Below, in pieces: positions 1-64,000 of a stretch of 64,000 bases of DNA. Source of the stretch: a virus. The DNA is taken from the IMG/VR virus record IMGVR_UViG_3300021475_000011, positions 3,534-67,533 of that record. The stretch is one strand, 5' to 3'. Positions within the stretch are counted from its first letter, which is position 1. The number at the start of each line of letters is the position of its first letter. The translations under genes were made by a program, and so were the position numbers. The notes below the pieces were generated by a model. That model searched no databases, had not been told where the DNA came from, and saw only the letters and a list, made by a program, of their open reading frames with translations.

Positions 1-59
1 CGCGGCCACGCGGTTCGCTTCGGCTGTGACGAGCTGGCGGGTGTTGTCTGACCCTTCGC

Positions 60-572
60 TCATTCTGGCGTCCACGGTTGCGGTGTGAGGCGCGCGGGCT
101 GGTAGAGCGGGTGTAGGGGTGCGCCGTGCTTGCTCAGGCCGAGGACGTGCAGGGCCCGCGGTGGGTCGCCCTGCAAAATTGCGGCGGCGCGCTCCGCGCG
201 GTAGTTGTCCGCGTTCGTGCCCCACGCGCACACGACGATGCCGGCTTCTGCGGCCAGGCGGGCGAGCCACACGTCGGCGTCCGGGCCAATCGGGTCCTCG
301 ACCTTGCGGAGCTGGCCGGGGTCAGTGGAGCGCCAGGCGTACAGGTTCGCCATGACGAGGCCGGGATAGCCCCAATCGCGGGCGAACCTGATGCAGCGGC
401 GGATCGTCGGGTCGTCCTGTGTCTCGTCGGCTGTGGAGGGGTTCAGGCCGACGAACACCACGGGCTTGCCGTCGCCCCATGTGCGGCGCAGCGCGTAGCG
501 GTAGCGGCGGCAAGGGCTGAAGTCGGCGCGCGGCAGCTCGTGGCCGGCGTCGAGCGAGAGCTGCCCGGTCAC
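60..572 (-). CDS. DUF1643 family protein
   Basis: Motifs FSPCRRYRYALRRTW, FVGLNPSTADETQDDPTIRRC, ANLYAWRSTDP, VVCAWG, PLHPLY; GTG start at 572 overlaps the upstream stop (GTGA). Confidence 0.9.
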   Translation of the reverse strand: MTGQLSLDAGHELPRADFSPCRRYRYALRRTWGDGKPVVFVGLNPSTADETQDDPTIRRCIRFARDWGYPGLVMANLYAWRSTDPGQLRKVEDPIGPDADVWLARLAAEAGIVVCAWGTNADNYRAERAAAILQGDPPRALHVLGLSKHGAPLHPLYQPARLTPQPWTPE

Positions 573-1300
573 GTCCGCTCGCGTAGCTTGCGCATGACTG
601 CGTGCGCGATGGCACCGCTCTCCTGTTCGCCGTGGCCGCGGTCGCGCATCGTGGCGTCCACCGCTGCGACGACGGCCATGTAGGCGAAGTTGCTCTGTTC
701 GACGTGGCCGAGCTGCGCGCGTAGCTGCCGCTCCTTGGACGGGTCGATCGCGTGGCGGATCAGCTCCGCCGATTGGTGGGCCGTGAACGGTGTCGGGTGG
801 TGGCGTGGCTCCGCTTCGACCCTGATCTTGCAGCCGCCGCCATCGACCTCGAGTAGCCCGCACTCGGGCGGGACGTACAGGCGGCGGTCGTCGGTCGGCT
901 CGCGGCGGTCGAGCTCGTCGGGCTTGAGCAGCCCCGCGGGGACGGCGAACAGGAAGTAGTGGCTGTGCGCGAGCGCCCACAGCGCCTTGCCCGGCCACTT
1001 CGGGACGGGTCGGCTGCGGTAGCTTGCGCCCTCGCCGGGCTGGTAGCCATACAGCTCGCGGCGCAGGTCTGAGCGGCTGACCTTGACCTCATACGCCACG
1101 ATCGCGTTGCGCACGACACGGCCAGCGCCCGAGAGGCCAGGTGCTTTCGCTGTGCGCCACACGCCGATCGCCAGCGTGTCGATCCCGCCGGTGGCGGCGC
1201 TGTAGCCGCTGAACGCCTCGTCCACGCAAACCCACTGGCCGGACGAGCTGTCGCAGCCGTGGCGGCGGTGGATAGCGGCCTTGACCTCACTGGCCTGCAT
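569..1300 (-). CDS. MmcB-like PD-(D/E)XK nuclease-fold protein
   Basis: IDTLAI...AYEVKVSRSDLRRE, YFLFAVPAGLL, VPPECGLLEV resemble the MmcB-like family. Confidence 0.65.
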   Translation of the reverse strand: MQASEVKAAIHRRHGCDSSSGQWVCVDEAFSGYSAATGGIDTLAIGVWRTAKAPGLSGAGRVVRNAIVAYEVKVSRSDLRRELYGYQPGEGASYRSRPVPKWPGKALWALAHSHYFLFAVPAGLLKPDELDRREPTDDRRLYVPPECGLLEVDGGGCKIRVEAEPRHHPTPFTAHQSAELIRHAIDPSKERQLRAQLGHVEQSNFAYMAVVAAVDATMRDRGHGEQESGAIAHAVMRKLRERT

Positions 1301-2411
1301 CGAGCCGGTCACGGACTGCCTGCTCGACAGGGCCGACGCCGCGCACATGCAGCACGCGCTCTAGCCGATCGAACAGGTGAGGGTGCTCCGGGTTGTCCTC
1401 CGCGAGCTTGAACAGCAGGTCCACGTAGCGGTCGCGGTCCTGCTCGTCGAGCGCGTCGTCGGTCAGGGGGGGGGGCGCAGCTTGGCGAGCGGCGCGCGCG
1501 GCGTCGCTGTCGTCCAGCTCCACGCCGGCAGGTGTCAGCGACGCCAAGCCCTCCGGGGTGAAGATCGGCTTGCCGTTCAGGGCCTCGGACACCGCGCCCG
1601 TGCAGTCGGGTTGTGAGGACGCTTCCTCATTTGCGCCCTCATCTGAGGCGCCAGAATCGGAAGTGTCGTCGATCGGGACGGCCTGCGTCGGTGTGGCGCC
1701 GGTGTCTAGCCCGTACTCCACGGCCACGGGGATGCGGTAGAGCTTGGACGCCTTCGCGCTGCGGTTCGCGCCCGGCCAGTCGTGCGCGCTGCGCTCCGTA
1801 GGCTCAACCTTACCTTCACCCTTCAGGACTTGGAGGTCGTGCGCGACCTGATGCGGCGCGCAGCCAAGCTCATGCTCGAGCAGCTTCACGCTGCGCGGCT
1901 TCTCGCTCAGCAGCTCCACGATCCGGCGGCGCCGGTCGGCGCTCGCGGTGTTCGCGCCGTGGCGGCGAGTGCTCGGCTCGAAGCGCTTGAACCCTGCCGG
2001 TGGTGAATCGTCCGCAGGTTGCGGGTCCGGGTCAGCGGGCCGTGCAGGTGCGGGCAGCGCCGGCGGCGAAGATGGCGAAGGTGCTGCCGCGCCGGTGACG
2101 GGAGGAGTCGAGGCCGGCGCAGCAGCGCCGCTCATTCTCCCGAGGCCCGCCGACAACACCTGCGAGACGGGCATCCCCGTCATATCGGCGAGCACGTCCG
2201 CAAGATCACGCTCCCCGATGTCGGCCGTCGGACGGTTCCGTGCGATGGCGACCTTCTCAGCCATCCTGCGCACAGCGTTTTCGAGCGACCCCCGGTCCTT
2301 GTACTGGCGGTAGAGGCTGAGCGTCGAGTCCACGCCGCGCCGGCGCAGATGGCGCAGCACCGTCCGCTCGTGCTCGCTCAAGACCTGCTCTGCGACCTCC
2401 GCGTCGCTCAC
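1287..2411 (-). CDS. winged-HTH DNA-binding protein with Pro/Ala-rich linker
   Basis: RRRRIVELLSEKPRSVKLLEHELGCAPHQVAHDLQVLKGEGKV is wHTH-like; GTG start at 2411 is coupled to the upstream small ORF. Confidence 0.55.
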   Translation of the reverse strand: MSDAEVAEQVLSEHERTVLRHLRRRGVDSTLSLYRQYKDRGSLENAVRRMAEKVAIARNRPTADIGERDLADVLADMTGMPVSQVLSAGLGRMSGAAAPASTPPVTGAAAPSPSSPPALPAPARPADPDPQPADDSPPAGFKRFEPSTRRHGANTASADRRRRIVELLSEKPRSVKLLEHELGCAPHQVAHDLQVLKGEGKVEPTERSAHDWPGANRSAKASKLYRIPVAVEYGLDTGATPTQAVPIDDTSDSGASDEGANEEASSQPDCTGAVSEALNGKPIFTPEGLASLTPAGVELDDSDAARAARQAAPPPLTDDALDEQDRDRYVDLLFKLAEDNPEHPHLFDRLERVLHVRGVGPVEQAVRDRLDAGQ

Positions 2412-2566
2412 TTCCGGCGTTCCTGCGCGCCAGGTGGCGGCGTGCCCGGCAGCGGGCGCTTCTCGTTCGGGCGCGTGCCGCGCTGAACCTCTACAGCGGG
2501 CGGACTGCTCGGCGCCGGCGCGTCCTTGCCCTGCTGCCCATCGCCATCGTCCGCCACTCTGACCAT
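2408..2566 (-). CDS. small hypothetical protein (52 aa, probably leaderless)
   Basis: MVRVADDGDGQQGKDAPAP...QERRK; ATG lies 6 nt after a GATAAT -10 box; stop overlaps the next GTG; not in the ORF track. Confidence 0.5.
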   Translation of the reverse strand: MVRVADDGDGQQGKDAPAPSSPPAVEVQRGTRPNEKRPLPGTPPPGAQERRK

Positions 2567-2620
2567 GCAAGCATTATCCCACGCTGGCCGGATGACGCAA
2601 CCGTGTCAACCTCGCTTACA
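2567..2620 (-). promoter_or_regulatory. promoter with TGTCA-N7-TTACA operator (2604-2620) and CTGGCCGGATGA box
   Basis: Minus strand reads TTGCGT-N16-GATAAT-N6-ATG. Confidence 0.55.
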
Positions 2621-2639
2621 GGGAGGATTTTATCCTCCC
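2621..2639 (-). terminator. hairpin directly after the MTase stop codon
   Basis: GGGAGGAT-TTT-ATCCTCCC perfect 8-bp stem. Confidence 0.5.
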
Positions 2640-2640
2640 C

Positions 2641-3954
2641 CTACAGGCCGGCGAACAGCGGCGCGGTGACACCCGACATGCGCCTGCGCACGAGCTCGAC
2701 GTACTCCGGGTTCAGCTCCACGCCGAGCGCATCGCGGCCGTGAGCGACGGCAACGCCGAGCGTCGTCCCGCTGCCCGCGAAGGGGTCTATCACCAACGAG
2801 CGCCCCCCCCCGTCAGCATGTGAGCAGGTCGGCTTCCAGCCCGTCGTCTCGGCCTGCGCGGTGCCGGTCCCGTTGGAGCTGCCGAGCGTCGAGCGCTCCG
2901 TGCCGCCCGTCTGCACGCCGCCGTTGCTCTCGACCTTCCGCTTGCCGTAGCGCGAGCCGTTCCAGCCTTCGTCCTTGCGCTCGACGACGCGCGTCCACGG
3001 CGCGCCACAGCTCGAGCACGCCTGCGGGGCGCTGCCCGCCAGCACCATCGGCACGATCAGCTCCTCGGGGAACGTCGCAAAGTGCGCGTCCGGGTAGGGC
3101 CTCGTCGCCACGGTCCACACGTCGCGCTTGTTCCGCCGGCGGCTGGCAGGCGCGCTCTCGCCGCGCTCAGCGCGTTCGGTGAAGCCCTGACCATAGGGCG
3201 ACTTGATCGACTGCGGGCTGTTCGGCTCGCCGTAGGTCGCCTCCTCGCTGATCGCCTCCGCGTCGTAGTAGTAGCGGTCGCTCTTGGCGAGCAGGAAAAC
3301 GTGCTCGTGCGCGCTGGTCGGCCGGTCGATCACGCTCTCGGGCATCGGGTTCGGCTTGTGCCAGATGATGTCCTTGCGGAGATACCAACCGTCTTCACGC
3401 AGCGCGAACGCGACAAGCCACGGGATGCCGAGCAAGTCCTTCGGCTTCAAGCTGCCCACGCGCAGGCCGTGGCCGGTGGCGAGCGCCGGGCGCTGCGTGT
3501 TCCGCGCGCGGCCAGGCCCGTCGATGCCGCTGCCCGGCCCGCTGTTGCCGTTGTAGGCGTTGTAGCTGTCGCCAAGGTTCAGCCACACCACGCCGTCGTC
3601 GCGCAGCACGCGCCTGACCTGCTGGAAGACGGCGACCATCTTCTCGGCGTACAGGTCAGGGGTGCGCTCGAGGCCGATCTGCTCGTCGATCCTGATGGCG
3701 CCGCACAGGCCGCAGGTGCTCGAATCCTTCATCGGCCTGACGCCCGTGATGCGGTGCCGGCGCGGCGCCTTCTGATCTTCCACGGCGCCGCCGACGCGGT
3801 GCGAGCACGCGGGGTCGCCGCCCTCCCACTCAGCGGTGCCGTAGTCGCGCAGCCCGAAGTAGGGCGGGCTCGTGATGCAGCATTGCGCGATCCCGTCGTC
3901 CAGTTCAGCCAGGCGCGCGAAGACGCTGCCCTGAAGAATCTCCCACTCGCTCAC
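2641..3954 (-). CDS. site-specific DNA methyltransferase, beta class (N4-cytosine/N6-adenine)
   Basis: TSPPY motif IV precedes DPFAGSGTT motif I; IIWHKPNPMPES, HFATFPEELI; two Cys-rich inserts. Confidence 0.93.
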   Translation of the reverse strand: MSEWEILQGSVFARLAELDDGIAQCCITSPPYFGLRDYGTAEWEGGDPACSHRVGGAVEDQKAPRRHRITGVRPMKDSSTCGLCGAIRIDEQIGLERTPDLYAEKMVAVFQQVRRVLRDDGVVWLNLGDSYNAYNGNSGPGSGIDGPGRARNTQRPALATGHGLRVGSLKPKDLLGIPWLVAFALREDGWYLRKDIIWHKPNPMPESVIDRPTSAHEHVFLLAKSDRYYYDAEAISEEATYGEPNSPQSIKSPYGQGFTERAERGESAPASRRRNKRDVWTVATRPYPDAHFATFPEELIVPMVLAGSAPQACSSCGAPWTRVVERKDEGWNGSRYGKRKVESNGGVQTGGTERSTLGSSNGTGTAQAETTGWKPTCSHADGGGRSLVIDPFAGSGTTLGVAVAHGRDALGVELNPEYVELVRRRMSGVTAPLFAGL

Positions 3955-4289
3955 AGCGCGACGAACTCTACGCGCCACACCATCAGCTCGGGGTCGTACT
4001 CGCCGTTGATCCCAGCGAACGCGGCCATGAACTGACGAGGGTCGGAGAAGCCCTCCTTGCGGGCCTCGGAGAACGACAGGCGTCCGAGCGGCATCCGGCG
4101 GCACGAGGTCACGCGCGCTTCACCTATTCGCGTCACGCCGCGGCCAGGATTCACAGTGAAGACCTTGCCGGGCTGATAGGTGCAGCGCTCCCGCCACCAC
4201 GGCGACCGGGGGTTGTCGCTGCACAGGCGGCGGGTGACGGTCTTCTCGCCGGCGACGACGAGCGCGGCGAGCTCGGGCTTGAAGATCAT
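3951..4289 (-). CDS. ASCH domain protein
   Basis: MIFKPELAALVVAGEKTVTRR...EARKEGF...VWRVEF matches the ASCH GxKxxxxR signature. Confidence 0.85.
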   Translation of the reverse strand: MIFKPELAALVVAGEKTVTRRLCSDNPRSPWWRERCTYQPGKVFTVNPGRGVTRIGEARVTSCRRMPLGRLSFSEARKEGFSDPRQFMAAFAGINGEYDPELMVWRVEFVAL

Positions 4290-6160
4290 CGCTCGTCGAG
4301 GATCGGCAGCAGGCGCTCCACGATCGCGGCCATGACCGGCGGCGTCACGGCGTTGCCGTACTGCGCCATCCGTTCGCGCTTGTTGCCGAGCACCTGATAC
4401 TCGGACCCGTCGGTGTGGTCGGCCATGACCATCGCGCCGGCTATCTCGTGCAGCGCGAACATGCGAAAGCCGCAGTCGTCGATCGCTGCCTCCGTCCAGA
4501 CGACGGCAGCGCGGTCGCGGGTCGTCAACGTCTGCACGGGTTCGCGGTCGGCGATCCCCGCGACGCCTGTGCGGTCGTAGGGCACGATCAGCGCGTGGCC
4601 GTCCTTCGTGGTGACGCTGCCCATCGCCTCGTCGTCGGCGCGGCGCGCCCAGCCGGGCGAGTAGTTGGCGAGCACGACGGCGTGGTGATAGCCGCCGGCG
4701 CGCATCGTGTGAACGGGGTCCTCGGGGTGCCGGGCGCCGCCGTTGTTCTGAAGCTCGACGACGGCCAACGTCTCGCCCGTGCAAGCGGTCTGCGATGGCT
4801 CGTCGTGAGCGGAGCGCGGGACGCCGTGCATCCGGTTCCCCATGACGAGCGCGGGGTCCTCGTACATCGAGCAATGAGGACTGTGCCACGGGCCAGGCGC
4901 CGCGCCGCGCGGATCGTAGGTCGCGCACTCCGAGCAGTAGGTCATCGCCGGCGCGCCCGTGACGATCGCGGCGCGCGTGGTCGTCGTCTGAGTCGGCGCC
5001 GGCGCCGTGGCGGCCGGGCGGAGCTCGACGGCGCCCATCGGCGGGACGACCATCGCTCGATCGAGCGTGCCGTGAATCGTGTCGAGCGGCTGCCGGCGGG
5101 AGTCTCGCGCGCGGTTCCCCGGCGTGCGCTCGTAGGTGTTGCCCGCCACCGGCATCACCATCGCCATGTCGTGCCGCTGCGTGAGCGTGACGATCGGCAG
5201 CGTCAGCGGCTTCGGCTGGCCGCCCTGCAAGAGCCGGATGGCGAACGGCTCCGATTCCAGCCTCGTCAGGCCGCGCCCGATCCGGTCGCGCGTGTTGCAG
5301 GCGAGCGGGTGATGCTGCCCGCACTTGCGGCACTTCGTCGGCTTGCGGTCGCCGATCCGTTCGATGGGCAGCGTCCGGTCGATGATGCTGGCCGCCGGCG
5401 CTGCGCCCGGCAGCACCGTCCCCTTGCACGTCGGGCAGGCGTAGAGGTACTGCACGCCGTAGCGTCCCCAGCGCGGGCGGTCCACGCGCTTCCACCGCTG
5501 GCGGCCGTGGACGACCGTCTCGCAGCTCGGGCACCACGCGATCGGCTCGAAGTCGAGGTTCGGCGCGCGCAGCGTGCGCAGCCAGAACACCACGTACATG
5601 CGGTCACGCGACTGCGGCGTCGGCGGGCAGAACATCGAGTTGAGCCACACGATTTCGTGGGTGTAGCCGAGCGCGAGCATCGCCTGAAGCCACGCCTGGA
5701 ACAGCCCGCCGTCGTCGCCATAGCCCCACTTGTAGGCGTCCACGACGTTCTCCACGACGATCGCCTTGTAGGGCCTGCCCTTCAACCGCTTCTGCTCAGC
5801 GAAGCGCACCACGTCCCACATCGTCGCGCGCGAGCGTTCCTGCTCGTCGTCGCCCGCGGGCCCGTCGTCGAACAGCGACGACCGCTGCGGCTTCTGGCGG
5901 CGCGCGCCCTTCGCCAAGCTGTGATTCGTACACTCGGGCGAGGCGAGCAGGATGTCGCTGTCGGGGTAGCGCCTGATGCGGTTCGTGGTCAGGCTGGCGA
6001 TGTCCTCGCACTCGTGGTCGGCGTGCTGGAAGTTCTCGCTGTGCGTTTCGATCGCGCGCTGCCAGTGGTTCAGGCCAAGGCGCAGCGTGCCGCCCGCCAG
6101 CTCGAAGCCCAAGCTCGAGCCGCCGGCGCCGCAGAACAGGTCGGTCGCGGTGACGCTCAT
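4286..6160 (-). CDS. DNA (cytosine-5)-methyltransferase
   Basis: DLFCGAGG, ASPECT (catalytic Cys), VENV, PQSRDR, QYGNAVTPP. Confidence 0.93.
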   Translation of the reverse strand: MSVTATDLFCGAGGSSLGFELAGGTLRLGLNHWQRAIETHSENFQHADHECEDIASLTTNRIRRYPDSDILLASPECTNHSLAKGARRQKPQRSSLFDDGPAGDDEQERSRATMWDVVRFAEQKRLKGRPYKAIVVENVVDAYKWGYGDDGGLFQAWLQAMLALGYTHEIVWLNSMFCPPTPQSRDRMYVVFWLRTLRAPNLDFEPIAWCPSCETVVHGRQRWKRVDRPRWGRYGVQYLYACPTCKGTVLPGAAPAASIIDRTLPIERIGDRKPTKCRKCGQHHPLACNTRDRIGRGLTRLESEPFAIRLLQGGQPKPLTLPIVTLTQRHDMAMVMPVAGNTYERTPGNRARDSRRQPLDTIHGTLDRAMVVPPMGAVELRPAATAPAPTQTTTTRAAIVTGAPAMTYCSECATYDPRGAAPGPWHSPHCSMYEDPALVMGNRMHGVPRSAHDEPSQTACTGETLAVVELQNNGGARHPEDPVHTMRAGGYHHAVVLANYSPGWARRADDEAMGSVTTKDGHALIVPYDRTGVAGIADREPVQTLTTRDRAAVVWTEAAIDDCGFRMFALHEIAGAMVMADHTDGSEYQVLGNKRERMAQYGNAVTPPVMAAIVERLLPILDER

Positions 6161-6612
6161 GCGATCGGCCCATGCTCGACGCACTCGTTCAGCGCATCGA
6201 GGCGCGAGCCGAAGTCGCGGGCGGCCAAGTCGATCATGCTCTTGCCCTCCCACAGCATCACGTCGCCGCCCTCCAAGTGCGTGATCCGGCGGCGGCCGTC
6301 AGCGTCGATCGCGCGCACGAGCACGATCACGCCCTGCGGCTGCCAGCCGTCCGGCAGGGCCTCGGACAGTTCGACGCCCAGCACGAGGGGATGGCGCTGC
6401 TCCTGCACGGTCATCGGAAGCAGGTCGGCCAAGTCGCACCGCACGCGCCGCGCGACGCCGATCAGCGCCTCGACGGTGATGGCCTGCTTGCCAGCCTCGA
6501 TGTTCGTAACGGCTGTGCGACTGAGGCCCAGCGCTTCCCCGAGCTCGGCCTGCGTCAGCCCGGCGCGCCGGCGCTGCTCACGGACGCGCTCGCCGATGAC
6601 CTTGCTCATCAT
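6157..6612 (-). CDS. XRE-family HTH transcriptional regulator
   Basis: IGERVREQRRRAGLTQAELGEALGLSRTAVTNIEAGKQ. Confidence 0.88.
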   Translation of the reverse strand: MMSKVIGERVREQRRRAGLTQAELGEALGLSRTAVTNIEAGKQAITVEALIGVARRVRCDLADLLPMTVQEQRHPLVLGVELSEALPDGWQPQGVIVLVRAIDADGRRRITHLEGGDVMLWEGKSMIDLAARDFGSRLDALNECVEHGPIA

Positions 6613-7535
6613 CGCGCGCGCACCGCAAGGTCGTCCTCGGCGTAGATGCGGACGCCGGGAATCTCGCGCTCGCCGTCGCTCACGGCGGCGCGCAGCAGCC
6701 GGTCGTCCACCATCAGGTATTGCCGGGGGACCTGCATCGCGTCCGTGACCTCGAACTTCCAGCGCTTGCGGGTGTGCGCGCTGCCGCTCTCCGTGCGCGT
6801 GACGCTCGGGCGCGCAGCGGGCAGGTCCAGCGGCGCGGGCACGGGCGGTGGCGTGGCGGCCTCGGCCTGCGCGATGTGCTCGAGGCCGGCGTCGGTCACA
6901 TCCTCGGGCGCCACCGCCTCAGCGGCGCCCACGTCGAGCTGTGCCTGCCCGTCAGCGACGCTCGCGGCGCGGCGCTCGGCGAGCACGCGCGCGGCGACGG
7001 GCCGTTCGTCCTCGCGCCCGCCGGTCACGATCTGCTGAAGCTCGTCGTCGCTCAGCCCGACCATGATGCCGTGCAGCTCTGCCGCCTCGGCGGCCAGCCG
7101 CACGCGCTCGGCCTCAGCGGCAGCTTCACGATCGCGCTGCTCCTGTTCCTCGCGCTCGCGCTGCTCGGCGAGCTGGCGCTGAATCTCCTCCTGCCGTTCC
7201 CGCTCGACCTGCCGCCGGTACGCCAGGATGCGGTCCTTCAGGACGCCCTCGGCCTCTTCGAGCGGTCCCTTCGTGGCCTTGAACTCCTCGTCGATCATTT
7301 TGGCGTGGTCCTTGATCGGCTTCACGAGCCGGACCCGCGCGCGCTCGGCGGCCGAGAGCTGCGACTTGATCTGCACAAGCAGCTCCGTCGCGGCGCGCTC
7401 GTCGTCGTCGTCCTTCACGGCCATGACCTTCACGGCGGCGAGGATCGGCGACGCCGACTCGTTGACCTCGACGACCGCCGGGAGGGCCCGCGGATCGGCG
7501 TCGAGGTCGATCACGTTCTGCTGCTCGTCGGTCAT
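6609..7535 (-). CDS. coiled-coil phage protein with Gp157/Gam-like C-terminus
   Basis: Long coiled coil; C-terminal RKRWKFEVTD...VPRQYLMVD...REIPGVRIY. Confidence 0.55.
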   Translation of the reverse strand: MTDEQQNVIDLDADPRALPAVVEVNESASPILAAVKVMAVKDDDDERAATELLVQIKSQLSAAERARVRLVKPIKDHAKMIDEEFKATKGPLEEAEGVLKDRILAYRRQVERERQEEIQRQLAEQREREEQEQRDREAAAEAERVRLAAEAAELHGIMVGLSDDELQQIVTGGREDERPVAARVLAERRAASVADGQAQLDVGAAEAVAPEDVTDAGLEHIAQAEAATPPPVPAPLDLPAARPSVTRTESGSAHTRKRWKFEVTDAMQVPRQYLMVDDRLLRAAVSDGEREIPGVRIYAEDDLAVRAR

Positions 7536-7813
7536 GTGATGCCCCTTCTGACCGCCGTGCGGCCGAGTCGTAGCCCAGCGCCAAGGCCGATCGTGAAGCA
7601 CACCGCCATTTCGCGGTGCCAGCGCTCAGTGTCAAAGTAGCCGCCCTGGTCGATCCGTGTGCGGGCGAACCTCGCACCTTCCGACATCACATGGTCGAGC
7701 TCGATCCCGAACTCGTCGAACGGGCGGAGCGGCGTCTCGCCGTGGCCGTGCCCCTGGTAGGTCTGCGCGAACTCGATCAGCTCGCGCTCTATCTCCTCGC
7801 GGCCGATCCTCAT
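7532..7813 (-). CDS. hypothetical protein
   Basis: MRIGREEIERELIEFAQ...; ATGA overlaps on both sides. Confidence 0.6.
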   Translation of the reverse strand: MRIGREEIERELIEFAQTYQGHGHGETPLRPFDEFGIELDHVMSEGARFARTRIDQGGYFDTERWHREMAVCFTIGLGAGLRLGRTAVRRGIT

Positions 7814-8811
7814 TGCCACGCGGGGATGCTGAACGCGATCGGTGTGGTGGCGCTCGACGGTGCGTAGCCAGCGCCGCCGGCGTAGCTGGCCGTCAGGGTC
7901 GTGGTGCCAGCTTCGACGGTGGCGATCGGCAGGTCCAGCGTGTTGCCCGTCGCGGGCGCGATGTTCACCGACTGCGGGTAGTAGGCGAACTCGCCGAGCT
8001 GCCCGTCGTAGTTGCCGCGCGTGGCGATGACCGTCACCTTCAGGCTGCCTTCGAGCTGCACGCCGCCGGCGGTCACGACCGGCGCGCCGGGCGCCTGGTG
8101 GCCGTTGACGGTGGTGTGCGCGGTCACGGTCAGCGTGCCCGCGAGCGCCCATGTGTGGCCGTCGCCGTCGTAGCCTTCGATGCTCGGAGCAGGCAGCGCC
8201 GTGTAGGTCGCTTCGACGGTCGTGGTGGTGGTGAACGGTTCGATCTGCTCGACGCTCGTTTCGGTGACGGTCGTTTCACCTGACGAGTAGGTGACGACGA
8301 CGGTGTGCGCGCCGGTCGCCTGGTAGGTGACAGGGCAGGTGCCGCCTTCGACGCCGTTGCCGACGTTGATGCTGCACTCCAACGTGCCGTCGCTGTAGAG
8401 CGTCAGCACGCCTTCGGGGAGCGGCTGCGCGCCGTGTTCGTCGAACGCGCCGGCGTCGTAGCTGTAGGTCACGGCCAGCGGGTTCGAGGGGTCCTGCGTG
8501 AACGACGGGTCGAGCTTCGCGCGGAGCTTGTGAGCGGGCGCGGCCGGTGCGGCGGCGGCAGGCGTGGCGCCCGCCGGCGTCGTGCCGATGCAGTCGAAGT
8601 GCTTGACGTGGGTCACGACCATGACCGGGACGCGGTGGCCGTGGACGCGGTGGTAGACCGTCCTCAGCTTGCCGTGGACGCGGTGCGTCTTCGGGCGCTT
8701 GACGGTGACGGTCGTGATCTTGCAGCCGGCTGCCGGTGCTACACCGTAGTTTGTAGCACCTGCGAGTGTGGCGAGAGCGGCGAGTGAGAGTGTCTTTATG
8801 GAAGTGGTCAT
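7810..8811 (-). CDS. secreted Ig-like domain protein
   Basis: N-terminal signal peptide, K/H-rich Cys-bounded segment, then Thr-rich beta strands (PEGVLTLYSDG...GAHTVVVTYS; LTASYAGGAGYAPS) resembling bacterial Ig-like group 3. Confidence 0.65.
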   Translation of the reverse strand: MTTSIKTLSLAALATLAGATNYGVAPAAGCKITTVTVKRPKTHRVHGKLRTVYHRVHGHRVPVMVVTHVKHFDCIGTTPAGATPAAAAPAAPAHKLRAKLDPSFTQDPSNPLAVTYSYDAGAFDEHGAQPLPEGVLTLYSDGTLECSINVGNGVEGGTCPVTYQATGAHTVVVTYSSGETTVTETSVEQIEPFTTTTTVEATYTALPAPSIEGYDGDGHTWALAGTLTVTAHTTVNGHQAPGAPVVTAGGVQLEGSLKVTVIATRGNYDGQLGEFAYYPQSVNIAPATGNTLDLPIATVEAGTTTLTASYAGGAGYAPSSATTPIAFSIPAWQ

Positions 8812-8874
8812 GGGTACAGCATCGCAACCTCGCGGGGGATTGTCAAGGCGGGTGACACCCTACTGGACGGATGA
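8799..8874 (-). promoter_or_regulatory. leaderless promoter with operator (8841-8857) and conserved 5' motif
   Basis: Minus strand: TCATCCGTCCAG...TTGACA-N17-GATGCT-N6-ATGACCACTTCCA. Confidence 0.75.
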
Positions 8875-8880
8875 TCTACC

Positions 8881-8935
8881 GGGCGCCCGACACGCTGGCC
8901 GGGCGCCCCGGTCAAATCTGACCGGCGCCGGTCAG
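8881..8935 (-). terminator. stacked hairpins after the 3D-domain gene
   Basis: GGGCGCCCG/CGGGCGCCC stem (8881-8908) and a perfect 18-bp palindrome CTGACCGGCGCCGGTCAG (8918-8935). Confidence 0.45.
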
Positions 8936-9321
8936 CGGCGCATCACCGTGAAGCCCCTGCGCTGCCTGCCGTACTCGTCGCAGGCGGCTTCGCTCGGGTT
9001 GTAGATGTCCAGTTCGGACCCTGACCCGATGTGATCCTCGACCTGATAGACCGACCGCCCGAACGCCGGACGATCGAGCCTGATCCACGCGCCGAGCGGC
9101 AGGAACCCCGGCAGCACAGCCACGATGCCGGGCCTCGTCTGCTCGCCGCTCGCCGTGGTCCCCGACTGCGCATAGCAGGTGGATTCCACGGTGTAGTGCT
9201 GAGCTGCCTGGTGATGATGGTGATGGTGCGCGCCGGCAGCGTGCGCAGGGGTGAAGGCCGCGATCAGCGCGGCGAATAGAAGTCGGACGGTGCCGCTCCT
9301 TTCCTCGGTTCGCCGCACCAC
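8932..9321 (-). CDS. secreted 3D-domain (MltA/RlpA-like) cell-wall protein
   Basis: Signal peptide, His6 run, STCY...TTASG...GIVAV...LPLG...VEDHIG...LDIY; start codon uncertain. Confidence 0.8.
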   Translation of the reverse strand: MVRRTEERSGTVRLLFAALIAAFTPAHAAGAHHHHHHQAAQHYTVESTCYAQSGTTASGEQTRPGIVAVLPGFLPLGAWIRLDRPAFGRSVYQVEDHIGSGSELDIYNPSEAACDEYGRQRRGFTVMRR

Positions 9322-9399
9322 GAGGGCGCGGCCTGACTACCCGCCCGGCGTGCTCACGGGCGGGCGCGTGCAGGGAATACGGCCCTGCTCACGATTTGG

Positions 9400-10161
9400 T
9401 CAGGCGACGATGGCAGCCTCGCCGGACGCGCTCAGCTCGTAGTCGTTGTGCTCGGTCAGCACAGCGAGGCCACGACGGATGAGCAGGTCCACGATCGCTT
9501 TCGCTTCCGTCGCGTCGTAGCTCGTGCCGTTCAGGCCGCTAAGCGCCTTCTGGAACTGATCGAGGTCGCAGCCAGGCTCCGCGCCGATGATCCGCAACGC
9601 GCCCTGCTGAAGCTCCGTCAGCGGCTCCGGGTCGTCATCCCCACCACCTGCCGCCGCTGGCGCTGCCGCGGCCGGCTGCGTGGCTGCTGGTGGCTCAGCG
9701 GGCGGCGTCTCGCCCTTCGCCGCTTTGGGTGCGCGCGTGCGCCGCGCGCGAGTGCCGGTGCTCGTCTCGACCTCCACGCTGTCGATCCCCTCGACGCCAG
9801 CGAGCGCGGCGTCGGCCAGCGCGTCCACGGTGCTCTGCTCCGAGAGCACGGCGTCGAGCGAGTCGGGGTGCGGCACGTCATGGAAGACGCTCGTGTCCTT
9901 CGCCGCGCGCCTGATCCGGCCGCCCGCTTCGAGCTTCGAGCCGCGCATGATGGTGTTGATCGCCAAGCCCTGCACTTCCTTCTCCTTGAAGCCAGCGCTG
10001 TCGATCACAGCCACGACCGTTATCTCGATCCGGTCGCCGAGGTTGAACTGCGAGAGCATGTCGGGGTGCATCCCGAGCGCGCCGCCTAGCTTCAGCTCCG
10101 CGTCGTTGGACTCCCAATCGTCAGGGACCGGGAGTAGGGACATCTGCTGCTGCCGCGCCAT
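9400..10161 (-). CDS. hypothetical protein with C-terminal wHTH-like domain
   Basis: AAGGAGG RBS; C-terminal LTELQQGALRII...VDLLIRRGLA...YELSASG. Confidence 0.6.
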   Translation of the reverse strand: MARQQQMSLLPVPDDWESNDAELKLGGALGMHPDMLSQFNLGDRIEITVVAVIDSAGFKEKEVQGLAINTIMRGSKLEAGGRIRRAAKDTSVFHDVPHPDSLDAVLSEQSTVDALADAALAGVEGIDSVEVETSTGTRARRTRAPKAAKGETPPAEPPAATQPAAAAPAAAGGGDDDPEPLTELQQGALRIIGAEPGCDLDQFQKALSGLNGTSYDATEAKAIVDLLIRRGLAVLTEHNDYELSASGEAAIVA

Positions 10162-10459
10162 CACTTCCTCCTTGCTCGTCGTCGTCGGCTTCGGCGTAAC
10201 CGATGCCCTGGAAAGTCCAGCCATCCTCGAAGTGCATGGCGCTGATGGCTGGCACTACGTCGCCCGCGTCGGGCGATGCTGCGGGTGCAGGCACGAGGAT
10301 CGTCCCCCAGCGCGGGTCGCTGTCAGCGGCGCCGCCTTGGAAGTCGCCGAGCGGGCGCACCGCGCCGACGACGGGCAGCGTGTACTTCCGGCGCTCGTCG
10401 CCGTCGCCCTTCGTGTAGAGCGCGACAAACCCGATCGGGAAGGGGAACGCCCAGCTCAC
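10121..10459 (-). CDS. hypothetical protein
   Basis: ORF coupled to its neighbours with normal composition. Confidence 0.55.
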   Translation of the reverse strand: MSWAFPFPIGFVALYTKGDGDERRKYTLPVVGAVRPLGDFQGGAADSDPRWGTILVPAPAASPDAGDVVPAISAMHFEDGWTFQGIGYAEADDDEQGGSDGAAAADVPTPGP

Positions 10460-11046
10460 GAGCTGGCGCCCTCCGCTGCTGCACGCTCGGCGCGGCGGCG
10501 GGCGGCTGCCTGCTGGCGCGTCTCGGTCTGTGCGACATCGGGCGGCACGCTGGCCGCGGGCGCGCTGCCGGAATCGTCGGTGCCGCCGTCAGCATCCCCG
10601 GCAGGATCACCGGCAGGCGCCTCGCCGGCGGCTGCCGCGATGGCGTCACGGCTGGCCTGCTCCTGATCGGCCGCGCGCTGCTCCTCAGCGAGCCGGCGCG
10701 TCTCGCGCTCGGCCTGCTCGCGCTCGCCCGCCTCGATGCGCTCTTGCCGCCGGCGCTCGGCGTCGGCCGCACGCGCGTCGGCCGGGTTCTCGTTCTCGCC
10801 CACCGGCTTCGTCGTGCCAGGCGGACGGCCAGCGTCGCGCCCGCGCGCGCCGTGAACGCGCTCCTGCGCGATGTTGCCAGCGTCGTCGGGCTCAGGCTCC
10901 CACTTCCCGAGGCCCGGCACGAACACGACCATGCCGCCCGCGCGCACGCTCAGGAACCCCCGCACGATCGCGCCCTGCTCGTTGCGCATCAGCCAGTCGC
11001 CCGTCTCCGGGTCGAGGCCCGTCAGCTCACCCATCTTGCTCGGCAT
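10456..11046 (-). CDS. hypothetical protein
   Basis: MPSKMGELTG...; GGAAGG RBS; charged C-terminus. Confidence 0.55.
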   Translation of the reverse strand: MPSKMGELTGLDPETGDWLMRNEQGAIVRGFLSVRAGGMVVFVPGLGKWEPEPDDAGNIAQERVHGARGRDAGRPPGTTKPVGENENPADARAADAERRRQERIEAGEREQAERETRRLAEEQRAADQEQASRDAIAAAAGEAPAGDPAGDADGGTDDSGSAPAASVPPDVAQTETRQQAAARRRAERAAAEGASS

Positions 11047-11587
11047 CGCTACCGCCTTCCGTCGTCGTAGGTTCGGGATCGCCGCTCTGATCGTCGGATG
11101 CTGCAAGCCCAGCTAGATAGCCCTGGAACTCCGAAGCCAAGTCCTCGCCGTGCGCCTCGTCGAACATCGGGTCGCCGTCGCTCGTGGCGACATGCTCCGT
11201 CGGCGCGCCCCTGCTCAGCCGCTCCGTCTTCACGCCCAGCTCGAGCAGCCGCACCACGTCGCCCGGCTTCAAGCTCGCCGGGTCGATCCGGCGCAGCGCA
11301 TCGTGCGCGAGCGCGACGACCTCCTGCCCGAGCCGCGCGTGCCGCAGGATCATCTCCACCTGCGCTTCCGCGTTGGCCGCCAACCGGATGCGATCGACCT
11401 CCCGGTCGTAGGCACGAGCTCGCAGCGTCCACTCGTTCGAGGACGCCATGCGCTCGGTCCACGACCGCGACCTGCCGATGACGTTGGCGACCTTCTTCAG
11501 CGAGCGGGAAAGGCCCATTTCCCGGTACACAAGGAACGCCTCGAAGGCGCGGCCGTTCTCGTTGTCGAGCTGCTCCCAAACCTCCAC
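11027..11587 (-). CDS. terminase small subunit-like protein
   Basis: WEQLDNENGRAFEAFLVYREMGLSRSLKKVA...EWTLRARAYD pattern typical of a TerS family. Confidence 0.65.
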   Translation of the reverse strand: MEVWEQLDNENGRAFEAFLVYREMGLSRSLKKVANVIGRSRSWTERMASSNEWTLRARAYDREVDRIRLAANAEAQVEMILRHARLGQEVVALAHDALRRIDPASLKPGDVVRLLELGVKTERLSRGAPTEHVATSDGDPMFDEAHGEDLASEFQGYLAGLAASDDQSGDPEPTTTEGGSDAEQDG

Positions 11588-11590
11588 CGC

Positions 11591-11890
11591 TCACGCCGCC
11601 GCCCACGCCTTGTCCACGTAGAACCACTCGCCGGCGCCACCTTCGGACGAGCTGATCGGGCCGACGGGGAACTCGCCCATCTTCTCTTCGGTGACGGGGT
11701 TGGAGAGCTCGACCCACAGCTCGCCGTTGCGGCGCAGCGTGTCGTCCACGCGCAGGACGTGGCGGTGGCCGCCGTCGTGGATGCGGACGCCCGGCTTCAG
11801 CCTCGACAGGTCATCGAGGACACGGACAGGGCGCGGGTTGCGGTGGCGATCCTGAACGCGGGACGTGCGCGGCGGTGGTCGGCGAGGCAT
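11591..11890 (-). CDS. hypothetical protein (probably leaderless)
   Basis: TACGCT -10 box (11898-11903) lies 7 nt before the ATG. Confidence 0.55.
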   Translation of the reverse strand: MPRRPPPRTSRVQDRHRNPRPVRVLDDLSRLKPGVRIHDGGHRHVLRVDDTLRRNGELWVELSNPVTEEKMGEFPVGPISSSEGGAGEWFYVDKAWAAA

Positions 11891-11908
11891 CCGGGCCAGC
11901 GTACAAGA

Positions 11909-12427
11909 CTATGCAGACGCAGCAGCGGCTCGCGGGTATTCTCCCGGCCGCAAAGTGCGAAGACCTGCTGCTGAGAGCGCGAGGTTCCATGTGATGTGCG
12001 CGCGCTGCACCGTCGAGGTCACAGGCCATTCGCTCGGGTCCTTCACGAGCTTCAGCGCGGCGAGCGTCTTGCGGGTCCGCCACTGACTCGCGCGCGGCGG
12101 CTCGCCCTGTTCAGCCGTCCAGCGGATCAGCGCGTTGAGGATCGCGTCGGGGGTCCACACTCGCCCGGCCTGCGCGAACAGACAAGCGCAGTTGGCACAG
12201 CGAAGCGGTGAACGTCCACGCCCGAGGTTGCCATCCGTCGGGCTGCCACAGTCCACGCACGAACCCGCGTAGCTGGCCTTCCGGGCTCGGAGCTTGTCGA
12301 GCGTCGGGTCGCTGAAGTAGCTCGACACGGTGCCCGGCCTGACGCGCAGAATGGCCGCAATCTCACCGTTCGTCTTCCCCTTGGCGCGGAGCGCGCGCGC
12401 CAGCTCCACTCGATCGGCCCTCGGCAT
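11909..12427 (-). CDS. HTH + Zn-finger + homing-endonuclease-associated repeat protein
   Basis: GKTNGEIAAILRVRPGTVSSY HTH; CVDC/CANC; WTPDAILNAL...PP...WP...TV...TWNLALSAAGL. Confidence 0.65.
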   Translation of the reverse strand: MPRADRVELARALRAKGKTNGEIAAILRVRPGTVSSYFSDPTLDKLRARKASYAGSCVDCGSPTDGNLGRGRSPLRCANCACLFAQAGRVWTPDAILNALIRWTAEQGEPPRASQWRTRKTLAALKLVKDPSEWPVTSTVQRAHITWNLALSAAGLRTLRPGEYPRAAAASA

Positions 12428-12695
12428 CGGCCGAGCGTACACGCGGACGCCGACGGCGACGCCGCGCGCCGCGCCTGATCTGCTCCTCCGTGACGACGAC
12501 AAGTTCGCGCAGGGCCTCGGGCGCATCGGTGCCCATACCCGTGAGCGGGATCGGCAGGCGGTCGGCCATGATCTGCGCGACCACGATCCCGTCCTCGCGC
12601 ACGCTCAGCTCGACGCGCGCCGGCGAGAGGCCGTGCATTTCGCTGAGCAGCTTCACGCAGTACGCCAGGTCGTCGTTGATCGTCTCGACCGCCAT
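12363..12695 (-). CDS. hypothetical protein
   Basis: MAVETINDDLAYC...; TGATG coupling. Confidence 0.55.
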   Translation of the reverse strand: MAVETINDDLAYCVKLLSEMHGLSPARVELSVREDGIVVAQIMADRLPIPLTGMGTDAPEALRELVVVTEEQIRRGARRRRRRPRVRSADAEGRSSGAGARAPRQGEDER

Positions 12696-12904
12696 CAGCT
12701 CGCCTCGTCGGGGTCGTAATCCTCTGGCGGCTCGTCGCGGCCAATCTCCCAGCACGGTTCGCACAGCTCCCCGAACTCGGCGGTCAGGCGCTTGCAGCGC
12801 ACGCACAGCAGCGGCGGCTCGGTGGCTGTCCCGCGCTCGTCCTCAAGGCGCGCGAGCAGCCCCCGATAGTGCGTGTGCGCGGCGTCCATATCGACGGCGC
12901 TCAC
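12695..12904 (-). CDS. small Zn-finger protein
   Basis: CVRC...CEPC. Confidence 0.55.
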   Translation of the reverse strand: MSAVDMDAAHTHYRGLLARLEDERGTATEPPLLCVRCKRLTAEFGELCEPCWEIGRDEPPEDYDPDEAS

Positions 12905-13491
12905 GAGCGAACACGAACCGACATCGTGGCGGCCATCTGCGCCTCGCTGCCGTCCTCGAAGACCACGCGGACCCTGCGGTGGATGCGCTCGGTCGAGGCG
13001 ATCGTGCGCCACTCGCCGTCGTGGCGAATCGTCAGGCCCGAGTACAGCTCGTTGGCGTCCATCGGCTTCACGGGCGGCTTCGTCACGACCTCATCCCACG
13101 GGTACTGACGGGCGAGCGAGGCGACGTGCAGCGCTTCGCGGTCGTACTCGTCGGCCAGCTCGGCAGGCGCCGGCGGGATGCAGCCACGGTGGCGAGCATC
13201 CACGCGCAGGACTGCCTCCGTGCGGACCTGCTCGTCGGTCGGCTGCTCGCGGCCGGCGCTCAAGAGCCAGCCCTGCCCGTCGTAGGTGGCGCCACAGCCG
13301 GCGCAGGTGTGGGTCTGCTCGCCGCCGAACGGCACGTCCTCGATCGTCGCGCCGCATGTGCAGTCGTAGCTTCCGTTGGCGCGCTGACCCTGCGGGACGT
13401 TGCGGTCGCGGTGCCAGGCGAGCTTCTTCACTTCGATGGTGACGGGAGCGGTGGCGCTCATGGTGTGGTCCTCTCGGGTGGAAGTGGTCAT
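12901..13491 (-). CDS. Zn-ribbon protein
   Basis: CTCG...CAGCG; leaderless MTTS start at 13491 or SD-led in-frame ATG at 13461. Confidence 0.6.
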   Translation of the reverse strand: MTTSTREDHTMSATAPVTIEVKKLAWHRDRNVPQGQRANGSYDCTCGATIEDVPFGGEQTHTCAGCGATYDGQGWLLSAGREQPTDEQVRTEAVLRVDARHRGCIPPAPAELADEYDREALHVASLARQYPWDEVVTKPPVKPMDANELYSGLTIRHDGEWRTIASTERIHRRVRVVFEDGSEAQMAATMSVRVRS

Positions 13492-13545
13492 GTCAACTAT
13501 GGTGACACTCGCGGGGTCAGGCTTCAAGCGCTCTGGACGAACGTA
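13479..13545 (-). promoter_or_regulatory. leaderless promoter with operator (13491-13507)
   Basis: TTCGTCCAG...TTGAAG-N17-CACCAT-N7-ATGACCACTTCCAC; TGTCA-N7-TGACA covers -10 to +1. Confidence 0.7.
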
Positions 13546-13556
13546 TGAGAACAGCA

Positions 13557-13583
13557 GCGGGGCGCCTGACCTACAGCGCCCCG
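13557..13583 (-). terminator. intrinsic terminator-like hairpin
   Basis: GCGGGGCGC/GCGCCCCGC stem downstream of the 13613 ORF. Confidence 0.55.
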
Positions 13584-13612
13584 CCGTGTTTCCCTCTCCC
13601 CCCGTCCCCCGA

Positions 13613-13930
13613 TCAAGCGCGAGCGAACCTGCGGTCAGGAGGCTTCGGGCCGACCTCGCTCTCGATGTAGGCGATGACGCGGAGCGTGGAGGGCACCGGC
13701 TCGGCGGGCGCCTCGATCACGTCCGCTGGCAGGACCCATGTGTCGAACCAACCGGCGACGAGGAACCGGCGAATGTGGACGCGCTTGCTCACATGGCCGA
13801 ATCGAATCTCGTCTTCGGTGGGATCGGCGACACGCAGCAGCCGCACCGTCTCCAAGTCGTCGCCACTGCCGCTCAGGCGCACGCGCACGTAGGCTCCGTC
13901 GGGCAGAGCTTCCAGCGTCTTCGATCGCAT
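13613..13930 (-). CDS. hypothetical protein
   Basis: ORF coupled by TGATG. Confidence 0.55.
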   Translation of the reverse strand: MRSKTLEALPDGAYVRVRLSGSGDDLETVRLLRVADPTEDEIRFGHVSKRVHIRRFLVAGWFDTWVLPADVIEAPAEPVPSTLRVIAYIESEVGPKPPDRRFARA

Positions 13931-14232
13931 CAGCGGTTCTCGATCGAGCGGAGCTCGCCGCCGGCGTCGGTGAAGCGGCCAAGGCGTCGGGCCGACTCGC
14001 CGTTGCCGCGTAGCAGGTTGCCGGGGAGCGCGTGCAGGATGGTCGGGTCGTCGCGGTGGCGCATCAGCAGGAACTCGGCGCCGCGCTTGCCCGTGAGCAG
14101 GTAGGGCAGCTCGGCGGCTGTGCTCTCGCCCTCGCGGCTGGTCACGGTGTACTCACGCGGGCTGAGCGTGTGCGAGTCCTTCACGACGACGATGCTGGTA
14201 GCTGCTGTGTGGTGATCCGTGGAAGTAGTCAT
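13930..14232 (-). CDS. hypothetical protein (leaderless MTTS start)
   Basis: ATG at the predicted +1 of the promoter. Confidence 0.6.
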   Translation of the reverse strand: MTTSTDHHTAATSIVVVKDSHTLSPREYTVTSREGESTAAELPYLLTGKRGAEFLLMRHRDDPTILHALPGNLLRGNGESARRLGRFTDAGGELRSIENR

Positions 14233-14286
14233 GTCAAGCATGGTGACACGCTCGACGCCCAACCACAACCCCTCTGGACGGACGTA
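14220..14286 (-). promoter_or_regulatory. leaderless promoter with operator (14232-14248)
   Basis: TCCGTCCAG...TTGTGG-N17-CACCAT-N7-ATGACTACTTCCAC. Confidence 0.7.
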
Positions 14287-14631
14287 CTACTCGGGCAGCT
14301 CGGGGACCTCAACCGCATAGATGTCGTCGATGGGCAGGAACATCAGCGGCTCGCCATCGACCTCGAGCACCATCCCACCGTGCTCGTACCTGACGATCTG
14401 GCCGGGCACCACGTCGAGCGGCAACTGTTCGCCGTGCTTGCCCTTGCGGGAGCCGACGGCCAGCACGATCGCGCGGCGTTCCTCTTCGCGGACGGTCGCC
14501 GGCAGGTGCAGGCCGCTCGCGCGCTGCGGCGGCGGCACGGGCTTGACGATGATCCGCGGGCCCATGACCTCGATCACGGCGCTGCCCGTCGGGCGGTCGG
14601 TGCTGGCGACGGCTGTGGTGTGCTCGCTCAT
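14287..14631 (-). CDS. groES: co-chaperonin GroES (Cpn10)-like
   Basis: MGPRIIVKP...ASGLHLP...IVLAVGS...PLDVVPGQIV...G...EVDGE...DDIYAV. Confidence 0.85.
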   Translation of the reverse strand: MSEHTTAVASTDRPTGSAVIEVMGPRIIVKPVPPPQRASGLHLPATVREEERRAIVLAVGSRKGKHGEQLPLDVVPGQIVRYEHGGMVLEVDGEPLMFLPIDDIYAVEVPELPE

Positions 14632-14744
14632 ACGATCGCGCTCCACAGGTGAACACAGCCGGCGATGGTCGCCGTGACGGCCAGCGCCGCTATGCAGCCC
14701 ACCACGACGTAGGCGAGCGCGACGCCGGCCTTCTCGCTGGTCAC
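14628..14744 (-). CDS. small membrane protein
   Basis: 38 aa with a single hydrophobic helix; coupled overlaps. Confidence 0.5.
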   Translation of the reverse strand: MTSEKAGVALAYVVVGCIAALAVTATIAGCVHLWSAIV

Positions 14745-15094
14745 GAGCGAGCGGCTTCCTCTGCCGCCTCCTTGGCGTCTTCGTGCGCGCGCTTCGCCGA
14801 CTTCAGCACCTTCGGGTCCTCCAAGTCGGCGTCCGTCAGGATGCCGTGGCACCGTGCCAGTCCGCGAGCGACGCGCATCTTTGCGTCCTCGATCGCGGTC
14901 TTGGCAAGGGCATACTCGCGGTTGCGAGCCGCGCTCAGGATCGCTCCCGAGTTGGAGAACTCGTCGAGCTTCAAGCGAAGACCCTGCTGCGTCAGCAGTT
15001 CGGTCTTGTCGAAGGCCAGCGTAAGAAGCTGGTGGACGGTGAGCGTGCCCGCCGGGCGCCGCTCGATCGGCTGGACCTGCTCGTCGTCGTTCAT
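14741..15094 (-). CDS. Acb2/Tad1-like helical hairpin protein (putative anti-defence)
   Basis: REYALAKTAIEDAKMRVARG resembles the Tad1/Acb2 RExAxAxTxxEEAxM helix; GGAGG RBS. Confidence 0.5.
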   Translation of the reverse strand: MNDDEQVQPIERRPAGTLTVHQLLTLAFDKTELLTQQGLRLKLDEFSNSGAILSAARNREYALAKTAIEDAKMRVARGLARCHGILTDADLEDPKVLKSAKRAHEDAKEAAEEAARS

Positions 15095-15212
15095 CCTGCC
15101 CTCCGTGTGTCGGTGATGGGAACTCGCCCGCGCAGCATACACGCCCGGCCAGTCCATAACCCATCATCCGTACTATGGGTTAACGGACTTTCCGCACGTA
15201 AAGTCGGGAAAC

Positions 15213-15644
15213 TCAGAACGGCACGCCGTCGTCTTCGGGCGCAGGCGCCGGCGGCTCGGGATCGGCGAGCAGCCGGTCGATGGTCTTGCCGCCGCTCAGG
15301 CGCTTCACGGCCGCCGCGATCGTGCCCGCGCAGCGCACCGCGGCCACCTGCTCGTCCGTGGTCATCAGCGGCAGCAGGTCGAGCCGGTGGCCGTCGTAGG
15401 CGGCGTGGCAGGTGTCGGTGCTCGTCGCCGGGCCGCACAGCTCGACCACATGGTCAGGGTTCACCCACAGGATCGTCTCGCTGACCTCCGGGCGCGGCTC
15501 GTCGTGGACGCGGCCGATGGTGTGCGCCGCCTCAAGAGAGCGGCCGAGCTCGGCGAGCTGGAACACGTCGAGGCCGCACGCGCGACACCGGCCCTTCTCG
15601 TCCACCTTCGCGCGTGCCGCTGACCAATCCCGCTGCACGCTCAC
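15213..15644 (-). CDS. HNH endonuclease-like protein
   Basis: CRAC...LEAAHTIG...VVELCG...CHAAYD. Confidence 0.7.
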   Translation of the reverse strand: MSVQRDWSAARAKVDEKGRCRACGLDVFQLAELGRSLEAAHTIGRVHDEPRPEVSETILWVNPDHVVELCGPATSTDTCHAAYDGHRLDLLPLMTTDEQVAAVRCAGTIAAAVKRLSGGKTIDRLLADPEPPAPAPEDDGVPF

Positions 15645-16123
15645 GGCGTCAGTTCAGCCTCGCGCTTCTGCGCCGAGAGGATCGACTGCCGCAGGCTGGC
15701 AGCCCGCTCCTTGCTCTTGATCCACTTCTCAAGCGCTCGAATCTCGGCTTCCAGCTCGACGTACTCAACCCACATTTTCGGGTTCTGCTCCTTCGCCCGG
15801 ATGCGGGCCTCGGCCTCCATGATCCGCGACGGCCTGCCCTTCAGCGACGCGGGCAGCTTGTTCTCGGGGTCGGCTGCGTGCTCGAGCATTTCCCGCTCGA
15901 TCGCGCACATGGCCTCGTCCACGACCGCCTCCCATTGCAGCTTCAGCCCGAGCTCGCCGTCGGTGACGCCCTCGAACTTCTTGATCGCCTGCCCCAGCCG
16001 CGCGGACGCCGAGTCGAGGCCACGCGCGTCGAGCGCCAGGTCCGTCATCAGCGACATCGGGTCGATCCTGATGTCCACCGTGCGCGCCGGCGGTGGCTGC
16101 TGCGAGTCGTCGAGCGTGGTCAT
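15641..16123 (-). CDS. coiled-coil hypothetical protein
   Basis: MTTLDDSQ...; helical; coupled overlaps. Confidence 0.6.
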   Translation of the reverse strand: MTTLDDSQQPPPARTVDIRIDPMSLMTDLALDARGLDSASARLGQAIKKFEGVTDGELGLKLQWEAVVDEAMCAIEREMLEHAADPENKLPASLKGRPSRIMEAEARIRAKEQNPKMWVEYVELEAEIRALEKWIKSKERAASLRQSILSAQKREAELTP

Positions 16124-16902
16124 ACGAACGACCTGCGCTGCTGCTTGCGGGCGAGCGCCACGCGGTCGAGCCGTTCGTGCAGCGCGGCGACCGACAGGAA
16201 GTCCTCTAGTTCGCCGACGCCGCGCTCGACTTCGCCGGGGGTGCCGTCGGCGTGCAGGTGCAGCAGCTCCGTGTGGCAGACGGCGAAGCCGGTCAGCTCG
16301 AGGTAGGCGGCGGCGTAGGCGGCGACCTGAATGTGGGCGCTGTCGTAGATCGCCTTGCTCGTCTTCGCGTCGCCGAGCACGAGGCCACCACAGCCACAGG
16401 TGCAGCTCCGCAGATAGTCGAACGTGCCGGCGTAGCGGTGCGCCAGGCTGATGATCGGGACCTCCGTCGAATGGAACACGGGGCGCGTGTCGAGGACCCA
16501 ACCGGCAAGGCTCTGATGGAAAGGCCGCTCGACCTCGGGCAGCTCGTGGAACGGTGGCGGCCCGTCGTCGCCGGCGTACATCGTCAGCGCCTCGTGGACG
16601 TTCGTGCCGCGCAGCGCGGCTTCGTCGCGCAGGTCGATCGGCCGGACCTTCTTCTCGGCCAGGTACATGACCGCCTCCTCGGCGGTGGAGAAGAACACGC
16701 CGTCGTTGTTCATGGCGACCATCGCCTCGACGGTGCGCGTGAAGGCCCACCACGTCAGGGCCTCGGACTTGTCGATGACGCCCAATATCTTCGTGACGCT
16801 CGGCAGCGTGAAGCTCTCGACGCCGGCGGCTGTGTGGACGGTGTAAGCGTGCTTGACGGGCTCGAAGTCCACCACCACGTCGCCGTAGCGCACAGTCTTC
16901 AC
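16120..16902 (-). CDS. PD-(D/E)XK (RecB/Cas4-like) exonuclease
   Basis: LPSVTKIL...RGTNVHEAL...YAGTFD...LGDAKTS...QVAAY. Confidence 0.88.
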   Translation of the reverse strand: MKTVRYGDVVVDFEPVKHAYTVHTAAGVESFTLPSVTKILGVIDKSEALTWWAFTRTVEAMVAMNNDGVFFSTAEEAVMYLAEKKVRPIDLRDEAALRGTNVHEALTMYAGDDGPPPFHELPEVERPFHQSLAGWVLDTRPVFHSTEVPIISLAHRYAGTFDYLRSCTCGCGGLVLGDAKTSKAIYDSAHIQVAAYAAAYLELTGFAVCHTELLHLHADGTPGEVERGVGELEDFLSVAALHERLDRVALARKQQRRSFV

Positions 16903-17149
16903 AGGACGACACCGACCACGCGCAGCACAGTACCGGGCGCGAAGATCGTGGGCTCCGTCACCACTTCACCTGACAGTGGCTCGGGCGCGGGCAGGCCGCC
17001 GATGCTGTTGCAGCCGCAAGCCTCGACGGCGTGCTCGTCCACGATCATCTTCCAGACCTCCTCGGCCCACTCGGATCGGCCAGGTGCCCCCCCCCCGACG
17101 GAACATGGAAGGTCCCGCAGGTGGTGATGATGCGTGCGTAGACCTTCAC
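16899..17149 (-). pseudogene. small ORF frameshifted at a G10 tract
   Basis: The GTG-to-TGA span is 251 nt with coupled overlaps at both ends; the frame breaks at the C10 run (17087-17096). Confidence 0.5.
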
Positions 17150-18108
17150 GACGCCACGCCCGCGCGCTCGGGCATGTCGCGCACGCGCAGGTCAGGCGGA
17201 AGGTCGTCGAGCGCCGTGCCCGCGCGCGCGCCGCCGAGCTGCTTGACGAACAGCGCGGTCGCGCCGTCCGTGTCCTGCCAGCACTCGTCGCGGCAGTAGT
17301 CGCGCAGCGCGCGCACCCACTCCAACTTCATCGGCCTGTGGCCGGCGCCGCTCTCGCCGCCGACGATCAGCCAGTCGATCAGCTCGAGGTCCAGCCCGCG
17401 CCCCTGGTAGCCGTCCTCCCACGGCCGCCACGCGAAGACCGGCGCGTCACCCACCGGGTACGTCTCGTGCTCGGCGTCGGTCATGTATTCGGCGTCGGGC
17501 AGCAGCGGGCCAAGCAGCGGCTCGGCGCTGATGAACCTGATGTGCGCCGGCGTTTCGCGGAGCAGGTCGGCGCGGTGGACAAAGCGGCGGTTCTCGATCG
17601 ACGTGCCGAGCCAGATATTCGTGAGCTGGTCGAAGCCGTCGTTCACCACGTCGGCGATGATGAAAGCGTTGGGGATGCCGCGCCCGAGCTCGTGGACCTG
17701 CTCCATGACCTCCCGTGCGAACGGCCAGCTTTTCAGCAGGTCGCGCATCCTCTCGGGGCGCTTCGTGAGCACCTGAAACGTGTGCTGGTGAGCGAGCGCC
17801 ATCACGGCGAAGACCTTGGCTATGTAGTCGTCGGGGATCAGCTCGTGGAACAGGTCGCTCATGCTGTTGACGAACACCATCCGGGGCGCGTCGAAGGGCT
17901 TGGCTTTGCGCAGCGGCTCGGTCAGCTTGTGAGGCTTCAGCAGCACGTTCCGGGCGGCGTTGGCTGGCGTCCACGGCGCGGGGGTCTGTCCGTAGCGCAG
18001 GCTCAGCGTCTCGGCGTAGCAGTTGGCGCAGCCGGGCGACACCTTCGAGCAGCCATGCACGGGGTTCCAACTGACCTCCGTCCACTCGATCTTCGTCTCG
18101 TTCGCCAT
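17146..18108 (-). CDS. DUF5131 (phage Gp37/Gp68) family protein
   Basis: TKIEWT..WNPVHGCSKVSPGCANCYA, FVNSMSDLFH, QVLTKRP, FISAEPLLG, IVGGESG. Confidence 0.93.
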   Translation of the reverse strand: MANETKIEWTEVSWNPVHGCSKVSPGCANCYAETLSLRYGQTPAPWTPANAARNVLLKPHKLTEPLRKAKPFDAPRMVFVNSMSDLFHELIPDDYIAKVFAVMALAHQHTFQVLTKRPERMRDLLKSWPFAREVMEQVHELGRGIPNAFIIADVVNDGFDQLTNIWLGTSIENRRFVHRADLLRETPAHIRFISAEPLLGPLLPDAEYMTDAEHETYPVGDAPVFAWRPWEDGYQGRGLDLELIDWLIVGGESGAGHRPMKLEWVRALRDYCRDECWQDTDGATALFVKQLGGARAGTALDDLPPDLRVRDMPERAGVAS

Positions 18109-18257
18109 CAGCTCACGACCTCGTGACCTTCCTCGTCGGCGCAGCCGGCGTGGACCCACTCGTCGTCCACGTTCACGATCAGCTCGCCCTCGACGATCTG
18201 ATCCTCGCAGATGCCGCACCGTGTCGAGCGGGTCGCCTCGATCGCGTGGAGCTTCAC
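18108..18257 (-). CDS. small Zn-ribbon protein
   Basis: 49 aa, CGIC...WVHAGC; coupled on both sides; not in the ORF track. Confidence 0.6.
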   Translation of the reverse strand: MKLHAIEATRSTRCGICEDQIVEGELIVNVDDEWVHAGCADEEGHEVVS

Positions 18258-18712
18258 GAGAACGCCGTGCCCTCGGTCAGCAGCTTCACGCGCTCGTCAA
18301 CGGCCTGCTCAGCCTTGCGCTCGCGGATCGCGCTCTGCCGATTCGGGCAGGCGGGCAGACCGTCCGGCCCGTTCTGGCGCGGCAGCAGCACGCCGCACAT
18401 CGGGCAGATCGTGGCGTCGATGCAGCGAACCTCGCCCTCGAAGTTGACGGGCACGTAGGCGCCGCACAGCGACCACTCGATCGTGAGCTCGACGCCGCGC
18501 CGGTGGAGCGCCAACCGCTGCGCCTCCTGCTGCTCGAGCGCGGTCACGCGCAGCCGCTCAAGCTCGGCGCGATCCTCGGGTGACATCGCGGCGAGCTGGC
18601 GGTCGGCCTCAGCCTGCGCGGCCTGCTCCGCCGCGCGCTCGCGGGCGCGCTCTGCGGCTGCCTCGCGTTCGGCGGCGTTCGGGGCTCGCTGGCGCTTGCG
18701 TTTCTTGCCCAT
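18254..18712 (-). CDS. hypothetical protein with Zn ribbon
   Basis: MGKKRKRQR...CPMCG. Confidence 0.6.
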   Translation of the reverse strand: MGKKRKRQRAPNAAEREAAAERARERAAEQAAQAEADRQLAAMSPEDRAELERLRVTALEQQEAQRLALHRRGVELTIEWSLCGAYVPVNFEGEVRCIDATICPMCGVLLPRQNGPDGLPACPNRQSAIRERKAEQAVDERVKLLTEGTAFS

Positions 18713-19701
18713 CAGGTCCGCTCGGCGAAGAACGCGGCCAGCTCGGCGATCTGCTCGCCGGTGGCTTCTTGGATGTCGGAGAGGCCCATCTGTGTCAGCT
18801 TGGCAACACATTCGGCGCGAGTGCAGGACGAGTCGGCGTAGGCGACGCGCAGCGCCACGATCGGGTCCTGCGCCTCGGCAAGCGCGGCGTCCGCCTCCGC
18901 GTCGTCGCCGGCGGGCGCGCCCTGCGCTTCGGCGTCGGCGTGCGCGGCCTCCTGCTCAGCGACCGCGCCATCGGTGTCGGTGTCGCCGCTCGGCTGCTGC
19001 TGCTCGTCCTCGGCGGGATCGGGCGGGACCTCGGGCAGCTCCGCCTCGATGTCGCCCTGCGCCTCCGTCACGTCGCCGTGGTCGAGCGGCTGACCGAAGC
19101 GCTCCACGACGGTCGCCATGCGCAGCCAGCCGCCATAGCGCTGCCTCAGCTTCACTTCGGTCTTCGACGGCAGATACCACTTCCCGCCGACGAACTGAAG
19201 TTCGGTCGCCTCGACGTACAGGCGCGGCGCGAAGTAGAGAAACGCGCCGATGCCGTACTTGACACACGCGCGCTTGAAGGCGTCACTGTGAACACCCTTG
19301 AGCGCCATGTCGCCGTTCTTGCCAAGCTCCTCCGTGCCGACGTAGCTCACGTCCGAGCGTTTGCGGTCGAAGACCTCGAGCACGCAGTTCACGCCGAAGC
19401 CCTTGGCGCCGGCGGGATACAGCGGGCCGTAGCCGTCATCCCACGCGCCCGGCGTGACGACGTTCAGGCGCTCGGCCGCGGTGCGCGCCTCGATGTAGAC
19501 GACGACGAGGCCCTTCCCGAAGCTCGCCTGCTGACCCTCGCCCTTCTTCTTCGGGTTGACCTGAATCTTGAAGCTCACGGCCTCCGGTGTGAACGGGCGG
19601 CGGAACAGCGGCATCGCCTCGTCGAGCGACTTGGCCGGGTGAATGACCTCGCCCTCGGGCTCTGCCGGCTCCTGCTCAGCCGGTGGTGCTGCGTCGGCCA
19701 T
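18712..19701 (-). CDS. Rad52/Rad22-family (Sak-like) ssDNA-annealing protein
   Basis: RPFTPEAV...YIEARTAAERLN...KGVHSDAFKRACVKYGIGAFLY. Confidence 0.88.
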   Translation of the reverse strand: MADAAPPAEQEPAEPEGEVIHPAKSLDEAMPLFRRPFTPEAVSFKIQVNPKKKGEGQQASFGKGLVVVYIEARTAAERLNVVTPGAWDDGYGPLYPAGAKGFGVNCVLEVFDRKRSDVSYVGTEELGKNGDMALKGVHSDAFKRACVKYGIGAFLYFAPRLYVEATELQFVGGKWYLPSKTEVKLRQRYGGWLRMATVVERFGQPLDHGDVTEAQGDIEAELPEVPPDPAEDEQQQPSGDTDTDGAVAEQEAAHADAEAQGAPAGDDAEADAALAEAQDPIVALRVAYADSSCTRAECVAKLTQMGLSDIQEATGEQIAELAAFFAERT

Positions 19702-19925
19702 CAGTGACGATCGCCGGCGGGGAAGACCTCGAAGCTGCTCCTGCACGTCAGCACGTCGTCGCGGTCCATGATCGACTTGTTGATGGCGTCCTCGATCGCG
19801 GGCACGTCGCCGATGCTGTCAGCCTGCACGCGGACGGTGAACGTGATCGGGTAGCCGTTGGCCTCCCAATCCTCCTGCTCGGCGGTGCGCGGGTCCTGCA
19901 TCGGTGCGGTGCTCGGCTCATCCAT
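19701..19925 (-). CDS. hypothetical protein
   Basis: GGAGG RBS, MDEPSTAP... Confidence 0.55.
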   Translation of the reverse strand: MDEPSTAPMQDPRTAEQEDWEANGYPITFTVRVQADSIGDVPAIEDAINKSIMDRDDVLTCRSSFEVFPAGDRH

Positions 19926-20232
19926 CGGGCGCTGCCTCCTGTAGATCGGTGGTGGTCGGGACGGTCCCGAAGGGGATGTGAAAGAAGCGCTCAAGCATGA
20001 CGGCGAGCAGGCCGATCGTTTCGAGCAGCGGCAGCTCGCAGCGCGCGATGTGCCGGGCCTCGTCGCGGCCGTAGTCGAGGCCGCGCTGCCACGCCTTTGC
20101 AAAGCGCTCGGGGTCCATGTGCAGCAGCGCGTTCAGCGGATTGGCGCCGCGCTTCTCGCACTCCGCGCAGCCATCGCGCAAGAGCTGGTCGGGGTGAAAG
20201 CCGGGCAGCTCCTCGTGGTAGTCGTGGGCCAC
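19918..20232 (-). CDS. hypothetical protein (leaderless GTG start)
   Basis: TGt-CAGGCT-N7-GTG; operator at 20232-20248 overlaps the start. Confidence 0.6.
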   Translation of the reverse strand: MAHDYHEELPGFHPDQLLRDGCAECEKRGANPLNALLHMDPERFAKAWQRGLDYGRDEARHIARCELPLLETIGLLAVMLERFFHIPFGTVPTTTDLQEAAPDG

Positions 20233-20250
20233 GTCAAGCAGCCTGACAGG

Positions 20251-20303
20251 TCGAAGAAAAGGCTGCCCGCCCGGCGACCACTTCCACGCGATGCCGGGCG
20301 GGC
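20251..20303 (-). terminator. intrinsic terminator whose loop carries the complement of the conserved 5' leader motif
   Basis: 11-bp stem GCCCGCCCGGC/GCCGGGCGGGC followed by AGCCTTTTCTT on the minus strand; loop contains GTGGAAGTGGTC. Confidence 0.75.
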
Positions 20304-20337
20304 CTCGGCCCACTCACCGAAGCTGAGCAGGACAAGA

Positions 20338-21219
20338 TCATGGCGCGACCGCCGGGGTGACATCAACGGCGACGATCAGCGACTCGGGGCCCGCGGCCAG
20401 CGCCGACAGGACCGTCTCTCGCCACTCGCGCTCGCTCGCGCCCTCCTCCAACCACTCGCCGCCGGCGCACAGCGCGAACGGCAGGCCGACACGGCGGCGT
20501 TCGATCAGGTCGCGGTAGAGCGTCGAGGTCATCACGTTGGGATCGCCCGAGATTTCTGCGGGGTCGGCGTTCAGGTCGCCGTACTCGTCGCGCAGGAAGA
20601 ACGCCGTGAACTGGCCGCCGATCGTCCAGCTCTCCCACTTCCCGGCCGGGTTGCGCCTGGTCGTGTAGACGCCCGTCCCGCCGCACAGGCCGCAGTCGTC
20701 GCGCAGCTCCGGGCTCACGTCGATGCCGCACTCGGGGTCCGGCTTGCCGTAGGCGTCGTGGGTGCGCGCCAGCTCGTCGATCGCCTCAGCCTTCGCGGCG
20801 TTGAAGTTGTCCCACACGTCGGCGAGCTGGTCGTCAGCAGCACGGATCGCCTCCGCGTCCGGCGGCGGCCACAGGCCGAGCTCGCGGAGCTGTTCGACGC
20901 TGCCCTCGTGCTGAGCGATGCGCTTCACCGTCTGTTCGGCGTGCGTGTTGGTGGGATCGACCGACCACGCCAGCAGATGAACAGCGCGCGTCTTCGCGCG
21001 GACCTCCTCGGCGACCTCGCGGCTGAACTCGTCGCGGCCGTTCACGATGTCGGTTGCCCACTGGACGGCGGCGCGGCCAACACACGAGCAAGGCGACTCC
21101 CACGGATCGACGAGGCGCGCGTTGTCGAACGGCGCGAGCGCGTCGTCCACCATCCGAGCGATCCCCGAGTGCTCGATCACGTCGCCGCTGACGACGACCG
21201 CTGCAAGAAGGTGACGCAC
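20338..21219 (-). CDS. conserved phage hypothetical protein
   Basis: CGLCGGTG...RNPAGKWESWTIGG resembles the NPxxKWDW..GG phage family. Confidence 0.65.
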   Translation of the reverse strand: MRHLLAAVVVSGDVIEHSGIARMVDDALAPFDNARLVDPWESPCSCVGRAAVQWATDIVNGRDEFSREVAEEVRAKTRAVHLLAWSVDPTNTHAEQTVKRIAQHEGSVEQLRELGLWPPPDAEAIRAADDQLADVWDNFNAAKAEAIDELARTHDAYGKPDPECGIDVSPELRDDCGLCGGTGVYTTRRNPAGKWESWTIGGQFTAFFLRDEYGDLNADPAEISGDPNVMTSTLYRDLIERRRVGLPFALCAGGEWLEEGASEREWRETVLSALAAGPESLIVAVDVTPAVAP

Positions 21220-21222
21220 GGC

Positions 21223-21249
21223 TCAGCGGCGAGTAGTGGAAGTGGTCAT
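21223..21249 (-). CDS. 8-aa leaderless leader peptide MTTSTTRR
   Basis: ATG ACC ACT TCC ACT ACT CGC CGC TGA at the predicted +1; stop is 3 nt before the next GTG. Confidence 0.5.
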   Translation of the reverse strand: MTTSTTRR

Positions 21250-21316
21250 GCCCTGCATCCTGCCAGCCGATCAGACGGGTGTCAAGGGACTTGTCGCGGA
21301 CTGGACGGATGACGTA
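21237..21316 (-). promoter_or_regulatory. leaderless promoter
   Basis: TCATCCGTCCAG...TTGACA-N17-CAGGAT-N7-ATGACCACTTCCAC; degenerate operator at 21280-21296. Confidence 0.75.
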
Positions 21317-21969
21317 TCGAGCTGGCGCAGGCCACCGCTGCGAAGCTGCGCGCGGCGCGGGCGCGGCGCCTCCAACTCCGCGCGATCAACGCCGGCGAGC
21401 GCGAGCTGCTGATCCTCGATCGAGCGCCGGCGCAGCGCCAGATAGCTTTCGCGCTCCTGCGCCCGGAACGTGGCGATCCCCCCGCCGCCACGCAGCGCAT
21501 CGCGCCACGCTGCCCGCCTGGTCCTCGTCATCCACTCGTCGATCAGCGGGTGCGACCATGCGCTCGGCTTACGGATACGACTCGGCCGACACTCACAATC
21601 CGCCGTGGTCGTCGCCGCCGTGGTGGTCGTGACCTCCACGAACCCGCTGCCGTCGCAGCGCTTCAGCGGACAGTCACCCTCGAACGCCGCCGGCATCGGC
21701 AGCAGCACACGGCCTTCGACCTCGACAAGCACCTGATCCCACTCCGGGGTCGGAGACGCCAGCTCGAGCGCACGGGCCGCGATCATGCCGCCCGTCGGCG
21801 GGTGCTCACGGCCAGCGGTGGCGAAGCTCAGCACGACCGCCGTAGCGGTGTCAGCGGCGACACCCTCGACGAGCGGGAACTGCACCGCTGCCGCCTCGAC
21901 CGGGATTGGTGCGTGCGGCCACAGGCCACGCATCCGGGCGACGAGCTCGGTCCACTCGCTCGGCTTCAT
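21271..21969 (-). CDS. helicase loader/inhibitor (G39P-like) protein
   Basis: MKPSEWTELVARMRGLWP...HPPTGGMI...; follows the initiator gene; CDGSG..CEC Zn site. Confidence 0.55.
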   Translation of the reverse strand: MKPSEWTELVARMRGLWPHAPIPVEAAAVQFPLVEGVAADTATAVVLSFATAGREHPPTGGMIAARALELASPTPEWDQVLVEVEGRVLLPMPAAFEGDCPLKRCDGSGFVEVTTTTAATTTADCECRPSRIRKPSAWSHPLIDEWMTRTRRAAWRDALRGGGGIATFRAQERESYLALRRRSIEDQQLALAGVDRAELEAPRPRRAQLRSGGLRQLDTSSVQSATSPLTPV

Positions 21970-22832
21970 TCGCCGCGCGCCCGCTGCTCGTCGGCGATCC
22001 GCTGCAAGGCGTCCATGTCAGACCCCGCTCGCTCCCGCGCCGAGCCACCGGCGCGCTTGCCTTCGACCTCCTGCCTGATCTGCAAGACGAGAGGCGCCCA
22101 CTTTTCGCGGAGCTTCGGCATCGACCGGATGTTCGCTGCCCAAAAGTGGTGAGAGGTCGCCCATGTGATGACGTATTCAACCTGCCGGACAGAAGCGCCG
22201 TCAAGGTCAAGCAGCCGCCTTGCCGCATCGTGCCACTTTTTCGTGTGTGGATTCGGCCGAGGCCCACCGGCGCCCTGCGCCTCCAAGGCGTCAGCGAGCA
22301 GGTCGCAGAGCTTGGCGACCTCCGGGCGATCGACGGCGAGCTCGTCTTGATCGTGGTCGTCTTCGCCCTGGTCGCCGTCGGGCGGCACGACCGACGAAAC
22401 CCCCGCAGGGGGTAGTTCCTCTTCCCTTCCCTTCCCTTCCCTTCCCCCCTGTAGTGCTACAGGAGGACTACTGTAGTCGTCTCGTATCGACCCCTCAGCG
22501 CCGGGCGGCGGCAGCTTCGATTTGGTCGGCTTCTGGATCGCCTGGTGCTTGTTGAAGTTGGTCACATGCAGGTACTTTTGACCGCCGTGGACGTAGCGCG
22601 TGATGGCGCCCGTCGAGGCGATCAGCGAGAGCCACAGGTCCACTTCGTCGGCGGTCACGTCGTCGTCGTAGGGGAACACGTTGGACTTGACGACGTGCGG
22701 TCGGCCGCGCTGGCGGCCCTCGTCGTCCGAGTGTTGGATCAGGCCAATGAACAGCAGCCGGCAGTCGCGTGGGAGAGCGCCGATCGCCTCGTCTTCCCAC
22801 AACTCCGGCTTGATAGTCCTGATCCTCGCCAC
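21966..22832 (-). CDS. phage replication initiator protein
   Basis: ARIRTIKPELWEDE...RLLFIGL...DDEGR; GREGKGREE linker; FWAANIRSMPKLREKW. Confidence 0.85.
   Translation of the reverse strand: MARIRTIKPELWEDEAIGALPRDCRLLFIGLIQHSDDEGRQRGRPHVVKSNVFPYDDDVTADEVDLWLSLIASTGAITRYVHGGQKYLHVTNFNKHQAIQKPTKSKLPPPGAEGSIRDDYSSPPVALQGGREGKGREEELPPAGVSSVVPPDGDQGEDDHDQDELAVDRPEVAKLCDLLADALEAQGAGGPRPNPHTKKWHDAARRLLDLDGASVRQVEYVITWATSHHFWAANIRSMPKLREKWAPLVLQIRQEVEGKRAGGSARERAGSDMDALQRIADEQRARGE
22417..22478. repeat. (CTTCC)n tract plus two short palindromes; candidate origin
   Basis: CTTCC tandem repeats, then CCTGTAGtgCTACAGG and GACTACtGTAGTC inside the initiator linker. Confidence 0.4.
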
Positions 22833-22971
22833 CGCTGCTCCCTCGTCCTGCGAGGCGATGGCGTCCGTCTCACCGGATAGCTTCTCGTGCTCGCAACTCT
22901 GATCGGTGGCGAAACCTAGCGCGCGGCGTGGACACGTTCCCGTCGCGCGCTGCTTGTTCCGGGGTTTTTCT

Positions 22972-23214
22972 TCAGGCGGCCACGCGCTCGTCAAGCAGCT
23001 CGTAGAGCGCCTGACGGCTGATCCCGAGGCGACGTGCAGCCTCAGTGATCGTGACGGCCTCCTTGTCGTGCGGGTCGGCCTGCGCCTTCACCTGCTTGAC
23101 CACTTCGCGGGTAAGCTCCTGCAACGCCGCGTCGTTCTCGTCTCGCAGTTCACGGCGGACCCCGATCCGGTCGAGCTGCTGTCGTAGGTCTACTGCGGCC
23201 ACGGTGCTCTCCAC
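22972..23214 (-). CDS. small HTH protein (Cro-like)
   Basis: TITEAARRLGISRQALYELLD; first gene of the replication operon. Confidence 0.75.
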   Translation of the reverse strand: MESTVAAVDLRQQLDRIGVRRELRDENDAALQELTREVVKQVKAQADPHDKEAVTITEAARRLGISRQALYELLDERVAA

Positions 23215-23229
23215 TGTCGGGTTACTTGT

Positions 23230-23300
23230 CGTCCTCCATCTTGACAGGTCCAGCGGCGGCGTCGCCCTGGTTGACAGTCCATCCGGCGCGCAGGCTACCG
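23230..23300. promoter_or_regulatory. divergent control region with two degenerate operators
   Basis: CGTCC-N7-TGACA (23230-23246) and CGTCG-N7-TGACA (23260-23276); two TTGACA hexamers on the plus strand. Confidence 0.5.
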
Positions 23301-23311
23301 TCGGGATACCA

Positions 23312-23563
23312 GTGTCCGACTCGATCTACGACGCACCGAATCCTGACGCGCCCGAGCAGCAGCCGGCCTTCGTCCTACAGCGCCCGCCCGGCCAGCGCTC
23401 GAACCTCGCGCATCTGCTGTGGGCCACGCTCGTCGCCGTGCTGCTGTTCTTCGCGCTGTGCTCGGCCGTCGCCGGCGGCGCGCTGCTCGGCGGTGTCGGC
23501 GGCGCGCTGCTCGCGCTCGCGGTGAGCCTCGCCTACGTTGCGCACCTGATCGACTCAGCCTGA
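23312..23563 (+). CDS. small membrane protein (2 TM)
   Basis: Hydrophobic LLWATLVAVLLFFAL...GALLALAVSLAYV. Confidence 0.6.
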   Translation: MSDSIYDAPNPDAPEQQPAFVLQRPPGQRSNLAHLLWATLVAVLLFFALCSAVAGGALLGGVGGALLALAVSLAYVAHLIDSA

Positions 23564-23565
23564 CC

Positions 23566-23985
23566 GTGCTCGAGCTGGTCCTGCCGTTCAAGCCCGTGCC
23601 CTGCGAGCGCGCGCGATCGAACCGTGGGATCGTCCACGACACGCCACGCAACCGCGCTGTGAAGGCCCACATCGCGCGGCTGTGGCAGATCACCCACCAC
23701 GGCGTCTCGCCGATCCCAGCGGGCCGCCCTGTGATGCTGACCCTCGACTTCAGGTTCGAGCGCCCGGCAAAGCATTGGGTCGCCGGGCGCAAGGGCGGCG
23801 AGCTCCGCGCCGACGCGCCGCGCTGGCACACGAACAAGCCCGACGCGGACAACCTCGAAAAGCTCGTGAAGGACGGCCTGAACAAGATCGCGTGGGCCGA
23901 CGACGCGCAGGTCGCGGTCGTGCGCAAGCAGAAGACGTGGACCGCCGGCGAGAGCTGCACCATCCTGACGGTGCGCGAGCTGTAG
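23566..23985 (+). CDS. rusA: RusA family Holliday junction resolvase
   Basis: KPDADNLEKLVKDGLNKIAWADDAQV. Confidence 0.92.
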   Translation: MLELVLPFKPVPCERARSNRGIVHDTPRNRAVKAHIARLWQITHHGVSPIPAGRPVMLTLDFRFERPAKHWVAGRKGGELRADAPRWHTNKPDADNLEKLVKDGLNKIAWADDAQVAVVRKQKTWTAGESCTILTVREL

Positions 23986-23987
23986 GT

Positions 23988-24050
23988 GCGCGGCGGGCGG
24001 TCAGGGGATGAGGGAGAACGCCCGCCGCGCGGCTCACCGTGGGGATGAGC
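23988..24050 (-). ncRNA. candidate two-hairpin C-rich sRNA (6C-like architecture)
   Basis: Extended -10 TGcTACCTT (24058-24066); hairpins GCTCATC-CCCAC-GGTGAGC and a 12-bp stem with loop TTCTCCCTCATCCCCTGAC. Confidence 0.45.
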
Positions 24051-24078
24051 GCCGCCGAAGGTAGCACCACGAACGAGC

Positions 24079-24149
24079 GCGGCCGACGCCTCGATCGAGA
24101 AGCGCCGGCCGCAAGGGAGGAGGGGAGGGGTGCTGCTTGCGAGTCCCCG
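24079..24149 (-). ncRNA. candidate anti-SD-like sRNA or lysin terminator
   Basis: -10 TACGAT (24156-24161); CCCCTCCCCTCCTCCCTT followed by a 14-bp hairpin (24079-24112). Confidence 0.4.
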
Positions 24150-24174
24150 CCGGTGATCGTACTCGCTCGGGCGG

Positions 24175-24834
24175 CTACCCCGTGAGCGCCTTCAGCGCGT
24201 CGAACCGCGCCTGCCTGTTGAGGATGTGCCAGCCGTTGCGCTGCGACTTCGCTACCTTCTCGATCGCTTCGGCGCGCGCGATCATCGTCCGCTTCAGCAC
24301 CACGCGCCGGCGGTGAGCAGCGAGCGAACGGTGCCCGCGCAATGTCTCCCACTCCCGGCGCCAGCGCTGCTCGTCAGCGGGCACGTAGGGCGGCTTGGCG
24401 ACCGCCGACAGGAAGACCCTGCGCTCGGCCTCGCGCCTGATCTTCAGCCCTTCCACGACCTCGCCGCCAGCGTGGTCGTAGGCGAGCATCGAGTTGGCCG
24501 CGGCCAGCCAGTTCCGGGCGCGCAGCTCGGCGCCGATCGTCGTGCCCTGGAAGATGCCAGCGCCGAGGTTCCATGTGAACGAGCACAGCGCGTCCCACTG
24601 ATCCTGATTCAGCTCGACGCCGAGCGCCCGGATCGACGGCTCGTAGTAGCGCTCGATGCGGGCCTTCAGGTTGGTGCTGCCCTGCGTCACGGTGATCGCC
24701 GGCGAGCCGCTGTGGATGCCTTCCGTTTCGCCGAAGCCGCGCGTCCACACGCCGCCGAGCGAGTCCCAATAGGGCTTCGACGAGAACCCCTCGAAGCGCT
24801 CGATCAGGAGTAGTCCTGCGGGGCTGATGTGCAT
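24175..24834 (-). CDS. GH24 phage lysozyme (endolysin)
   Basis: LIERFEG...YWDSLGGVWTRGFGET, NQDQWDALCSFTWNLG, GLKIRREAER; basic C-terminal tail. Confidence 0.93.
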   Translation of the reverse strand: MHISPAGLLLIERFEGFSSKPYWDSLGGVWTRGFGETEGIHSGSPAITVTQGSTNLKARIERYYEPSIRALGVELNQDQWDALCSFTWNLGAGIFQGTTIGAELRARNWLAAANSMLAYDHAGGEVVEGLKIRREAERRVFLSAVAKPPYVPADEQRWRREWETLRGHRSLAAHRRRVVLKRTMIARAEAIEKVAKSQRNGWHILNRQARFDALKALTG

Positions 24835-24839
24835 GGGCC

Positions 24840-25298
24840 TCAGCTCCCCTCAGCGACGGTGCCCGCTGGCGTGGCGCCCGGCCCGAACATGGGGCCCGCG
24901 GCTGCCTCCGCCTGTGCGGGCGCGAGCGGCTGCGCACCGTCCGGTGTGATCGCCGTCGCGGGCTTCTGCGAGAGCGTGCCCGCGAGCTGCACGCCGTCAG
25001 CGATCGTCTGCTCGACCTCGCCGGCGGCAGCGGCGGGCAGAGGGTTGAACGGGATCGGCGCTTCGATGCCGGCGCCCTGCTGCAACGCCGTGACCTTCAG
25101 CACCGTGCGGCTGGCGATGTGCGCCGCCGACAGAGCACCGGCGACGATCGCGGCCTCCTTCGGCGGGAGCTTCGACGGATCGACGAGCGCGCCGGCGGCG
25201 AGCGCGAGGTTCGACACCCACACGAGGATGCCCTCGCTCGTGCGGATCGCCTTCGCCAGAGGCGCGCTCACTTTGGGGATGTTCAAGAAGCTAGGCAT
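24840..25298 (-). CDS. putative holin
   Basis: Two hydrophobic segments (RTSEGILVWVSNLALAAG; AAIVAGALSAAHIASR); lies between two lysins. Confidence 0.55.
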   Translation of the reverse strand: MPSFLNIPKVSAPLAKAIRTSEGILVWVSNLALAAGALVDPSKLPPKEAAIVAGALSAAHIASRTVLKVTALQQGAGIEAPIPFNPLPAAAAGEVEQTIADGVQLAGTLSQKPATAITPDGAQPLAPAQAEAAAGPMFGPGATPAGTVAEGS

Positions 25299-25998
25299 GT
25301 GCGTGTGCCCTCCAATACGCGAGGCTGACCCGAATCTGCTGCCAGGTGTGCGCGGCCACCACGCCGTCGGGGTGCTGGTGGTGGTCCTTCTGGAACTGCG
25401 CAACGACCCGCACCACGTCGTCGCTGTAAACGACGTGGTGGTGTGACAGGTAAGGCTTGTGCGTGACGGGCGAGTGAATCGTCATCAGCGCGCCCGTCAG
25501 GTGAATGACGCCCTCACCCTTCGCGCCGGCGTGCAGCACCGGGTAGGGGTTCTCGTCGGCGTGCGGGTAGGTGTGAAAGTTCACATGCTGCGCCTCGCCG
25601 CTCTCGCCGGGGTACGTCAGCGTCACGATGTAGCCGAGCTTGCGGGCCTCGGCGTTGAAGGCCGGGCTGTTCTGCGTGTCGATGCCGCGCTGCCACGGCA
25701 GCAGCTCGCCGCCGACCGGGACGTGCGGGTAGGCCACGCCGTCGTTGCGCCGGCAATGCGTCGTGCGATCGACGGGGTTGGCCGGGCCGTAGCCGGGCAC
25801 GCCGCGCGCGTGCAGGTCGATGACCTCCTGCTGCGTGTGCAGCCCGAGCTCGTGCAGCAGCCCGGCGGCCTCCTCGTCCCGCGCGTGGCTGTTGATGCCG
25901 ACGCCCGACATGCGGCTGATGTGCGCGACGATCGGCCCAAACTCGGGCTCGCCGACGAACCGCGTGCCGTTGGCTCCTTCGCAGATGATGAACTTCAT
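25291..25998 (-). CDS. endolysin: M15-like Zn peptidase + PG-binding domain
   Basis: PANP...TH...GID...EAQH; C-terminal LHAGAKGEGV...VAQFQKDH...PDGVVAAHTW (PG_binding_1-like); TACACT -10 at 26030-26035. Confidence 0.72.
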   Translation of the reverse strand: MKFIICEGANGTRFVGEPEFGPIVAHISRMSGVGINSHARDEEAAGLLHELGLHTQQEVIDLHARGVPGYGPANPVDRTTHCRRNDGVAYPHVPVGGELLPWQRGIDTQNSPAFNAEARKLGYIVTLTYPGESGEAQHVNFHTYPHADENPYPVLHAGAKGEGVIHLTGALMTIHSPVTHKPYLSHHHVVYSDDVVRVVAQFQKDHHQHPDGVVAAHTWQQIRVSLAYWRAHAHA

Positions 25999-26058
25999 GG
26001 GGGCTTCTCCCTTGCTCGTTGACCGGCCGAGTGTACGCCCGCCGGCGGTCGCTCGCGC

Positions 26059-29000
26059 CTAGATGATGAGCTGCGTTTCCAGCTTGATCGTGTACGTGCC
26101 GCTGCCCGTCCCCGTGCCGACGAGCCGGGCATACATGCGCGCCGTCGTTTCGCCGTTCCGTGCGACGTAGGGCAGCACGTTGATCGGGCCAGCGCTCGTC
26201 ACGACGATGCCCGTGCTGACGCTGTTGATCTCAAGCGTCCATGTGATCGGCGCGGTGCGGGTGAGCACCTGCACGCTGACCGTGGCAGCCTTGATCTTCG
26301 ACACGTTCGGCGGGATCGTGATGCGGCTGTACTGATCGCCAGAGCCGTCGGCGGCCGTCAGCGTGCCGTTGCTGTAGGCGATGGAGCCGGTCGTGCCGTC
26401 CTGAATCGCAAACTGCCCCTGGTAGTTGCGGGTCTTCGAGCGCAGCGCCGTGATGACGTGGCGGATCGCTTCCTTCACGCTGCGCGGGCGCTGCTTGAAC
26501 ACGGGCGACGGCGCGCCGATCCCGTCGGGGTAGATCGGCCACTTCATCCCCCATAGCTGGCGGGTGCTCTCGTCTTCGACGCCGATCAACGGGAGCTGCG
26601 CACGGATGCCTTCTCCGGGCAGCCACGGGAACTCGGCGAGGATGCCCGAGAGCGGCCAGGTGTCCGTCAGCGTGCGCTTCCCACGCGCCTGCGCTTCGAG
26701 CTGCGTCCACGGGCTGCTGCGCAGCTCGAGCAGCGAGTTGGCGCGCACGATGAGCTGCTGCAAGACCTGGATGTCGCCGGGGCTGTCGTATTCGGTGTTC
26801 GTCAGCGCGTGCGCGGCTATCTCGAAGAAGTTGAAGACCTCCGCTTGGAGCTGGCCGGCGCCCGTCTGATCGGCGAGGCCCTGCGCATCGACGAGCAGCG
26901 TGTCGGCGGTGTCGTCCGCGAGGATCGTCACCTGCGGGCTGATGACGTTGCTGTGGTCGATCACGTAGTCGGTCTGCCTGCCCTCCATCAGACGCGGGCA
27001 CATGCGGCCGGGGAACTCGCCGCTCTCCAAGCTCATCGGCCGGACGGTCCACTGAAGTCCCCATTCTTCGGCGAAGCCACGGATCAGCTCATAGTGGGAT
27101 TCACTCCTGACCTGCTGTGCGAAGAAGCCCTGCGGTGAGAGCGGGACCATGCTCGACGCCTGCACGGTGCCACCGTTCAGCAGCGCCGACGCGGTGGACG
27201 CTTCGGCGTGCGCGAGCAGCCTTTCCGCTGTGAGGACCCTGTTCTTGTAGACGGCGAAGTGGCCGACGCCGCCGGCGAGCTGTGACTTTTCGTGCGCGCC
27301 GGCGCCGCCGCCGGGCCAGTACCCAATGCCGCCCTGCGTGGCCTGCACACCGAACTGTGAGGCGACGGCACCCGAGGTCGCCTTGAGCACGCCGTTGACG
27401 TAGAGCCGCAGGTTGGTCCCGTCGTAGGTCATGGCGACGTGCGTCCACGCGCCCGAGGGGATCGCTTCGGCTGAGCTGATGCTTGTGCCCCAGCTCGTGC
27501 CGTTGCCCACGAACGCTTCGGGCTTGCCGGTCGTGGAGATTGAAAGCTGGAACACGAATGGCACGTTGACGATGACCTGCTGAAAGCCGTTGGCTGCGGT
27601 CGTCGGGTTCACCCACGCCTCGACCGTCTCAGAGGTCCAGCCAGTCGTGCTCATCGCGCCTTCGCCGATGTGCGCGTATTGCACGACGGTCGTTGTTTCG
27701 CCGGGCACACTGAACGCCAGGTCGTTCGACACCGGCCCGGTCTGGAACTGCGGAACCTTCGTGTTGCCCGAGATTAGAGAGAACTGCCCGATTTCTGCGC
27801 TGTCGAAGAAGAAGATCGAGCCGTTGTAACCCGAGTGGTCGAGCGGGAAGTACCACCACGGGATGTCCGGTGCGATCAGGTGCGCGTAGGGACCGGCGTT
27901 CATAGGAATGACCATCGCCAAGTCGCTGCGTTCGTAGAAGAGGACGATGTTCGGCGTGGTCGCTTCGAGGTCTTTGGGGTTCCCCATTGCGAACTCCACC
28001 ATGATCGGATACCAACCGCTCGTCTGCCCGTACAGCGGGCCGGGCGACAGAGCCGTCCCCTTCAAGTGCGGTATCTGCGATTCCTCGAAGATCAGCCAGT
28101 TTTTGCCTTCACCACCAACAGGCCAGCAGTCCATGATCTGCTCATCCCACCGCGTCCTGCCGATCCACACCCGCGCGCCGGCGTAACACTGGACCTGTAG
28201 GAGATAGTCATAGTGTGAAAGGTCGAGGTACACCGCGCCCGTCCATCGCACCGTGAAGTTGCCTTCTTCCACGACGCCTTCCGGCCACCACTTCGTACCG
28301 GGCGAGTAGTTGATCGACCCATCGACGCGCGTGGCGAACGGCTGGCGCAGCGGCGCGAGTATCTTGTGCCCCTGCTGTTTGTCGGACGCGAGGTCGGTGT
28401 CGCTGAAGTATTCACCCTTGAGGCCCGAGCCTGACGGCGAGCCGGGGAGCTGGTAGTCGCCCTTGTCGGTCTTGCTCCGCATCAGGCACGGCACGGCCTC
28501 GCGCAGCAGCATGTAGTCCACGTCGATGTAGTTGGCGCCATAGCTGCCCACCGTCGTCGCCGCGTTGCTCGTGCCCAAGAAGAAGAATTGCGGGTAAAGT
28601 TCCTGCGCCGGCTGTGGCGTGGGCAGCACGCCGAGCAGCACGCCGTCGAGGTAGAAGAACACCCACCTGCCGCGCCCCTCGATCGCCGCCGTGTGCTGAC
28701 CCGAGCCGAAGAAGGCCGCGTTCGCTGCGGTCTTCTGGACGGTCTGCGTCGCGCTTCCGCTGCTCAGGATGCCTTCGGTCGGGTTCAGGTCGAGGTAGAC
28801 CGCTGCCGCGCTGCCAGGCCAGCCCGACGGGACGAGCTCAAGCGCGAAGTTCGGAGCCATGCCGGACGGCACCGTGAAACTGCTCTCCAACCGCCACCGG
28901 CGCTGCTTGATTTCGTGCGCTTCTTCGGAGTGTTCCCACGGCGCGCCGCCTTCTTCGGTGGTCCCTATCTTGATCGGCGTGGTGTATCTGATGAACGACT

Positions 29001-29898
29001 GCGTGCCCGACCCGAGCGGCAGCAGCCGCACGTTCGAGTCCACCGGCGACGCGATGGCGTTGCTCATCTTCCACCGCTTGTCCGTCGATTCACCCGCAGT
29101 CGATGGTGTCTGCGGGTAGTTGGCGGGCGCGTCGAAGCCGTCCGCCATGAACACCTGCATCTGCTTTGTGTACTCCTCGAACACATCGCGTGGCCCGTTG
29201 TTCCAGAAGCCCGCGTTGCTCTCGCGTTGCTTCTTCATCAGGTAAAGACCGTCAACCAACCCGAGCTTGATTTCCGTCTCGCTCACCTGCGCTTCGTTCG
29301 GCGATCCCACGAACAGCAGATCGCCGGCGGCGTGGCTCGTGCTCATGCTCCATATCTCGACCCACTCGTCGCCCACGCGGTAGTTGTCCAGCGTCGTGAT
29401 TAGGAAACGGTCGAAGTGCTTGACGCCATCGCTGCCCGCCGCGTTGGGGAGCACGATCGAGCCGGTGCCCTCTTCGATCATCTGCCGCAGGTATTCACCC
29501 TCAAGCCATCCGGCCTGTCCGCGCGTGCCGTTCAGGCCAGCCCACGACGCATAGAACCACTTGCCGAACACCGTTTCCTGCGAGGTCATCGTCGGCATCA
29601 ACGGGACCTGTTCTGTGCCGGGTTTGTGGGCTTTCGTCGTGGCCGCGGCAAGCGTCACTTCGTTGGTCGCGGGGTTGACTTCCTTCACGACGACGACCTC
29701 CGCGTGTGCGCCCACGTCGAGGGTCCAGAGCTGCGACGGGCCGATGCCGGGCGGCAGGAACGTGAGCGTCAGAACCGTGGCGCCGATGCCGACTTCGTTG
29801 GAGGGGATCATCGCCGGCGCGAGCTGCACGAGCCGCAGGCGCACCTTGCGCGGCTGAAGCGCGACCTGATTCTTCCGCGACTGGCGAGGGAGCGCCAC
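26059..29898 (-). CDS. minor tail protein with PA14 and LamG domains
   Basis: GLKGEYF...TRVDGSINY...FTVRWTG (PA14); TVEAWVNP...WTHVAMTYDGTNLRLYVNG (LamG). Confidence 0.82.
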   Translation of the reverse strand: MALPRQSRKNQVALQPRKVRLRLVQLAPAMIPSNEVGIGATVLTLTFLPPGIGPSQLWTLDVGAHAEVVVVKEVNPATNEVTLAAATTKAHKPGTEQVPLMPTMTSQETVFGKWFYASWAGLNGTRGQAGWLEGEYLRQMIEEGTGSIVLPNAAGSDGVKHFDRFLITTLDNYRVGDEWVEIWSMSTSHAAGDLLFVGSPNEAQVSETEIKLGLVDGLYLMKKQRESNAGFWNNGPRDVFEEYTKQMQVFMADGFDAPANYPQTPSTAGESTDKRWKMSNAIASPVDSNVRLLPLGSGTQSFIRYTTPIKIGTTEEGGAPWEHSEEAHEIKQRRWRLESSFTVPSGMAPNFALELVPSGWPGSAAAVYLDLNPTEGILSSGSATQTVQKTAANAAFFGSGQHTAAIEGRGRWVFFYLDGVLLGVLPTPQPAQELYPQFFFLGTSNAATTVGSYGANYIDVDYMLLREAVPCLMRSKTDKGDYQLPGSPSGSGLKGEYFSDTDLASDKQQGHKILAPLRQPFATRVDGSINYSPGTKWWPEGVVEEGNFTVRWTGAVYLDLSHYDYLLQVQCYAGARVWIGRTRWDEQIMDCWPVGGEGKNWLIFEESQIPHLKGTALSPGPLYGQTSGWYPIMVEFAMGNPKDLEATTPNIVLFYERSDLAMVIPMNAGPYAHLIAPDIPWWYFPLDHSGYNGSIFFFDSAEIGQFSLISGNTKVPQFQTGPVSNDLAFSVPGETTTVVQYAHIGEGAMSTTGWTSETVEAWVNPTTAANGFQQVIVNVPFVFQLSISTTGKPEAFVGNGTSWGTSISSAEAIPSGAWTHVAMTYDGTNLRLYVNGVLKATSGAVASQFGVQATQGGIGYWPGGGAGAHEKSQLAGGVGHFAVYKNRVLTAERLLAHAEASTASALLNGGTVQASSMVPLSPQGFFAQQVRSESHYELIRGFAEEWGLQWTVRPMSLESGEFPGRMCPRLMEGRQTDYVIDHSNVISPQVTILADDTADTLLVDAQGLADQTGAGQLQAEVFNFFEIAAHALTNTEYDSPGDIQVLQQLIVRANSLLELRSSPWTQLEAQARGKRTLTDTWPLSGILAEFPWLPGEGIRAQLPLIGVEDESTRQLWGMKWPIYPDGIGAPSPVFKQRPRSVKEAIRHVITALRSKTRNYQGQFAIQDGTTGSIAYSNGTLTAADGSGDQYSRITIPPNVSKIKAATVSVQVLTRTAPITWTLEINSVSTGIVVTSAGPINVLPYVARNGETTARMYARLVGTGTGSGTYTIKLETQLII

Positions 29899-29901
29899 GG
29901 C

Positions 29902-32900
29902 CTAGCGCTCCACGAGGTCAGGCGTGACCTGCGAGTCGTACAGGTGGATGACCGCCAGGTCGCGGCCACCGTCAAAGGTCGGGTTGCCCGCCTGCCTGTA
30001 TTCGCTCGGGAGCGCGACCACGCGATCGAGGCGCGTCCCCGTCAACCCGCTGCCGGCGCTCTGATAGATGCTCATGGAGTATTCCTGCGAGGTCGTTTCG
30101 CGCAGCGATTCGCCGAGGTACAGCCACACGTAGGTCAGGCTCGTGCTCGTCTTGACGGCTGTCTGATTGGCTGCGAAGCCGCCGGTGATCGAGAGCGTGT
30201 CGCCCGAGGTTGTGGTCCGCACGCGCGCCCAAATCCCATACCGGCCGACGGGCATCCCCTTAGCGTTCAGTTCGGCCGCGCTGATGAGCAGCGACGCGGC
30301 GGTCGTCACGGTCGCGGTGTTCGCGCCGGGAGGCGAACCGCTGACGAATGTCGTGCCAGCCGTCGGGGCTGTCGCTTCTCCGAATGAGAAGTTGTCGTAG
30401 AACGGGTTGGAGCCGGACCCAACGATGCCCGTGTACCCCGTGGTGTAAGTCGAGTCGGCCGCTTCACCGATGAGCGACCATGTGCTGCCGACCTTCTTCC
30501 ATGCAGCCACCTTGCCACCACGCACGCTGATCCCGAGCGTGTTGCCGGTGGTGAAGCTGACATTCGTGATCGTCGCCAACGTCGTCAGCGCCGCGGCCAC
30601 GTACTTTTCGATGGTGCAGGTGAAGATGCCCGACGAGACTTCCGTCATTCGCACCTCATAGCCAGAGGTCGCCGCTGCCGCCCAGCAGGCGACGACTGAG
30701 AACCATCGTTCGGCCGCAGGCGTGCCCGAGTGCAGCGTGAGCGTCACGGCCGGGTTGGCTTGTTCGACGGGTGTCCACCGCGCGCCCGAGACGGTCCCGA
30801 AGGCTGACGCCTCCCAGCCGTTCGTGGCGTTCGCCGTGCCGGCGTTGGCGGCGCCGTTCAGCGTTGCCCATTTGCCGCCGTTACTCAGCGGCGATTCTGT
30901 GCGCAGGAGGGTGTCGGCCACGGCCAGCGATTCGGGGAACGTCGGCACAGACGCGCCCATGTCTTCGAGGCTGACCGTGCTGCCGCCTGTGACTTCGTGC
31001 TTGACGTTCTCCGCGTTGGTGGCGGTCCCCCGGTACACGACATAGGCGGTGGCGCCCGGCACTTCTGCCCACGAGACGGTGATCCGCGACGAGCTGCCGG
31101 TGACGGTGATCGACTTCTCGTTCGAGGCGATCGTCTCGCCGGCGCCGTTCTTCGCAGTCACCTTGTAGAAGTAGGTGGCTGCTGCCAGTCCGCCGCCGGT
31201 GGCGACGCTTGAGAGATTGGCCTGCACGGGCGGCTGCAAGACGCTGACCTGCGTGTCATTGATCGCGTGGCCTGCGCTCGCCGCGGCGTCTGCGACTTCC
31301 GTGCAGCCCGATCGCGCGAGGCGCCATGTCTCGGCCTCGAACACGCCGAGGTTGAGCTGCCGGGCGGTGAAGCCGACGTGCGCGCTGACGTAGCCATAGG
31401 TCGAGGTCGTGGCCGTGTTGTTCTGATTCTCACCGAATCGCGCACACACGCTCGCGCTCTGCCGGTTGGTGCTGCCGTAGGCGGCGTTGTCTTCGTAGTT
31501 CGGGCCTCGAGCGCCGCGCTGGATGCTCGTCAGCGTGACCATCTGGCCGCCCGCGGCCGGGATCAGATCGACCCACGGCTCGCCGACTTCCTGATACGTC
31601 GGGCCGGGCGAGCTCGTCCACGGGAACAGCGCGTCGCCGCCGGCGAAGATCGGCGTGGTGCTCGTCAGGTTCGCCTCGACGTAGTTGCCCGTGCTGTTGG
31701 GGGTCCATCTGACCTGACATCCCGGCGTGCCGACCCCGGCGATATTGCAGTACGTCTCGATCCGCGGGCCCGTCCAACCGCGCTGCAACGTGATGTAGGT
31801 GTCGAGCCGCGCCGTGGTGTCGGCGGTCGAGCGGTTCGAGCTGAGCCTGACGATCGCGCGCTCGGGTGTCCACTCCATCACCGTCGAGAGGCTGCCGTCG
31901 CTGCGGGGGATCAGCCGCGTGTGCTGCGTGTAGGTGTCGAGCGCGCCGCTGTCCCACAGCGTCACGCGGCCCTGCTCCGTCCACGCGCCTTCGACGCTCG
32001 TGTCGATCGCAATGCTCGTCGTCGCGGAGACGTAGCGCAGCCGGCAGAGCTGATTCTGCATGACCACCACGTCGCCCGAGCTGAGCTTTTGATCGGGTCC
32101 GTAGACCTCCTCCCATCCGAAGCTCTGCGGGTCGATCGTGCTCTGCGACTGGCCGAAGCCTGCCTGCCAGAAGTAGCCGTAGCTGTCGCCCGTGATCGTG
32201 GTGGCGGGCAGCGCGCCCGCGACGACCATCACCGAATCGACGAACCACGTCTGCACGATTCCGCCGAAGCCGCTGGCGCCGCGCACCGCCAGGCCGTGCG
32301 TCGCGCCCGAGCGGTTCGAGCTCGGCGTCCACGCGACCGTGACCTGCTGCCACGAGGTCGTGAGCGTGACCGGCACCACGGCGTCGTCGTCGGCGGTCGA
32401 GCCAAGGATCACTTCGATGTGCTCGCCGCCGGCGTTCCCCTTCAGCCACACGCTCGCGCGGTAGGTCGTGCCTGACAGGAACATCGGGATGCCCGGACAC
32501 GCGATGCAGGCACCCTCAGCGGCGGCGCTGTTGGTCGTGACCACTTGCATCGACTGCTTGCCTTCCTGCGCCTGCGCAGCGGTCGCCGTGAGCGTGGCGC
32601 CGGCGTTCAGGCTGAAGGCCGACGAGGACCACAGCGCGGGCGCGTTGCCAGCGGTGTCGTACTCGAAGTTCGGGTTCTCGACGTAGTTGGTGCGGTTGCC
32701 CGCCTCCGGTGTTTCAGCGGTCACGCCGCGCCGGTCGTAGATCACCACGTCGCCGAGGTTCTGACTCGACGCTTCCTGCTCGAAGCCGATCACCTGCCCG
32801 TGCTGCATCCCCTGAAGGACGTAGCCGGTGCCGTCGAAGCCAGCTCGAGCGTAGGCGACGACGGGCTGCCCGAGATAGCCGATCGGGTTGCTCGCGCCGA

Positions 32901-33438
32901 CGGGCAAGCTGCTGAGCGCCAGCGGAGTGATGTTCGAGAAGTCGGTCCCGAACAAGATGCCCTTGAAGTCGCGCGGCGTCGAGGACAGGCGCCGGTCGTA
33001 CAGTTCGATGCGACGCGCTGGCATGTGGGTCCGCAGGCCGCCCACGCGGTAGCTGCTGTCGAGCTCGATGGCGTAGCTGGCGAACGTCAGCCCATATTGG
33101 TCGTACTTCAGCAGCCCGGACCCCGCGACGATCCAGCCGTCTATCTCGTGGTCCTGCGCGAAGCTCATGTAGAGGCCCTGCAAGCGGAGCGTGGTGTTCT
33201 CCATCATCGCCCTGATCTGGCGGCGCATCCGGTCGCCCGAGCTGTAAGGGTTGGCGTCCGCGCTCGCGCCACGGATCGGGAAGGTGAAGGTGAACTGCCG
33301 TGGCCGGCGGCGCGCGACCGCGACCCCGGACTCGTCAGCGTTCAGCGCGTCGCCGACGGCTTCGGCCACTTCGTCCTCCAACGTCACCATGTAGAAGCGC
33401 CCGAGGCGCAGATCACGATTCGCTACGGCTACGCCCAT
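29902..33438 (-). CDS. tail (Dit-like) protein with CBM4/9-like and FN3-like domains
   Basis: Directly follows the tape measure; NPNFEY...TYRASVWLKG...LTTSWQQVTV...FVDSV; YFYKVTA...VSWAEVPGATAYVVYRG. Confidence 0.78.
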   Translation of the reverse strand: MGVAVANRDLRLGRFYMVTLEDEVAEAVGDALNADESGVAVARRRPRQFTFTFPIRGASADANPYSSGDRMRRQIRAMMENTTLRLQGLYMSFAQDHEIDGWIVAGSGLLKYDQYGLTFASYAIELDSSYRVGGLRTHMPARRIELYDRRLSSTPRDFKGILFGTDFSNITPLALSSLPVGASNPIGYLGQPVVAYARAGFDGTGYVLQGMQHGQVIGFEQEASSQNLGDVVIYDRRGVTAETPEAGNRTNYVENPNFEYDTAGNAPALWSSSAFSLNAGATLTATAAQAQEGKQSMQVVTTNSAAAEGACIACPGIPMFLSGTTYRASVWLKGNAGGEHIEVILGSTADDDAVVPVTLTTSWQQVTVAWTPSSNRSGATHGLAVRGASGFGGIVQTWFVDSVMVVAGALPATTITGDSYGYFWQAGFGQSQSTIDPQSFGWEEVYGPDQKLSSGDVVVMQNQLCRLRYVSATTSIAIDTSVEGAWTEQGRVTLWDSGALDTYTQHTRLIPRSDGSLSTVMEWTPERAIVRLSSNRSTADTTARLDTYITLQRGWTGPRIETYCNIAGVGTPGCQVRWTPNSTGNYVEANLTSTTPIFAGGDALFPWTSSPGPTYQEVGEPWVDLIPAAGGQMVTLTSIQRGARGPNYEDNAAYGSTNRQSASVCARFGENQNNTATTSTYGYVSAHVGFTARQLNLGVFEAETWRLARSGCTEVADAAASAGHAINDTQVSVLQPPVQANLSSVATGGGLAAATYFYKVTAKNGAGETIASNEKSITVTGSSSRITVSWAEVPGATAYVVYRGTATNAENVKHEVTGGSTVSLEDMGASVPTFPESLAVADTLLRTESPLSNGGKWATLNGAANAGTANATNGWEASAFGTVSGARWTPVEQANPAVTLTLHSGTPAAERWFSVVACWAAAATSGYEVRMTEVSSGIFTCTIEKYVAAALTTLATITNVSFTTGNTLGISVRGGKVAAWKKVGSTWSLIGEAADSTYTTGYTGIVGSGSNPFYDNFSFGEATAPTAGTTFVSGSPPGANTATVTTAASLLISAAELNAKGMPVGRYGIWARVRTTTSGDTLSITGGFAANQTAVKTSTSLTYVWLYLGESLRETTSQEYSMSIYQSAGSGLTGTRLDRVVALPSEYRQAGNPTFDGGRDLAVIHLYDSQVTPDLVER

Positions 33439-33439
33439 A

Positions 33440-36400
33440 TCACATTCCCACTCCCACGCCGATTAGGTCGGTGAACTCCTGTTGATTGAACTGGAACCCG
33501 AGCGACCCGCCGGCGTTCGTCATGGCGTTTGCCATTGCCTGCGTCGCGCTCTTTGTCTCTTCCTGCACCTGCAACTGCGCTTCGAGTATCTTGTTCTGCT
33601 GGCCGGCGATGGCTTCCGCGATCTGTTCAGCGAGCTTGGAGTCGCCCTGTTCTTCGGCCGTTTTCTTTTCGTTGACGAGGGCCGTCAGTTCCTTTTGCAG
33701 CGCGGGGAGAATCTGCTTGTTGATGTATTCGGCGCGCTGTTCCCCGCCCGTTTCGTAGGTGCCCGCGAGCTTCTGATGCAGTTCGAGTGACTGCAAGCCG
33801 CTCTCGGCCATGTTGGTCTGATGCTCCGCAATTTCGGTGAGAAGGTGAGCCTGCGTCTCCGCTGCCTGCCGTGTGAGGTTGGCGATTTCCGCGCTCGTGT
33901 TGGCGATGTCGGTCTGCTCGCTCAGTATCTTCTCTTGGATTTCTTCCGCGCCCTTCGTGTCGCCGACGCTCATGTCGGCGTTGTACTGACCGCCGAGGCC
34001 CGCGAGAACCTGCTGCATCGCGGGGAGCTGCGCCTGCTGCATTTCTGCCGCGCGCTGGCGCATTTCCGAGGGTGATTCTTCGCCGTGGTTGGTGATCGAC
34101 CGCACAGCCTGGTTAAGCGCCATCTGCCCCTGCACCATCGACAAGGACCGTTCGGCGTGTTCGGTCACTTCGGCGGCCTGCCGCTCGACAAGTTCGCGCG
34201 CCTTCTTGGCGATGTCCACGGCGGCGGCCTGCACGCTCGCGGCGATCCCCTCGAGCTGCGCCTTGATCTGTTCGGCGTCCTGCGTGTCGCCGGCGGCTTC
34301 CGCCTGCTGCAACGCCGCCTGAAGCTGCCCCTGCTGCTGCTGGCCGACGCTGACCGCGAGCTGGTCCTGCGCCATTTCCGAGCTGATCGCGCCCGAGCTC
34401 CCAGCTTCCACGCCGGCGACTTCGTTGGCCTGCTGCCGCGCGACGCCGGCGCGTTCGAGCGCGGACTGCTCATCGTTCACCTGCTTGACCATCGCGCCGA
34501 CGCGCTGCCCGACCGCCGCCTCGACGAGTCCGAGCGAGCTTTCCAGCCGACGGATGCTGACCTTCGACCCGTGGTGGGCCTTCAGCTTGGCGACCTGCGC
34601 CTTGATGCTCGACGCCATCTGATCGAGCTGGCCGAGCGTGATGGTGCCGCTGTCCGCGACCGCCTGATTCATCTCGTCGATCTTGCCTTCGAGGCCCTTG
34701 ATCTGAGCGGGCTTCGCGTGGTGCGCCTTCAGCTTGGCGAGCTGCTTCTTTAGGCCCGCGGCCATCTTCTTCAACTCGTTCTGGACGGCCTTGCTCGTCC
34801 CGTCGAGGATGCCCGACAGTTCGCCGAGCGCGTTGTTGGCTTCGGGTCCTGTGTTGCTCGCGCCTTCGGCTTCGCTGATCGCGCCGCCGGCCGCGCGCGC
34901 GACGCCCTGCGACATGAACTTGCCGACGGCGCCGCCGGGTAGCGCGCCTTCGAGCGGAGCGGACACGGCCGCGAGCTGCTGCATGGCTTCGCCGAGCGTC
35001 GAGGCGACGCCGGACAGGCCGCCGCTCATGCCCTTCTTGCCTTTGCTCGCGTGGTGGGCAGCGGTGTGGTGCGCGGTGACTTTGTGGATCGCCGAGTGAT
35101 GCACCGCTTTGGGATGCAGGTGGTTGGCGACGTGGACGCTGTGGTGGCTCGTCGCGCTGTGCGCAGCGGGCCGTTTCACATGGCCGCCACGGCGCAGGCC
35201 GAACCCGACGAACCGTGGGCTGTCGGGGTCCAGCATGGATTCGCTGACGCCGCCGGGAGACATGCGCAGGCTGCTCGCCACGGCGCTGCGTGCGTTCGGA
35301 CCCATGCCCACCATCCCGCCACGGTTGAAGCGCCGTGGAGCGCGCCCTGTGCGCCTCACACGGCCGCCACGGCGAAGGCCGGGCGGGTGCCGGTGGATCG
35401 GGAACACACCGTCCCAGCCCTGGTCGATGTGGACTTCAGGCTTGCCCTGCGACCCGCCTCCACCACTCTCTACGCCGGCGCTGCCCATGCGGATCATCGT
35501 GTGCGCGTTTTCGCCGGTGGTGCCACGCACGCCGACGGTCACGAGCTTGCCGTCGCCGGCGAGTCCCCAATTCTTCAGGCCGGTGGTCGTCATCGGCGTG
35601 TTCGTCAGGCCGCCCGCGTGCAGCACGTAGGACACCGCGCCCGAGCAGTCATAGCCCGAGCTCGACCACGACCCATGACCGCCGCCGTAGACGTAGGGCT
35701 TGCCGACGATCGACTCGGCCGCCGACGCCATCGACAGGTACTCGCTCCACGCCTTCGCGCCTATGCCCTTCGGCCGCGTGCGCGCGATCGACCCGCCGCC
35801 TTCAGCGCCGCCGCCGGCGGGCGCCACTTCGCCTTCCTGAAGCGCGCGCATCGTCACCTTCGCTGACGCCTTGGCCGCGGCCAGGATGCCCGTCGTGGAG
35901 AGCGGCTGCCCCTTCAACCCGGCCTGGTAGCCGGTCTGGAACGCCGACACGGGGTTCAGCGGCGAGCTCGACAGTTCGGGGAGCTTGATGCTGGCGTTGC
36001 TCGTCGCCTTCGCCGCGCCGCCCGTGACCTCCGTGAACTTCCCGATCGCGTCGGTGGGGAACTTCGTCGGGTCGAAGCCCATCAGCTTCGCGGCAGCGCC
36101 GGTGATGTCGCCGACGCGCCAGCCCTTCGGGCCTTTGGCGTCAGGTCCCTTGTCGATCACCTTGAAGTTGCCGCTGTGCCCGGCGACTTCGACGTGGAAC
36201 AGCTTGCCCGCGAGCGCGCGTGCTTTCGCGTCGTTCCAGTTCGAGCCGCCGTCGGGGTTCAGCGCCAGCCCTGCGCTGCTCGAGCTGCCGCCGTAGGCGG
36301 TGGTGCCAGCCGCCTCGCCGGGAGGACCGAACGTCGAGACGGGACCGCTGAAGCTGACGCCGTGCAGCTTTTCCTTGTAGGCAGCTTCGGCCTGGTGGCG

Positions 36401-39175
36401 GGTGTATTCGCTGTGCTCCTTCGCTGTCATGTGCAGCGTTTCACCCGTCTTGCTGTTGAAGTACGTGTTCACCGATTCGGGTTTCTTGCCCTTCTTCGTC
36501 TTCGGTTCCGGCGCGACCCAACCGCCGGTAGCGAAGTGCGGCGCCTGGTTGGACGCCAGGTGGTCGAGCAAGCCGGGCGCGTGCTGTTCCATCATCGCCT
36601 GCCCCGGCCCTGTGACCACGAACTCGTTGCCCGAGAGCAGCGCGAGCGTGCCGTCGCGGTGGGGATCGCCGGGCACCCATCCACCGCCCGCCAAGCCGAG
36701 GATGTTGCCGACCCCTTCGACGCCGCCCTTCAGCGCGCCGAGAGCTTTTTGCGCCAGCCCGAAGCCGGGGATTTTCTTCAGGGCCTTCATTATCAGCGGA
36801 CCCGCCTGCTCGACGCCGGACACAAGCCCTTCGATGATCTGCTTGCCGATCGACAGGAACCGGCCGGGCAGGCTCCCGAGGAACCCGATCACGCTGTTGA
36901 ACGCGCCTTCGATCGCCTTCAATATCTGAGGCCCGAAGTTCAGGGCGACCGCGACGACCGGCGCGAAGGGTCCGGTCAGCAGCGGCACGAGCAGCTTCCA
37001 GTGGTCGCCTATGAACCCGATCACGGCTGAGACTGCCCCGCGGATCGTGTCGAAGACGGTGGTGAAAACGCTCTTGATGATGTTCCAGCCAACGGTGACG
37101 ACGGTCTTCACCACGTCAAAGCCGGTCGTCCAGATCGCCTTCTGCACAGCCCACCACGTCTTGACCACAGTTTCGACGGCGCCGAGCGCGGTGGAGAACA
37201 CCGTTTCGATCACCTTCCACGCGGTCGTCACGAGCGTTTCGAGTATCTGCAACTCGGTCGTGAAGATGGTCGTGATGACCGTCCAGTAGGTCTTCACCAC
37301 AACTTCGATCGCCTTCAGCGCCGTGGAGAACGCCTGCTTGATGATCTTCCACGAGCTGACGACCACGCCGACGACGACGCCCATTGCCACCTTCACGAGA
37401 TTGCCCATCGGCGAGAAGACCTTGCTCAGAATCCCACCGAAGCCGCGCACCATGTCGATCACCGGCGCGAACACCTTGCCGAGAAACGGGACGGCCTCAG
37501 TGATCTTGCCGAGCGACGCGACCGCGCCAAGAATCTCGCCCGAGAAGACAACGCCCAACACCTTCCCGATCGTTTCGATGGTCTTCTTGAACGGGGCGAG
37601 CAGCGTGCCGACGGCACCGAAGGCGGGCGCCAGCAGCTTCACGGCGCCGGCGAGCAGCTTGATCCCGCCGATGATGGCGATGCCAACCCCCTCGGCGACG
37701 CCCTTCAGCAGCGGCAGCAGCACGTTCTTGAAGAACGGCATCGCCGGCGCGAACGCGCTGAGCAGTTCCTTCCCGGCCTTCAGGGCTTCCTTGCCGAACG
37801 TCGCCAGAGCAGCGCCGACCGGACCCTTCAGCACCTTGCCAACCTCAGTGATCGCGCCGAGGATCACCACCTGCAACAGCGCGCCGAGCGGCTTGATAAG
37901 CGGTGTGACGGCGCTCAGCAGTTTGACAAGCGTCGGCCCGAACGCCTGCGCAAAGCTCAGCTCTATGCCGGTGCTCGCGGCCTTCAGCGCCACAAAGCTC
38001 TCCTGCATGTGCTTGAGCGTGTCGGGGTTGATCGACGGCATGTCCGCGCCGACGGTGGCGAGCCGGCCGTGCTTGCCCGAGAGCGGGCCGCTCGCCTCGA
38101 GGACGCCGGCCATCTGCGCGCCACGGCCGAGCATCGTCCGCATGACGCTCGCGCCTTCGGCGGCCGGCAGCTTCAAGCTGCGCTGCGTGATGAGGTCGTA
38201 CAGCGCGGGGAGGTTGTTCTGCTGGCGCTTCAGTTCGGCGGGGCTGATGTTGAGCTTGGCGAACGCTTCGGTGCTCGTGTTGGCTTTGCCTTCAGCCTGC
38301 CCCTTCAGCGCTTTGGTGGCCTGCCCGCCGGCGGTAGCGAAGCTCATGCCGAGCGTGCGCGGCTGGACGCCGGTGGCTTCCGCGATCACGGCCAGCGCCA
38401 TCGCTTCGCGGGATTTCAGGTGCGTGGCGCGTTCGAGCTGCAAGGTGTTCTCGGTGATCGTGCGCGACTTCTTCAGGCCCTCGTACACAGCGCCGGCGCC
38501 GAGCGCGCCCACGCCGACGAGGCCAGCGCCCACACCGGACGCGACGTGGCCGCCGAAGCTGGCGACGCCGGCGGCTGCTCCCTTCAGGCCAGAGCGCACG
38601 CGCGCGCCCCGTGACGGCGCGCCGGCGGCCGACTTGATCGCCTCAGCTTCGCGGCGCGCTGCGGCCTCCACAGCGGCGGCAGCCTCGTCGGCGCTCTTGC
38701 CGCGCAGCGCCGCCGAGTCTTGCGCCATCTTCGCAATCTCCTGATAGGTCTTGCCCACGTCGCGGAGCGCAGCGATTTCCTGCTGAGACGCCTTGTCCGT
38801 GGCCGCTGCCGCCTCAGCCCGACTCTTCGTAATCAGGTCGTCAGCGGACACCGCTGCGCTGCTGAGGGCCTTCCACTCGTCGGCGCTGGCCTTCACGCTG
38901 TCCGCGACCTTCTTCTGCGAGGCGACCATCGCGTCGCTGCTCGACTTCACAGCGGCCGTCTGCTTGGCGACCGCGCCAGCGATCGAGGTTGTGGCCTTGA
39001 CCGCCTGCGCGCCCGTCTTGCCGTACTCGGCGCCCGAGAGCTTCAGGATCGTGTTCGTCTCCGCGATCGAGTCGCGGACGGTCTTCTGCGCGCCGGTGAT
39101 CTTCGCGGTGCCGTCGTCCTGCGCGGTGAGCACATAGCGAATAGCGACCTCCTCGACCTCGCTACTCATCGCCAT
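33440..39175 (-). CDS. tape measure protein with RlpA-like and NlpC/P60-like domains
   Basis: 1911 aa, helical with periodic W/F repeats; GKPYVYGGGH...YDCSGAVS; VIDKGP. Confidence 0.92.
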   Translation of the reverse strand: MAMSSEVEEVAIRYVLTAQDDGTAKITGAQKTVRDSIAETNTILKLSGAEYGKTGAQAVKATTSIAGAVAKQTAAVKSSSDAMVASQKKVADSVKASADEWKALSSAAVSADDLITKSRAEAAAATDKASQQEIAALRDVGKTYQEIAKMAQDSAALRGKSADEAAAAVEAAARREAEAIKSAAGAPSRGARVRSGLKGAAAGVASFGGHVASGVGAGLVGVGALGAGAVYEGLKKSRTITENTLQLERATHLKSREAMALAVIAEATGVQPRTLGMSFATAGGQATKALKGQAEGKANTSTEAFAKLNISPAELKRQQNNLPALYDLITQRSLKLPAAEGASVMRTMLGRGAQMAGVLEASGPLSGKHGRLATVGADMPSINPDTLKHMQESFVALKAASTGIELSFAQAFGPTLVKLLSAVTPLIKPLGALLQVVILGAITEVGKVLKGPVGAALATFGKEALKAGKELLSAFAPAMPFFKNVLLPLLKGVAEGVGIAIIGGIKLLAGAVKLLAPAFGAVGTLLAPFKKTIETIGKVLGVVFSGEILGAVASLGKITEAVPFLGKVFAPVIDMVRGFGGILSKVFSPMGNLVKVAMGVVVGVVVSSWKIIKQAFSTALKAIEVVVKTYWTVITTIFTTELQILETLVTTAWKVIETVFSTALGAVETVVKTWWAVQKAIWTTGFDVVKTVVTVGWNIIKSVFTTVFDTIRGAVSAVIGFIGDHWKLLVPLLTGPFAPVVAVALNFGPQILKAIEGAFNSVIGFLGSLPGRFLSIGKQIIEGLVSGVEQAGPLIMKALKKIPGFGLAQKALGALKGGVEGVGNILGLAGGGWVPGDPHRDGTLALLSGNEFVVTGPGQAMMEQHAPGLLDHLASNQAPHFATGGWVAPEPKTKKGKKPESVNTYFNSKTGETLHMTAKEHSEYTRHQAEAAYKEKLHGVSFSGPVSTFGPPGEAAGTTAYGGSSSSAGLALNPDGGSNWNDAKARALAGKLFHVEVAGHSGNFKVIDKGPDAKGPKGWRVGDITGAAAKLMGFDPTKFPTDAIGKFTEVTGGAAKATSNASIKLPELSSSPLNPVSAFQTGYQAGLKGQPLSTTGILAAAKASAKVTMRALQEGEVAPAGGGAEGGGSIARTRPKGIGAKAWSEYLSMASAAESIVGKPYVYGGGHGSWSSSGYDCSGAVSYVLHAGGLTNTPMTTTGLKNWGLAGDGKLVTVGVRGTTGENAHTMIRMGSAGVESGGGGSQGKPEVHIDQGWDGVFPIHRHPPGLRRGGRVRRTGRAPRRFNRGGMVGMGPNARSAVASSLRMSPGGVSESMLDPDSPRFVGFGLRRGGHVKRPAAHSATSHHSVHVANHLHPKAVHHSAIHKVTAHHTAAHHASKGKKGMSGGLSGVASTLGEAMQQLAAVSAPLEGALPGGAVGKFMSQGVARAAGGAISEAEGASNTGPEANNALGELSGILDGTSKAVQNELKKMAAGLKKQLAKLKAHHAKPAQIKGLEGKIDEMNQAVADSGTITLGQLDQMASSIKAQVAKLKAHHGSKVSIRRLESSLGLVEAAVGQRVGAMVKQVNDEQSALERAGVARQQANEVAGVEAGSSGAISSEMAQDQLAVSVGQQQQGQLQAALQQAEAAGDTQDAEQIKAQLEGIAASVQAAAVDIAKKARELVERQAAEVTEHAERSLSMVQGQMALNQAVRSITNHGEESPSEMRQRAAEMQQAQLPAMQQVLAGLGGQYNADMSVGDTKGAEEIQEKILSEQTDIANTSAEIANLTRQAAETQAHLLTEIAEHQTNMAESGLQSLELHQKLAGTYETGGEQRAEYINKQILPALQKELTALVNEKKTAEEQGDSKLAEQIAEAIAGQQNKILEAQLQVQEETKSATQAMANAMTNAGGSLGFQFNQQEFTDLIGVGVGM

Positions 39176-39193
39176 TCACCACCTTTCACCGAT

Positions 39194-39553
39194 TCACAGG
39201 AGACGGGCACCGTTGGACTTCATAATTCCCTTCACGTACTCCAACCTGATCGCGCGCTCGTCGTCGCGCAGTTTCATCACTTGCTTGGCGAGAGCCGTTG
39301 TCTCCTCGGGTTCCATGTCCTCGTATTCGCGCGGTGACGTGGAGCCGTAGAAACACAGCTCGGCCATCCTCAGCCAGTAGGCGTCCGTGTAGCGGGTGCC
39401 GTTGCCTCCTCGACCTCCGCCGGTCCCGGCCAGTCCTCCTCGGCGCTTCCATCGGGCGCGGGCCTCGGCTCGCCGGAATCGTCGCTCGACTCGCTCGAAG
39501 GCGCTGATGCCGGGCTCGTCGGGGTCGGGGAGCTGGTCGGGGTGGACAAAGGG
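39194..39553 (-). CDS. tail assembly chaperone GT extension (-1 frameshift)
   Basis: The -1 frame is open from CCCTTTG (39547-39553) to TGA at 39194: FVHPDQLPDP...AYWLRMAELCFYG...GARLL. Confidence 0.7.
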   Translation of the reverse strand, partial: PFVHPDQLPDPDEPGISAFERVERRFRRAEARARWKRRGGLAGTGGGRGGNGTRYTDAYWLRMAELCFYGSTSPREYEDMEPEETTALAKQVMKLRDDERAIRLEYVKGIMKSNGARLL

Positions 39554-39993
39554 GGTCCGCCCTCGCCGGACTCGTCGTCCACGTCCTCGCCCTGCAACGG
39601 CTGGTCGGGGTCGTTGCCCATCAGGAACCGCAGGACCGGCGTGGCGTCCCTGATGTCAAGGTGCTGTTCGAGGAATCCTTCCTCGGTCACGTCGCCGTGC
39701 TCGTCGCGCGTGGGGCCCGCGGGCGGCTTGCCATCGCCGTCGCGGATCAAGAGCGCGATCTGCTCATAGAGCAGCGTGTTGAACTCGGCCGTGACCTCCT
39801 TCGGGATCGGTTCGTTGGCCTCCTCGGCGGCAGCCGCGCGCTTTGTCAGCTCCTCCGTGTGCGTGGCGATGGCCTGCACTTCGCCCGTCACCTTGTTGGT
39901 GCGCCTGACGGGCTTCCACACCACGTCGCCGATCGTCAACTCGTCCTGCTCGCGCTGCCCTGCCCTGTCGTCTACGTTGAACTGGCGTCCCAT
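39370..39993 (-). CDS. tail assembly chaperone (G)
   Basis: Position just upstream of the tape measure; contains slippery site C CCT TTG. Confidence 0.75.
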   Translation of the reverse strand: MGRQFNVDDRAGQREQDELTIGDVVWKPVRRTNKVTGEVQAIATHTEELTKRAAAAEEANEPIPKEVTAEFNTLLYEQIALLIRDGDGKPPAGPTRDEHGDVTEEGFLEQHLDIRDATPVLRFLMGNDPDQPLQGEDVDDESGEGGPPLSTPTSSPTPTSPASAPSSESSDDSGEPRPAPDGSAEEDWPGPAEVEEATAPATRTPTG

Positions 39994-40289
39994 GTGCTCG
40001 TATCTCCTTCGTGGTCTGTGCCCTGACGGGCTATGACAGTTATCTCGAGCTGCTGCCCTGCGTGGTCTGCACCTGCGAGCGCAAGGAACTCGTCGAGCTC
40101 CTTGCGCCCCTCAGCATCCCCGGCGGTCCAGACGTAGGTCCCGAACACATCGCCGTCGAACTCGCGTTCCAGCTCGGTCAGCGCGGCCACGGCCCGGCGA
40201 CATGCCTGCATCGCCGAGCGCGCGGCCTTCTTGCCGTTCGTGAGCTTCGCCCGATCCGCGGGGGGAGCCGTGTGATCCTCTGAGGCCAT
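39972..40289 (-). CDS. hypothetical protein in tail module
   Basis: GAGGGG RBS, 105 aa. Confidence 0.6.
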   Translation of the reverse strand: MASEDHTAPPADRAKLTNGKKAARSAMQACRRAVAALTELEREFDGDVFGTYVWTAGDAEGRKELDEFLALAGADHAGQQLEITVIARQGTDHEGDTSTWDASST

Positions 40290-40298
40290 GACGCCCCT

Positions 40299-41054
40299 CT
40301 ACTCGTTGTTGATGCCTCCCGGCTTGCGGTCGCGCACGGTCTGGACGTTGATGCCGAGAACGGCGTCTGCGCCCGACGTGCCCGCTGCGGGCGGTGTGCC
40401 AGCGGTGCCGGCTGCGCCCGAGTCCACGAACGACACCACCGTCGCTTCGGCGGCCGTGGCCTGGTAGACGTTCTCCGAGTGCGCCGCGCCGCCCACAGGC
40501 GAGCGGTACACGCGGTAGCCGCCAGTCGCGCCGGCGACTTCCGCCCACGCCACTTTCACTTTCTGGCCGGCGGTCACGGTGGCCGTGACCTCGTTCGAGG
40601 CGACCGTCTGTCCTGCCGCGTCGAGCGCGGTCACGACATAACGGTAGGTCCCCGGCGCGAGCGTGCCGCCCGCGCCTTCCGGCGTCGCGCCCGACACCAC
40701 CGGCGTCGCCAGAGCGGTGCCGCCGGCGACGACCGCACGGAACCGCAGGTAGCGGCCCGCGTCGGTGTTGTGCGCGACGTTCGTGGTGCCCGTCGCTTCG
40801 AGCTTCGACCCGCCGACCCGATACCAATTCACCTGATCGAGCGAGATTTCCGCCACGACTTCGACGCTGGTGGCCGTGAGGGTCGCCAGTTCGATCGAGG
40901 CGAGAACGGACATGGCGCCCTGAAGGTCGAGCACCGATCCGATGAGGTTGGAGCCTGACTCCGTGACGGTGCCCGTCGGAACGACGGACGCCATCGGCTC
41001 CTGATGAGCGTACTTTTCGCGGAACCATCCGGTCCCGAATGACTGCCGTGGCAT
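40299..41054 (-). CDS. tail-associated FN3-like protein
   Basis: GTYRYVVTALDAAG...KVAWAEVAGATGGYRVYRS; GGAG RBS. Confidence 0.7.
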   Translation of the reverse strand: MPRQSFGTGWFREKYAHQEPMASVVPTGTVTESGSNLIGSVLDLQGAMSVLASIELATLTATSVEVVAEISLDQVNWYRVGGSKLEATGTTNVAHNTDAGRYLRFRAVVAGGTALATPVVSGATPEGAGGTLAPGTYRYVVTALDAAGQTVASNEVTATVTAGQKVKVAWAEVAGATGGYRVYRSPVGGAAHSENVYQATAAEATVVSFVDSGAAGTAGTPPAAGTSGADAVLGINVQTVRDRKPGGINNE

Positions 41055-41069
41055 TGTCCGATCGTCTCC

Positions 41070-42494
41070 TTACGTCAGGGGTGTCGGCGAAGCGTTGACC
41101 ACTTCGACCTTGATGTCTGTGCCGTCGGCCGAGCTGTAGAAGCCCGTCCCGTCGAGCTCGGTCACGATGTCGTCCCGAGCGCTCAGCGCCCCGGCACCTG
41201 CGCCGGGGTTGTGGACCGCGTTGTAGATCGTGAAACGCACGAGCTCCGTGGCGGCCGGCGTGACACCTTCGAGCGGTGGTCCGACGCACTCGAAGATGAG
41301 CTTCTGAATCTGGCCGAACTCCTGGGCGACCTCCTGGGCCGTCTCGACGTTCCCGAAGTTCAGCCGGTAGCTCACGTCCTGCGCGGCGTTCAGCTTGTTT
41401 TCGGTCGGGTGCCAGAGCTTCTTCGTCAGCGGCGGGTTGCCGATGACGTTGGTCACGACGTTGCGCTTCGCGTACCACTTCTTCATCACGTTGTTGGTGA
41501 ATGAGAACTCGAAGCCCGTCAGGTCGGGAATCTGAATCCCCTGCGACGTGTCTTCGGTGGGCAGCACCTTCGAGGTCGTCGCCGTCCCCGTGTCGGTGTA
41601 TTCGTGGCCGCTGACGTTCGCCAAGAAGTGCTCCGTCCCAGCGGCGCCGCCCGCGGCCGTGCGGTACACGTTGTAGCTCCCCGCACCCGACACGGCAGCC
41701 CACGACAGTTTCACCTTGCCCGACGCTTCGGCAGCGATCGACGCCTCCGGTGAAGGCAGCGACTCGCCGCTGCCGGTCGCGTTGACGCTCGTCACCTTGT
41801 ACTTGTAGGTGGCGGCCGTCAGCGTGCCCCCGCCAGGTTCGGCGGTCGGCGTGACCGTGCCCGGCGCCGCGATCGCCGTGCCCGTCCCGTCGAGCACCAC
41901 GCGGCCGTCACGCAGGATCAGCGGGTCCGAGGACAGGCCAGTGAACGACGCCGACGGCGGGGTCGTTTCGTAGTTCGAGAAGTAGAGCGAGTGCAGCTCC
42001 GTCTCGATCGTGCCGTCACCGTCGAGGCTGAACGTCGCGGTCAGCCGGTTGAAGACGCAGCCCGACGCCTTGAGGTTGTAGTTGTCCCTCACGAGCTGCA
42101 TGTGAACGCACGGCAGCGGGCCTTCGGCGAAGCCGAGGACCGCCAGGGTGTGCGTCTGCGCCGCGCCGCCGCTGCCGGTCACGGTGTCCACGCCGCCGAG
42201 CGTCTTGCGCAGCGCCTTCTCGAGCACGCTCCGGTACGCGGCGACGGGGATGGTGGCGACACCGGCCGCACGGAACGGCAGGCGCGGGCTGATCGCTCGC
42301 CGACCCCTGACCTCCGCCGAGCGGTCGATCTGCTCCAAGCCCTTGTCGAAGGTCCCGCCGGTGGCGGGCCAGAAGTAGTTGGCGTCGGGGATCGGGGCGG
42401 GCACTTCCCCCGTCGGCGCCAGCACGTCATACGTCGATCCGCCTGAGACTTCATCGTCCTTCAGGCCGAACAGACGACGGATGGTTAGTGACAT
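41070..42494 (-). CDS. major tail tube protein with inserted FN3-like domain
   Basis: Position after the terminator; SGCVFNRLTATF..DG; AAAGGA RBS. Confidence 0.78.
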   Translation of the reverse strand: MSLTIRRLFGLKDDEVSGGSTYDVLAPTGEVPAPIPDANYFWPATGGTFDKGLEQIDRSAEVRGRRAISPRLPFRAAGVATIPVAAYRSVLEKALRKTLGGVDTVTGSGGAAQTHTLAVLGFAEGPLPCVHMQLVRDNYNLKASGCVFNRLTATFSLDGDGTIETELHSLYFSNYETTPPSASFTGLSSDPLILRDGRVVLDGTGTAIAAPGTVTPTAEPGGGTLTAATYKYKVTSVNATGSGESLPSPEASIAAEASGKVKLSWAAVSGAGSYNVYRTAAGGAAGTEHFLANVSGHEYTDTGTATTSKVLPTEDTSQGIQIPDLTGFEFSFTNNVMKKWYAKRNVVTNVIGNPPLTKKLWHPTENKLNAAQDVSYRLNFGNVETAQEVAQEFGQIQKLIFECVGPPLEGVTPAATELVRFTIYNAVHNPGAGAGALSARDDIVTELDGTGFYSSADGTDIKVEVVNASPTPLT

Positions 42495-42515
42495 CGTGGA
42501 TCAGCTCCGTTTCCT

Positions 42516-43103
42516 TTAGGGGGTTGTCGTGGCCGCGGCGCTCGACGCCCCGCTGCTGCTTGCGCTGCTGGCGCCCGCTGCCGACGATGCGGGCGGTGAC
42601 GCCGCCGGCGAACTCGCCGGCGTGCTGCTCGCCGGCGACGCCGGCGGTGAAACGGGAGGGGTCGCGGGCGCGCTGACGGGCGCACCCTCACCCGTGACTG
42701 CGGGCTCCGTCGCCCACGCCCCCGAGTCCTGACCATCTTCCGGCGGCGCGCTGTCGCCGTAGATGCGGCGAGCTTCGCCCTCCGCCACGTCGATCGCGGG
42801 GGTGAACTCGCCGAGCGAGCCGATCGCCGTGTTCAGGTCGCCGAGCTCGTCGTCGGGCACATCCACGACTTCGAGGTCGCGGTCCTCGGCGAACTTCTCG
42901 GCCGCCGCCTTCAGCGCGTCGCCTTCCAGCGGCGTGCCGCGCGGGTGATCGACCGTGGGCAGCTCGGTGTCCATCAACTCCTGCAACTGATTGGCGGCGA
43001 GACTCACGAGCTTGCCGCCCTGACCGTCCGCGCCGAGAAGGCCGACGCCGGCGATTTCCACTCGGTCGGTGCTGCCCGGCTTCGTCTTGAACACAAGTGA
43101 CAC
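42516..43103 (-). CDS. hypothetical structural-region protein
   Basis: AAGGAG RBS; Ser/Pro/Ala-rich tail. Confidence 0.6.
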   Translation of the reverse strand: MSLVFKTKPGSTDRVEIAGVGLLGADGQGGKLVSLAANQLQELMDTELPTVDHPRGTPLEGDALKAAAEKFAEDRDLEVVDVPDDELGDLNTAIGSLGEFTPAIDVAEGEARRIYGDSAPPEDGQDSGAWATEPAVTGEGAPVSAPATPPVSPPASPASSTPASSPAASPPASSAAGASSASSSGASSAAATTTP

Positions 43104-43119
43104 TGTTCGTCTCCTTCGC

Positions 43120-43608
43120 TTAGCGGATTACGCGCCGTAGCTGACACACGATCGGAAGTTCGATCGCAAGGGCGCTGATGTCGTTGAACGCCTCCGACAC
43201 GGTGAAGATGCCGGACCTCCATGCACGAGTCGCAGCGCCGCCCAACGGCCGGATGCCTTCGGTCGTGGTGGCGTTGTGGAGCTTCGGATCGACGAGCGCA
43301 CGGAAGATGTCGGCGTACTGCTCCAAGGTCGCCATCTCGTCCTGCGGCGTGCTGTAGGGGATCGCCAGCCGCGCCGCGATCGTCACCGTGTCGCGGACCT
43401 CAGCGACGCTCGGTTCGTCCATCGGCGCTGACGGCGCCAGCCAGTTGTAGAGCGCCGGCAGCTCTATCTCCGAGCCACGCGGACGCCAGCGGTAGCCATG
43501 CACCTGATCCCCCGTTTCCGCGAGGATCGCCGCGATGACTTCGTTCTCGACCACCACGAGGCCGTCCATCAGCGCCTTCAGGCTGCCGGGCACAGCGATC
43601 GGGGTCAT
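43120..43608 (-). CDS. tail terminator-like protein
   Basis: Position and size; LPALY...DPKL...LGG. Confidence 0.55.
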   Translation of the reverse strand: MTPIAVPGSLKALMDGLVVVENEVIAAILAETGDQVHGYRWRPRGSEIELPALYNWLAPSAPMDEPSVAEVRDTVTIAARLAIPYSTPQDEMATLEQYADIFRALVDPKLHNATTTEGIRPLGGAATRAWRSGIFTVSEAFNDISALAIELPIVCQLRRVIR

Positions 43609-44180
43609 GGCCGACCCCCCGCCGCGGCCAGCCGCCGCGCGATGACGACGCCCGCCTTGCGGAACTGCGCGATCTGCGCCTCGCGGCTCTCCACGCTCGC
43701 GCGCTTCATCAGCGCCAGCGGCTTGATGCCCTTCGAGCTGCGCGCGAAGACCATCTGTGACCCCGCTGCCGCGCCCGCACGGCCGCTGCGCTGCCTGCCG
43801 CTGAGGGTGAACGCCGTGCCAGGCCCAACAGCGCCAGGGAACGCCAGCACGCCGCCCGGCTTCTTCGGCACGATCTTCTGCCCGCGCGGCCCGTACAGGC
43901 CGGTCCCGTACTCAAGGAACGCGGCGTAGTTCAGCCGCGAGCCGAACGTCGCGGTGATCCTGCCCGTGGACCGATCGACGCGCTGCACATGGTTCGGGTC
44001 GCCCGCCGCGAAGCTCCGCAGGTAGTGGCCGGTGCGGCGGTGCTGCGCAGCCACGCGCGAGAGCTGCGCCTGAACCTCGAAGTAGGCGAGCTGCATCCCC
44101 TTCTCGGCCTCCTCCATGACGATCTTCGCCACGTCGGCGGCGCCATGCAGGACCGGGCCTTGGATGGTGACGTGGCTCAT
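43605..44180 (-). CDS. HK97 gp10-like head-tail protein
   Basis: RTGHYLRS...YAAFLEYGTGLYGP...GIKP. Confidence 0.75.
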   Translation of the reverse strand: MSHVTIQGPVLHGAADVAKIVMEEAEKGMQLAYFEVQAQLSRVAAQHRRTGHYLRSFAAGDPNHVQRVDRSTGRITATFGSRLNYAAFLEYGTGLYGPRGQKIVPKKPGGVLAFPGAVGPGTAFTLSGRQRSGRAGAAAGSQMVFARSSKGIKPLALMKRASVESREAQIAQFRKAGVVIARRLAAAGGRP

Positions 44181-44827
44181 ACGAGGGCGAACTTCGGGAT
44201 TCGGTACTTGCTGATGACGTTTTCCACGAACGGCGGCATCTGCCTGAAGTAGCTCACGCCGCCGCCCTCGGGCAGAGCGATGGCGTCCGACCACAGCGCG
44301 TCCTTCTCCTTCGCGCGCCGCGCGCTCAGCGCAAGCACGCACTCCTTGATGTCGGGCGGACACGTCACGAACCCCCAGCGGCCGTTGATCGTGAGGTCCC
44401 GCAGACCGTCCGTCCAGTAGCCCGCGAGCGCGAGCGACCATGCGTAGATGCGAACCGCGTTGAACGGCGTCAGGTTGCCGGGGACCGCGCTCGCCTCGGG
44501 CGGTCCCTCCAAGATGTAGCCGAGCAGCGCGTTCTGCGAGCGCGGCGCGAGCGGGTAGCCGTTGATCTGCAACCCGCCGGTGGCGACCTCCCGCAGATCG
44601 GGCAGACGGATGTAGGTCTTCATCTTCGTGCTGAACGTCTTTGTGACCGTCGGTTCGGTGTCTTTGCCTTCGCCGTTCAGCGCCGGCGACGGCTGGAAGG
44701 TGCGAGCACATTCCTTTTCCATGAACGCGACCGCGCTGTCGAGGATGAGCTGCAAGCGCACATCGGAGAGGTCCGAAGTCTTCTCCATGTATTCCCGCAG
44801 TTCCGCGACAGACGCGATCGTGTTCAC
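44177..44827 (-). CDS. head-tail adaptor (gp6-like)
   Basis: ASVAELREY...LILDSA..FMEKECARTF...GRWGF..CPPDIKE. Confidence 0.75.
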   Translation of the reverse strand: MNTIASVAELREYMEKTSDLSDVRLQLILDSAVAFMEKECARTFQPSPALNGEGKDTEPTVTKTFSTKMKTYIRLPDLREVATGGLQINGYPLAPRSQNALLGYILEGPPEASAVPGNLTPFNAVRIYAWSLALAGYWTDGLRDLTINGRWGFVTCPPDIKECVLALSARRAKEKDALWSDAIALPEGGGVSYFRQMPPFVENVISKYRIPKFALV

Positions 44828-44843
44828 AGCTCACAGCTCCTCG

Positions 44844-45446
44844 TCAGGCGTTGACGTGCGCGACCTTCGCGTCGCCGGCGGCGTCGAGGTCGGCCTGCGC
44901 AAGCGCCTCGATCACGTCCTCGCGGGTCAGCGCGCCACGGTCGCCCGTGCCGCTGATCTGCGATTCCTCGATGCCGTGCTCCTCGAGCGCCGCCTTCAGG
45001 CCCTCGACGCTCATCTCGGCGTACTTGGCCGCTGCTCCCGCCAAGTGCTGAGTGTTCGTGTCCTGCTGCACGTCGGGGCGATCGACCCCGCCGGACTGCT
45101 CGTGCGGGAGCTGCGCCAGGCCGCTCGCCGGCGCAACGCCGACGGCCGGGTTCGGCGCGCCCGCGCCACCATGCGAAGCGACGACCTCGTGCGGGTCGAG
45201 GCCCTGTGCGTCGAAGCGCGCAAGCGCCTCACGGTCCAGCGGAGCGGACAGGTCGTCGCCACGGATGATCGCCTGCGCGATCTCGTAGTCCGACTTGGCC
45301 GCCGGGTTCACGCTCTCCTCGCCCTGCGGCAACACGCACTTGCCGGTGGCGAGCAGGCCGTTGTACGTCGGGCCGTCCTCGGGGGTGTCAACGACGTGCC
45401 CCTTCGGATAGCTCGGGTCGATTCCGGTTCCTACCAACTGCGCCAT
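44844..45446 (-). CDS. head-associated protein with SAP/LEM-like C-terminus
   Basis: YAEMSVEGLKAALEEHGI...GTGDRGALTREDVIEAL; follows the major capsid gene. Confidence 0.6.
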   Translation of the reverse strand: MAQLVGTGIDPSYPKGHVVDTPEDGPTYNGLLATGKCVLPQGEESVNPAAKSDYEIAQAIIRGDDLSAPLDREALARFDAQGLDPHEVVASHGGAGAPNPAVGVAPASGLAQLPHEQSGGVDRPDVQQDTNTQHLAGAAAKYAEMSVEGLKAALEEHGIEESQISGTGDRGALTREDVIEALAQADLDAAGDAKVAHVNA

Positions 45447-45484
45447 CTAAACCAACTCCTTCCGGTCGTTTCCGATTCAGCGGT

Positions 45485-45514
45485 GCCCGGCCGCCTGTGA
45501 GAGCGCGACCGGGC
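45485..45514 (-). terminator. hairpin after the major capsid gene
   Basis: 10-bp stem with one G-U pair on the minus strand. Confidence 0.45.
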
Positions 45515-45544
45515 TACGGCTGTGCTTTCCGTGTGGGCCTCGAC

Positions 45545-47203
45545 CTATTCGGTCTTGATCCCCCTGCACACGACGATGCCCGCGCCCGGACGGCGGTGGG
45601 CGATGTCGCCGATCAACTCAGCCCTGAAGAGGGTCTGACGGTTCTGGAAGGCGTTGATCCACGTCGTCCCCGCGTCGGGGGTGTAGGACGCCTCGCTTGA
45701 GCTGTCGAGGGTGAGCTCGCGGCTCTCGCCCACGTACAGGTTGTTCATGTCCACCAACGCGACGTAGGTGGCCGCCGAGCTCGTGCCCCTGGTGAGGTTC
45801 GACGGAATCTGCGTGGTCGTGTAGAAGGGAATCTTCCACAACGTCCCTGTGCGCTGGTCGGGGTTGACGGTCAACTGCCCGCTCTCCAACAGGTAGCGAC
45901 CCTCGTTGTCCTTCAAGCCCTCGAGCTGATTGATGAGGATGGGGTTGAAGAACCACGCGAGGCGCGGCTGCTGAAGGTTGAACGTGCGGTACGTGGCGAC
46001 GATGTTGCGGGCAATGTCGTCGTCGAAGAACGAACCGTTCGTTGCGATCCCCAGCCGGGTCGTCACATCGACGAGCGACCCGTTGTTCAGGATGCCGAGA
46101 GGCTGACCACCTTCGCCGGACCCCTGCAAGAAGCCGAGGTCCATACCCAGCGCCATGATGAGCACGAGGTCTTCACGGATGATCCGCTCTGCGTCCTCGA
46201 GGCCCACGCGCGATGTGTCACGCAAGAGCTGGTTGGACGCCGGCACCAACGCGGTGAGGCTGTGCGGCGAGAGCAGCGGCGTGTCGATGAAGCTCTCCTG
46301 CGAGGGCGGAGTCGCCGCGTTCTCCGTGCCCCAGTACACCGTGCCTGCGGCCGACAGGGCGACGCTGTGCAGCGACTTCCCGATCGGGATTGTGCGCGGG
46401 CCCGCGGCCATGACCACGGTCGCCGGGCGGAGCAGCGACAGAACGTCGCTCATCCACTCGGGCGGCACGAGGAACCCACCGCTCGCGTCGGTGCTCTCGG
46501 CGAGCGCCTTCAGCTCGAAGTCGCGGGCCATCCCGCGCTTCATGCGGTCGATCGCGCCCATGAACAGCGCGAAGCTCTTGCTCTCCATGAACTCCTTGAC
46601 GCCCTTGTCCACGCCACCGCGCAGCGTCTCGCGGTTCTGGACGGTCAGGCCCTTGCCCTGCTCGAGCTGCGCGGCGAAGTCCTCCGACGCGCCGGGGAAG
46701 ACGAGCCGCGACGGTGAGCGCACGTCCTTCAGGACGGCGGCCACAGCCTCGGACATCGGCTGACCCTGCATCGCCTTCTCGACCTCCTGCCGCATCATCG
46801 TCGCCATCGCCTCCTGCTGAGCGACCTGCGCGGCCTTCGTCTGCTCGACGACGCCGGCAGCGACCACGGCCATCGACTCACGCATCGAGTGGTCGGCCAG
46901 GGTCTTGCGGAGACGCTGAAGCTCCTGCTCCGGTGTCTCGTTCTCGGGGATCGCCGGCGCGGACTTCGCCGCCTCGGCGGCTGCGACGGCGGGGTCGGTG
47001 GCGCCCGGCGCGGCGGCCTGCCCGACGGCTGCCGCTGCTGCGGCGGCGTCGGCGCTCATCTGAGCGACTGCCTCGGGGGTCGTCCCCGACTTGGCGAGCT
47101 GGTCCCTGATCTGCTCGAGGACCGCCGTGGCGTCCTCGCCCATCGTCGGGAGGCCGCCGTGGAGCCGAATGTGCTCCGAGTACGTCATCGGTCGGCGCTT
47201 CAT
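45545..47203 (-). CDS. major capsid protein (HK97 fold) with N-terminal delta domain
   Basis: GGFLVPPE, LEGLKDNEGRYL, GTLWKIPF, NAFQNRQTLFRAE; GGAGG RBS; TAATCT -10 at 47327-47332. Confidence 0.93.
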   Translation of the reverse strand: MKRRPMTYSEHIRLHGGLPTMGEDATAVLEQIRDQLAKSGTTPEAVAQMSADAAAAAAAVGQAAAPGATDPAVAAAEAAKSAPAIPENETPEQELQRLRKTLADHSMRESMAVVAAGVVEQTKAAQVAQQEAMATMMRQEVEKAMQGQPMSEAVAAVLKDVRSPSRLVFPGASEDFAAQLEQGKGLTVQNRETLRGGVDKGVKEFMESKSFALFMGAIDRMKRGMARDFELKALAESTDASGGFLVPPEWMSDVLSLLRPATVVMAAGPRTIPIGKSLHSVALSAAGTVYWGTENAATPPSQESFIDTPLLSPHSLTALVPASNQLLRDTSRVGLEDAERIIREDLVLIMALGMDLGFLQGSGEGGQPLGILNNGSLVDVTTRLGIATNGSFFDDDIARNIVATYRTFNLQQPRLAWFFNPILINQLEGLKDNEGRYLLESGQLTVNPDQRTGTLWKIPFYTTTQIPSNLTRGTSSAATYVALVDMNNLYVGESRELTLDSSSEASYTPDAGTTWINAFQNRQTLFRAELIGDIAHRRPGAGIVVCRGIKTE

Positions 47204-47519
47204 TGAGTCCTCCAGTTATCGGCATGGGTGAACAGCCGACCCCTGGATGACCTCAATGGGAGCTTGCCGTGCGCAGTACGGTGGCCGCGCGCAGTAGCTC
47301 AGGCCGAGTCGCTTCTTGTGCGTCGCAGATTACCACCGGCCCGGACGGAACCGACGAGTCGTTTCACCGTCGCGTAAAACGTGAAACATCGCCGGCGGCG
47401 ACCGGGGCGGCTGTTAGCTTGCGCGCGTCAAGCGGCGGGCGCCGTGCTCGCCTCGAAGTGCAGCCGCAGGTCGAAGCTCGAAGGGCATCCTCCGCGCGCC
47501 GCACAGAATGGAGGAAGTC

Positions 47520-47723
47520 ATGCCCACGGGCAAGGTCAAGTGGTTCAGCGACGAGAAGGGCTTTGGGTTCATCACGCCCGACGACGGCGGGAAGGACTTG
47601 TTCGTCCACCACAGCGGCATCAACGCCGAGGGCCACCGCACGCTGAACGAGGGCGCGGCCGTCAGCTTCGACTCGGAGCAGGGCGCGAAGGGTCCGAAGG
47701 CCGTCAACGTGGTGGCGCTCTAG
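47520..47723 (+). CDS. cspA: cold-shock protein (CSD)
   Basis: [15 protein letters not shown]...DLFVHHS...GPKAVNV; GGAGG RBS. Confidence 0.96.
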
Positions 47724-47742
47724 CCACCTGCTCCACGGCGCC

Positions 47743-47997
47743 TCACACGCTCGTCCAGCGCCCGCGTGTGAGGTAGCCGTGGTAGCCGCCCGGCGATGTG
47801 TCGTGGATCGACGGGCTGACGGTCAGGCTGCCGTCCCACTCCTCCACGAACGTCCAGCGCTCATCGAGGCGCCCGAACACGCCGGTCGGCAGCGCGACCC
47901 ACAGCGCCTTCCCGCCGGCGGCGAGCATGTAGTCGCCCGGCTCGAACGCGCCGAAGTGATCTGAGAGCTTGCCGTCGGGTAGCCGACGGCCCTGCAC
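47743..47997 (-). CDS. DUF6527-like protein
   Basis: W...DGSLTVSPSI...YHGYLTRGRW. Confidence 0.6.
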   Translation of the reverse strand: MQGRRLPDGKLSDHFGAFEPGDYMLAAGGKALWVALPTGVFGRLDERWTFVEEWDGSLTVSPSIHDTSPGGYHGYLTRGRWTSV

Positions 47998-48003
47998 AGC
48001 CCG

Positions 48004-48204
48004 CTAGGAGACGCAGACGTGGACTGTGCGGTGCGCGAACGTGCGCCCGCGCCATTGCCACCACTTGCCGCGCACGATGTCCGTGTGGTCGTCTGAGCGG
48101 AAGTGGTTGCCGTGACCGCCGGCGGCGATGTCGGACTCCTTCACGCTCTGGCCGTGCGTCGAGGTCATGGGCACGGGGATGATGAGGCTCAGCAGGTAGC
48201 GCAT
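48004..48204 (-). CDS. hypothetical protein
   Basis: AAGGAG RBS, MRYLLSL... Confidence 0.5.
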   Translation of the reverse strand: MRYLLSLIIPVPMTSTHGQSVKESDIAAGGHGNHFRSDDHTDIVRGKWWQWRGRTFAHRTVHVCVS

Positions 48205-48217
48205 GGCGATGGCTCCT

Positions 48218-48508
48218 TCAGGTTCGCAGGATGTCAACGGTGGATGTGTCGGTGCCGCCAGTGATGGCGAACAGACGGGCCCGCGGTGACACGACGATCG
48301 TCAGCGGCGGGTCTTCGGGCTTCAGCAGGAACCCCGTCGAGCTCGTCACGGACCCGTTGCCGATGTAGACGTTCTTGGACCCCGTGTTGCGGAGCACCGC
48401 GCGGCTGCCGCCCATCGGGCCGTCTTCGACGACGAGCTCCGTGGCAGCGTTCGTGACGGCGATCTGCGCCGAGCCGATGAGCGGGAGAACGGTGGGAGCT
48501 TCAGGCAT
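48218..48508 (-). CDS. small beta-rich structural (decoration-like) protein
   Basis: LRNTGSKNVYIG...VTSSTGFLLKP. Confidence 0.55.
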   Translation of the reverse strand: MPEAPTVLPLIGSAQIAVTNAATELVVEDGPMGGSRAVLRNTGSKNVYIGNGSVTSSTGFLLKPEDPPLTIVVSPRARLFAITGGTDTSTVDILRT

Positions 48509-48512
48509 GACC

Positions 48513-49814
48513 TCAGCCTATCGGAGCGGTCGCGGTGGCGGGCGGGAGCGCTGCCTGCTCGATGATCGTGCTGTGGCTCTCGCCATCGCCGGCGCTCGCG
48601 GGCGCATCGGGGAGCTGGTCGAGGATCGACTTCAACGTCGCCTGCGCCTGCGCCACCTGCTCCATCGCGTCGCGGATCGTCTTCTCGTTCGACTTCGAGA
48701 GGACCCGTCCGGCCTTCATCACGACCTGCGCGCCCTTGGCCTTGCTCATGGCCGTGGTCACGGCCTCCAAGCGCGCGAGCGGCGACTGCACAGCCTTCGC
48801 GCGCTCGAACTCGTCGAAGTCCGGGGCTTCCGCGCCAGCGGCCTTGTAGACGGCGGCCAGCATCCGGTAGCGCTCCTCGAGGTCGGGCTTCTTCATCCCG
48901 ACGAGCTCGGGGTCGCTCAGCTCGGCGATCCCCGTCACCTGCTCCATCTGCTCGATGACCGAAGGCGTCAGGTGGGCCTTCACCACGTCGAGGCCCTTGA
49001 TCGCCTTCACGGCCACGGTGAAGATGCTCGTCTCGTTCGCGGGGATCGACACGACGCTTATCTCGCACAGTTCGACCTTGACGATGACGGGCGACTCAAG
49101 GTCCGAGTCCCACATCAGCGTCATGTAGCCGCCGATCGAGAACGTGCGGACGATGCCCTGCGCCATCTTGTTGTACGCCAGGTGCAGCCACGCCGGCTCG
49201 TTTTCAGCGGGCTTCGGGATGACCGCTTCGATGTAGAGGCCGGTGTCGTCCGTCTCCGCCTTCGTGACGCTGCCGAACGGGCAGTCCTGATCGTGCTGCC
49301 ACAGCATGATCGGGTTGTTCTTCAGGTACGCTTCGAGCGACCCGTCGAAGGCTTCGGGATGGATGCACTCCCCGTCGCGGTCGATGCCCCACGTCGAGGC
49401 ATAGCCGCTGATTACGAGGTCGCCCTTGCTCGGGCTGAGCTGCTTTGTGAACGGCACATCGACGCGGAACTCCTTGCGTTCCGTGCGCTTGCCGTCCGGC
49501 ACCGGCGCCGTCTTCACGCTGTCCGGCGGGTCGGTCCCGATGTCGTGGTAGGCCGAGCGGAGCTTGCCCTTCGCCGCGTTGATCGCGGTGTCGCAGGCAT
49601 CCGTCACGCTCGACAGGCGCCCGGCCGCGGCGGCGACGCCTTTGCTGTTGATGTCGCCGTTCGGTTCCTTGAACGGCAGCGAGCAGCGCTCCTTCGGCGG
49701 CTTGTCCTCCCACTCGGTCGAGCAATTCTTACGATCGAGGGCGCACGCTGCCTCCCACTCTGCGTCGGTGTAACGGCTGGCCGAGCCGTCCCACGCTGTA
49801 TCGACGACAGTCAC
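48513..49814 (-). CDS. HK97-family prohead protease with N-terminal extension
   Basis: ISGYASTWGIDRDGE, MLWQHD, FSIGG, EISVVSIPAN; leaderless TAAGGT-N7-GTG. Confidence 0.92.
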   Translation of the reverse strand: MTVVDTAWDGSASRYTDAEWEAACALDRKNCSTEWEDKPPKERCSLPFKEPNGDINSKGVAAAAGRLSSVTDACDTAINAAKGKLRSAYHDIGTDPPDSVKTAPVPDGKRTERKEFRVDVPFTKQLSPSKGDLVISGYASTWGIDRDGECIHPEAFDGSLEAYLKNNPIMLWQHDQDCPFGSVTKAETDDTGLYIEAVIPKPAENEPAWLHLAYNKMAQGIVRTFSIGGYMTLMWDSDLESPVIVKVELCEISVVSIPANETSIFTVAVKAIKGLDVVKAHLTPSVIEQMEQVTGIAELSDPELVGMKKPDLEERYRMLAAVYKAAGAEAPDFDEFERAKAVQSPLARLEAVTTAMSKAKGAQVVMKAGRVLSKSNEKTIRDAMEQVAQAQATLKSILDQLPDAPASAGDGESHSTIIEQAALPPATATAPIG

Positions 49815-49851
49815 GGCCGCGACCTTACACCCTCGGCGCGACGGATGGCGC

Positions 49852-50604
49852 TCAGCACAGCACTTCCAGTCCGAGCGCTTCTATGCAGACGCCGAGCGGG
49901 CCGTGTTTCTTCGGGGGTTCCGCTGGCGGCGCTGGCGTCGTCGTCGTCGGCGTGGTGCTGGTCACGGTCGGCGGTTCCACGAGCGGGGGCGCCGAGCTCG
50001 TGGTCGCCGGTGGCGGCGCGGCTGGCGTGATGCTCGCCGGCGTCGTAGTGGTGACGGTCGTGGCCGGCGTCGTCGTCGTGGACGGTGCGGTTTTTCCCGC
50101 AGGGCCTCGGCTGCCTGCCGGGCCTCGCGCGCCACGATGCCCTGCCGTCGGCGGCGTCGCTTCGCGTTCGATGCGCGGCGTGGCGTTCGGCGGCTCAGAC
50201 TGGCCGCCGTGTTCGAGCTGATGCAGCAGCGTCTTCGGCGACGGTCCACGGTCAGCCTTCGGGATCGTGGGCTCGGGGATCGCCAGGCACGTTTCGCTCG
50301 ACGGGATGCTGAGCACGAGCAGAAGGGCACGTTCGAGGATCACCGCGCGCTGCGGGTCGTGTTCAGCGCCGGCTTCCCTGCGCGCCTTCAGCGCCGGCAG
50401 CCCGGTCGTCAGGTCGTACTTCTTCAGCTTGCACAGGATGTCGAGGCCGACCTTCACACCCGACGCCTGTTCGCTGAGCCGCGTCTTGTTCGATTCGGCC
50501 AGCCCTTCGGTGCGGATCACGGTCAGGATCAGCACGACGATCACGACCGCGCCGACGCCCGCCATCAGGCCGAGCACAGCAGCGAACAGGCGAGCGTGCT
50601 TCAT
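49852..50604 (-). CDS. membrane-anchored Pro/Thr-rich protein with short collagen-like stretch
   Basis: N-terminal TM helix; GHRGARGPAGSRGPAG; P/T linker. Confidence 0.6.
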   Translation of the reverse strand: MKHARLFAAVLGLMAGVGAVVIVVLILTVIRTEGLAESNKTRLSEQASGVKVGLDILCKLKKYDLTTGLPALKARREAGAEHDPQRAVILERALLLVLSIPSSETCLAIPEPTIPKADRGPSPKTLLHQLEHGGQSEPPNATPRIEREATPPTAGHRGARGPAGSRGPAGKTAPSTTTTPATTVTTTTPASITPAAPPPATTSSAPPLVEPPTVTSTTPTTTTPAPPAEPPKKHGPLGVCIEALGLEVLC

Positions 50605-50918
50605 CAGTGGCCGCCCGTCACGATGGCCGTCACGATCGCCGTCACGATGCCGCCCGTCACAGCGCTGATGATGCCCACCTTGATCGCGGCGGCGCGCGCC
50701 TGCGCTTCTTCGATGGGCTTGCCGACGGCCTTGGCGATGTCCTTGCGCAGCCCCTCGACGCTGCGGCCGTGGGTAGCCAGATCACCGCTCAGCGACTCCA
50801 TGCGCTCGCCGAGCACGCCGACCTGATCGACGACAGGGATCATGCGCTCGACCTGACGCTGCAAGTCGTCGAGCCGGTCGTCGTTCCACCGCGCGCGGTC
50901 ACGATCAACGACCGCCAT
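50604..50918 (-). CDS. coiled-coil protein with C-terminal TM helix
   Basis: RWNDDRLDDL...; IISAVTGGIVTAIVTAIV. Confidence 0.65.
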   Translation of the reverse strand: MAVVDRDRARWNDDRLDDLQRQVERMIPVVDQVGVLGERMESLSGDLATHGRSVEGLRKDIAKAVGKPIEEAQARAAAIKVGIISAVTGGIVTAIVTAIVTGGH

Positions 50919-50941
50919 AGGACACACCCATGTCCATGCTC

Positions 50942-53560
50942 TTACCCGCCACCTTCGACGGCTTCACCCATGCTGCCGTCGCTCGTGACCGGCGCGAACG
51001 ACCTCACACAGTTGGGGTGCGCCACGGGTTCTAGTTCGGCCTGCTCCATGCTCCACGTCGAGCCGTTGGCCGCTGCACACTCCTCGTCCGTCTCACCGTC
51101 GAGCACGTAGACCTGACTCAGCCCGGCTTCGCGGTACGCCGCCGTGGTGGCGCCGTTGAAGATGAAAGCGCTCTCTGTCCGCGCGATCGTCTCAGCTCGA
51201 GCATCGCTCGCGCCGAAGACGCCCTGCACACCGGGGAAGTTCTCCTTCGGGACTCCCTGCGCGATCTGCCGCACGCTGTAGCCACGTTCAGCGGCCACGC
51301 TCAGGATTTCGCCGAGCGCCGAGCGCGTGGTGTCGTTGATGCGCGTCACCTTCGCCGCGATCTGCTGGCGCTGGCGCTGCACGTAGGGGTTCGCCTCTTC
51401 CCACTTCGAGTCGGTCCCGACGATGCCGGCGGGCACGCTGATCGCCTGCTGGCCGAACGTGTCGATCGCGGGCAGGTACAGGTCGTGGAGAAGCTGATCC
51501 TCTTGTTCGGTGGGGAACAGCGATTCGTCGCTGATGTCCTTCCGGCTGAGCAGCCCGGTCGGTGTGCCGTGCGCGGTCTTCGTCGGCCCGTAAGCGCCGA
51601 GCCGCGCGAGGATGCGCGCCTGCTGCCCGTCGAGGTACGCCTTGAACAGCGGCTTCAGGAGGTCAACGCCCTTCTGGATCGTCGCGGGGTGAGCGTCGAA
51701 AAGCTGCTGCACATGACGGTGCTCGACGTTCGGCGGCAAGCTGCTGGCCGCGGGCATCGTCAGGTTCTCCATCGGGCCAGAGCCAGCACCCACAACGCCC
51801 TTCATCACCGCGTCGTCGCTGGCCTTCAGCACGGACATGACGCCGGCCGCGAGCTTCACGGGCGGCAGCGTCGCGCCAGGTGGCGGCGGGAGCTCGCCCA
51901 CGATGCGGCGGAGCTGCGCGACCTCGGCGTTCACGCGCTCCTCCTGCGCCGCCTTGACGTAGGGCTGCCAAACCTCGGGCAGCGCGGCGGCCTTGTCGGC
52001 ATCGGGCGAGCCAAGCAGCTCCGCGATCGTCTCGCGCATCACGAGCTCGGCCGACTTCTTGCCGCCCGTTTCTTCGCCGGCGGGCTCGCTCGGCGCGCCG
52101 TTCGGCGGCTCGTCGTCGCTCGCACCGCGGGGCTGATCCTCGTCGCCCGGTTCGTCCTCGTTGCCCTCGCTGCCTTCCTCGTCGTCGCCGCTGCCAATCG
52201 TGGTGATCGTGTCGTCCTCGTCGTCTTCCTCGCCTTCGGGGTCTTCGAGCGTGGTGTCCGGCCCGAGCTGCACGGTTTTCGCCTCCCACAGCTTGCGGGC
52301 GAAGATGACCTTGTTCAAGATCAGCGGCTCGTTCGCCCACTCCTCGTCAACTTCCGGTAGGCCCTGCATGTCGAGCATCTGATTGATCGTCGTGCCGGTG
52401 CCGGCGCTCTTGGCAGCCCGTTCGATCTTGACGCTGTGAGGCTCGGCGTAGGCCACGTCCACGTCGAACGCGATGTCGCCCCACCGCGAGGTCAGTTCGA
52501 GCGTCATCATCTGCTCGAAGTCCTTGACGCGGGGGTCCATCGTCTTGTCCGCGAACGTGAATTGCGCCTCTTCCATCTTGTAGTTCGCGTTTTCCATCGT
52601 GCCGCCCAGCAGCGGGTCAGGCACGCCGAAGCCCTTGAGGATGCGGTCCTTGCTCAGCCCGGCCAGCTCCACGACGCCGGCGGCGGCGGGCGCCTGTGTG
52701 ATCGGCTTGTAGTCCATCGCCTTCTCCGCGAGCAGCACCTTGAAGGCGTTGGCCGCGCCGCCGTACTCGCTGTTGAACTGATCTTGCAGCCGCTCGAAAA
52801 CGTGGTCCGGCATGTTCGAGTCGATCGTGAGCACGCCGCCGATCCGCGCGCCGTTCTGGAAGAAGCCGATCACATGGTCCTGCACGCCAATCTCCAAATC
52901 CATCTCTCGGATCAGCGCCTCAACGGTCCCCATCCCGTAGATCGGGTCGAGCGGGTTGTCAGTTCGGAAGTGGATTATTTCGTCGAGCGTGTAGGGGATT
53001 CGCTTGCCCTGAATCTCGTACACGTAGCCCTTCTTCACGCCGCTGTTGTCGGTCACGATCCGCACGCGCTCGGGCTGCAAGCGGTAGAGCCGCTGCGGCT
53101 GGCCGAGCAGGTTCATCCCGTCCTCGTACCAATAGCTATTGCCGACGAGCTCAAGGTCGGTCTGCATCGCCCGCGCCATGCGCGCGTAGGTCTGCGACTC
53201 GTTCGGGAACCTGACCACTTGCAGCAGGTCCGCCGGGACCTTCTTCTCGTCGATCGGCTCGTCGGTCAGGCTGTTGACGAACTGATGCGGGTAGCGGCTC
53301 AGGCTGTTGGCTATCAGCTTCGTGCAGGCGTACACCCACGTCACGCTGTTGCCCTGCCCGCCGTAGGTCTGCTCGGCGCGCAGCGACCGTTGCAGCCGGT
53401 TATACATCGAGCCGAACAGGCCGCTCGGGTTCGACCATCCGATCTGCGAGTAAGGCGCGCCCTGGTAAGGCGTCACCTGCTTGGACAGTTCCTCGTTCGT
53501 CAGAGCACCGATGCCGGCCTTCGGGTTATCGCCCGTCGAAAGTCGGACAAGTCCCCTCAT
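50942..53560 (-). CDS. portal protein fused to MuF (phage_Mu_F) head morphogenesis domain
   Basis: VYACTKLIA, LVGNSY, IIHFR..NP...YG, FGVP; C-terminal RAETIARTES...HPNCVRS; promoter GTGAAA-N17-TACGAT (53593-53621). Confidence 0.92.
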   Translation of the reverse strand: MRGLVRLSTGDNPKAGIGALTNEELSKQVTPYQGAPYSQIGWSNPSGLFGSMYNRLQRSLRAEQTYGGQGNSVTWVYACTKLIANSLSRYPHQFVNSLTDEPIDEKKVPADLLQVVRFPNESQTYARMARAMQTDLELVGNSYWYEDGMNLLGQPQRLYRLQPERVRIVTDNSGVKKGYVYEIQGKRIPYTLDEIIHFRTDNPLDPIYGMGTVEALIREMDLEIGVQDHVIGFFQNGARIGGVLTIDSNMPDHVFERLQDQFNSEYGGAANAFKVLLAEKAMDYKPITQAPAAAGVVELAGLSKDRILKGFGVPDPLLGGTMENANYKMEEAQFTFADKTMDPRVKDFEQMMTLELTSRWGDIAFDVDVAYAEPHSVKIERAAKSAGTGTTINQMLDMQGLPEVDEEWANEPLILNKVIFARKLWEAKTVQLGPDTTLEDPEGEEDDEDDTITTIGSGDDEEGSEGNEDEPGDEDQPRGASDDEPPNGAPSEPAGEETGGKKSAELVMRETIAELLGSPDADKAAALPEVWQPYVKAAQEERVNAEVAQLRRIVGELPPPPGATLPPVKLAAGVMSVLKASDDAVMKGVVGAGSGPMENLTMPAASSLPPNVEHRHVQQLFDAHPATIQKGVDLLKPLFKAYLDGQQARILARLGAYGPTKTAHGTPTGLLSRKDISDESLFPTEQEDQLLHDLYLPAIDTFGQQAISVPAGIVGTDSKWEEANPYVQRQRQQIAAKVTRINDTTRSALGEILSVAAERGYSVRQIAQGVPKENFPGVQGVFGASDARAETIARTESAFIFNGATTAAYREAGLSQVYVLDGETDEECAAANGSTWSMEQAELEPVAHPNCVRSFAPVTSDGSMGEAVEGGG

Positions 53561-53662
53561 CAGCCCTGCCAGCTCCGCGCGCGCACGCCTGCATCGTAGG
53601 GTGTCGAGCGGCCATTTTCACCGCGCCGACACAGGGCCTTGCGACTTGTCCGGCGTGTACGC

Positions 53663-53923
53663 TCAGCCCGTCGTGGGCGGCTTGCCGAGCTGCACGTCCG
53701 TCGTCCTGATTGACACCGGCGGGTGCGAGCCGCCCCACACGATCAGCTCGACGTTCTCGCCGGCGGCTATCGCCGCGCGCTCCTCGTCGCTCGGCTCCCA
53801 TGTCGAGCAGATCACAGGCTGCCCGCCCTCCGCTTCCTTCACCGCGAACCACAGGTCGTTGTCCTCGTTGCCGCCCGGCAGGCGTAGGACGTTCTGCGAC
53901 TCGTGCGTGCGGCGCGGCTTCAC
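53663..53923 (-). CDS. conserved phage hypothetical protein
   Basis: STWEPSDEERAAIAAG..V.L...G..HPPV. Confidence 0.65.
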   Translation of the reverse strand: MKPRRTHESQNVLRLPGGNEDNDLWFAVKEAEGGQPVICSTWEPSDEERAAIAAGENVELIVWGGSHPPVSIRTTDVQLGKPPTTG

Positions 53924-54354
53924 TCAGGCGTCCAGATCGAGCGCCGCGGGCCCTGACCGCTCACATCGCGCGTCACACCGAACTCGAAGCTGCTGGCATC
54001 GAGGAACGAATCGCCGTTGCCGCACAGCTCGCACGGCATCGTCGGACACGGCTTGCCCGTCCGTGACCGGCAGGCCACGCCATCGGCCCACGCCTCGCCG
54101 CCATCGACCTCTTCTACGCCCTCCGGTAGATCGTCGGGGGGGGGCACGAACAGCAGCGTGCCCGCGTGCAGGTGGACCGTCACGCCGAGGTCGCGCACGC
54201 CCTCCACGATCGCGGTCAGGTTCAGCACGTCGGCCGGCGGCACGATGATCGACCACTCGCTCGGGCCAACCTCCTGCGTCGTGACGCCCATCGCCGCGTT
54301 GATCTTCAGGCCCTCAAGCACCCGCAGGATTTCGAGACAGAGCTGTTCGCTCAC
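53920..54354 (-). CDS. hypothetical protein
   Basis: Coupled ORF; Cys-rich C-terminus. Confidence 0.55.
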   Translation of the reverse strand: MSEQLCLEILRVLEGLKINAAMGVTTQEVGPSEWSIIVPPADVLNLTAIVEGVRDLGVTVHLHAGTLLFVPPPDDLPEGVEEVDGGEAWADGVACRSRTGKPCPTMPCELCGNGDSFLDASSFEFGVTRDVSGQGPRRSIWTPE

Positions 54355-54548
54355 GAGCTGCGCTCAGCCGCTTCTTCGGCCGCGCGCAGCCACAGGCAGA
54401 CGCACACCACGACGACGAGCAAGAACGTCCACCAACAGATCGGGCCGACGAGCATCCACGCCACGTCCGGGTACTGCCACGCAGCGATGCCGGCAGGCAC
54501 GCCGTACATCACGATCAACGTCCACAGCAGGATCGTTCCCAAGCTCAT
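54351..54548 (-). CDS. small membrane protein
   Basis: Two hydrophobic helices. Confidence 0.6.
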   Translation of the reverse strand: MSLGTILLWTLIVMYGVPAGIAAWQYPDVAWMLVGPICWWTFLLVVVVCVCLWLRAAEEAAERSS

Positions 54549-54841
54549 GCCGCCGCGCGCAGCTCGGCCAGCTCGAGGTCCGCGCGAGCGCGGCGCCGGC
54601 GGATTTCGTCGGTCAGCAGCTCAGGCGGCGACAGGCTCGGGTCCAGCGCCGTCGGGTTCATGGGGATGTCCACCACGACCGGGCCACCGCTCGCCTTGCG
54701 CACGACCTTGACCTCGATCGCTCCGTCATACGACGCGGCGCTGAACGTGAAGTCGGCAGGGTCGCCCCACGCCTCGACGACGCGCGCGAGCGCGAGCGAA
54801 GCCAGCTCGGAATCCGGGCGGTCGATCACAGCGCTACTCAC
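54545..54841 (-). CDS. hypothetical protein
   Basis: Coupled ORF. Confidence 0.55.
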   Translation of the reverse strand: MSSAVIDRPDSELASLALARVVEAWGDPADFTFSAASYDGAIEVKVVRKASGGPVVVDIPMNPTALDPSLSPPELLTDEIRRRRARADLELAELRAAA

Positions 54842-55202
54842 TGAGGAACGCCCCCTTCGCGGCAGCGTGAGCCGCCTTCGCTGCGGCCGGGTCGATCCGG
54901 CCATAGCTCGTCAGGGCAGCCGTGACCGCCTCCGCGACACGATCGGCAAGGTTGCCCTCGACGATCCGGTCGAACGCAGCGTCGAGCTCGGCGCGGTAGC
55001 TCTCGACCGCGCCCTCAGCCACGCCGAGGTCGAACGACGGCGACGCCAGGATCATGCACGGCGTCTCGGGGAACGTCTCGCGCACGGTGCCAGCGATGCC
55101 CTCGATGACGTGCATGGGCGCGTTCTCGGGCACGCTGAGCACGAGCACGTCGCCCTCACTCACTCGCAGCCGCTTCACGTCGTCCAGCTCAATGCTCGCC
55201 AT
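54834..55202 (-). CDS. hypothetical protein
   Basis: LRVSEGDVLVL...; first gene after the operator at 55226. Confidence 0.6.
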   Translation of the reverse strand: MASIELDDVKRLRVSEGDVLVLSVPENAPMHVIEGIAGTVRETFPETPCMILASPSFDLGVAEGAVESYRAELDAAFDRIVEGNLADRVAEAVTAALTSYGRIDPAAAKAAHAAAKGAFLSE

Positions 55203-55225
55203 AGCTCACCAACCCGCGTCGAAGT

Positions 55226-55242
55226 TGTCAGGCAGTTTGACA
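55226..55242. promoter_or_regulatory. TGTCA-N7-TGACA operator over a -10 box
   Basis: TGTCAggcagttTGACA; minus strand reads TGt-CAAACT. Confidence 0.7.
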
Positions 55243-55271
55243 GAGACGCCGGTCGGATGGAAGGCCAGAAA

Positions 55272-55304
55272 CGCGAAGGGCGCCCGGTGAGAGCGCCCTT
55301 CGCG
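55272..55304 (-). terminator. intrinsic terminator
   Basis: 12-bp stem CGCGAAGGGCGC/GCGCCCTTCGCG followed by TTTCT on the minus strand. Confidence 0.75.
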
Positions 55305-55334
55305 GTGCAGCTATGTCCGGCAGGAGTGTCGGCG

Positions 55335-56042
55335 TCAGGACGCCGGCGTGCCTCCGGTGCCCGGTTCCTGCGACGCGGGAGCCTCGCCGGCGGCGGGGTC
55401 CGCTGCGGGCTGACCGGCCTGCTCCGTCGGCGCGCCATCGGCGGGAGCCGACTGCGTGTCGCCAGCGGGCCAGTCCTGCGCGCTGCCCGAGCCGGGCTGA
55501 GCCGACGGGTCCGGGCCGGGAGGCGAGCCGGCGGCCGGCGCGGCGGGGTCGCTGGCGGGCGCGCTGGCCTCGCCGGCGGCGGGGTCCGCTGCGGGTGCCG
55601 ACTGCTCGGCAGCGGGCACGGCGGCGGAGCCACCGGCTTCGGTGCTGGCGGGCGGCGTGCCCTCGGCCGCCGTCTCGGCGGTCGTCAGCGACGTGGTGGC
55701 CGTCGCCAGGTGCGTGCCGACGCCTTCGACGCCGGACTTCAGCGCGTCCACTTCCGCCTGCGTGATCGTGGCCGTGCCGCCAGCCGCGACCTGCGCCTCG
55801 AGCGAAGCGACCTGCAACGCCAGAGCGCCCAGCTCGTTCGCTGCGCCGGTGACGGCCGTCTCCAACGCCGCGTCCTCCGTGGTGAGCTCCGCGACCGCGG
55901 CCTGAAGCCCTGACAAGTCAACTGCCATGCTGTGCAACCTCCTGTGTAGATGGTTCAGGGACCGCTTGATCTGGCGTAGCCACTCGGGCTCGCCCTCTTG
56001 CAGCTCCTCCACGAGAATTACTGTCTCGTCCAATGGGTCCAT
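55335..56042 (-). CDS. coiled-coil protein with Ala/Pro-rich repeat tail
   Basis: PAADPAAGEA repeated; own promoter (TACGAT) and terminator. Confidence 0.65.
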   Translation of the reverse strand: MDPLDETVILVEELQEGEPEWLRQIKRSLNHLHRRLHSMAVDLSGLQAAVAELTTEDAALETAVTGAANELGALALQVASLEAQVAAGGTATITQAEVDALKSGVEGVGTHLATATTSLTTAETAAEGTPPASTEAGGSAAVPAAEQSAPAADPAAGEASAPASDPAAPAAGSPPGPDPSAQPGSGSAQDWPAGDTQSAPADGAPTEQAGQPAADPAAGEAPASQEPGTGGTPAS

Positions 56043-56064
56043 TGTCGCTCCGATCGTAGCTGCT

Positions 56065-56081
56065 TGTCAGGACGCTTGACG
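56065..56081. promoter_or_regulatory. TGTCA-N7-TGACG operator
   Basis: TGTCAggacgctTGACG, intergenic. Confidence 0.65.
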
Positions 56082-56109
56082 TGGGACTATGCCGCACGTT
56101 GCACGCGAA

Positions 56110-56406
56110 TCAGTGACGGGCTTCCCCGTCGATCACGTCGTTGTCCACGACGCCTTCCACCGCGCGGAGCGTCAGCATCCCCGCGCGGGCACCCGTGCCC
56201 CATCCCCACAGCACCGGCAGCATGATCGGCGGGTCGTCGTTGCCGCCGAGCGCGGCGTACACGCGCGCCGAGAGCGACGGCACATCCTCGGGGTACTGGA
56301 TGTCGAACCACCGGCCGCCGAGCAGCACGCGCGCCTGCTGCGGGTTCTCGCCAAGGGCCTCGGCCTCGCCGTCCACCAATGGATGCTCCGAAGCTACAGC
56401 GCTCAT
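56110..56406 (-). CDS. hypothetical protein
   Basis: GGAGG RBS. Confidence 0.6.
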   Translation of the reverse strand: MSAVASEHPLVDGEAEALGENPQQARVLLGGRWFDIQYPEDVPSLSARVYAALGGNDDPPIMLPVLWGWGTGARAGMLTLRAVEGVVDNDVIDGEARH

Positions 56407-56425
56407 GTCGTCCTCCGTTCGTTGG

Positions 56426-56656
56426 TCACAGGTACATCTTCAGCTCGCGCCACTCGATGCGGTAGACCTGCGCCATCGGCAGCGACACAGCCTGCAAGCT
56501 CGTCGTCATCGGCTCGGGCTGACCCTCGACGCGCTCGTGCGCGGGACCGATCACATGCACCCAACCATACGTCGTCAGCTCGACCTCGCCAGAGAGCGGC
56601 GCCGGCGTCACGCCGTCAGCGCTCGCGCGCAAGATGACGCGGCCAGCGCCCTTCAC
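56426..56656 (-). CDS. hypothetical protein
   Basis: Coupled ORF. Confidence 0.5.
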   Translation of the reverse strand: MKGAGRVILRASADGVTPAPLSGEVELTTYGWVHVIGPAHERVEGQPEPMTTSLQAVSLPMAQVYRIEWRELKMYL

Positions 56657-56925
56657 GACGTTGGCCGCGGGCGCATCGGGTCGTGGCGCGCGGGCAGCGG
56701 ATCGTCAGGCACGATCGGGCCAAGGTCCGTGACCTCCACCACGAGCCTGTTCAGCATCGCCACGGCAGGCTCCCCGCCGACGGTGAAGTCCACGCCCTCC
56801 ATGTAGAGCTCACGAGCTGCGGCCGTCGCCTTCTCGAAGTTGGTGGCCTCGACGGTGAACTCCTGCGAGACGCCGCTGCGAGGCTCCGTGACCTTCGTCT
56901 TCCACCTGTGCCCGCGCTTCCTCAT
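56653..56925 (-). CDS. hypothetical protein
   Basis: Starts just after the operator at 56927. Confidence 0.55.
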   Translation of the reverse strand: MRKRGHRWKTKVTEPRSGVSQEFTVEATNFEKATAAARELYMEGVDFTVGGEPAVAMLNRLVVEVTDLGPIVPDDPLPARHDPMRPRPTS

Positions 56926-56926
56926 C

Positions 56927-56943
56927 TGTCACCCATGTTGACA
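56927..56943. promoter_or_regulatory. TGTCA-N7-TGACA operator
   Basis: TGTCAcccatgtTGACA. Confidence 0.7.
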
Positions 56944-56953
56944 GACCGCCCGG

Positions 56954-57226
56954 CTACGTGTCCAGCTCGACGCGCCGCGCGGAGACATGCGGCCAGCCCA
57001 ATCGGCGGTAGGGCTTCCAAGGCGGCACGCCCGCGTCGCTCTGCGCGTTCGACAGGACCGTCTTCTTGGCGAACACTTCGCTGCCGCCCATCCTGACCGT
57101 CTTCTCGGGCACGTCGTAGCGCGGCGGGATGTGGTGCGCCCTGACAGTGACCTCCCACAGCTCGGTCCTACCCTTGAGCGGGTTGCGTGCCAACGCGCAG
57201 CTCGTCAGCCGTAGCGAGCGAGACAT
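56954..57226 (-). CDS. hypothetical protein
   Basis: ORF track; plausible composition. Confidence 0.45.
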   Translation of the reverse strand: MSRSLRLTSCALARNPLKGRTELWEVTVRAHHIPPRYDVPEKTVRMGGSEVFAKKTVLSNAQSDAGVPPWKPYRRLGWPHVSARRVELDT

Positions 57227-57461
57227 GCTCGGCGATTTCCAGCGACATGATGATCGACTGCTCGTCGCCGGTCTGCACAGGCCCGGCGATTATGGTCTGA
57301 CCATAGGCGCGCCAGCCGTGCGGGTCGTTCACCACGAGCTCGTCGCCGACCTCGACAGGCGGTTCGCCGTGCAGCTCGATCAGCAGCTTCGCGCCGTTCG
57401 CGCCTTCGCGGTGGGTCTGCTCGATCGAGCCAGAGCAGTCGAAGGATCGCCGATCAGGCAC
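57168..57461 (-). CDS. hypothetical protein
   Basis: Coupled ORF. Confidence 0.5.
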   Translation of the reverse strand: MPDRRSFDCSGSIEQTHREGANGAKLLIELHGEPPVEVGDELVVNDPHGWRAYGQTIIAGPVQTGDEQSIIMSLEIAEHVSLATADELRVGTQPAQG

Positions 57462-57621
57462 CGACGAACCTCAGCCGCTCGTCGTCTTCGTTCCAGACGA
57501 CCGGCAGCAGCATCCCCTCGGGCACCGCGCGGTGGTCGCCGGCGTGTCCCTCGCTCAGCTCGCATTGCACGCCCGGCGTCGGCGGTTCCATGATCCACTC
57601 ACGGCACGGCTTATCAGGCAT
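57454..57621 (-). CDS. small Cys/His protein
   Basis: MPDKPC...QCELSEGHAGDH; not in the ORF track. Confidence 0.5.
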   Translation of the reverse strand: MPDKPCREWIMEPPTPGVQCELSEGHAGDHRAVPEGMLLPVVWNEDDERLRFVGA

Positions 57622-57811
57622 CGTCGGGCGCCTGGTCGGTCAGGTCGATGAGGCCCTTGCAGTCGCACTTCTTCACCTTGCACGCGCCCGTCTTCACGTC
57701 GTCGGGCGATTCGTAGGGCGCCGGCAGGTGCGAGCGGACGTGATGCCCACAGCCACACCGTTCGCCGGCGAGCATCTGCGCGTACTGCTCGGGACTGAGC
57801 TCGATCGTCAT
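57614..57811 (-). CDS. small Zn-binding protein
   Basis: CGCGH....H...CKVKKCDC. Confidence 0.6.
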   Translation of the reverse strand: MTIELSPEQYAQMLAGERCGCGHHVRSHLPAPYESPDDVKTGACKVKKCDCKGLIDLTDQAPDDA

Positions 57812-58272
57812 GGCTTCGGCGGCACGGCGACACCACAGCCGCAGTTGTCGCAGCTCACGACCGGGCCAGGCGCACCGTCGATCGCGTGCCCCATCGCCTC
57901 GATCAAGATGCGCCCGCAATGACACAGCGGGTACGTGTAGTGATCGCCCAGCCAGTCGTACTCGACCCACCGCGCCACCGGGTCCTGCGGGTGCCCGCAC
58001 GGCACCGGCAAGAAGAACGACACGTCCTCCTTGTTGACGACGAGGATGCGAGCGTGCGGGCCGTTGGGATCGGGCATCACGCGGCTGACGAACTTCCCAG
58101 CGCAGAGCGGCAGCGGCGGCGGCTGCGCCATCCTGCACTTGCGGCCTATCTCGTCCACGCTCCACGTCTTGCGGCCACAGCCGTCGCAGACCGCGAGCGG
58201 CGGCGCGTTGTCGCGCAGGTGGTACGGCGTGCGCTCGATGTCGTCCAAGTCGATCAGCTCCTCGTCAGCCAC
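57808..58272 (-). CDS. Cys-rich hypothetical protein
   Basis: Multiple CxxC pairs; GGAGG RBS. Confidence 0.6.
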   Translation of the reverse strand: MADEELIDLDDIERTPYHLRDNAPPLAVCDGCGRKTWSVDEIGRKCRMAQPPPLPLCAGKFVSRVMPDPNGPHARILVVNKEDVSFFLPVPCGHPQDPVARWVEYDWLGDHYTYPLCHCGRILIEAMGHAIDGAPGPVVSCDNCGCGVAVPPKP

Positions 58273-58645
58273 GATCGCCTCCGATCCGCGGCCGGCGCGG
58301 GCGCGTGCGCAGCGGCCCGAAGAACATGCCGAGCAGCACGCCGACGGCAATCAGCCCGACGCCCGTCAGGCCCGAGGCAAGCTGCGTCTCAGTCCCACCG
58401 ACGGCGACGCCGGCGCCGAGCAGGCACAGCAGCTCGGCCATACGGTTCAACCGTACATCGCGCGCGGTCCAGCGCAGCGCAGCGCGCGCATGGCGCATCT
58501 GCACGCTCCACGCGCCGCCGCAGGCCGAGCACAGCAGCGTGGGCCGACTGTGGATGCGTCCCCACTCAAGATCGGTGTGCTCGCACTCGTGCGCGGGCGC
58601 TGTGTCGATCGTCACCGGGACGCGCGCGGGTGCCAGATCATCCAT
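58265..58645 (-). CDS. Zn-ribbon + 2 TM protein
   Basis: CEH...CSAC followed by hydrophobic helices. Confidence 0.55.
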   Translation of the reverse strand: MDDLAPARVPVTIDTAPAHECEHTDLEWGRIHSRPTLLCSACGGAWSVQMRHARAALRWTARDVRLNRMAELLCLLGAGVAVGGTETQLASGLTGVGLIAVGVLLGMFFGPLRTRPRRPRIGGDRG

Positions 58646-58856
58646 CGCGCACGACTCCGCAGTCGGTCAGCTCGACCTCGAGCTGCGCGCGGCGCTCGTC
58701 AGACGGCGGCGCCAGCAGACCGAAGAAGCCATCGCGCGCCTGCATGTCGGCGTTCTCGCGCGTCAGCGCCCGCACCTGAAAGCGCCCGCGCGTGCCCGTC
58801 TCCGGGTCGTGGTAGTGCGCGATGTACTGGCGCAGCTCGCGCGCCGGCGCGCTCAT
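58638..58856 (-). CDS. hypothetical protein
   Basis: Coupled ORF. Confidence 0.55.
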   Translation of the reverse strand: MSAPARELRQYIAHYHDPETGTRGRFQVRALTRENADMQARDGFFGLLAPPSDERRAQLEVELTDCGVVRDG

Positions 58857-59206
58857 GGCAGGTGCTCCAACGTCCAGTGGCCATAGCTCTCCGTCGCGCG
58901 GTAGCGGCCGATCGGGTCAGGAGGCCCGTCGAGCGTGCGCAGGTGCGCGTGCAGGCCACAGGTGAACAGGTCGCCGTCCAACCGCTCGCGTAGCGGGTGC
59001 TGGATGGTGAAACCCTGCTCGTCGAAGACGACGATGTGCTCTATCTCGGGATCGGCGAGCAGTTCGCCGGCGGCGCGCGGGCGCTTGCAGTCCACGCGCA
59101 AGCAGCTCAGCTCGCCGTGATCGACGGACGTGTCGTCGTCGAAGGCAGGCTGGACCTCCAACGCGCCGCCGCACATCGGGCAGCGCGCGCCCACGAGCTT
59201 CAGCAC
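58853..59206 (-). CDS. DUF6085-like actinophage protein
   Basis: CPMCG...EHIV.F...GFTIQHPLRERL...C.LH...LDGPP..GRYRA; family name recalled, not verified. Confidence 0.55.
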   Translation of the reverse strand: MLKLVGARCPMCGGALEVQPAFDDDTSVDHGELSCLRVDCKRPRAAGELLADPEIEHIVVFDEQGFTIQHPLRERLDGDLFTCGLHAHLRTLDGPPDPIGRYRATESYGHWTLEHLP

Positions 59207-59207
59207 G

Positions 59208-59480
59208 TCAGCCTCCCTCGGCGATCCATGCACGCCCCTCTTCCAAGTTGCTTATCAGCTCGTCGAGGTCGGGAATCTCGACCTCCACGCAGATCGACTC
59301 GTCAGGGTTGGCAAGCACGAGGCCGAGCGACCTGTCCTCGGAGCGGCCTTCGCGCTCGGACGACGCGAACAGCACGACGATCTTCTCGGGCGAGAGCGAC
59401 ACGGCGACGCCCTGCGGCCGGCGCGGCGAGAGACGGCCGTGCGGGCGCCAGCCGCCGAGCGGTCGAGTCAGACGGCCCAC
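59208..59480 (-). CDS. hypothetical protein
   Basis: ORF track; start uncertain. Confidence 0.45.
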   Translation of the reverse strand: MGRLTRPLGGWRPHGRLSPRRPQGVAVSLSPEKIVVLFASSEREGRSEDRSLGLVLANPDESICVEVEIPDLDELISNLEEGRAWIAEGG

Positions 59481-59768
59481 TCAGTCGTCCTCGGGCTCGA
59501 CGCGCTCGCAGGCATAGCGATCGGGCGCGCCCTTGATGACGATGCTGAAGAAGCGGCCGATCGACTCAGCCGCGAGCAGCTTGTCGAGCGTGGCCTTCTC
59601 CACGTTGGCGTAGCGGTACGCACGCCCGGTCTTGAACTCGACCCACAGCGTCCCCAGCTCCGCTTCCGTGCCCTCCTGCACCCACGCGACACGCCGCAGG
59701 TTGCTCGACTCCACGTCCTGCCACGGCAGCGCGTCGTACTCGCTCAGCTTCACGGTCGATCCCTCCAT
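59481..59768 (-). CDS. KTSC domain protein
   Basis: VESSNLRRVAW...LWVEFKTGRAYRYANV...LLAAESIGRFF..IK. Confidence 0.88.
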   Translation of the reverse strand: MEGSTVKLSEYDALPWQDVESSNLRRVAWVQEGTEAELGTLWVEFKTGRAYRYANVEKATLDKLLAAESIGRFFSIVIKGAPDRYACERVEPEDD

Positions 59769-59785
59769 TGTCAGGTGAGTTTACA
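59769..59785. promoter_or_regulatory. TGTCA-N7-TTACA operator over a TAAACT -10 box
   Basis: TGTCAggtgagtTTACA, near-identical to the copy at 63514. Confidence 0.65.
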
Positions 59786-60017
59786 CAGGCACTTCATCGG
59801 CCGCAATCTTCAGGCTGTTCGCCAGCATCGAGCGGTGGTCAGCATCAGCATCCGGCTCCGGTGGCGCGCTGCTCGCCGCCCAATTCGAGTCGTGCGCCTC
59901 GTAGACGACGGTGATGGTGCAGAGCTTCAGGTCGATGCCCTCAGCCTCGAACGCCGCGCGGACGGCCGGCAGCGCCGCCTCCATCGCGGCCTCAGTCGGA
60001 GCGACGCTAAACGCCAT
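59781..60017 (-). CDS. hypothetical protein
   Basis: Coupled ORF. Confidence 0.5.
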   Translation of the reverse strand: MAFSVAPTEAAMEAALPAVRAAFEAEGIDLKLCTITVVYEAHDSNWAASSAPPEPDADADHRSMLANSLKIAADEVPV

Positions 60018-60180
60018 CGTCTCTGACCTCCTGCGCGACCGCCTCGACCGCGATCATCGGCGCCATGCACTTCGAGCACATGGGGATGTCGCCGGCGGGA
60101 ACCTCGCCAGGCCCGATCGACTTCTCGGCCTGACACTGGACGCAGCGCACGACGACGTGGCCGACCATGCGGCTACCCAT
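60007..60180 (-). CDS. small Zn-ribbon protein
   Basis: CVQC...CSKC. Confidence 0.55.
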   Translation of the reverse strand: MGSRMVGHVVVRCVQCQAEKSIGPGEVPAGDIPMCSKCMAPMIAVEAVAQEVRDDGV

Positions 60181-60586
60181 CGCGGCCGGGTCCTGGTCCG
60201 AGCTCGGCGAGCACGCGCGAGCTGAGCGCCGCGATCCGCTCCTGCGTGGCAATCGACATCGTGGGCACGACTGGCACCTTGAAGATGATCGGCTCGAACG
60301 TGCAGCGGCAGCGCGGCAGCGGGTCGTCGATGATGACGGGCTTCTCGTAGCGCACGCCCGTCAGCTTGTCCACGTCGATCCCCGCGCGCTCCAAGCTCTC
60401 GCGCCAGGTGGTGAAGGTCTTTGTCAGCGAGCGGCCCGCGATCGACACGGCGCGCTGCATCCCTTCGAGCGCGCGCTTCATCGCTTCGATCTGCGCGCTG
60501 AACTGTTCGCGGTCCTGCTGCTGGCGGCTCATCAGCGGCATGACCGACCTCGGGCGCTTCACGGGGATGGGGCGCAAGTCCTTCAC
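60173..60586 (-). CDS. hypothetical protein
   Basis: Coupled ORF; PRCRC motif. Confidence 0.55.
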   Translation of the reverse strand: MKDLRPIPVKRPRSVMPLMSRQQQDREQFSAQIEAMKRALEGMQRAVSIAGRSLTKTFTTWRESLERAGIDVDKLTGVRYEKPVIIDDPLPRCRCTFEPIIFKVPVVPTMSIATQERIAALSSRVLAELGPGPGRDG

Positions 60587-60924
60587 GACGCGCTCGGCTT
60601 CAGGTCGGTGACGGCGATCCGCTCAGTGTGCCCGTCGTCGTGGACCGCCGTCGAGGTCGAGCTGAACGCCAGGTCGAGCACATCGCCCTGCATGTCCTTG
60701 AACACGCGCCGTCCGACCTCGCTGTCGTCGAGCTGCACCGTCACGATCACGTCGCCTTCCTCCACGCTCGCAGCGATCATCGTGCCAATCTCGACGGCAG
60801 GGCCCGCGGCCGGGACGAGCTTCACGCGCTCGCCCACGCCGTTGATCTGCGCATCCGGGCTGATCCGCTGCTCAGGCGTCGAGCGCGCGATCACAGCCCG
60901 GACGATGCGGTCCTCGTCGCTCAC
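60583..60924 (-). CDS. hypothetical protein
   Basis: Coupled ORF. Confidence 0.55.
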   Translation of the reverse strand: MSDEDRIVRAVIARSTPEQRISPDAQINGVGERVKLVPAAGPAVEIGTMIAASVEEGDVIVTVQLDDSEVGRRVFKDMQGDVLDLAFSSTSTAVHDDGHTERIAVTDLKPSAS

Positions 60925-61457
60925 GCGCCCGTCAGGTTGTCGTGCAGCTCGACGTGCTGCTTGAACATCGTGTCGAGGCGCTGCGCGATGATCGTCAGCT
61001 CCTCGTGCAGCATCGCCTTCGTGACCTTCTTGTCGCCAGCCTTCTTGAAGCCGCCGCGCACCGCGGCCACGTCAGCGATCAGCGCTTGCAGCGGGGCGCC
61101 GAGCTCGCCAAGGATGAACTCTTCGCCCTCGCCGGCGCCAGTCGTCCAGCCGTTGTCGTAGGCGACGGGCCACTCCTGCGCCGCTTCCTCGAAGCCCTCG
61201 CTGTGCCCGCGACCACGACCCGCGCGGAACTCGCCGCGCATCATCGCGTCGATGTGGCTGCTGTGCAGGCCGACGCCCTCCTGCGTGTCCAAGTCCATCG
61301 TGCGGCCGTGCGTCGGGCGCGGCGGCCTACGCACGCGCCCCATGATCGTGCGCTCTGCGTCCTCGTCGGTGCCGGGCGACATCGCCATCATGTCGCCGCC
61401 GCCGTTCACGCGCTGCTCGTAGGGGTTCCTCGTGCGCCGTGTCACTCCCATGCTCAT
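60921..61457 (-). CDS. hypothetical protein
   Basis: GAAAGGGA RBS; GxxxG repeats. Confidence 0.6.
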   Translation of the reverse strand: MSMGVTRRTRNPYEQRVNGGGDMMAMSPGTDEDAERTIMGRVRRPPRPTHGRTMDLDTQEGVGLHSSHIDAMMRGEFRAGRGRGHSEGFEEAAQEWPVAYDNGWTTGAGEGEEFILGELGAPLQALIADVAAVRGGFKKAGDKKVTKAMLHEELTIIAQRLDTMFKQHVELHDNLTGA

Positions 61458-61486
61458 CCGTCCCTTTCACTCGCTCGCTGGTAGCC

Positions 61487-61503
61487 CGTCAACCTACATG
61501 ACA
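61487..61503. promoter_or_regulatory. CGTCA-N7-TGACA operator
   Basis: CGTCAacctacaTGACA, intergenic. Confidence 0.65.
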
Positions 61504-61520
61504 GGGTGAAAATGTGTAGC

Positions 61521-61787
61521 TCAGTCTGCGACAAGCTGCTTGACCACATCCCGCACTTTGGGAGAACAACGCCACATCGCGCCCCAATCTTCCTGACGCC
61601 GCTCGACGAGGCCCGCCTGCTCGAGCACACGGAGCTTGCGACCCATGCCCTGCGCGTTCGTGGTCGTGCCGATCATCTTGTTCACGTCGATGGCGACCTC
61701 ATCGGCGGTCGCGTGCTCGCTCAGCTTGCCGTTCCACGAGCGGCGCGCCACCGACGCCACGATCAGCAGGGCCTCGGCTGCCTCCAT
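61521..61787 (-). CDS. wHTH-like protein
   Basis: ATADEVA...QGMGRKLRVLEQAGLVERR. Confidence 0.55.
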   Translation of the reverse strand: MEAAEALLIVASVARRSWNGKLSEHATADEVAIDVNKMIGTTTNAQGMGRKLRVLEQAGLVERRQEDWGAMWRCSPKVRDVVKQLVAD

Positions 61788-61797
61788 CTGCGCAAGC

Positions 61798-62040
61798 CTA
61801 CGCTCGCGCGTGGACGCGGCCGTGCCGGCGCTTGGAGCGCGGGAGCTGCCCAGCGTCGAACCGCTCGATCACATGCTGCACCACGACGCGCGAGAAGCCT
61901 TCCCACTCTTCGACGTTCTCGCGCATCATGCGCAGCGCCTCGTCGTGGCTGTCGGCTTCTCCCATCAAGCACCACGGCTGCCCGATGTGTAGGCGCCGCT
62001 CGACGCGGTACGGCTTCGGGCTGAAGTCCACGTTCGTCAT
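61798..62040 (-). CDS. hypothetical protein
   Basis: GGAG RBS; coupled. Confidence 0.55.
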   Translation of the reverse strand: MTNVDFSPKPYRVERRLHIGQPWCLMGEADSHDEALRMMRENVEEWEGFSRVVVQHVIERFDAGQLPRSKRRHGRVHARA

Positions 62041-62219
62041 CGCTCCGAGGGCCTGACCGTTGGGTCCTCGCATGGCTCGGCGTGCAGGACGCCGACAGGG
62101 AACAGGCGGGGCTTCGAGCTGAGCAGCCCAACGACGTGCATTTCAGCAGCGTGCGCGTCGGTGTGCTTGACCTTGACCGTGGCTCTGACCTCGAACCACT
62201 TGTCGCTGTCGGCGCTCAT
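62037..62219 (-). CDS. hypothetical protein
   Basis: MSADSDKWFEV...; ATGA overlaps. Confidence 0.5.
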   Translation of the reverse strand: MSADSDKWFEVRATVKVKHTDAHAAEMHVVGLLSSKPRLFPVGVLHAEPCEDPTVRPSER

Positions 62220-62455
62220 GCGCGCACGCGCTCGCGCTCGAACTCTTCGTCGTCGAGCCGAGCTCGTTGCGCGTCGGCGGCGTAGATCACGGCGGCGCCG
62301 GCGGCTTCGGCCCACTCGCGCGCGCCCACAGCGCTGCCCGCCTCCGCTGCCTCGCGCGCGTTCTGAGCGCAAAGCCTCGCCTGGTCACGGCCGCTGCGCT
62401 CGATCTGCTGCCAGTCGCCGGCGGCAGGCATCAGTTCGGGCTCTGTCGCATCCAC
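62216..62455 (-). CDS. hypothetical protein
   Basis: Coupled ORF. Confidence 0.5.
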   Translation of the reverse strand: MDATEPELMPAAGDWQQIERSGRDQARLCAQNAREAAEAGSAVGAREWAEAAGAAVIYAADAQRARLDDEEFERERVRA

Positions 62456-62739
62456 TCGGGCGACTCAAACACGCCGCCAGGACCATGCTCGCCGCGCGCA
62501 GCCTTCACGCCCAGCAGGAACCCGTCGATCGCGCCGCCGAAGTACGCAGCTCGTGGCGAGTCCGGCACAGCGCCGCCCTCCGAGCGCGTCTCCCACAGCG
62601 CAGCGATGCACGAGCGATAGTCGTCAGGCTCGACGCGCGCAGCGCGCAGCGCAATCTCGATCGCCTCCGGGCCTTCGGCCTGCGCCAAGCTCTCGATGTG
62701 GCCGCGGGCGGCCTCGATCAGCACCGGCTCGTCGATCAA
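62431..62739 (-). CDS. hypothetical protein
   Basis: TTGA coupling. Confidence 0.5.
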   Translation of the reverse strand: MIDEPVLIEAARGHIESLAQAEGPEAIEIALRAARVEPDDYRSCIAALWETRSEGGAVPDSPRAAYFGGAIDGFLLGVKAARGEHGPGGVFESPEWMRQSPN

Positions 62740-63221
62740 GACTCGGGCTGCTCCACCGGCGGCGGCTGCTCGTCAGGCGGCACGTCGGCCGGACCCTGCA
62801 CACCGAACCCGAGAAGGCCCTGCCGTTCAGCGAGCTTGTGCGCGAGCAGCACGGCGATCCGGTCGGCCTTGTTCACGTCGATTTCGCCCGCGCCGTAGAC
62901 CATGCCCTCGGGGTCGTCGCGGTAGTCCCACACGCCGCTGATGTGCTCGCTGCCACGCGGCCACAGCTTCGCCACGACCGCACGCGCAGCCTCGCGCACG
63001 AGCTCGTCCGGCGGGTTGAGCTGGACAAGCTGCTCGGCGATGATCGGCGCTATCTGCTCGATCAGGCGCGCGTCGTCCGTCTCGGCGTCCATCACCGTGA
63101 CCTCGAGCGCGAGGCCGAGCGGGTGCAGCAGCAGCCGGTTCAGCTCTTGCAGGTAGCCGTCGCTGCGGAACTCCGCGATCGGCATGTGCTTGATCGGCCG
63201 CGTCGGGCTTTCATCGGGCAT
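62736..63221 (-). CDS. conserved phage hypothetical protein
   Basis: EFR..GYLQELNRLLLHPLGLALEV...WDYRDDPEGM; GAGGAG RBS. Confidence 0.7.
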   Translation of the reverse strand: MPDESPTRPIKHMPIAEFRSDGYLQELNRLLLHPLGLALEVTVMDAETDDARLIEQIAPIIAEQLVQLNPPDELVREAARAVVAKLWPRGSEHISGVWDYRDDPEGMVYGAGEIDVNKADRIAVLLAHKLAERQGLLGFGVQGPADVPPDEQPPPVEQPES

Positions 63222-63510
63222 CGGGGTCAACTCCTCGCTCTCGTTGCGCACGCCGGCCAGCGGGCACGCTCTTGAAGGTCCCGCCGTAGATGTCGGCCGT
63301 CTCGACCTGCACGCCGACGGTCAGCACGCCGAAGCGCTCCGGGCTGCCCTCCAACTTCCAGCCCGTCAACGGCAGCACGCCGAGCGCGAAGTCGTTGTGC
63401 ATGACCTCGGCGACCTTCTCGCCGTTCGGCAGTTCACGCACGCGCAGCGCCAGCCAAGGCAGCGGGTCCTCGGCTGGCGCGTCCGTCTCTATCTCCGACC
63501 CGTCAGGCAT
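63211..63510 (-). CDS. hypothetical protein
   Basis: Starts just after the operator at 63514. Confidence 0.55.
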   Translation of the reverse strand: MPDGSEIETDAPAEDPLPWLALRVRELPNGEKVAEVMHNDFALGVLPLTGWKLEGSPERFGVLTVGVQVETADIYGGTFKSVPAGRRAQRERGVDPDAR

Positions 63511-63513
63511 ACG

Positions 63514-63530
63514 TGTCAGGCGAGTTTACA
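63514..63530. promoter_or_regulatory. TGTCA-N7-TTACA operator over a TAAACT -10 box
   Basis: TGTCAggcgagtTTACA. Confidence 0.65.
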
Positions 63531-63744
63531 CAGTCCGGTAGAAGCACACGATCGGGTGCTTCGGGCCGTGCAGCCGCGGGCGGCAGACGCGCTTGCGCTT
63601 GTGGTGACGACGATGATGCGGAGTCGAATGGTGAACGACGACAGGGGGGGGGCTCGGCGGCTGCGGCGTGGTGTTCGTGATCGTCGGGGTGAAGATCACG
63701 GTGATGATGATGCAGGCCAACGGCAGGCAGGTCTTGACGCTCAT
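63526..63744 (-). CDS. small secreted Pro/His/Lys-rich protein
   Basis: Hydrophobic N-terminus, HHSTPHHRRHHKRKRVC; GAGAGGA RBS. Confidence 0.5.
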   Translation of the reverse strand: MSVKTCLPLACIIITVIFTPTITNTTPQPPSPPPVVVHHSTPHHRRHHKRKRVCRPRLHGPKHPIVCFYRTV

Positions 63745-64000
63745 GCTGGTGTCCTCTCAGGGGTCGGTGTCCATTGCTCACGACGCCACCGGATCAGGTA
63801 GCGCCCGCTGCTGCGGTGCTTGACGGCGGTCCTCACGAACTCGATCAGCCCAACGCCCGGCATCACCACAGCCTGCACGAGACTGTACGCCGGGAAGATC
63901 AGGAACCACCGCGACCATACCTTGAAGTTCGCCAGCGACGTGATGAGCACGTAGGCCGCCAGCATCGTCGGGCGCGCCGTAGCGAGCGCCACAGGTGACT
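63741..64000 (-). CDS. partial membrane protein (C-terminal end; possibly GT2 glycosyltransferase-like)
   Basis: TM helices followed by a basic tail; the 5' end lies outside the window. Confidence 0.4.
   Translation of the reverse strand, partial: SPVALATARPTMLAAYVLITSLANFKVWSRWFLIFPAYSLVQAVVMPGVGLIEFVRTAVKHRSSGRYLIRWRREQWTPTPERTPA

Follow-up and report, generated by a model that had tools for sequence, protein, structure and literature searches.

Genomic context of the locus

The window analyzed in this work is a stretch of 64 kb taken from the 67.5-kb IMG/VR record IMGVR_UViG_3300021475_000011. Its GC content is about 0.69 and the minus strand carries nearly all the genes. The sequencing runs that contain this DNA are soil metagenomes, and the phage to which the window belongs is an uncultivated one from soil. 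The gene order, following the direction of transcription, is as follows.

33440-39175: tape-measure-sized ORF, among the structural and tail genes that come first in transcription order
45545-47203: capsid-like gene of the same structural group
24175-24834: endolysin, after the structural genes
21966-22994: replication initiator, followed by a 232-aa ORF and then by the locus under study, site A
Downstream of site A: genes for an Erf-like annealing protein, a DUF5131 protein and exonucleases, then sister sites D and C
Between sister sites C and B: small-terminase-like gene
6421-6585, minus strand: Xre-type HTH gene, beyond sister site B
Beyond sister site B, with the HTH gene: two large DNA methyltransferases

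No integrase gene was found in the 67.5-kb record, which has an estimated completeness of 59%. There are no tRNAs within the window, and a search of the whole window against Rfam 15 at the gathering score returned no matches. The DUF5131 protein is closest to those of Gordonia and Mycobacterium phages (46-49% identity), and one homolog of the protein encoded at site B is annotated from a Solirubrobacteraceae MAG. These two similarities are the only pointers to the host, and they hint that it may be an actinobacterium. We assume that this host translates leaderless mRNAs efficiently.

Anatomy of site A and its junction with the 293-aa gene

Site A consists of a group of promoter elements, a very short open reading frame (the micro-ORF) and the start of a 293-aa gene, all of them on the minus strand.

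21300-21309, minus strand: upstream conserved element TCCGTCCAGT, with the core CGTCCAG
21285-21280, minus strand: −35 hexamer TTGACA, of which TTG is invariant at all four sites described below
21257-21265, minus strand: extended −10 region TGG-CAGGAT (CAGGAT at 21262-21257), in which TG, A-11 and T-7 are invariant at the four sites
21236-21250, minus strand: invariant block C-ATGACCACTTCCAC, with the predicted +1 (the A of ATG 21249) and the 14 nucleotides that would be transcribed first
21223-21249, minus strand: micro-ORF MTTSTTRR and its TGA (ATG ACC ACT TCC ACT ACT CGC CGC TGA)
20338-21219, minus strand: 293-aa gene with start GTG 21219, a member of a large uncharacterised phage family whose proteins start with M-S-H

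The −35 and −10 hexamers are separated by 17 nt and the −10 is followed by 7 nt before ATG 21249. The TGA (21271-21273) of the upstream 232-aa ORF falls inside the 17-nt spacer. An earlier reading, made from the sequence alone, had described the arrangement TTGACA-N17-CAGGAT-N7-ATG and a 27-nt ORF that ends 3 nt before the GTG of the next gene, and both were found on the minus strand. The same reading called the promoter canonical, a description that suits the −35 and the spacing, which agree with the consensus, and is too strong for CAGGAT, which matches TATAAT at 3 of 6 positions. A consensus promoter scan of positions 7000-24000 listed no promoter. The support for a promoter at the four sites comes from the conservation of TTG, TG, A-11 and T-7 in all of them and not from a match to the consensus.

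The junction between the micro-ORF and the gene reads TGA-GCC-GTG, and GTG 21219, after the 3-nt gap, opens the 293-aa ORF. The two ORFs are in one frame, with the TGA and one Ala codon between them, a fact absent from the sequence-only reading. As that reading had stated, the gene lacks a clear SD: no purine-rich sequence of this kind is present in the 18 nt preceding GTG 21219, a codon that would sit 30 nt into the predicted mRNA. The −10 of site A itself contains AGGA, and sites B, C and D have no SD between the −10 and the ATG. The arrangement expected of actinobacterial-type leaderless genes, a −10 with A-11 and T-7 located 6-8 nt ahead of an ATG or GTG and no intervening SD, is seen at all four sites as TG-nAnnnT followed after 6-7 nt by ATG. 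We infer a transcription start at A21249, so that the predicted mRNA would begin with the start codon and would be leaderless. Stop-start junctions devoid of an SD are found elsewhere in this phage, for example where a TGA directly precedes GTG 59480 and GTG 53923. A 9-bp inverted repeat (21231-21223 / 21191-21183) that flanks the GTG was considered as a gate for reinitiation and discarded, the 100-nt fold being no better than those of shuffled sequences (z = -0.40).

Four copies of one start cassette

The sequence ATGACCACTTCC, allowing for at most one mismatch, occurs four times in the window, always on the minus strand, against 0.07 copies expected from shuffled sequences. The corresponding ATG codons are at 21249 (site A), 8811 (site B), 13491 (site C) and 14232 (site D). 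The three sister sites are organized as follows.

14219-14282, minus strand: sister site D, with CCGTCCAGA, TTGTGG (14268-14263), TGT-CACCAT (14248-14240) and ATG 14232 (ATGACTACTTCCAC)
13461-13540, minus strand: sister site C, with TCGTCCAGA, TTGAAG (13527-13522), TGT-CACCAT (13507-13499) and ATG 13491
8798-8871, minus strand: sister site B, with TCCGTCCAGT (8871-8862), TTGACA (8846-8841), TGC-GATGCT (8826-8818) and ATG 8811 (ATGACCACTTCCAT)

The sequence C-ATGACYACTTCCA is common to the four promoters. The invariant columns in the four-site alignment are the TTG of the −35, the TG, A-11, T-7 and C-ATGAC.ACTTCCA, while the rest of the −35 hexamers (TTGACA, TTGACA, TTGAAG and TTGTGG) and of the −10 hexamers (CAGGAT, GATGCT, CACCAT and CACCAT) varies, and the sequences beyond codon 5 and the flanks differ among the sites. 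The CGTCCAG core is present at all four, at 14-15 nt upstream of the −35 in sites A and B and at 4 nt upstream of it in sites C and D. At site B, the spacer between the −10 and the ATG is 6 nt long.

At the three sister promoters the MTTS start (ATG 14232, 13491 and 8811) is fused in frame to unrelated proteins, which agrees with what had been noticed from the sequence alone. At site D the cassette is fused to a 100-aa ORF (13930-14232), at site C to the ORF 12901-13491, and at site B to a 333-aa protein (7810-8811) with a signal-peptide-like N-terminus. The second, SD-led ATG that had been reported 10 codons downstream at one of the sisters is the in-frame ATG 13461 (codon 11) of site C, located behind GAGAGGA. 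A 9-bp hairpin (13557-13584) lies just upstream of site C.

The codon usage within the block is informative about the level at which it is conserved. Codon 3 is ACT in all four copies and codon 4 is TCC in all four; in the 28 window genes ACT accounts for 25 of 922 Thr codons (2.7%) and TCC for 73 of 829 Ser codons (8.8%). Sharing a common origin, the copies do not count as independent draws; the flanks have diverged to background, so that selection at the peptide level alone would not keep the rare ACT and TCC codons. The proposal that the nucleotide motif, and not the peptide, is conserved is thus sustained by the retention of rare synonymous codons in four of four copies and by the divergence beyond codon 5. 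As judged from this alignment, the conserved unit is shown to be the nucleotide sequence, with a constraint acting at the nucleotide level. A function for the micro-ORF peptide as such was ruled out because the residues beyond codon 5 are not conserved.

The native start of the 293-aa gene

A word-indexed search with the 293-aa protein found close relatives only, and a profile search of 1.84 billion representatives recovered 632 proteins at E≤0.001. Among the 149 distant homologs listed, of these 632, 119 have MSH and 11 have MHF as their N-terminus, and MTTS is absent from the first 30 residues of all 149. Met1 and His3 do not vary in an alignment of 13 sequences, where they fall on GTG 21219 and on its third codon. 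The hydrophobic strand that follows the start (LAAVVV here, xxVVLV in the family) is also conserved, and the RH-LAAVVV stretch can be recognized down to 25-31% identity. The gene calls of the close relatives P0001 (90%) and P0006 (87%) start at the same codon as GTG 21219 (MRH...). On the basis of the alignment of Met1, His3 and the hydrophobic strand, GTG 21219 is the native start of the family and the stretch 21219-21153 is coding. The invariance of His3 suggests a reason for which the native N-terminus might be retained. ATG 21153, which has GGGGA 8 nt upstream, is an internal alternative start and was chosen in the P0004 and P0005 calls; P0005 is identical in sequence to the 293-aa gene and comes from a 72,944-nt contig.

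Comparison of the 293-aa protein with Pfam and PHROGs gave no family beyond a weak PHROG match, and the protein atlas placed it only in unnamed viral clusters, below 0.9. A sub-threshold match to the DnaJ CXXCXGXG motif was seen in two distant relatives. An AlphaFold2 model built from 5 sequences had a mean pLDDT of 35 and was unusable.

The cassette among relatives

Homologs of the sister genes carry the cassette-encoded N-terminus in several forms: MLD-MTTSTKLHTAANTVAIEVKK in P0011 (85%; MLD-MTTSTKLH...), MTTSTLTL in P0012 (48%) and MTTSIKTL in both P0013 and P0014 (85%). P0015 (45%) begins with MTTSTKENL followed by its own signal peptide, MKRAIVCLILL, and its relatives P0016 and P0017 (39-40%) start with MRRA and have no MTTS. 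The cassette is present on some homologs of these genes and absent from others. This distribution, together with the four unrelated genes that carry it here, gives substance to the idea of a portable unit put forward in the sequence-only reading.

The most instructive relative is P0002, which has 56% identity to the 293-aa protein and begins with MMAG-MTTSTVSPGT-HQLAAVVV. Here the cassette ATG is fused in frame to the gene, and Gly occupies the position of the native Met. The double Met codons ahead of MTTST place an A and a T at the A-11 and T-7 positions, at the same 7-nt distance from the start, which suggests, from the protein sequence, that the leaderless geometry is retained in the P0002 phage. 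Since the extension is tolerated in P0002, the stop at site A need not be adaptive. These comparisons indicate that the cassette is a unit that has been inserted before pre-existing genes, where it is found fused to the gene, ahead of a retained start (site C and P0015) or closed by a stop (site A).

A stop codon between the cassette and its gene

Two rival explanations concern the TGA of the micro-ORF. The record is derived from a metagenome and a single codon is affected, circumstances in which the stop could be a mistake of assembly, or else a recent mutation that inactivates a gene already in decay; we regard this as very improbable. The sequence of 20150-21450 recurs without a difference in a separately assembled contig of 32,495 nt, which possibly derives from the source sample, and an RNA library of another study has yielded a 199-nt contig that matches 21035-21233 exactly, TGA and GTG included. 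The cover in this library stops at the contig end, 21233, with none at 21250-21293; coming from one study at low depth, it does not constitute evidence on the transcription start. Gene calls on contigs of 32,497 and 72,944 nt give the same protein. In a read comparison, a relative of about 95% identity has no indel between 20846 and 21422, and the differences listed near site A that are shared by both runs, 21177, 21270 and 21298, leave the conserved elements untouched. In relatives at 87-90% identity the gene is called with the same first codon and, from three such calls, we infer that the stop is shared by this clade. Furthermore, the downstream ORF is intact and has gene-like codon statistics. 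The other explanation is that the UGA is read through or recoded, which would join the micro-ORF to the gene and yield an N-terminally extended protein like that of P0002. The shared frame and the natural occurrence of the fused form in P0002 speak for it. Nevertheless, TGA is the stop codon used most often in this phage (18 of 28 window genes), which also rules out selenocysteine or another genetic code at this position; a start codon lies 3 nt past the stop, exactly at the native Met position of the family; the site has no known recoding signal, in line with the lack of Rfam matches in the window; and P0002 has Gly or Thr, not Cys or Sec, at this position. Read-through is in our judgment improbable, although less so than an error in the sequence.

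We find it somewhat probable that site A is a portable promoter plus leaderless-AUG cassette from which ribosomes loaded at the 5′ AUG terminate at the UGA and reinitiate at the SD-less GTG. The cassette would comprise the CGTCCAG element, a −35 of the form TTGnnn, a 17-nt spacer with TG at its end, a −10 of the form nAnnnT, 6-7 nt and ATGACYACTTCCA, and the phage would use it four times in its non-structural half. Its ATG would usually read into the gene in frame, adding MTTS(T/I) and a few linker codons to the protein. In the linker of site A, an in-frame TGA one codon before the conserved GTG 21219 would close the frame as an 8-codon ORF. A 70S ribosome would bind the 5′ AUG of the site A mRNA, translate the 8 codons of the micro-ORF and terminate at the UGA, and reinitiation 3 nt downstream at the SD-less GUG would produce a protein with the native Met-Arg-His N-terminus. 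The peptide made along the way would have no function. The 8-codon ORF would then be the stop-closed reading frame of the cassette, and it most likely hands ribosomes on to the GTG. The ribosome-loading module suggested in the sequence-only reading fits this anatomy, with a leaderless AUG and a stop located 3 nt before an SD-less, family-native GTG. There are precedents for the steps of this pathway. In mycobacteria, according to Shell et al. (PMC4633059), leaderless translation has an ATG or GTG at the 5′ end as its necessary and sufficient condition, annotated genes are commonly preceded by leaderless small ORFs, which number in the hundreds, and coupling was proposed to load ribosomes onto the downstream gene. 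PMC9031893 reviews the scanning by 70S ribosomes.

Constraint on the first transcribed nucleotides

Loading of ribosomes alone does not explain the 11 invariant nucleotides after the ATG, because the mycobacterial report describes no downstream sequence requirement for leaderless translation (PMC4633059). Something else must constrain the block from +1 to +14. Its invariance could reflect an operator that overlaps the predicted transcription start or a recognition site at the RNA level. Two further features, both located past the end of the 293-aa gene, are relevant.

20265-20303, minus strand: hairpin after the 293-aa gene, with an 11-bp outer stem, a weak 5-bp inner stem and the apical loop GUGGAA
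20276-20287, minus strand: segment transcribed as GUGGAAGUGGUC, the exact reverse complement of positions +3 to +14 of the cassette

The hairpin, a candidate intrinsic terminator, is GC-rich, with a fold z of -3.79, and UUUUCUU starts 4 nt past its stem; a scan for terminator-type patterns did not list it. The pair 20298:20270 is C-G in this phage, U-A, a compensatory change, in a relative of about 90% identity and U.G in the one of about 95%. The ~90% relative has four substitutions in 20257-20298, all of them non-synonymous in an overlapping ORF that could start at GTG 20313, and so the hairpin is non-coding and the next gene more likely starts at GTG 20232. From this pattern of substitutions, the hairpin is a real RNA element. 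The 12-nt complement that it contains has an expected count of 0.0029 on the strand under a first-order Markov model and is the only other copy of the block in the window.

If the block were an operator, the 14-mer, perhaps together with CGTCCAG, would be the DNA site of a regulator and would overlap the transcription start of four co-regulated promoters; initiation by 30S subunits would take place at GTG 21219 or ATG 21153, and the 8-codon ORF would be an accident. We consider this unlikely. The block is asymmetric and occurs in one orientation at the four promoters with a single inverted copy, a pattern similar to that of the start-associated sequences of Cluster K phages and the stoperators of Cluster A phages (PMC3203893). 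The displacement of CGTCCAG between the two pairs of sites (4 versus 14-15 nt from the −35) is about one helical turn, as is typical of protein sites, and the phage has an Xre-type HTH gene at 6421-6585 on the minus strand. The SD-like GGGGA 8 nt before ATG 21153, the choice of that codon by two gene callers and the dispensability of downstream motifs for leaderless translation (PMC4633059) point in the same direction. On the other hand, the cassette ATG opens real proteins at the three sister sites and in at least six proteins of relatives, and it is therefore a working start there; the 21219-21153 stretch is coding, with RH-LAAVVV conserved to 25-31% identity; and GTG 21219, which would be located 30 nt from the 5′ end of the mRNA, lacks an SD. 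The operator and ribosome-loading roles can coexist. The sequence-only reading had also entertained a translation sensor, with a pairing motif that would be masked by a ribosome occupying the micro-ORF. Extended to the features described here, AUGACCACUUCCAC would be an RNA address that pairs with the GUGGAAGUGGUC hairpin or with a 3′-derived sRNA, and the pairing would block 70S loading; a ribosome on the micro-ORF would prevent the pairing, and the sRNA would act on all four leaderless mRNAs. In favor of it, the 12-nt complement is perfect, is on the transcribed strand at an expectation of 0.0029, and belongs to the apical portion of an intergenic hairpin that folds strongly (z = -3.79) and has GUGGAA as its 6-nt loop; the stem is kept by the compensatory change in the ~90% relative and the G.U intermediate in the ~95% relative; among the differences listed, the 17 apical nucleotides have no change in the ~90% relative; and the hairpin is non-coding, the four changes being non-synonymous in the GTG 20313 ORF. 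The case is weakened by the fact that a single complement makes the statistic a post hoc one, that 6 of its 12 nt are paired or bulged within the hairpin, and that 17 unchanged nucleotides at a divergence of about 10% are not significant. In cofolding with sites A, B and C the hairpin stays closed, nested folding does not favor pairing between the 5′ and 3′ regions, and the duplex energies, -23 to -34 kcal/mol, fall within those of random 30-mers (median -28.5, 5% tail -38.1). That the hairpin and the block interact in this way is doubtful, and we hold with equal reserve the broader proposal that positions +1 to +14 are an RNA address on a regulon of leaderless mRNAs, read by the apical loop of the putative terminator hairpin that one of these mRNAs carries, in cis through 5′-3′ pairing or in trans in the form of a 3′-derived sRNA.

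Comparison with known systems

The reading preferred here, in which leaderless loading at the cassette AUG is followed by reinitiation at GTG 21219, finds its closest parallel in the leaderless small ORFs of mycobacteria. As described by Shell et al. (2015, PMC4633059), these ORFs share with site A a −10 located directly before an RTG codon without an SD, a tiny first-cistron ORF (5-50 codons; 8 codons here, at a predicted +1), and a stop at or adjoining the next start, and in both cases it is the architecture, not the peptide, that is conserved. A further paper deals with the same system (Canestrari et al., bioRxiv 10.1101/834739). The differences are several. Those ORFs are in cellular genomes while site A is in a phage. 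The ‘coupled’ class has an RTGA overlap in place of the TGA-GCC-GTG junction of site A with its 3-nt gap, which puts the micro-ORF in the ‘uORF’ class, where the stop is upstream of the start. The first 14 nt of site A are invariant and shared with three other promoters, in contrast to the lack of a downstream motif in the mycobacterial report, and the small ORF, which in a relative is fused to the gene, shares its frame, unlike the mycobacterial cases. Finally, the micro-ORF does not have the amino-acid-sensing composition that the mycobacterial poly-Cys attenuators have.

The repeated block, as far as analogy goes, most resembles the start-associated sequences (SAS/ESAS) of Cluster K phages in logic, not in sequence or position. 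In Pope et al. (2011, PMC3203893), these short asymmetric repeats are located where genes of the non-structural half start, and nearly all copies point the same way, with one exception on the opposite strand; they are associated with unrelated gene families, conserved across diverged relatives and of no known function. A 2025 article (PMC12699233) still gives their function as unverified. The SAS, however, is GGGATAGGAGCCC, contains an SD and is located 3-7 bp upstream of the start, whereas the phage block begins at the start codon and is SD-less (PMC3203893). A sequence within 2 mismatches of GGGATAGGAGCCC, with AGGAG and in an upstream position, was not what was found here: the block, CATGACYACTTCCA, starts at the start codon and has no AGGAG. 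The block is also tied to a promoter, unlike the SAS, and has 4 copies in contrast to the 9-19 SAS per genome given in PMC3203893.

Two other phage elements bear some likeness to what is described here. Cluster A stoperators are asymmetric sites on the 13-nt scale, orientation-biased, that act on early or non-structural genes; they number in the tens and are found in intergenic gaps, not at the +1 of their own promoters. The block shares with them its scale, asymmetry, orientation bias and association with non-structural genes, but its sequence is dissimilar, and it sits at the +1 of its own promoters while the stoperators sit in gaps. Morons are promoter-gene-terminator inserts in phage genomes. 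Site A resembles them in having a promoter, one gene and a hairpin between replication and recombination genes, and site B does so in driving a predicted secreted protein that has homologs in bacterial MAGs. Morons are not known to have a start cassette in common. A non-exhaustive literature search brought up no report of phages with a conserved cassette for leaderless starts.

Occurrence elsewhere and significance

A blastn search with 19000-23000 gave no match among cultured phages. Viral, metagenome and genome contigs were scanned with protein queries, and none yielded a relative of the 293-aa gene. A scan guided by P0015 found only L131, a relative that has no MTTS. No matches were obtained in 301 genomes of the order to which a Solirubrobacterales MAG belongs, or in that MAG itself. 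The 15-mer had at least 118 matches in viral contigs, all single, none of them in a promoter context, and these were attributed to chance; the 8 matches to a CGTCCAG-gap-ATGACNACTTCC pattern were all unrelated. The promoter-plus-block pattern had no match in viral contigs and 5 in genome contigs, which were single-copy cellular MTTS genes and were also read as chance.

The system described here combines the leaderless ribosome-feeding small ORFs of mycobacterial chromosomes with the repeated start-associated motifs of Cluster K phages. One cassette supplies the promoter, the start codon and 11 invariant nucleotides, is reused on unrelated genes, and is kept across phages that share only 45-56% protein identity. 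Its natural variants, in which it is joined in frame to a gene, precedes an SD-led start that has been kept or is closed by a stop codon, make it a compact system for asking what constrains the first codons of leaderless mRNAs and whether termination-reinitiation can give a native N-terminus from a leaderless transcript. If the block were indeed an RNA address, access of 70S ribosomes to the 5′ AUG would be switched for four units at once, and the micro-ORF would extend that control to a gene that needs its native N-terminus. There is also a lesson for annotation, which is that gene callers disagree on cassette-driven starts. They split on three of the four cassette starts, with calls of 293 or 271 aa, calls of 196 or 186 aa, and calls that extend further upstream in relatives.

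Start sites of the cassette genes

Public gene calls place the starts of cassette-associated genes inconsistently; the cassette is the promoter and predicted leaderless ATG block present in four copies (sites A to D) on the minus strand. The gene at 12901-13491 is called with 196 or 186 aa and that at 20338-21219 with 293 or 271 aa, and the cassette genes of relatives are called with upstream extensions, e.g. MLD- or MMAG-. These conflicting starts indicate that leaderless phage genes are a systematic annotation problem.

At site A, where an 8-codon micro-ORF precedes the 293-aa gene, a perfect 9-bp inverted repeat (21183-21231, minus strand) encloses the start codon of the gene, GTG 21219. 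The CGCCGCUGA arm consists of the last two micro-ORF codons and the stop, and the complementary UCAGCGGCG arm lies within codons 10-13 of the 293-aa gene. Judged from this arrangement, reinitiation at the GTG could depend on the unwinding of the repeat by the micro-ORF ribosome. However, the 100-nt fold was not better than shuffles (z = -0.40).

The ORF listed from GTG 20313 (19918-20313, minus strand) overlaps the hairpin that follows the 293-aa gene. Comparison with a relative of about 90% identity showed a 3-nt insertion at 20226-20227, and all four substitutions in the overlap stretch would be non-synonymous in this ORF. GTG 20232 is the more likely start; the resulting 104-aa product had no family match.

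The 293-aa protein (20338-21219, minus strand) is a member of a large family without a name (632 matches at E<=0.001; members mostly 200-330 aa) for which no Pfam family was found. The N-terminus MSHF is near-invariant, and the family carries the motifs PYDEN...PC.CVG, C..CxGxG (zinc-knuckle-like) and NP..KWDWW.IGGR, with VD.HI at the C-terminal end. Two members gave sub-threshold matches to DnaJ CXXCXGXG. The AlphaFold2 model of the protein was unusable (pLDDT 35).

Candidate transcription signals

GC-rich hairpins or palindromes are located just 5' of cassettes C and B:

13557-13584, minus strand: hairpin before cassette C; a U-rich stretch comes after its 9-bp stem
within 8879-8934, minus strand: 16-nt palindrome before cassette B, spanning the upstream stop codon

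Two copies of GGGCGCCC are also present before cassette B. Since these structures are likely terminators, both cassettes would open new transcription units.

A promoter-like repeat distinct from the cassette, CTGTGTAAACTC(A/G)CCTGACA, was found at 59769-59784 and 63514-63529 (minus strand; two exact 16-mer copies vs 0.01 expected). It includes a TG-extended -10, TAAACT, and each copy is directly 5' of a small early-region gene, one with a GGAGGG SD and then GTG 59753 downstream. The repeat looks like a separate, leadered promoter family within the same phage.

Possible regulatory and secreted proteins

The methyltransferase region includes:

6421-6585, minus strand: Xre/Cro-type HTH_3 domain (48.8 bits)
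4286-6253, minus strand: DNA methyltransferase, 655 aa
2641-4104: second methyltransferase, after the 655-aa enzyme

The domain sits in an ORF of about 151 aa immediately 5' of the 655-aa methyltransferase, overlapping its called start, and the protein could be a controller-like regulator. No other clear DNA-binding protein was found, and the record yielded neither an integrase nor a serine recombinase.

Of the 29 homologs of the site-B product (7810-8811, minus strand), several lie on long contigs from bacteria (370-430 kb), and one comes from a Solirubrobacteraceae MAG according to its annotation. Together with the signal-peptide-like N-terminus of the site-B product, these homologs suggest a moron-like secreted protein and hint at the host lineage.

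Follow-up and report, generated by a model that had tools for sequence, protein, structure and literature searches.

What happens to RNA in the short gap between the convergent rusA and lysozyme genes of this phage? An earlier, sequence-only reading of the locus had proposed that the gap encodes two tandem C-rich small RNAs, similar in architecture to the actinobacterial 6C RNA, that would block Shine-Dalgarno-led translation while leaderless phage messages escape. Convergent genes also have to be separated by sites at which transcription stops, and a hairpin-rich gap of this kind might be just that. We analysed the locus in a window of 64,000 nt, the whole stretch of DNA considered here, which belongs to a 67.5-kb IMG/VR virus record with a G+C content of 68%.

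A gap between converging units

The gap measures 189 nt (23986-24174), and it is here that a rightward rusA unit meets a long leftward late operon (Table 1). From 63 kb down to 24175, nearly all frames with coding-type GC3 are carried by the minus strand, among them the portal gene (50942-53560), a capsid-like protein, a 1911-codon frame of tape-measure size, tail genes and three lysis genes. These last form a cassette of a 235-aa peptidoglycan-binding protein, a 187-aa frame with no family, and the GH24 lysozyme. To the left of rusA a new leftward unit runs from 23214, with an HTH protein and a replication initiator. Given these gene orders and directions, the late operon and the unit of rusA converge on the gap, which lies just before the early and replication genes.

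The replication initiator (21966-22994) is O-like (phrog_2149, E 1.7e-37). Of the 479 phage records that match it, 348 come from phages that infect Mycobacterium, Gordonia, Streptomyces or Arthrobacter, which makes an actinobacterial host probable; capsid and portal matches are about 25-31% identical and scattered over many host groups. Within the initiator gene, at 22416-22475 on the minus strand, the linker that joins its two domains contains a 35-nt purine run of GGGAA repeats, adjoined by an inverted repeat (CTGTAG..CTACAG) and by a TACAGT box. The replication origin of lambda sits inside its O gene, and by analogy this element is a candidate origin. Elsewhere in the window, a 171-aa minus-strand frame at 14287-14802 contains a Cpn10 (GroES-like) domain (PF00166, E 1.4e-9) and may encode a phage co-chaperonin.

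Table 1. Features of the rusA-lysozyme gap and of the neighbouring genes, in window coordinates.
Feature	Position	Strand	Basis or remark
RusA-like Holliday junction resolvase gene, convergent with the lysozyme gene	23566..23985	+	PF05866 E 1.4e-16; phrog_140 E 8.7e-23
rusA stop codon TAG	23983-23985	+	Read from sequence
HP3, 12-bp perfect stem, 19-nt loop	24030->23988	both	3 nt past rusA stop; both strands equally stable
HP2, 7-bp hairpin, loop CCCAC	24050->24032	-	Fold; relative in DNA run X5 lacks 3 bases here
TGCTACCTT, extended -10-like box	24066->24058	-	In moderately U-rich tail of HP1; L117 has TATGCT 12 nt past HP1
HP1, 14-bp hairpin with two wobble pairs	24112->24079	-	Likely main terminator of late operon; conserved in L117
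UCCUCCCU within C/U tract, predicted single-stranded, contains CCUCC	24121->24114	-	Fold prediction
C/U tract CCCCUCCCCUCCUCCCUU, 18 nt	24130->24113	-	Core CCUCCUCCCU identical in L117
Small 5' hairpin of unit 1, GGGGA/UCCCC pairing	24122..24148	-	Fold of 24150->24070; L117 hairpin at same place differs in sequence
TACGAT, -10-like hexamer	24161->24156	-	13 nt past lysozyme stop; L117 has TATGCT 16 nt past its stop; no -35 match
Lysozyme stop codon	24175-24177	-	Read from sequence
GH24 phage lysozyme gene, last of leftward late/lysis operon	24175..24834	-	PF00959 E 1.9e-28; 67% identical to L117 lysozyme
GCAAGGGAG, ribosome-binding region of first lysis gene	26007..26015	-	Perfect 9-nt complement of CUCCCUUGC at tract/HP1 junction
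TACACT, candidate -10 of lysis-cassette promoter	26030..26035	-	L117 has TACGCT with same 12-nt spacing to GAGCAAGGGAGA; spacer sequence differs

Strand-biased structure in the gap

In DNA this rich in G+C, strong hairpins are by themselves nothing unusual, even inside genes, and we compared the fold of the gap with shuffled sequences on both strands. Read as the lysozyme-strand RNA, the whole gap folds to -111 kcal/mol with a z of -5.72, and none of 200 shuffles was as good; read as the rusA-strand RNA it has a z of -0.80, with 39 of 200 shuffles as good. This difference speaks for selection of the structures on the lysozyme-strand RNA, the strand on which the earlier reading had placed its small RNAs. 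The strand asymmetry comes from unit 1 (the C/U tract with HP1), because the wobble pairs of HP1 turn into C.A mismatches on the other strand: HP1 folds to -30.8 kcal/mol on the minus strand and -21.9 on the plus strand, and the corresponding z values for unit 1 are -2.67 and -0.16. Unit 2 (HP2 with HP3) reaches -40.6 kcal/mol on the minus strand (z -5.97, none of 200 shuffles as good) and -40.8 on the plus strand (z -4.12).

The basic anatomy that the sequence-only reading had described, a C-rich sequence ahead of a 14-bp hairpin in unit 1 and two hairpins in unit 2 that both contain the C-rich sequence CUCAUCCCC, can be read directly from the DNA and stands. The pyrimidine tract of unit 1 is, at 18 nt, the longest such run on the minus strand, the next being 11 nt, although mononucleotide shuffles average 16.7; the CCUCC within it is the anti-Shine-Dalgarno core. 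In unit 2, CUCAUCCCC is present in HP2 (24049->24041) and in the loop of HP3 (24012->24004), a loop that holds a CCC and a CCCC run. The word GGGGATGAG has two exact copies in 64 kb, both inside the gap, against a shuffle mean of 0.54, with 12 of 100 shuffles holding two or more copies anywhere; when one mismatch was allowed there was no enrichment (18 found, 17.6 expected).

HP1 lies 63 nt past the lysozyme stop codon and is a GC-rich hairpin at the end of a transcription unit, as intrinsic terminators are. None of HP1, HP2 and HP3 has a U-run right after its stem, and a scan for consensus terminators found no site in the gap; across 23000-25500 the scan gave one terminator-like site, which lies outside it. 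The best 8-nt window after HP1 contains 4 U, and other hairpins of this phage have U-richer tails. The 25 nt before HP1 hold 15 C and 2 G. The other terminator-like hairpins of the phage are without a C tract and one has a G tract: at 13555-13612 on the minus strand, 3' of a 105-codon gene, the G-rich tract GGGGGACGGGGGGAGAGGGAAA stands directly before the hairpin and mirrors the C tract of the gap. We also observed a word, CGTCCAG, that recurs just 3' of terminator hairpins or just 5' of genes (8865-8875, 13530-13540 and 14275-14285, minus strand).

Conservation of the tract and HP1 in a distant relative

We were interested in relatives that keep the same gene order. A DNA search with 23400-24850 gave no match among 50,697 phage records. 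Protein scans of viral contigs yielded two lysozyme loci and three RusA loci, the lysozyme scan of metagenome contigs seven loci and that of genome contigs six, all of them Faecousia MAGs at about 30% identity; two profile scans found 51 loci and a single locus, respectively. In viral contigs, motif scans returned 100 stretches with two copies of GGGGATGAG, 45 with the tract and the start of the stem, and at least 119 with stem and loop. As relatives these stretches were rejected, since BLAST and inspection by eye identified them as chance matches or reverse-strand ribosome-binding sites. Among the relatives found, only L117 is syntenic downstream of the lysozyme gene, and L006/L120, L118, L169 and L220 are not.

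L117 is a metagenome contig of 2160 nt that carries the same lysis cassette of three genes; its first protein is 74% identical to ours and its lysozyme 67%. The two lysozyme coding sequences share 66% DNA identity and 49% at third codon positions, so silent sites are close to saturation. Local alignment of the downstream regions nevertheless recovers exactly the C-rich core and HP1, with 41 of 50 columns identical and a score of 49, where 500 shuffles averaged 19.3 and reached at most 31. Within HP1, the 5' arm in L117 is longer by one C and the 3' arm by one G, a compensated base-pair insertion; these one-base insertions keep the pairing and shift every reading frame. The inner pairs of HP1, including a G.U pair, are kept in both sequences (RNAalifold, run on the two sequences, misaligned the outer arm, and the inner pairs alone were counted), and the loop is partly kept (UUCUC.AUCGA). 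The predicted architecture is the same in the window and in L117: a 5' hairpin, an unpaired CCUCC tract and a terminator hairpin. The 25 nt before HP1 in L117 hold 11 C and 5 G.

These comparisons support purifying selection on the C-rich tract and hairpin of unit 1. As judged from the alignment, the tract and HP1 bear the signature of a selected RNA element, more than a stable hairpin or a plain terminator, because the sequence, loop included, is kept in a distant relative. Covariation across related phages had been suggested as a check on the two units, and here they part company: HP1 has its compensated insertion and its retained G.U pair, a covariation that rests on two sequences, whereas unit 2 has no counterpart in L117, the one syntenic relative, with which its C-rich loops could be compared.

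Beyond the conserved block, the next unit of L117 runs for about 170 nt and contains a possible 30-codon leaderless frame whose start codon is the GTG at 1976. The stretch 1964-2160 of L117 comprises a TATGCT box, the frame and then a second copy of the series 'hairpin with UUCUCC loop, CCUUUG, TATGCT'; this second unit resembles a moron-like array 3' of the lysis genes.

A closer relative is present in a DNA run, X5, at about 92% identity over 22837-25980. Its gap carries three indels, namely a 3-base loss in HP2, an added C in the tract (24126) and one base lost at 24152; by reading, HP2 remains a short hairpin with an all-C loop after the loss. Among the substitutions listed for X5 and a second DNA run, X3, none is common to both in the gap, and at least 14 common ones fall in 24184-24677, a weak hint in these sequences of constraint on the gap. 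A contig of X3 joins 23519 to 24038, skipping 518 bases with rusA and HP3; it could be a variant without rusA, although with 21 letters on one side the joint is unreliable and may be an artefact.

Candidate promoters in the gap

Two -10-like boxes on the minus strand, at 24156 and 24058, had been noted ahead of the two units, and both are present as described. The pattern TANNNT occurs 42 times on the minus strand and 50 times on the plus strand of the 64 kb, a frequency of 0.00072 per nt per strand, from which 0.14 occurrences would be expected on either strand of the gap. Two are found there on the minus strand, and the plus strand has none (Poisson P ~0.008, the background being mostly coding sequence). 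Of the 42 boxes on the minus strand, many stand 7-12 nt before start codons, for example TACGCT-7-ATG at 11903, TAGGCT-7-ATG at 48520 and TAAGGT-7-GTG at 49827. A TANNNT box shortly before the start codon has been described as typical of actinobacterial leaderless transcripts (PMC4633059), and this spacing suggests that first genes of the phage are leaderless. Such boxes also precede starts by 7-12 nt at 59783 and 63528 (minus strand), and these two share a longer repeat, CCTGTGTAAACTC.CCTGACA.

L117 has a TATGCT at both places equivalent to the boxes of the gap. Because TANNNT is rare, because it often stands shortly before start codons elsewhere and because L117 has equivalents, the two boxes are credible candidates for -10 elements, and their earlier assignment as plausible ones gains from the use that the phage appears to make of TANNNT boxes and leaderless-looking starts. 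A sigma-70 scan of 23000-25500 returned no promoters, and the boxes are without a -35 match. Words resembling CTGTCAA or TTGACA, possible operators, are found repeatedly near 23230-23280, 55230 and 56925.

Search for pairing targets

We examined the tract and the loops for complementarity to 54 start regions. Among these regions, perfect complementarity to the tract is longest at the first lysis gene, with 9 nt, followed by the lysozyme gene with 8 nt, and 9-nt complements to the tract occur in 0.19% of 12793 background windows. Ranked by duplex energy, the first lysis gene is 18th and the lysozyme gene 4th of the 54. For L117 the longest perfect complement measures 6 nt, and the energy, at -21.4, is unremarkable within that contig (mean -19.6, sd 5.6). 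The best match of a loop was that of HP3 to the portal start, at a background quantile of 0.0011 (54 start regions, 4 seeds). With tract and loop seeds ranked over the 54 start regions, nothing survives multiple testing, and the target prediction proposed earlier as a check of the small-RNA idea did not lend it support. On its complementarity, the first lysis gene is no more than a weak lead as a pairing partner of the tract. On the same strand, the best duplex of the tract is with the G tract at 13603-13574, beside another terminator (-36.5 kcal/mol); both are low-complexity runs and their pairing may be chance.

The internal late and lysis genes have Shine-Dalgarno sequences (GGAGG, AAGGAG or GGGAG) ahead of their starts. 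For this reason a global blocker of Shine-Dalgarno sequences would hit the phage's own genes. The claim that leaderless phage messages would escape such a blocker is therefore half sustained: the first genes do look leaderless, but the internal late and lysis genes do not have this protection.

Occurrence in RNA libraries

Two soil metatranscriptome runs from different studies, X2 and X4, hold contigs 100% identical to the locus. The X2 contig covers 24122-24542; that of X4 covers 24021-24348, crossing the lysozyme stop codon, unit 1, the second box and HP2 and ending within HP3. Neither run has a contig on 23220-24020, which includes most of rusA, although absence of a contig does not mean silence. 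Contigs from RNA libraries carry no information on strand, RNA ends or single molecules, and DNA may contaminate such libraries; what they show is only that the gap occurs in RNA libraries contiguous with the lysozyme gene. This continuity fits a 3' UTR at least as well as it fits separate small RNAs. In both runs contig depth peaks (37.1 in X2, 5.5 in X4) on the 80-aa HTH gene with which the leftward early operon begins (22949-23219), a peak that would fit a repressor or Cro-like gene, contig depth being a poor measure.

Comparison with known RNA families

The resemblance to 6C had raised the possibility that the element belongs to this family, a membership that we set at 47 bits or more with the Rfam covariance model. 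Searched over the whole 67.5-kb record, the 6C model (RF01066) gave no hit at E<=10 with 12 candidates scored, a weak negative by itself, since the control search found 6C in 4 of 14 genomes and in none of them above the cut-off. 6C was also absent at E<=10 from a permissive Rfam search of 23500-24700, whose two matches were at chance level (E 5.2 and 8.8), and the proposed kinship was not upheld. At gathering score no Rfam family is found in the window or in L117, whose downstream region gave one chance-level match. Judged by these searches, the element is outside 6C and every curated Rfam family.

The likeness to the 6C or B11 sRNA of Actinobacteria (RF01066) consists in adjacent GC-rich hairpins that expose C runs. 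The gap element differs in that it is phage-borne and at an operon end, and in that the C tract of unit 1 is predicted to be a linear single strand before a terminator and not a loop. The C-rich loops of 6C are described as pairing with G-rich ribosome-binding sites without a chaperone (PMC6486639), and extra copies of 6C are reported on plasmids, not in phages (PMC9569102).

The icaR 3' UTR of Staphylococcus aureus is similar in position, with a C-rich motif between stop codon and terminator, and reportedly it pairs with the Shine-Dalgarno region of its own mRNA. Its motif is of the UCCCC type and complementary to the ribosome-binding site of the same message (PMC3868564). In contrast to icaR, the gap belongs to an unrelated host group, and complementarity is strong in the window only and not in L117, as the sequences read.

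In Firmicutes, unpaired C-rich motifs of RsaE/RoxS target Shine-Dalgarno regions; the gap has no Rfam match to this family, and architecture and host differ. Mycobacteriophages are known to produce abundant small non-coding RNAs (PMC5712189), but the cluster A phages L5, D29 and StarStuff carry theirs at the right end of the genome and in a gap of the early region, whereas the gap studied here follows the lysis genes. Like convergent or bidirectional intrinsic terminators, it has GC-rich hairpins between converging units, one of them 3 nt past a stop codon. Unlike them the gap is without a U-run, and its conserved loop, its tract and its strand-specific wobble pairs exceed what termination needs. 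A decoy of the CsrB/RsmY type had no Rfam match in the window or in L117, and unit 1 is structured on the opposite strand.

Weighing the explanations

The reading that we favour, tentatively and with slightly less than even confidence, sees the gap as a zone of convergent terminators that opens with a conserved, anti-Shine-Dalgarno-like RNA element at the 3' end of the lysis mRNA. The gap would be the transcription stop zone between the leftward late operon and the short rightward rusA unit. On the lysozyme strand, RNA polymerase products would carry in turn the small 5' hairpin, the single-stranded pyrimidine tract with its CCUCC, HP1 and then HP2 with HP3. We infer that HP1 would be the main terminator of the late or lysis transcript, and unit 2 is best read as a back-stop for lysozyme-strand read-through that, from the other side, would serve as the rusA terminator through HP3. 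The tract with HP1 probably does more than terminate: most likely it would be a regulatory 3'-end element of the lysis mRNA, and it may in addition be released, or made separately from a -10 box of its own, as a product of some 80 nt. The C-rich tract that it exposes may pair with G-rich Shine-Dalgarno regions, as the icaR 3' UTR and the 6C loops do, the best candidate target being the first lysis cistron. Some observations sit poorly with this account. A pure 3'-UTR model has no need of the conserved TANNNT boxes, the X5 relative carries two indels within unit 1 (24126 and 24152), and HP1 to HP3 are without the canonical U-run where other hairpins of the phage have U-richer tails.

Plain convergent terminators or insulators, acting without base pairing and with the tract kept for termination, for instance for Rho loading, are a possible though on the whole unlikely alternative. 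The hairpins are exactly where converging units must stop, just before the early HTH and replication operon, and the stretch before HP1 is C-rich and G-poor in both the window and L117, but it is short for a Rho site, and Rho sites usually span 60 nt or more. For mycobacteria, stem-loops rich in C have been put forward as an alternative kind of termination structure (PMC6486639). Against termination as the only role, the HP1 loop and the exact CCUCCUCCCU are conserved next to third codon positions near saturation, and other terminator-like hairpins of this phage manage without a C tract, one having a G tract instead. Two separate small RNAs made from their own -10 boxes (unit 1 at ~24149->24070, unit 2 at ~24051->23985) and acting in trans on G-rich ribosome-binding sites by a 6C-like mechanism seem to us rather unlikely. 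In their favour, the boxes are rare in the window yet present twice on the minus strand of the gap and not on the plus strand, with L117 boxes at equivalent places and a lysis-cassette box (26035) kept in L117 at identical spacing; each predicted RNA also folds compactly, unit 2 with a z of -5.97, and the precedents of 6C loops that bind ribosome-binding sites (PMC6486639) and of mycobacteriophage small RNAs (PMC5712189) point the same way. But the boxes match neither a -35 nor a sigma-70-type promoter, and the one after HP1 falls in the U-rich tail of a terminator, where TANNNT is likelier. In L117 the G-run that pairs with the tract is upstream of its TATGCT box, so that the fold needs read-through RNA, and the RNA-library contigs are continuous across the lysozyme stop codon and, in X4, across HP1. 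Unit 2, which had been proposed as a small RNA in its own right, is hard to maintain as one, having no L117 counterpart and folding equally on both strands, and there is no compelling target.

More ambitious is the idea of promoter-driven RNAs after the lysis genes of a soil actinophage that mimic the anti-Shine-Dalgarno end of 16S rRNA, unrelated to 6C in sequence and 6C-like in action, which we regard as improbable. A function of the rusA strand is very unlikely, whether as CsrA-type decoy loops, as an antisense-frame ribosome-binding site in AAGGGAGGAGG or as a G-run quadruplex. Unit 2 is as stable on the plus strand (-40.8 kcal/mol, z -4.12) as on the minus strand, and a TTG-initiated 59-codon frame begins 6 nt past the G-run, yet in unit 1 the wobble pairs become C.A mismatches on this strand (z -0.16), L117 has no start codon 4-12 nt past its G-run, which is reduced to GGGAGGAGG, and no decoy RNA is matched in Rfam. 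The quadruplex was rejected, L117 keeping only GGGAGGAGG; the decoy, which the sequence-only reading had offered as its alternative, is disfavoured by the strand asymmetry of unit 1, and CsrA is not expected in actinobacteria. Hardly tenable at all is a small protein encoded in the gap: open frames do cross it, one of 48 codons on the plus strand and part of one of 200 codons on the minus strand, but neither is among those that pass the GC3 filter, and the one-base indels between the window and L117 shift every frame in the conserved block.

Implications

Regulatory RNAs of phages that grow on high-GC Gram-positive bacteria are almost unexplored, and in such hosts C-rich seeds can pair with G-rich ribosome-binding sites free of a chaperone. 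If RNAs that mimic the 16S rRNA end were indeed made, Shine-Dalgarno-dependent translation would be damped, be it that of the host's messages or that of the lysis cistrons of the phage itself, and leaderless first genes would escape; the gap would then be a device for translational timing or takeover. If it is a terminator only, the element still marks the late-operon boundary of an uncultivated phage. Should the conserved module that we favour be real, it would offer a simple and testable way of tuning translation or the timing of lysis, and its pattern could be searched for in other actinophages.
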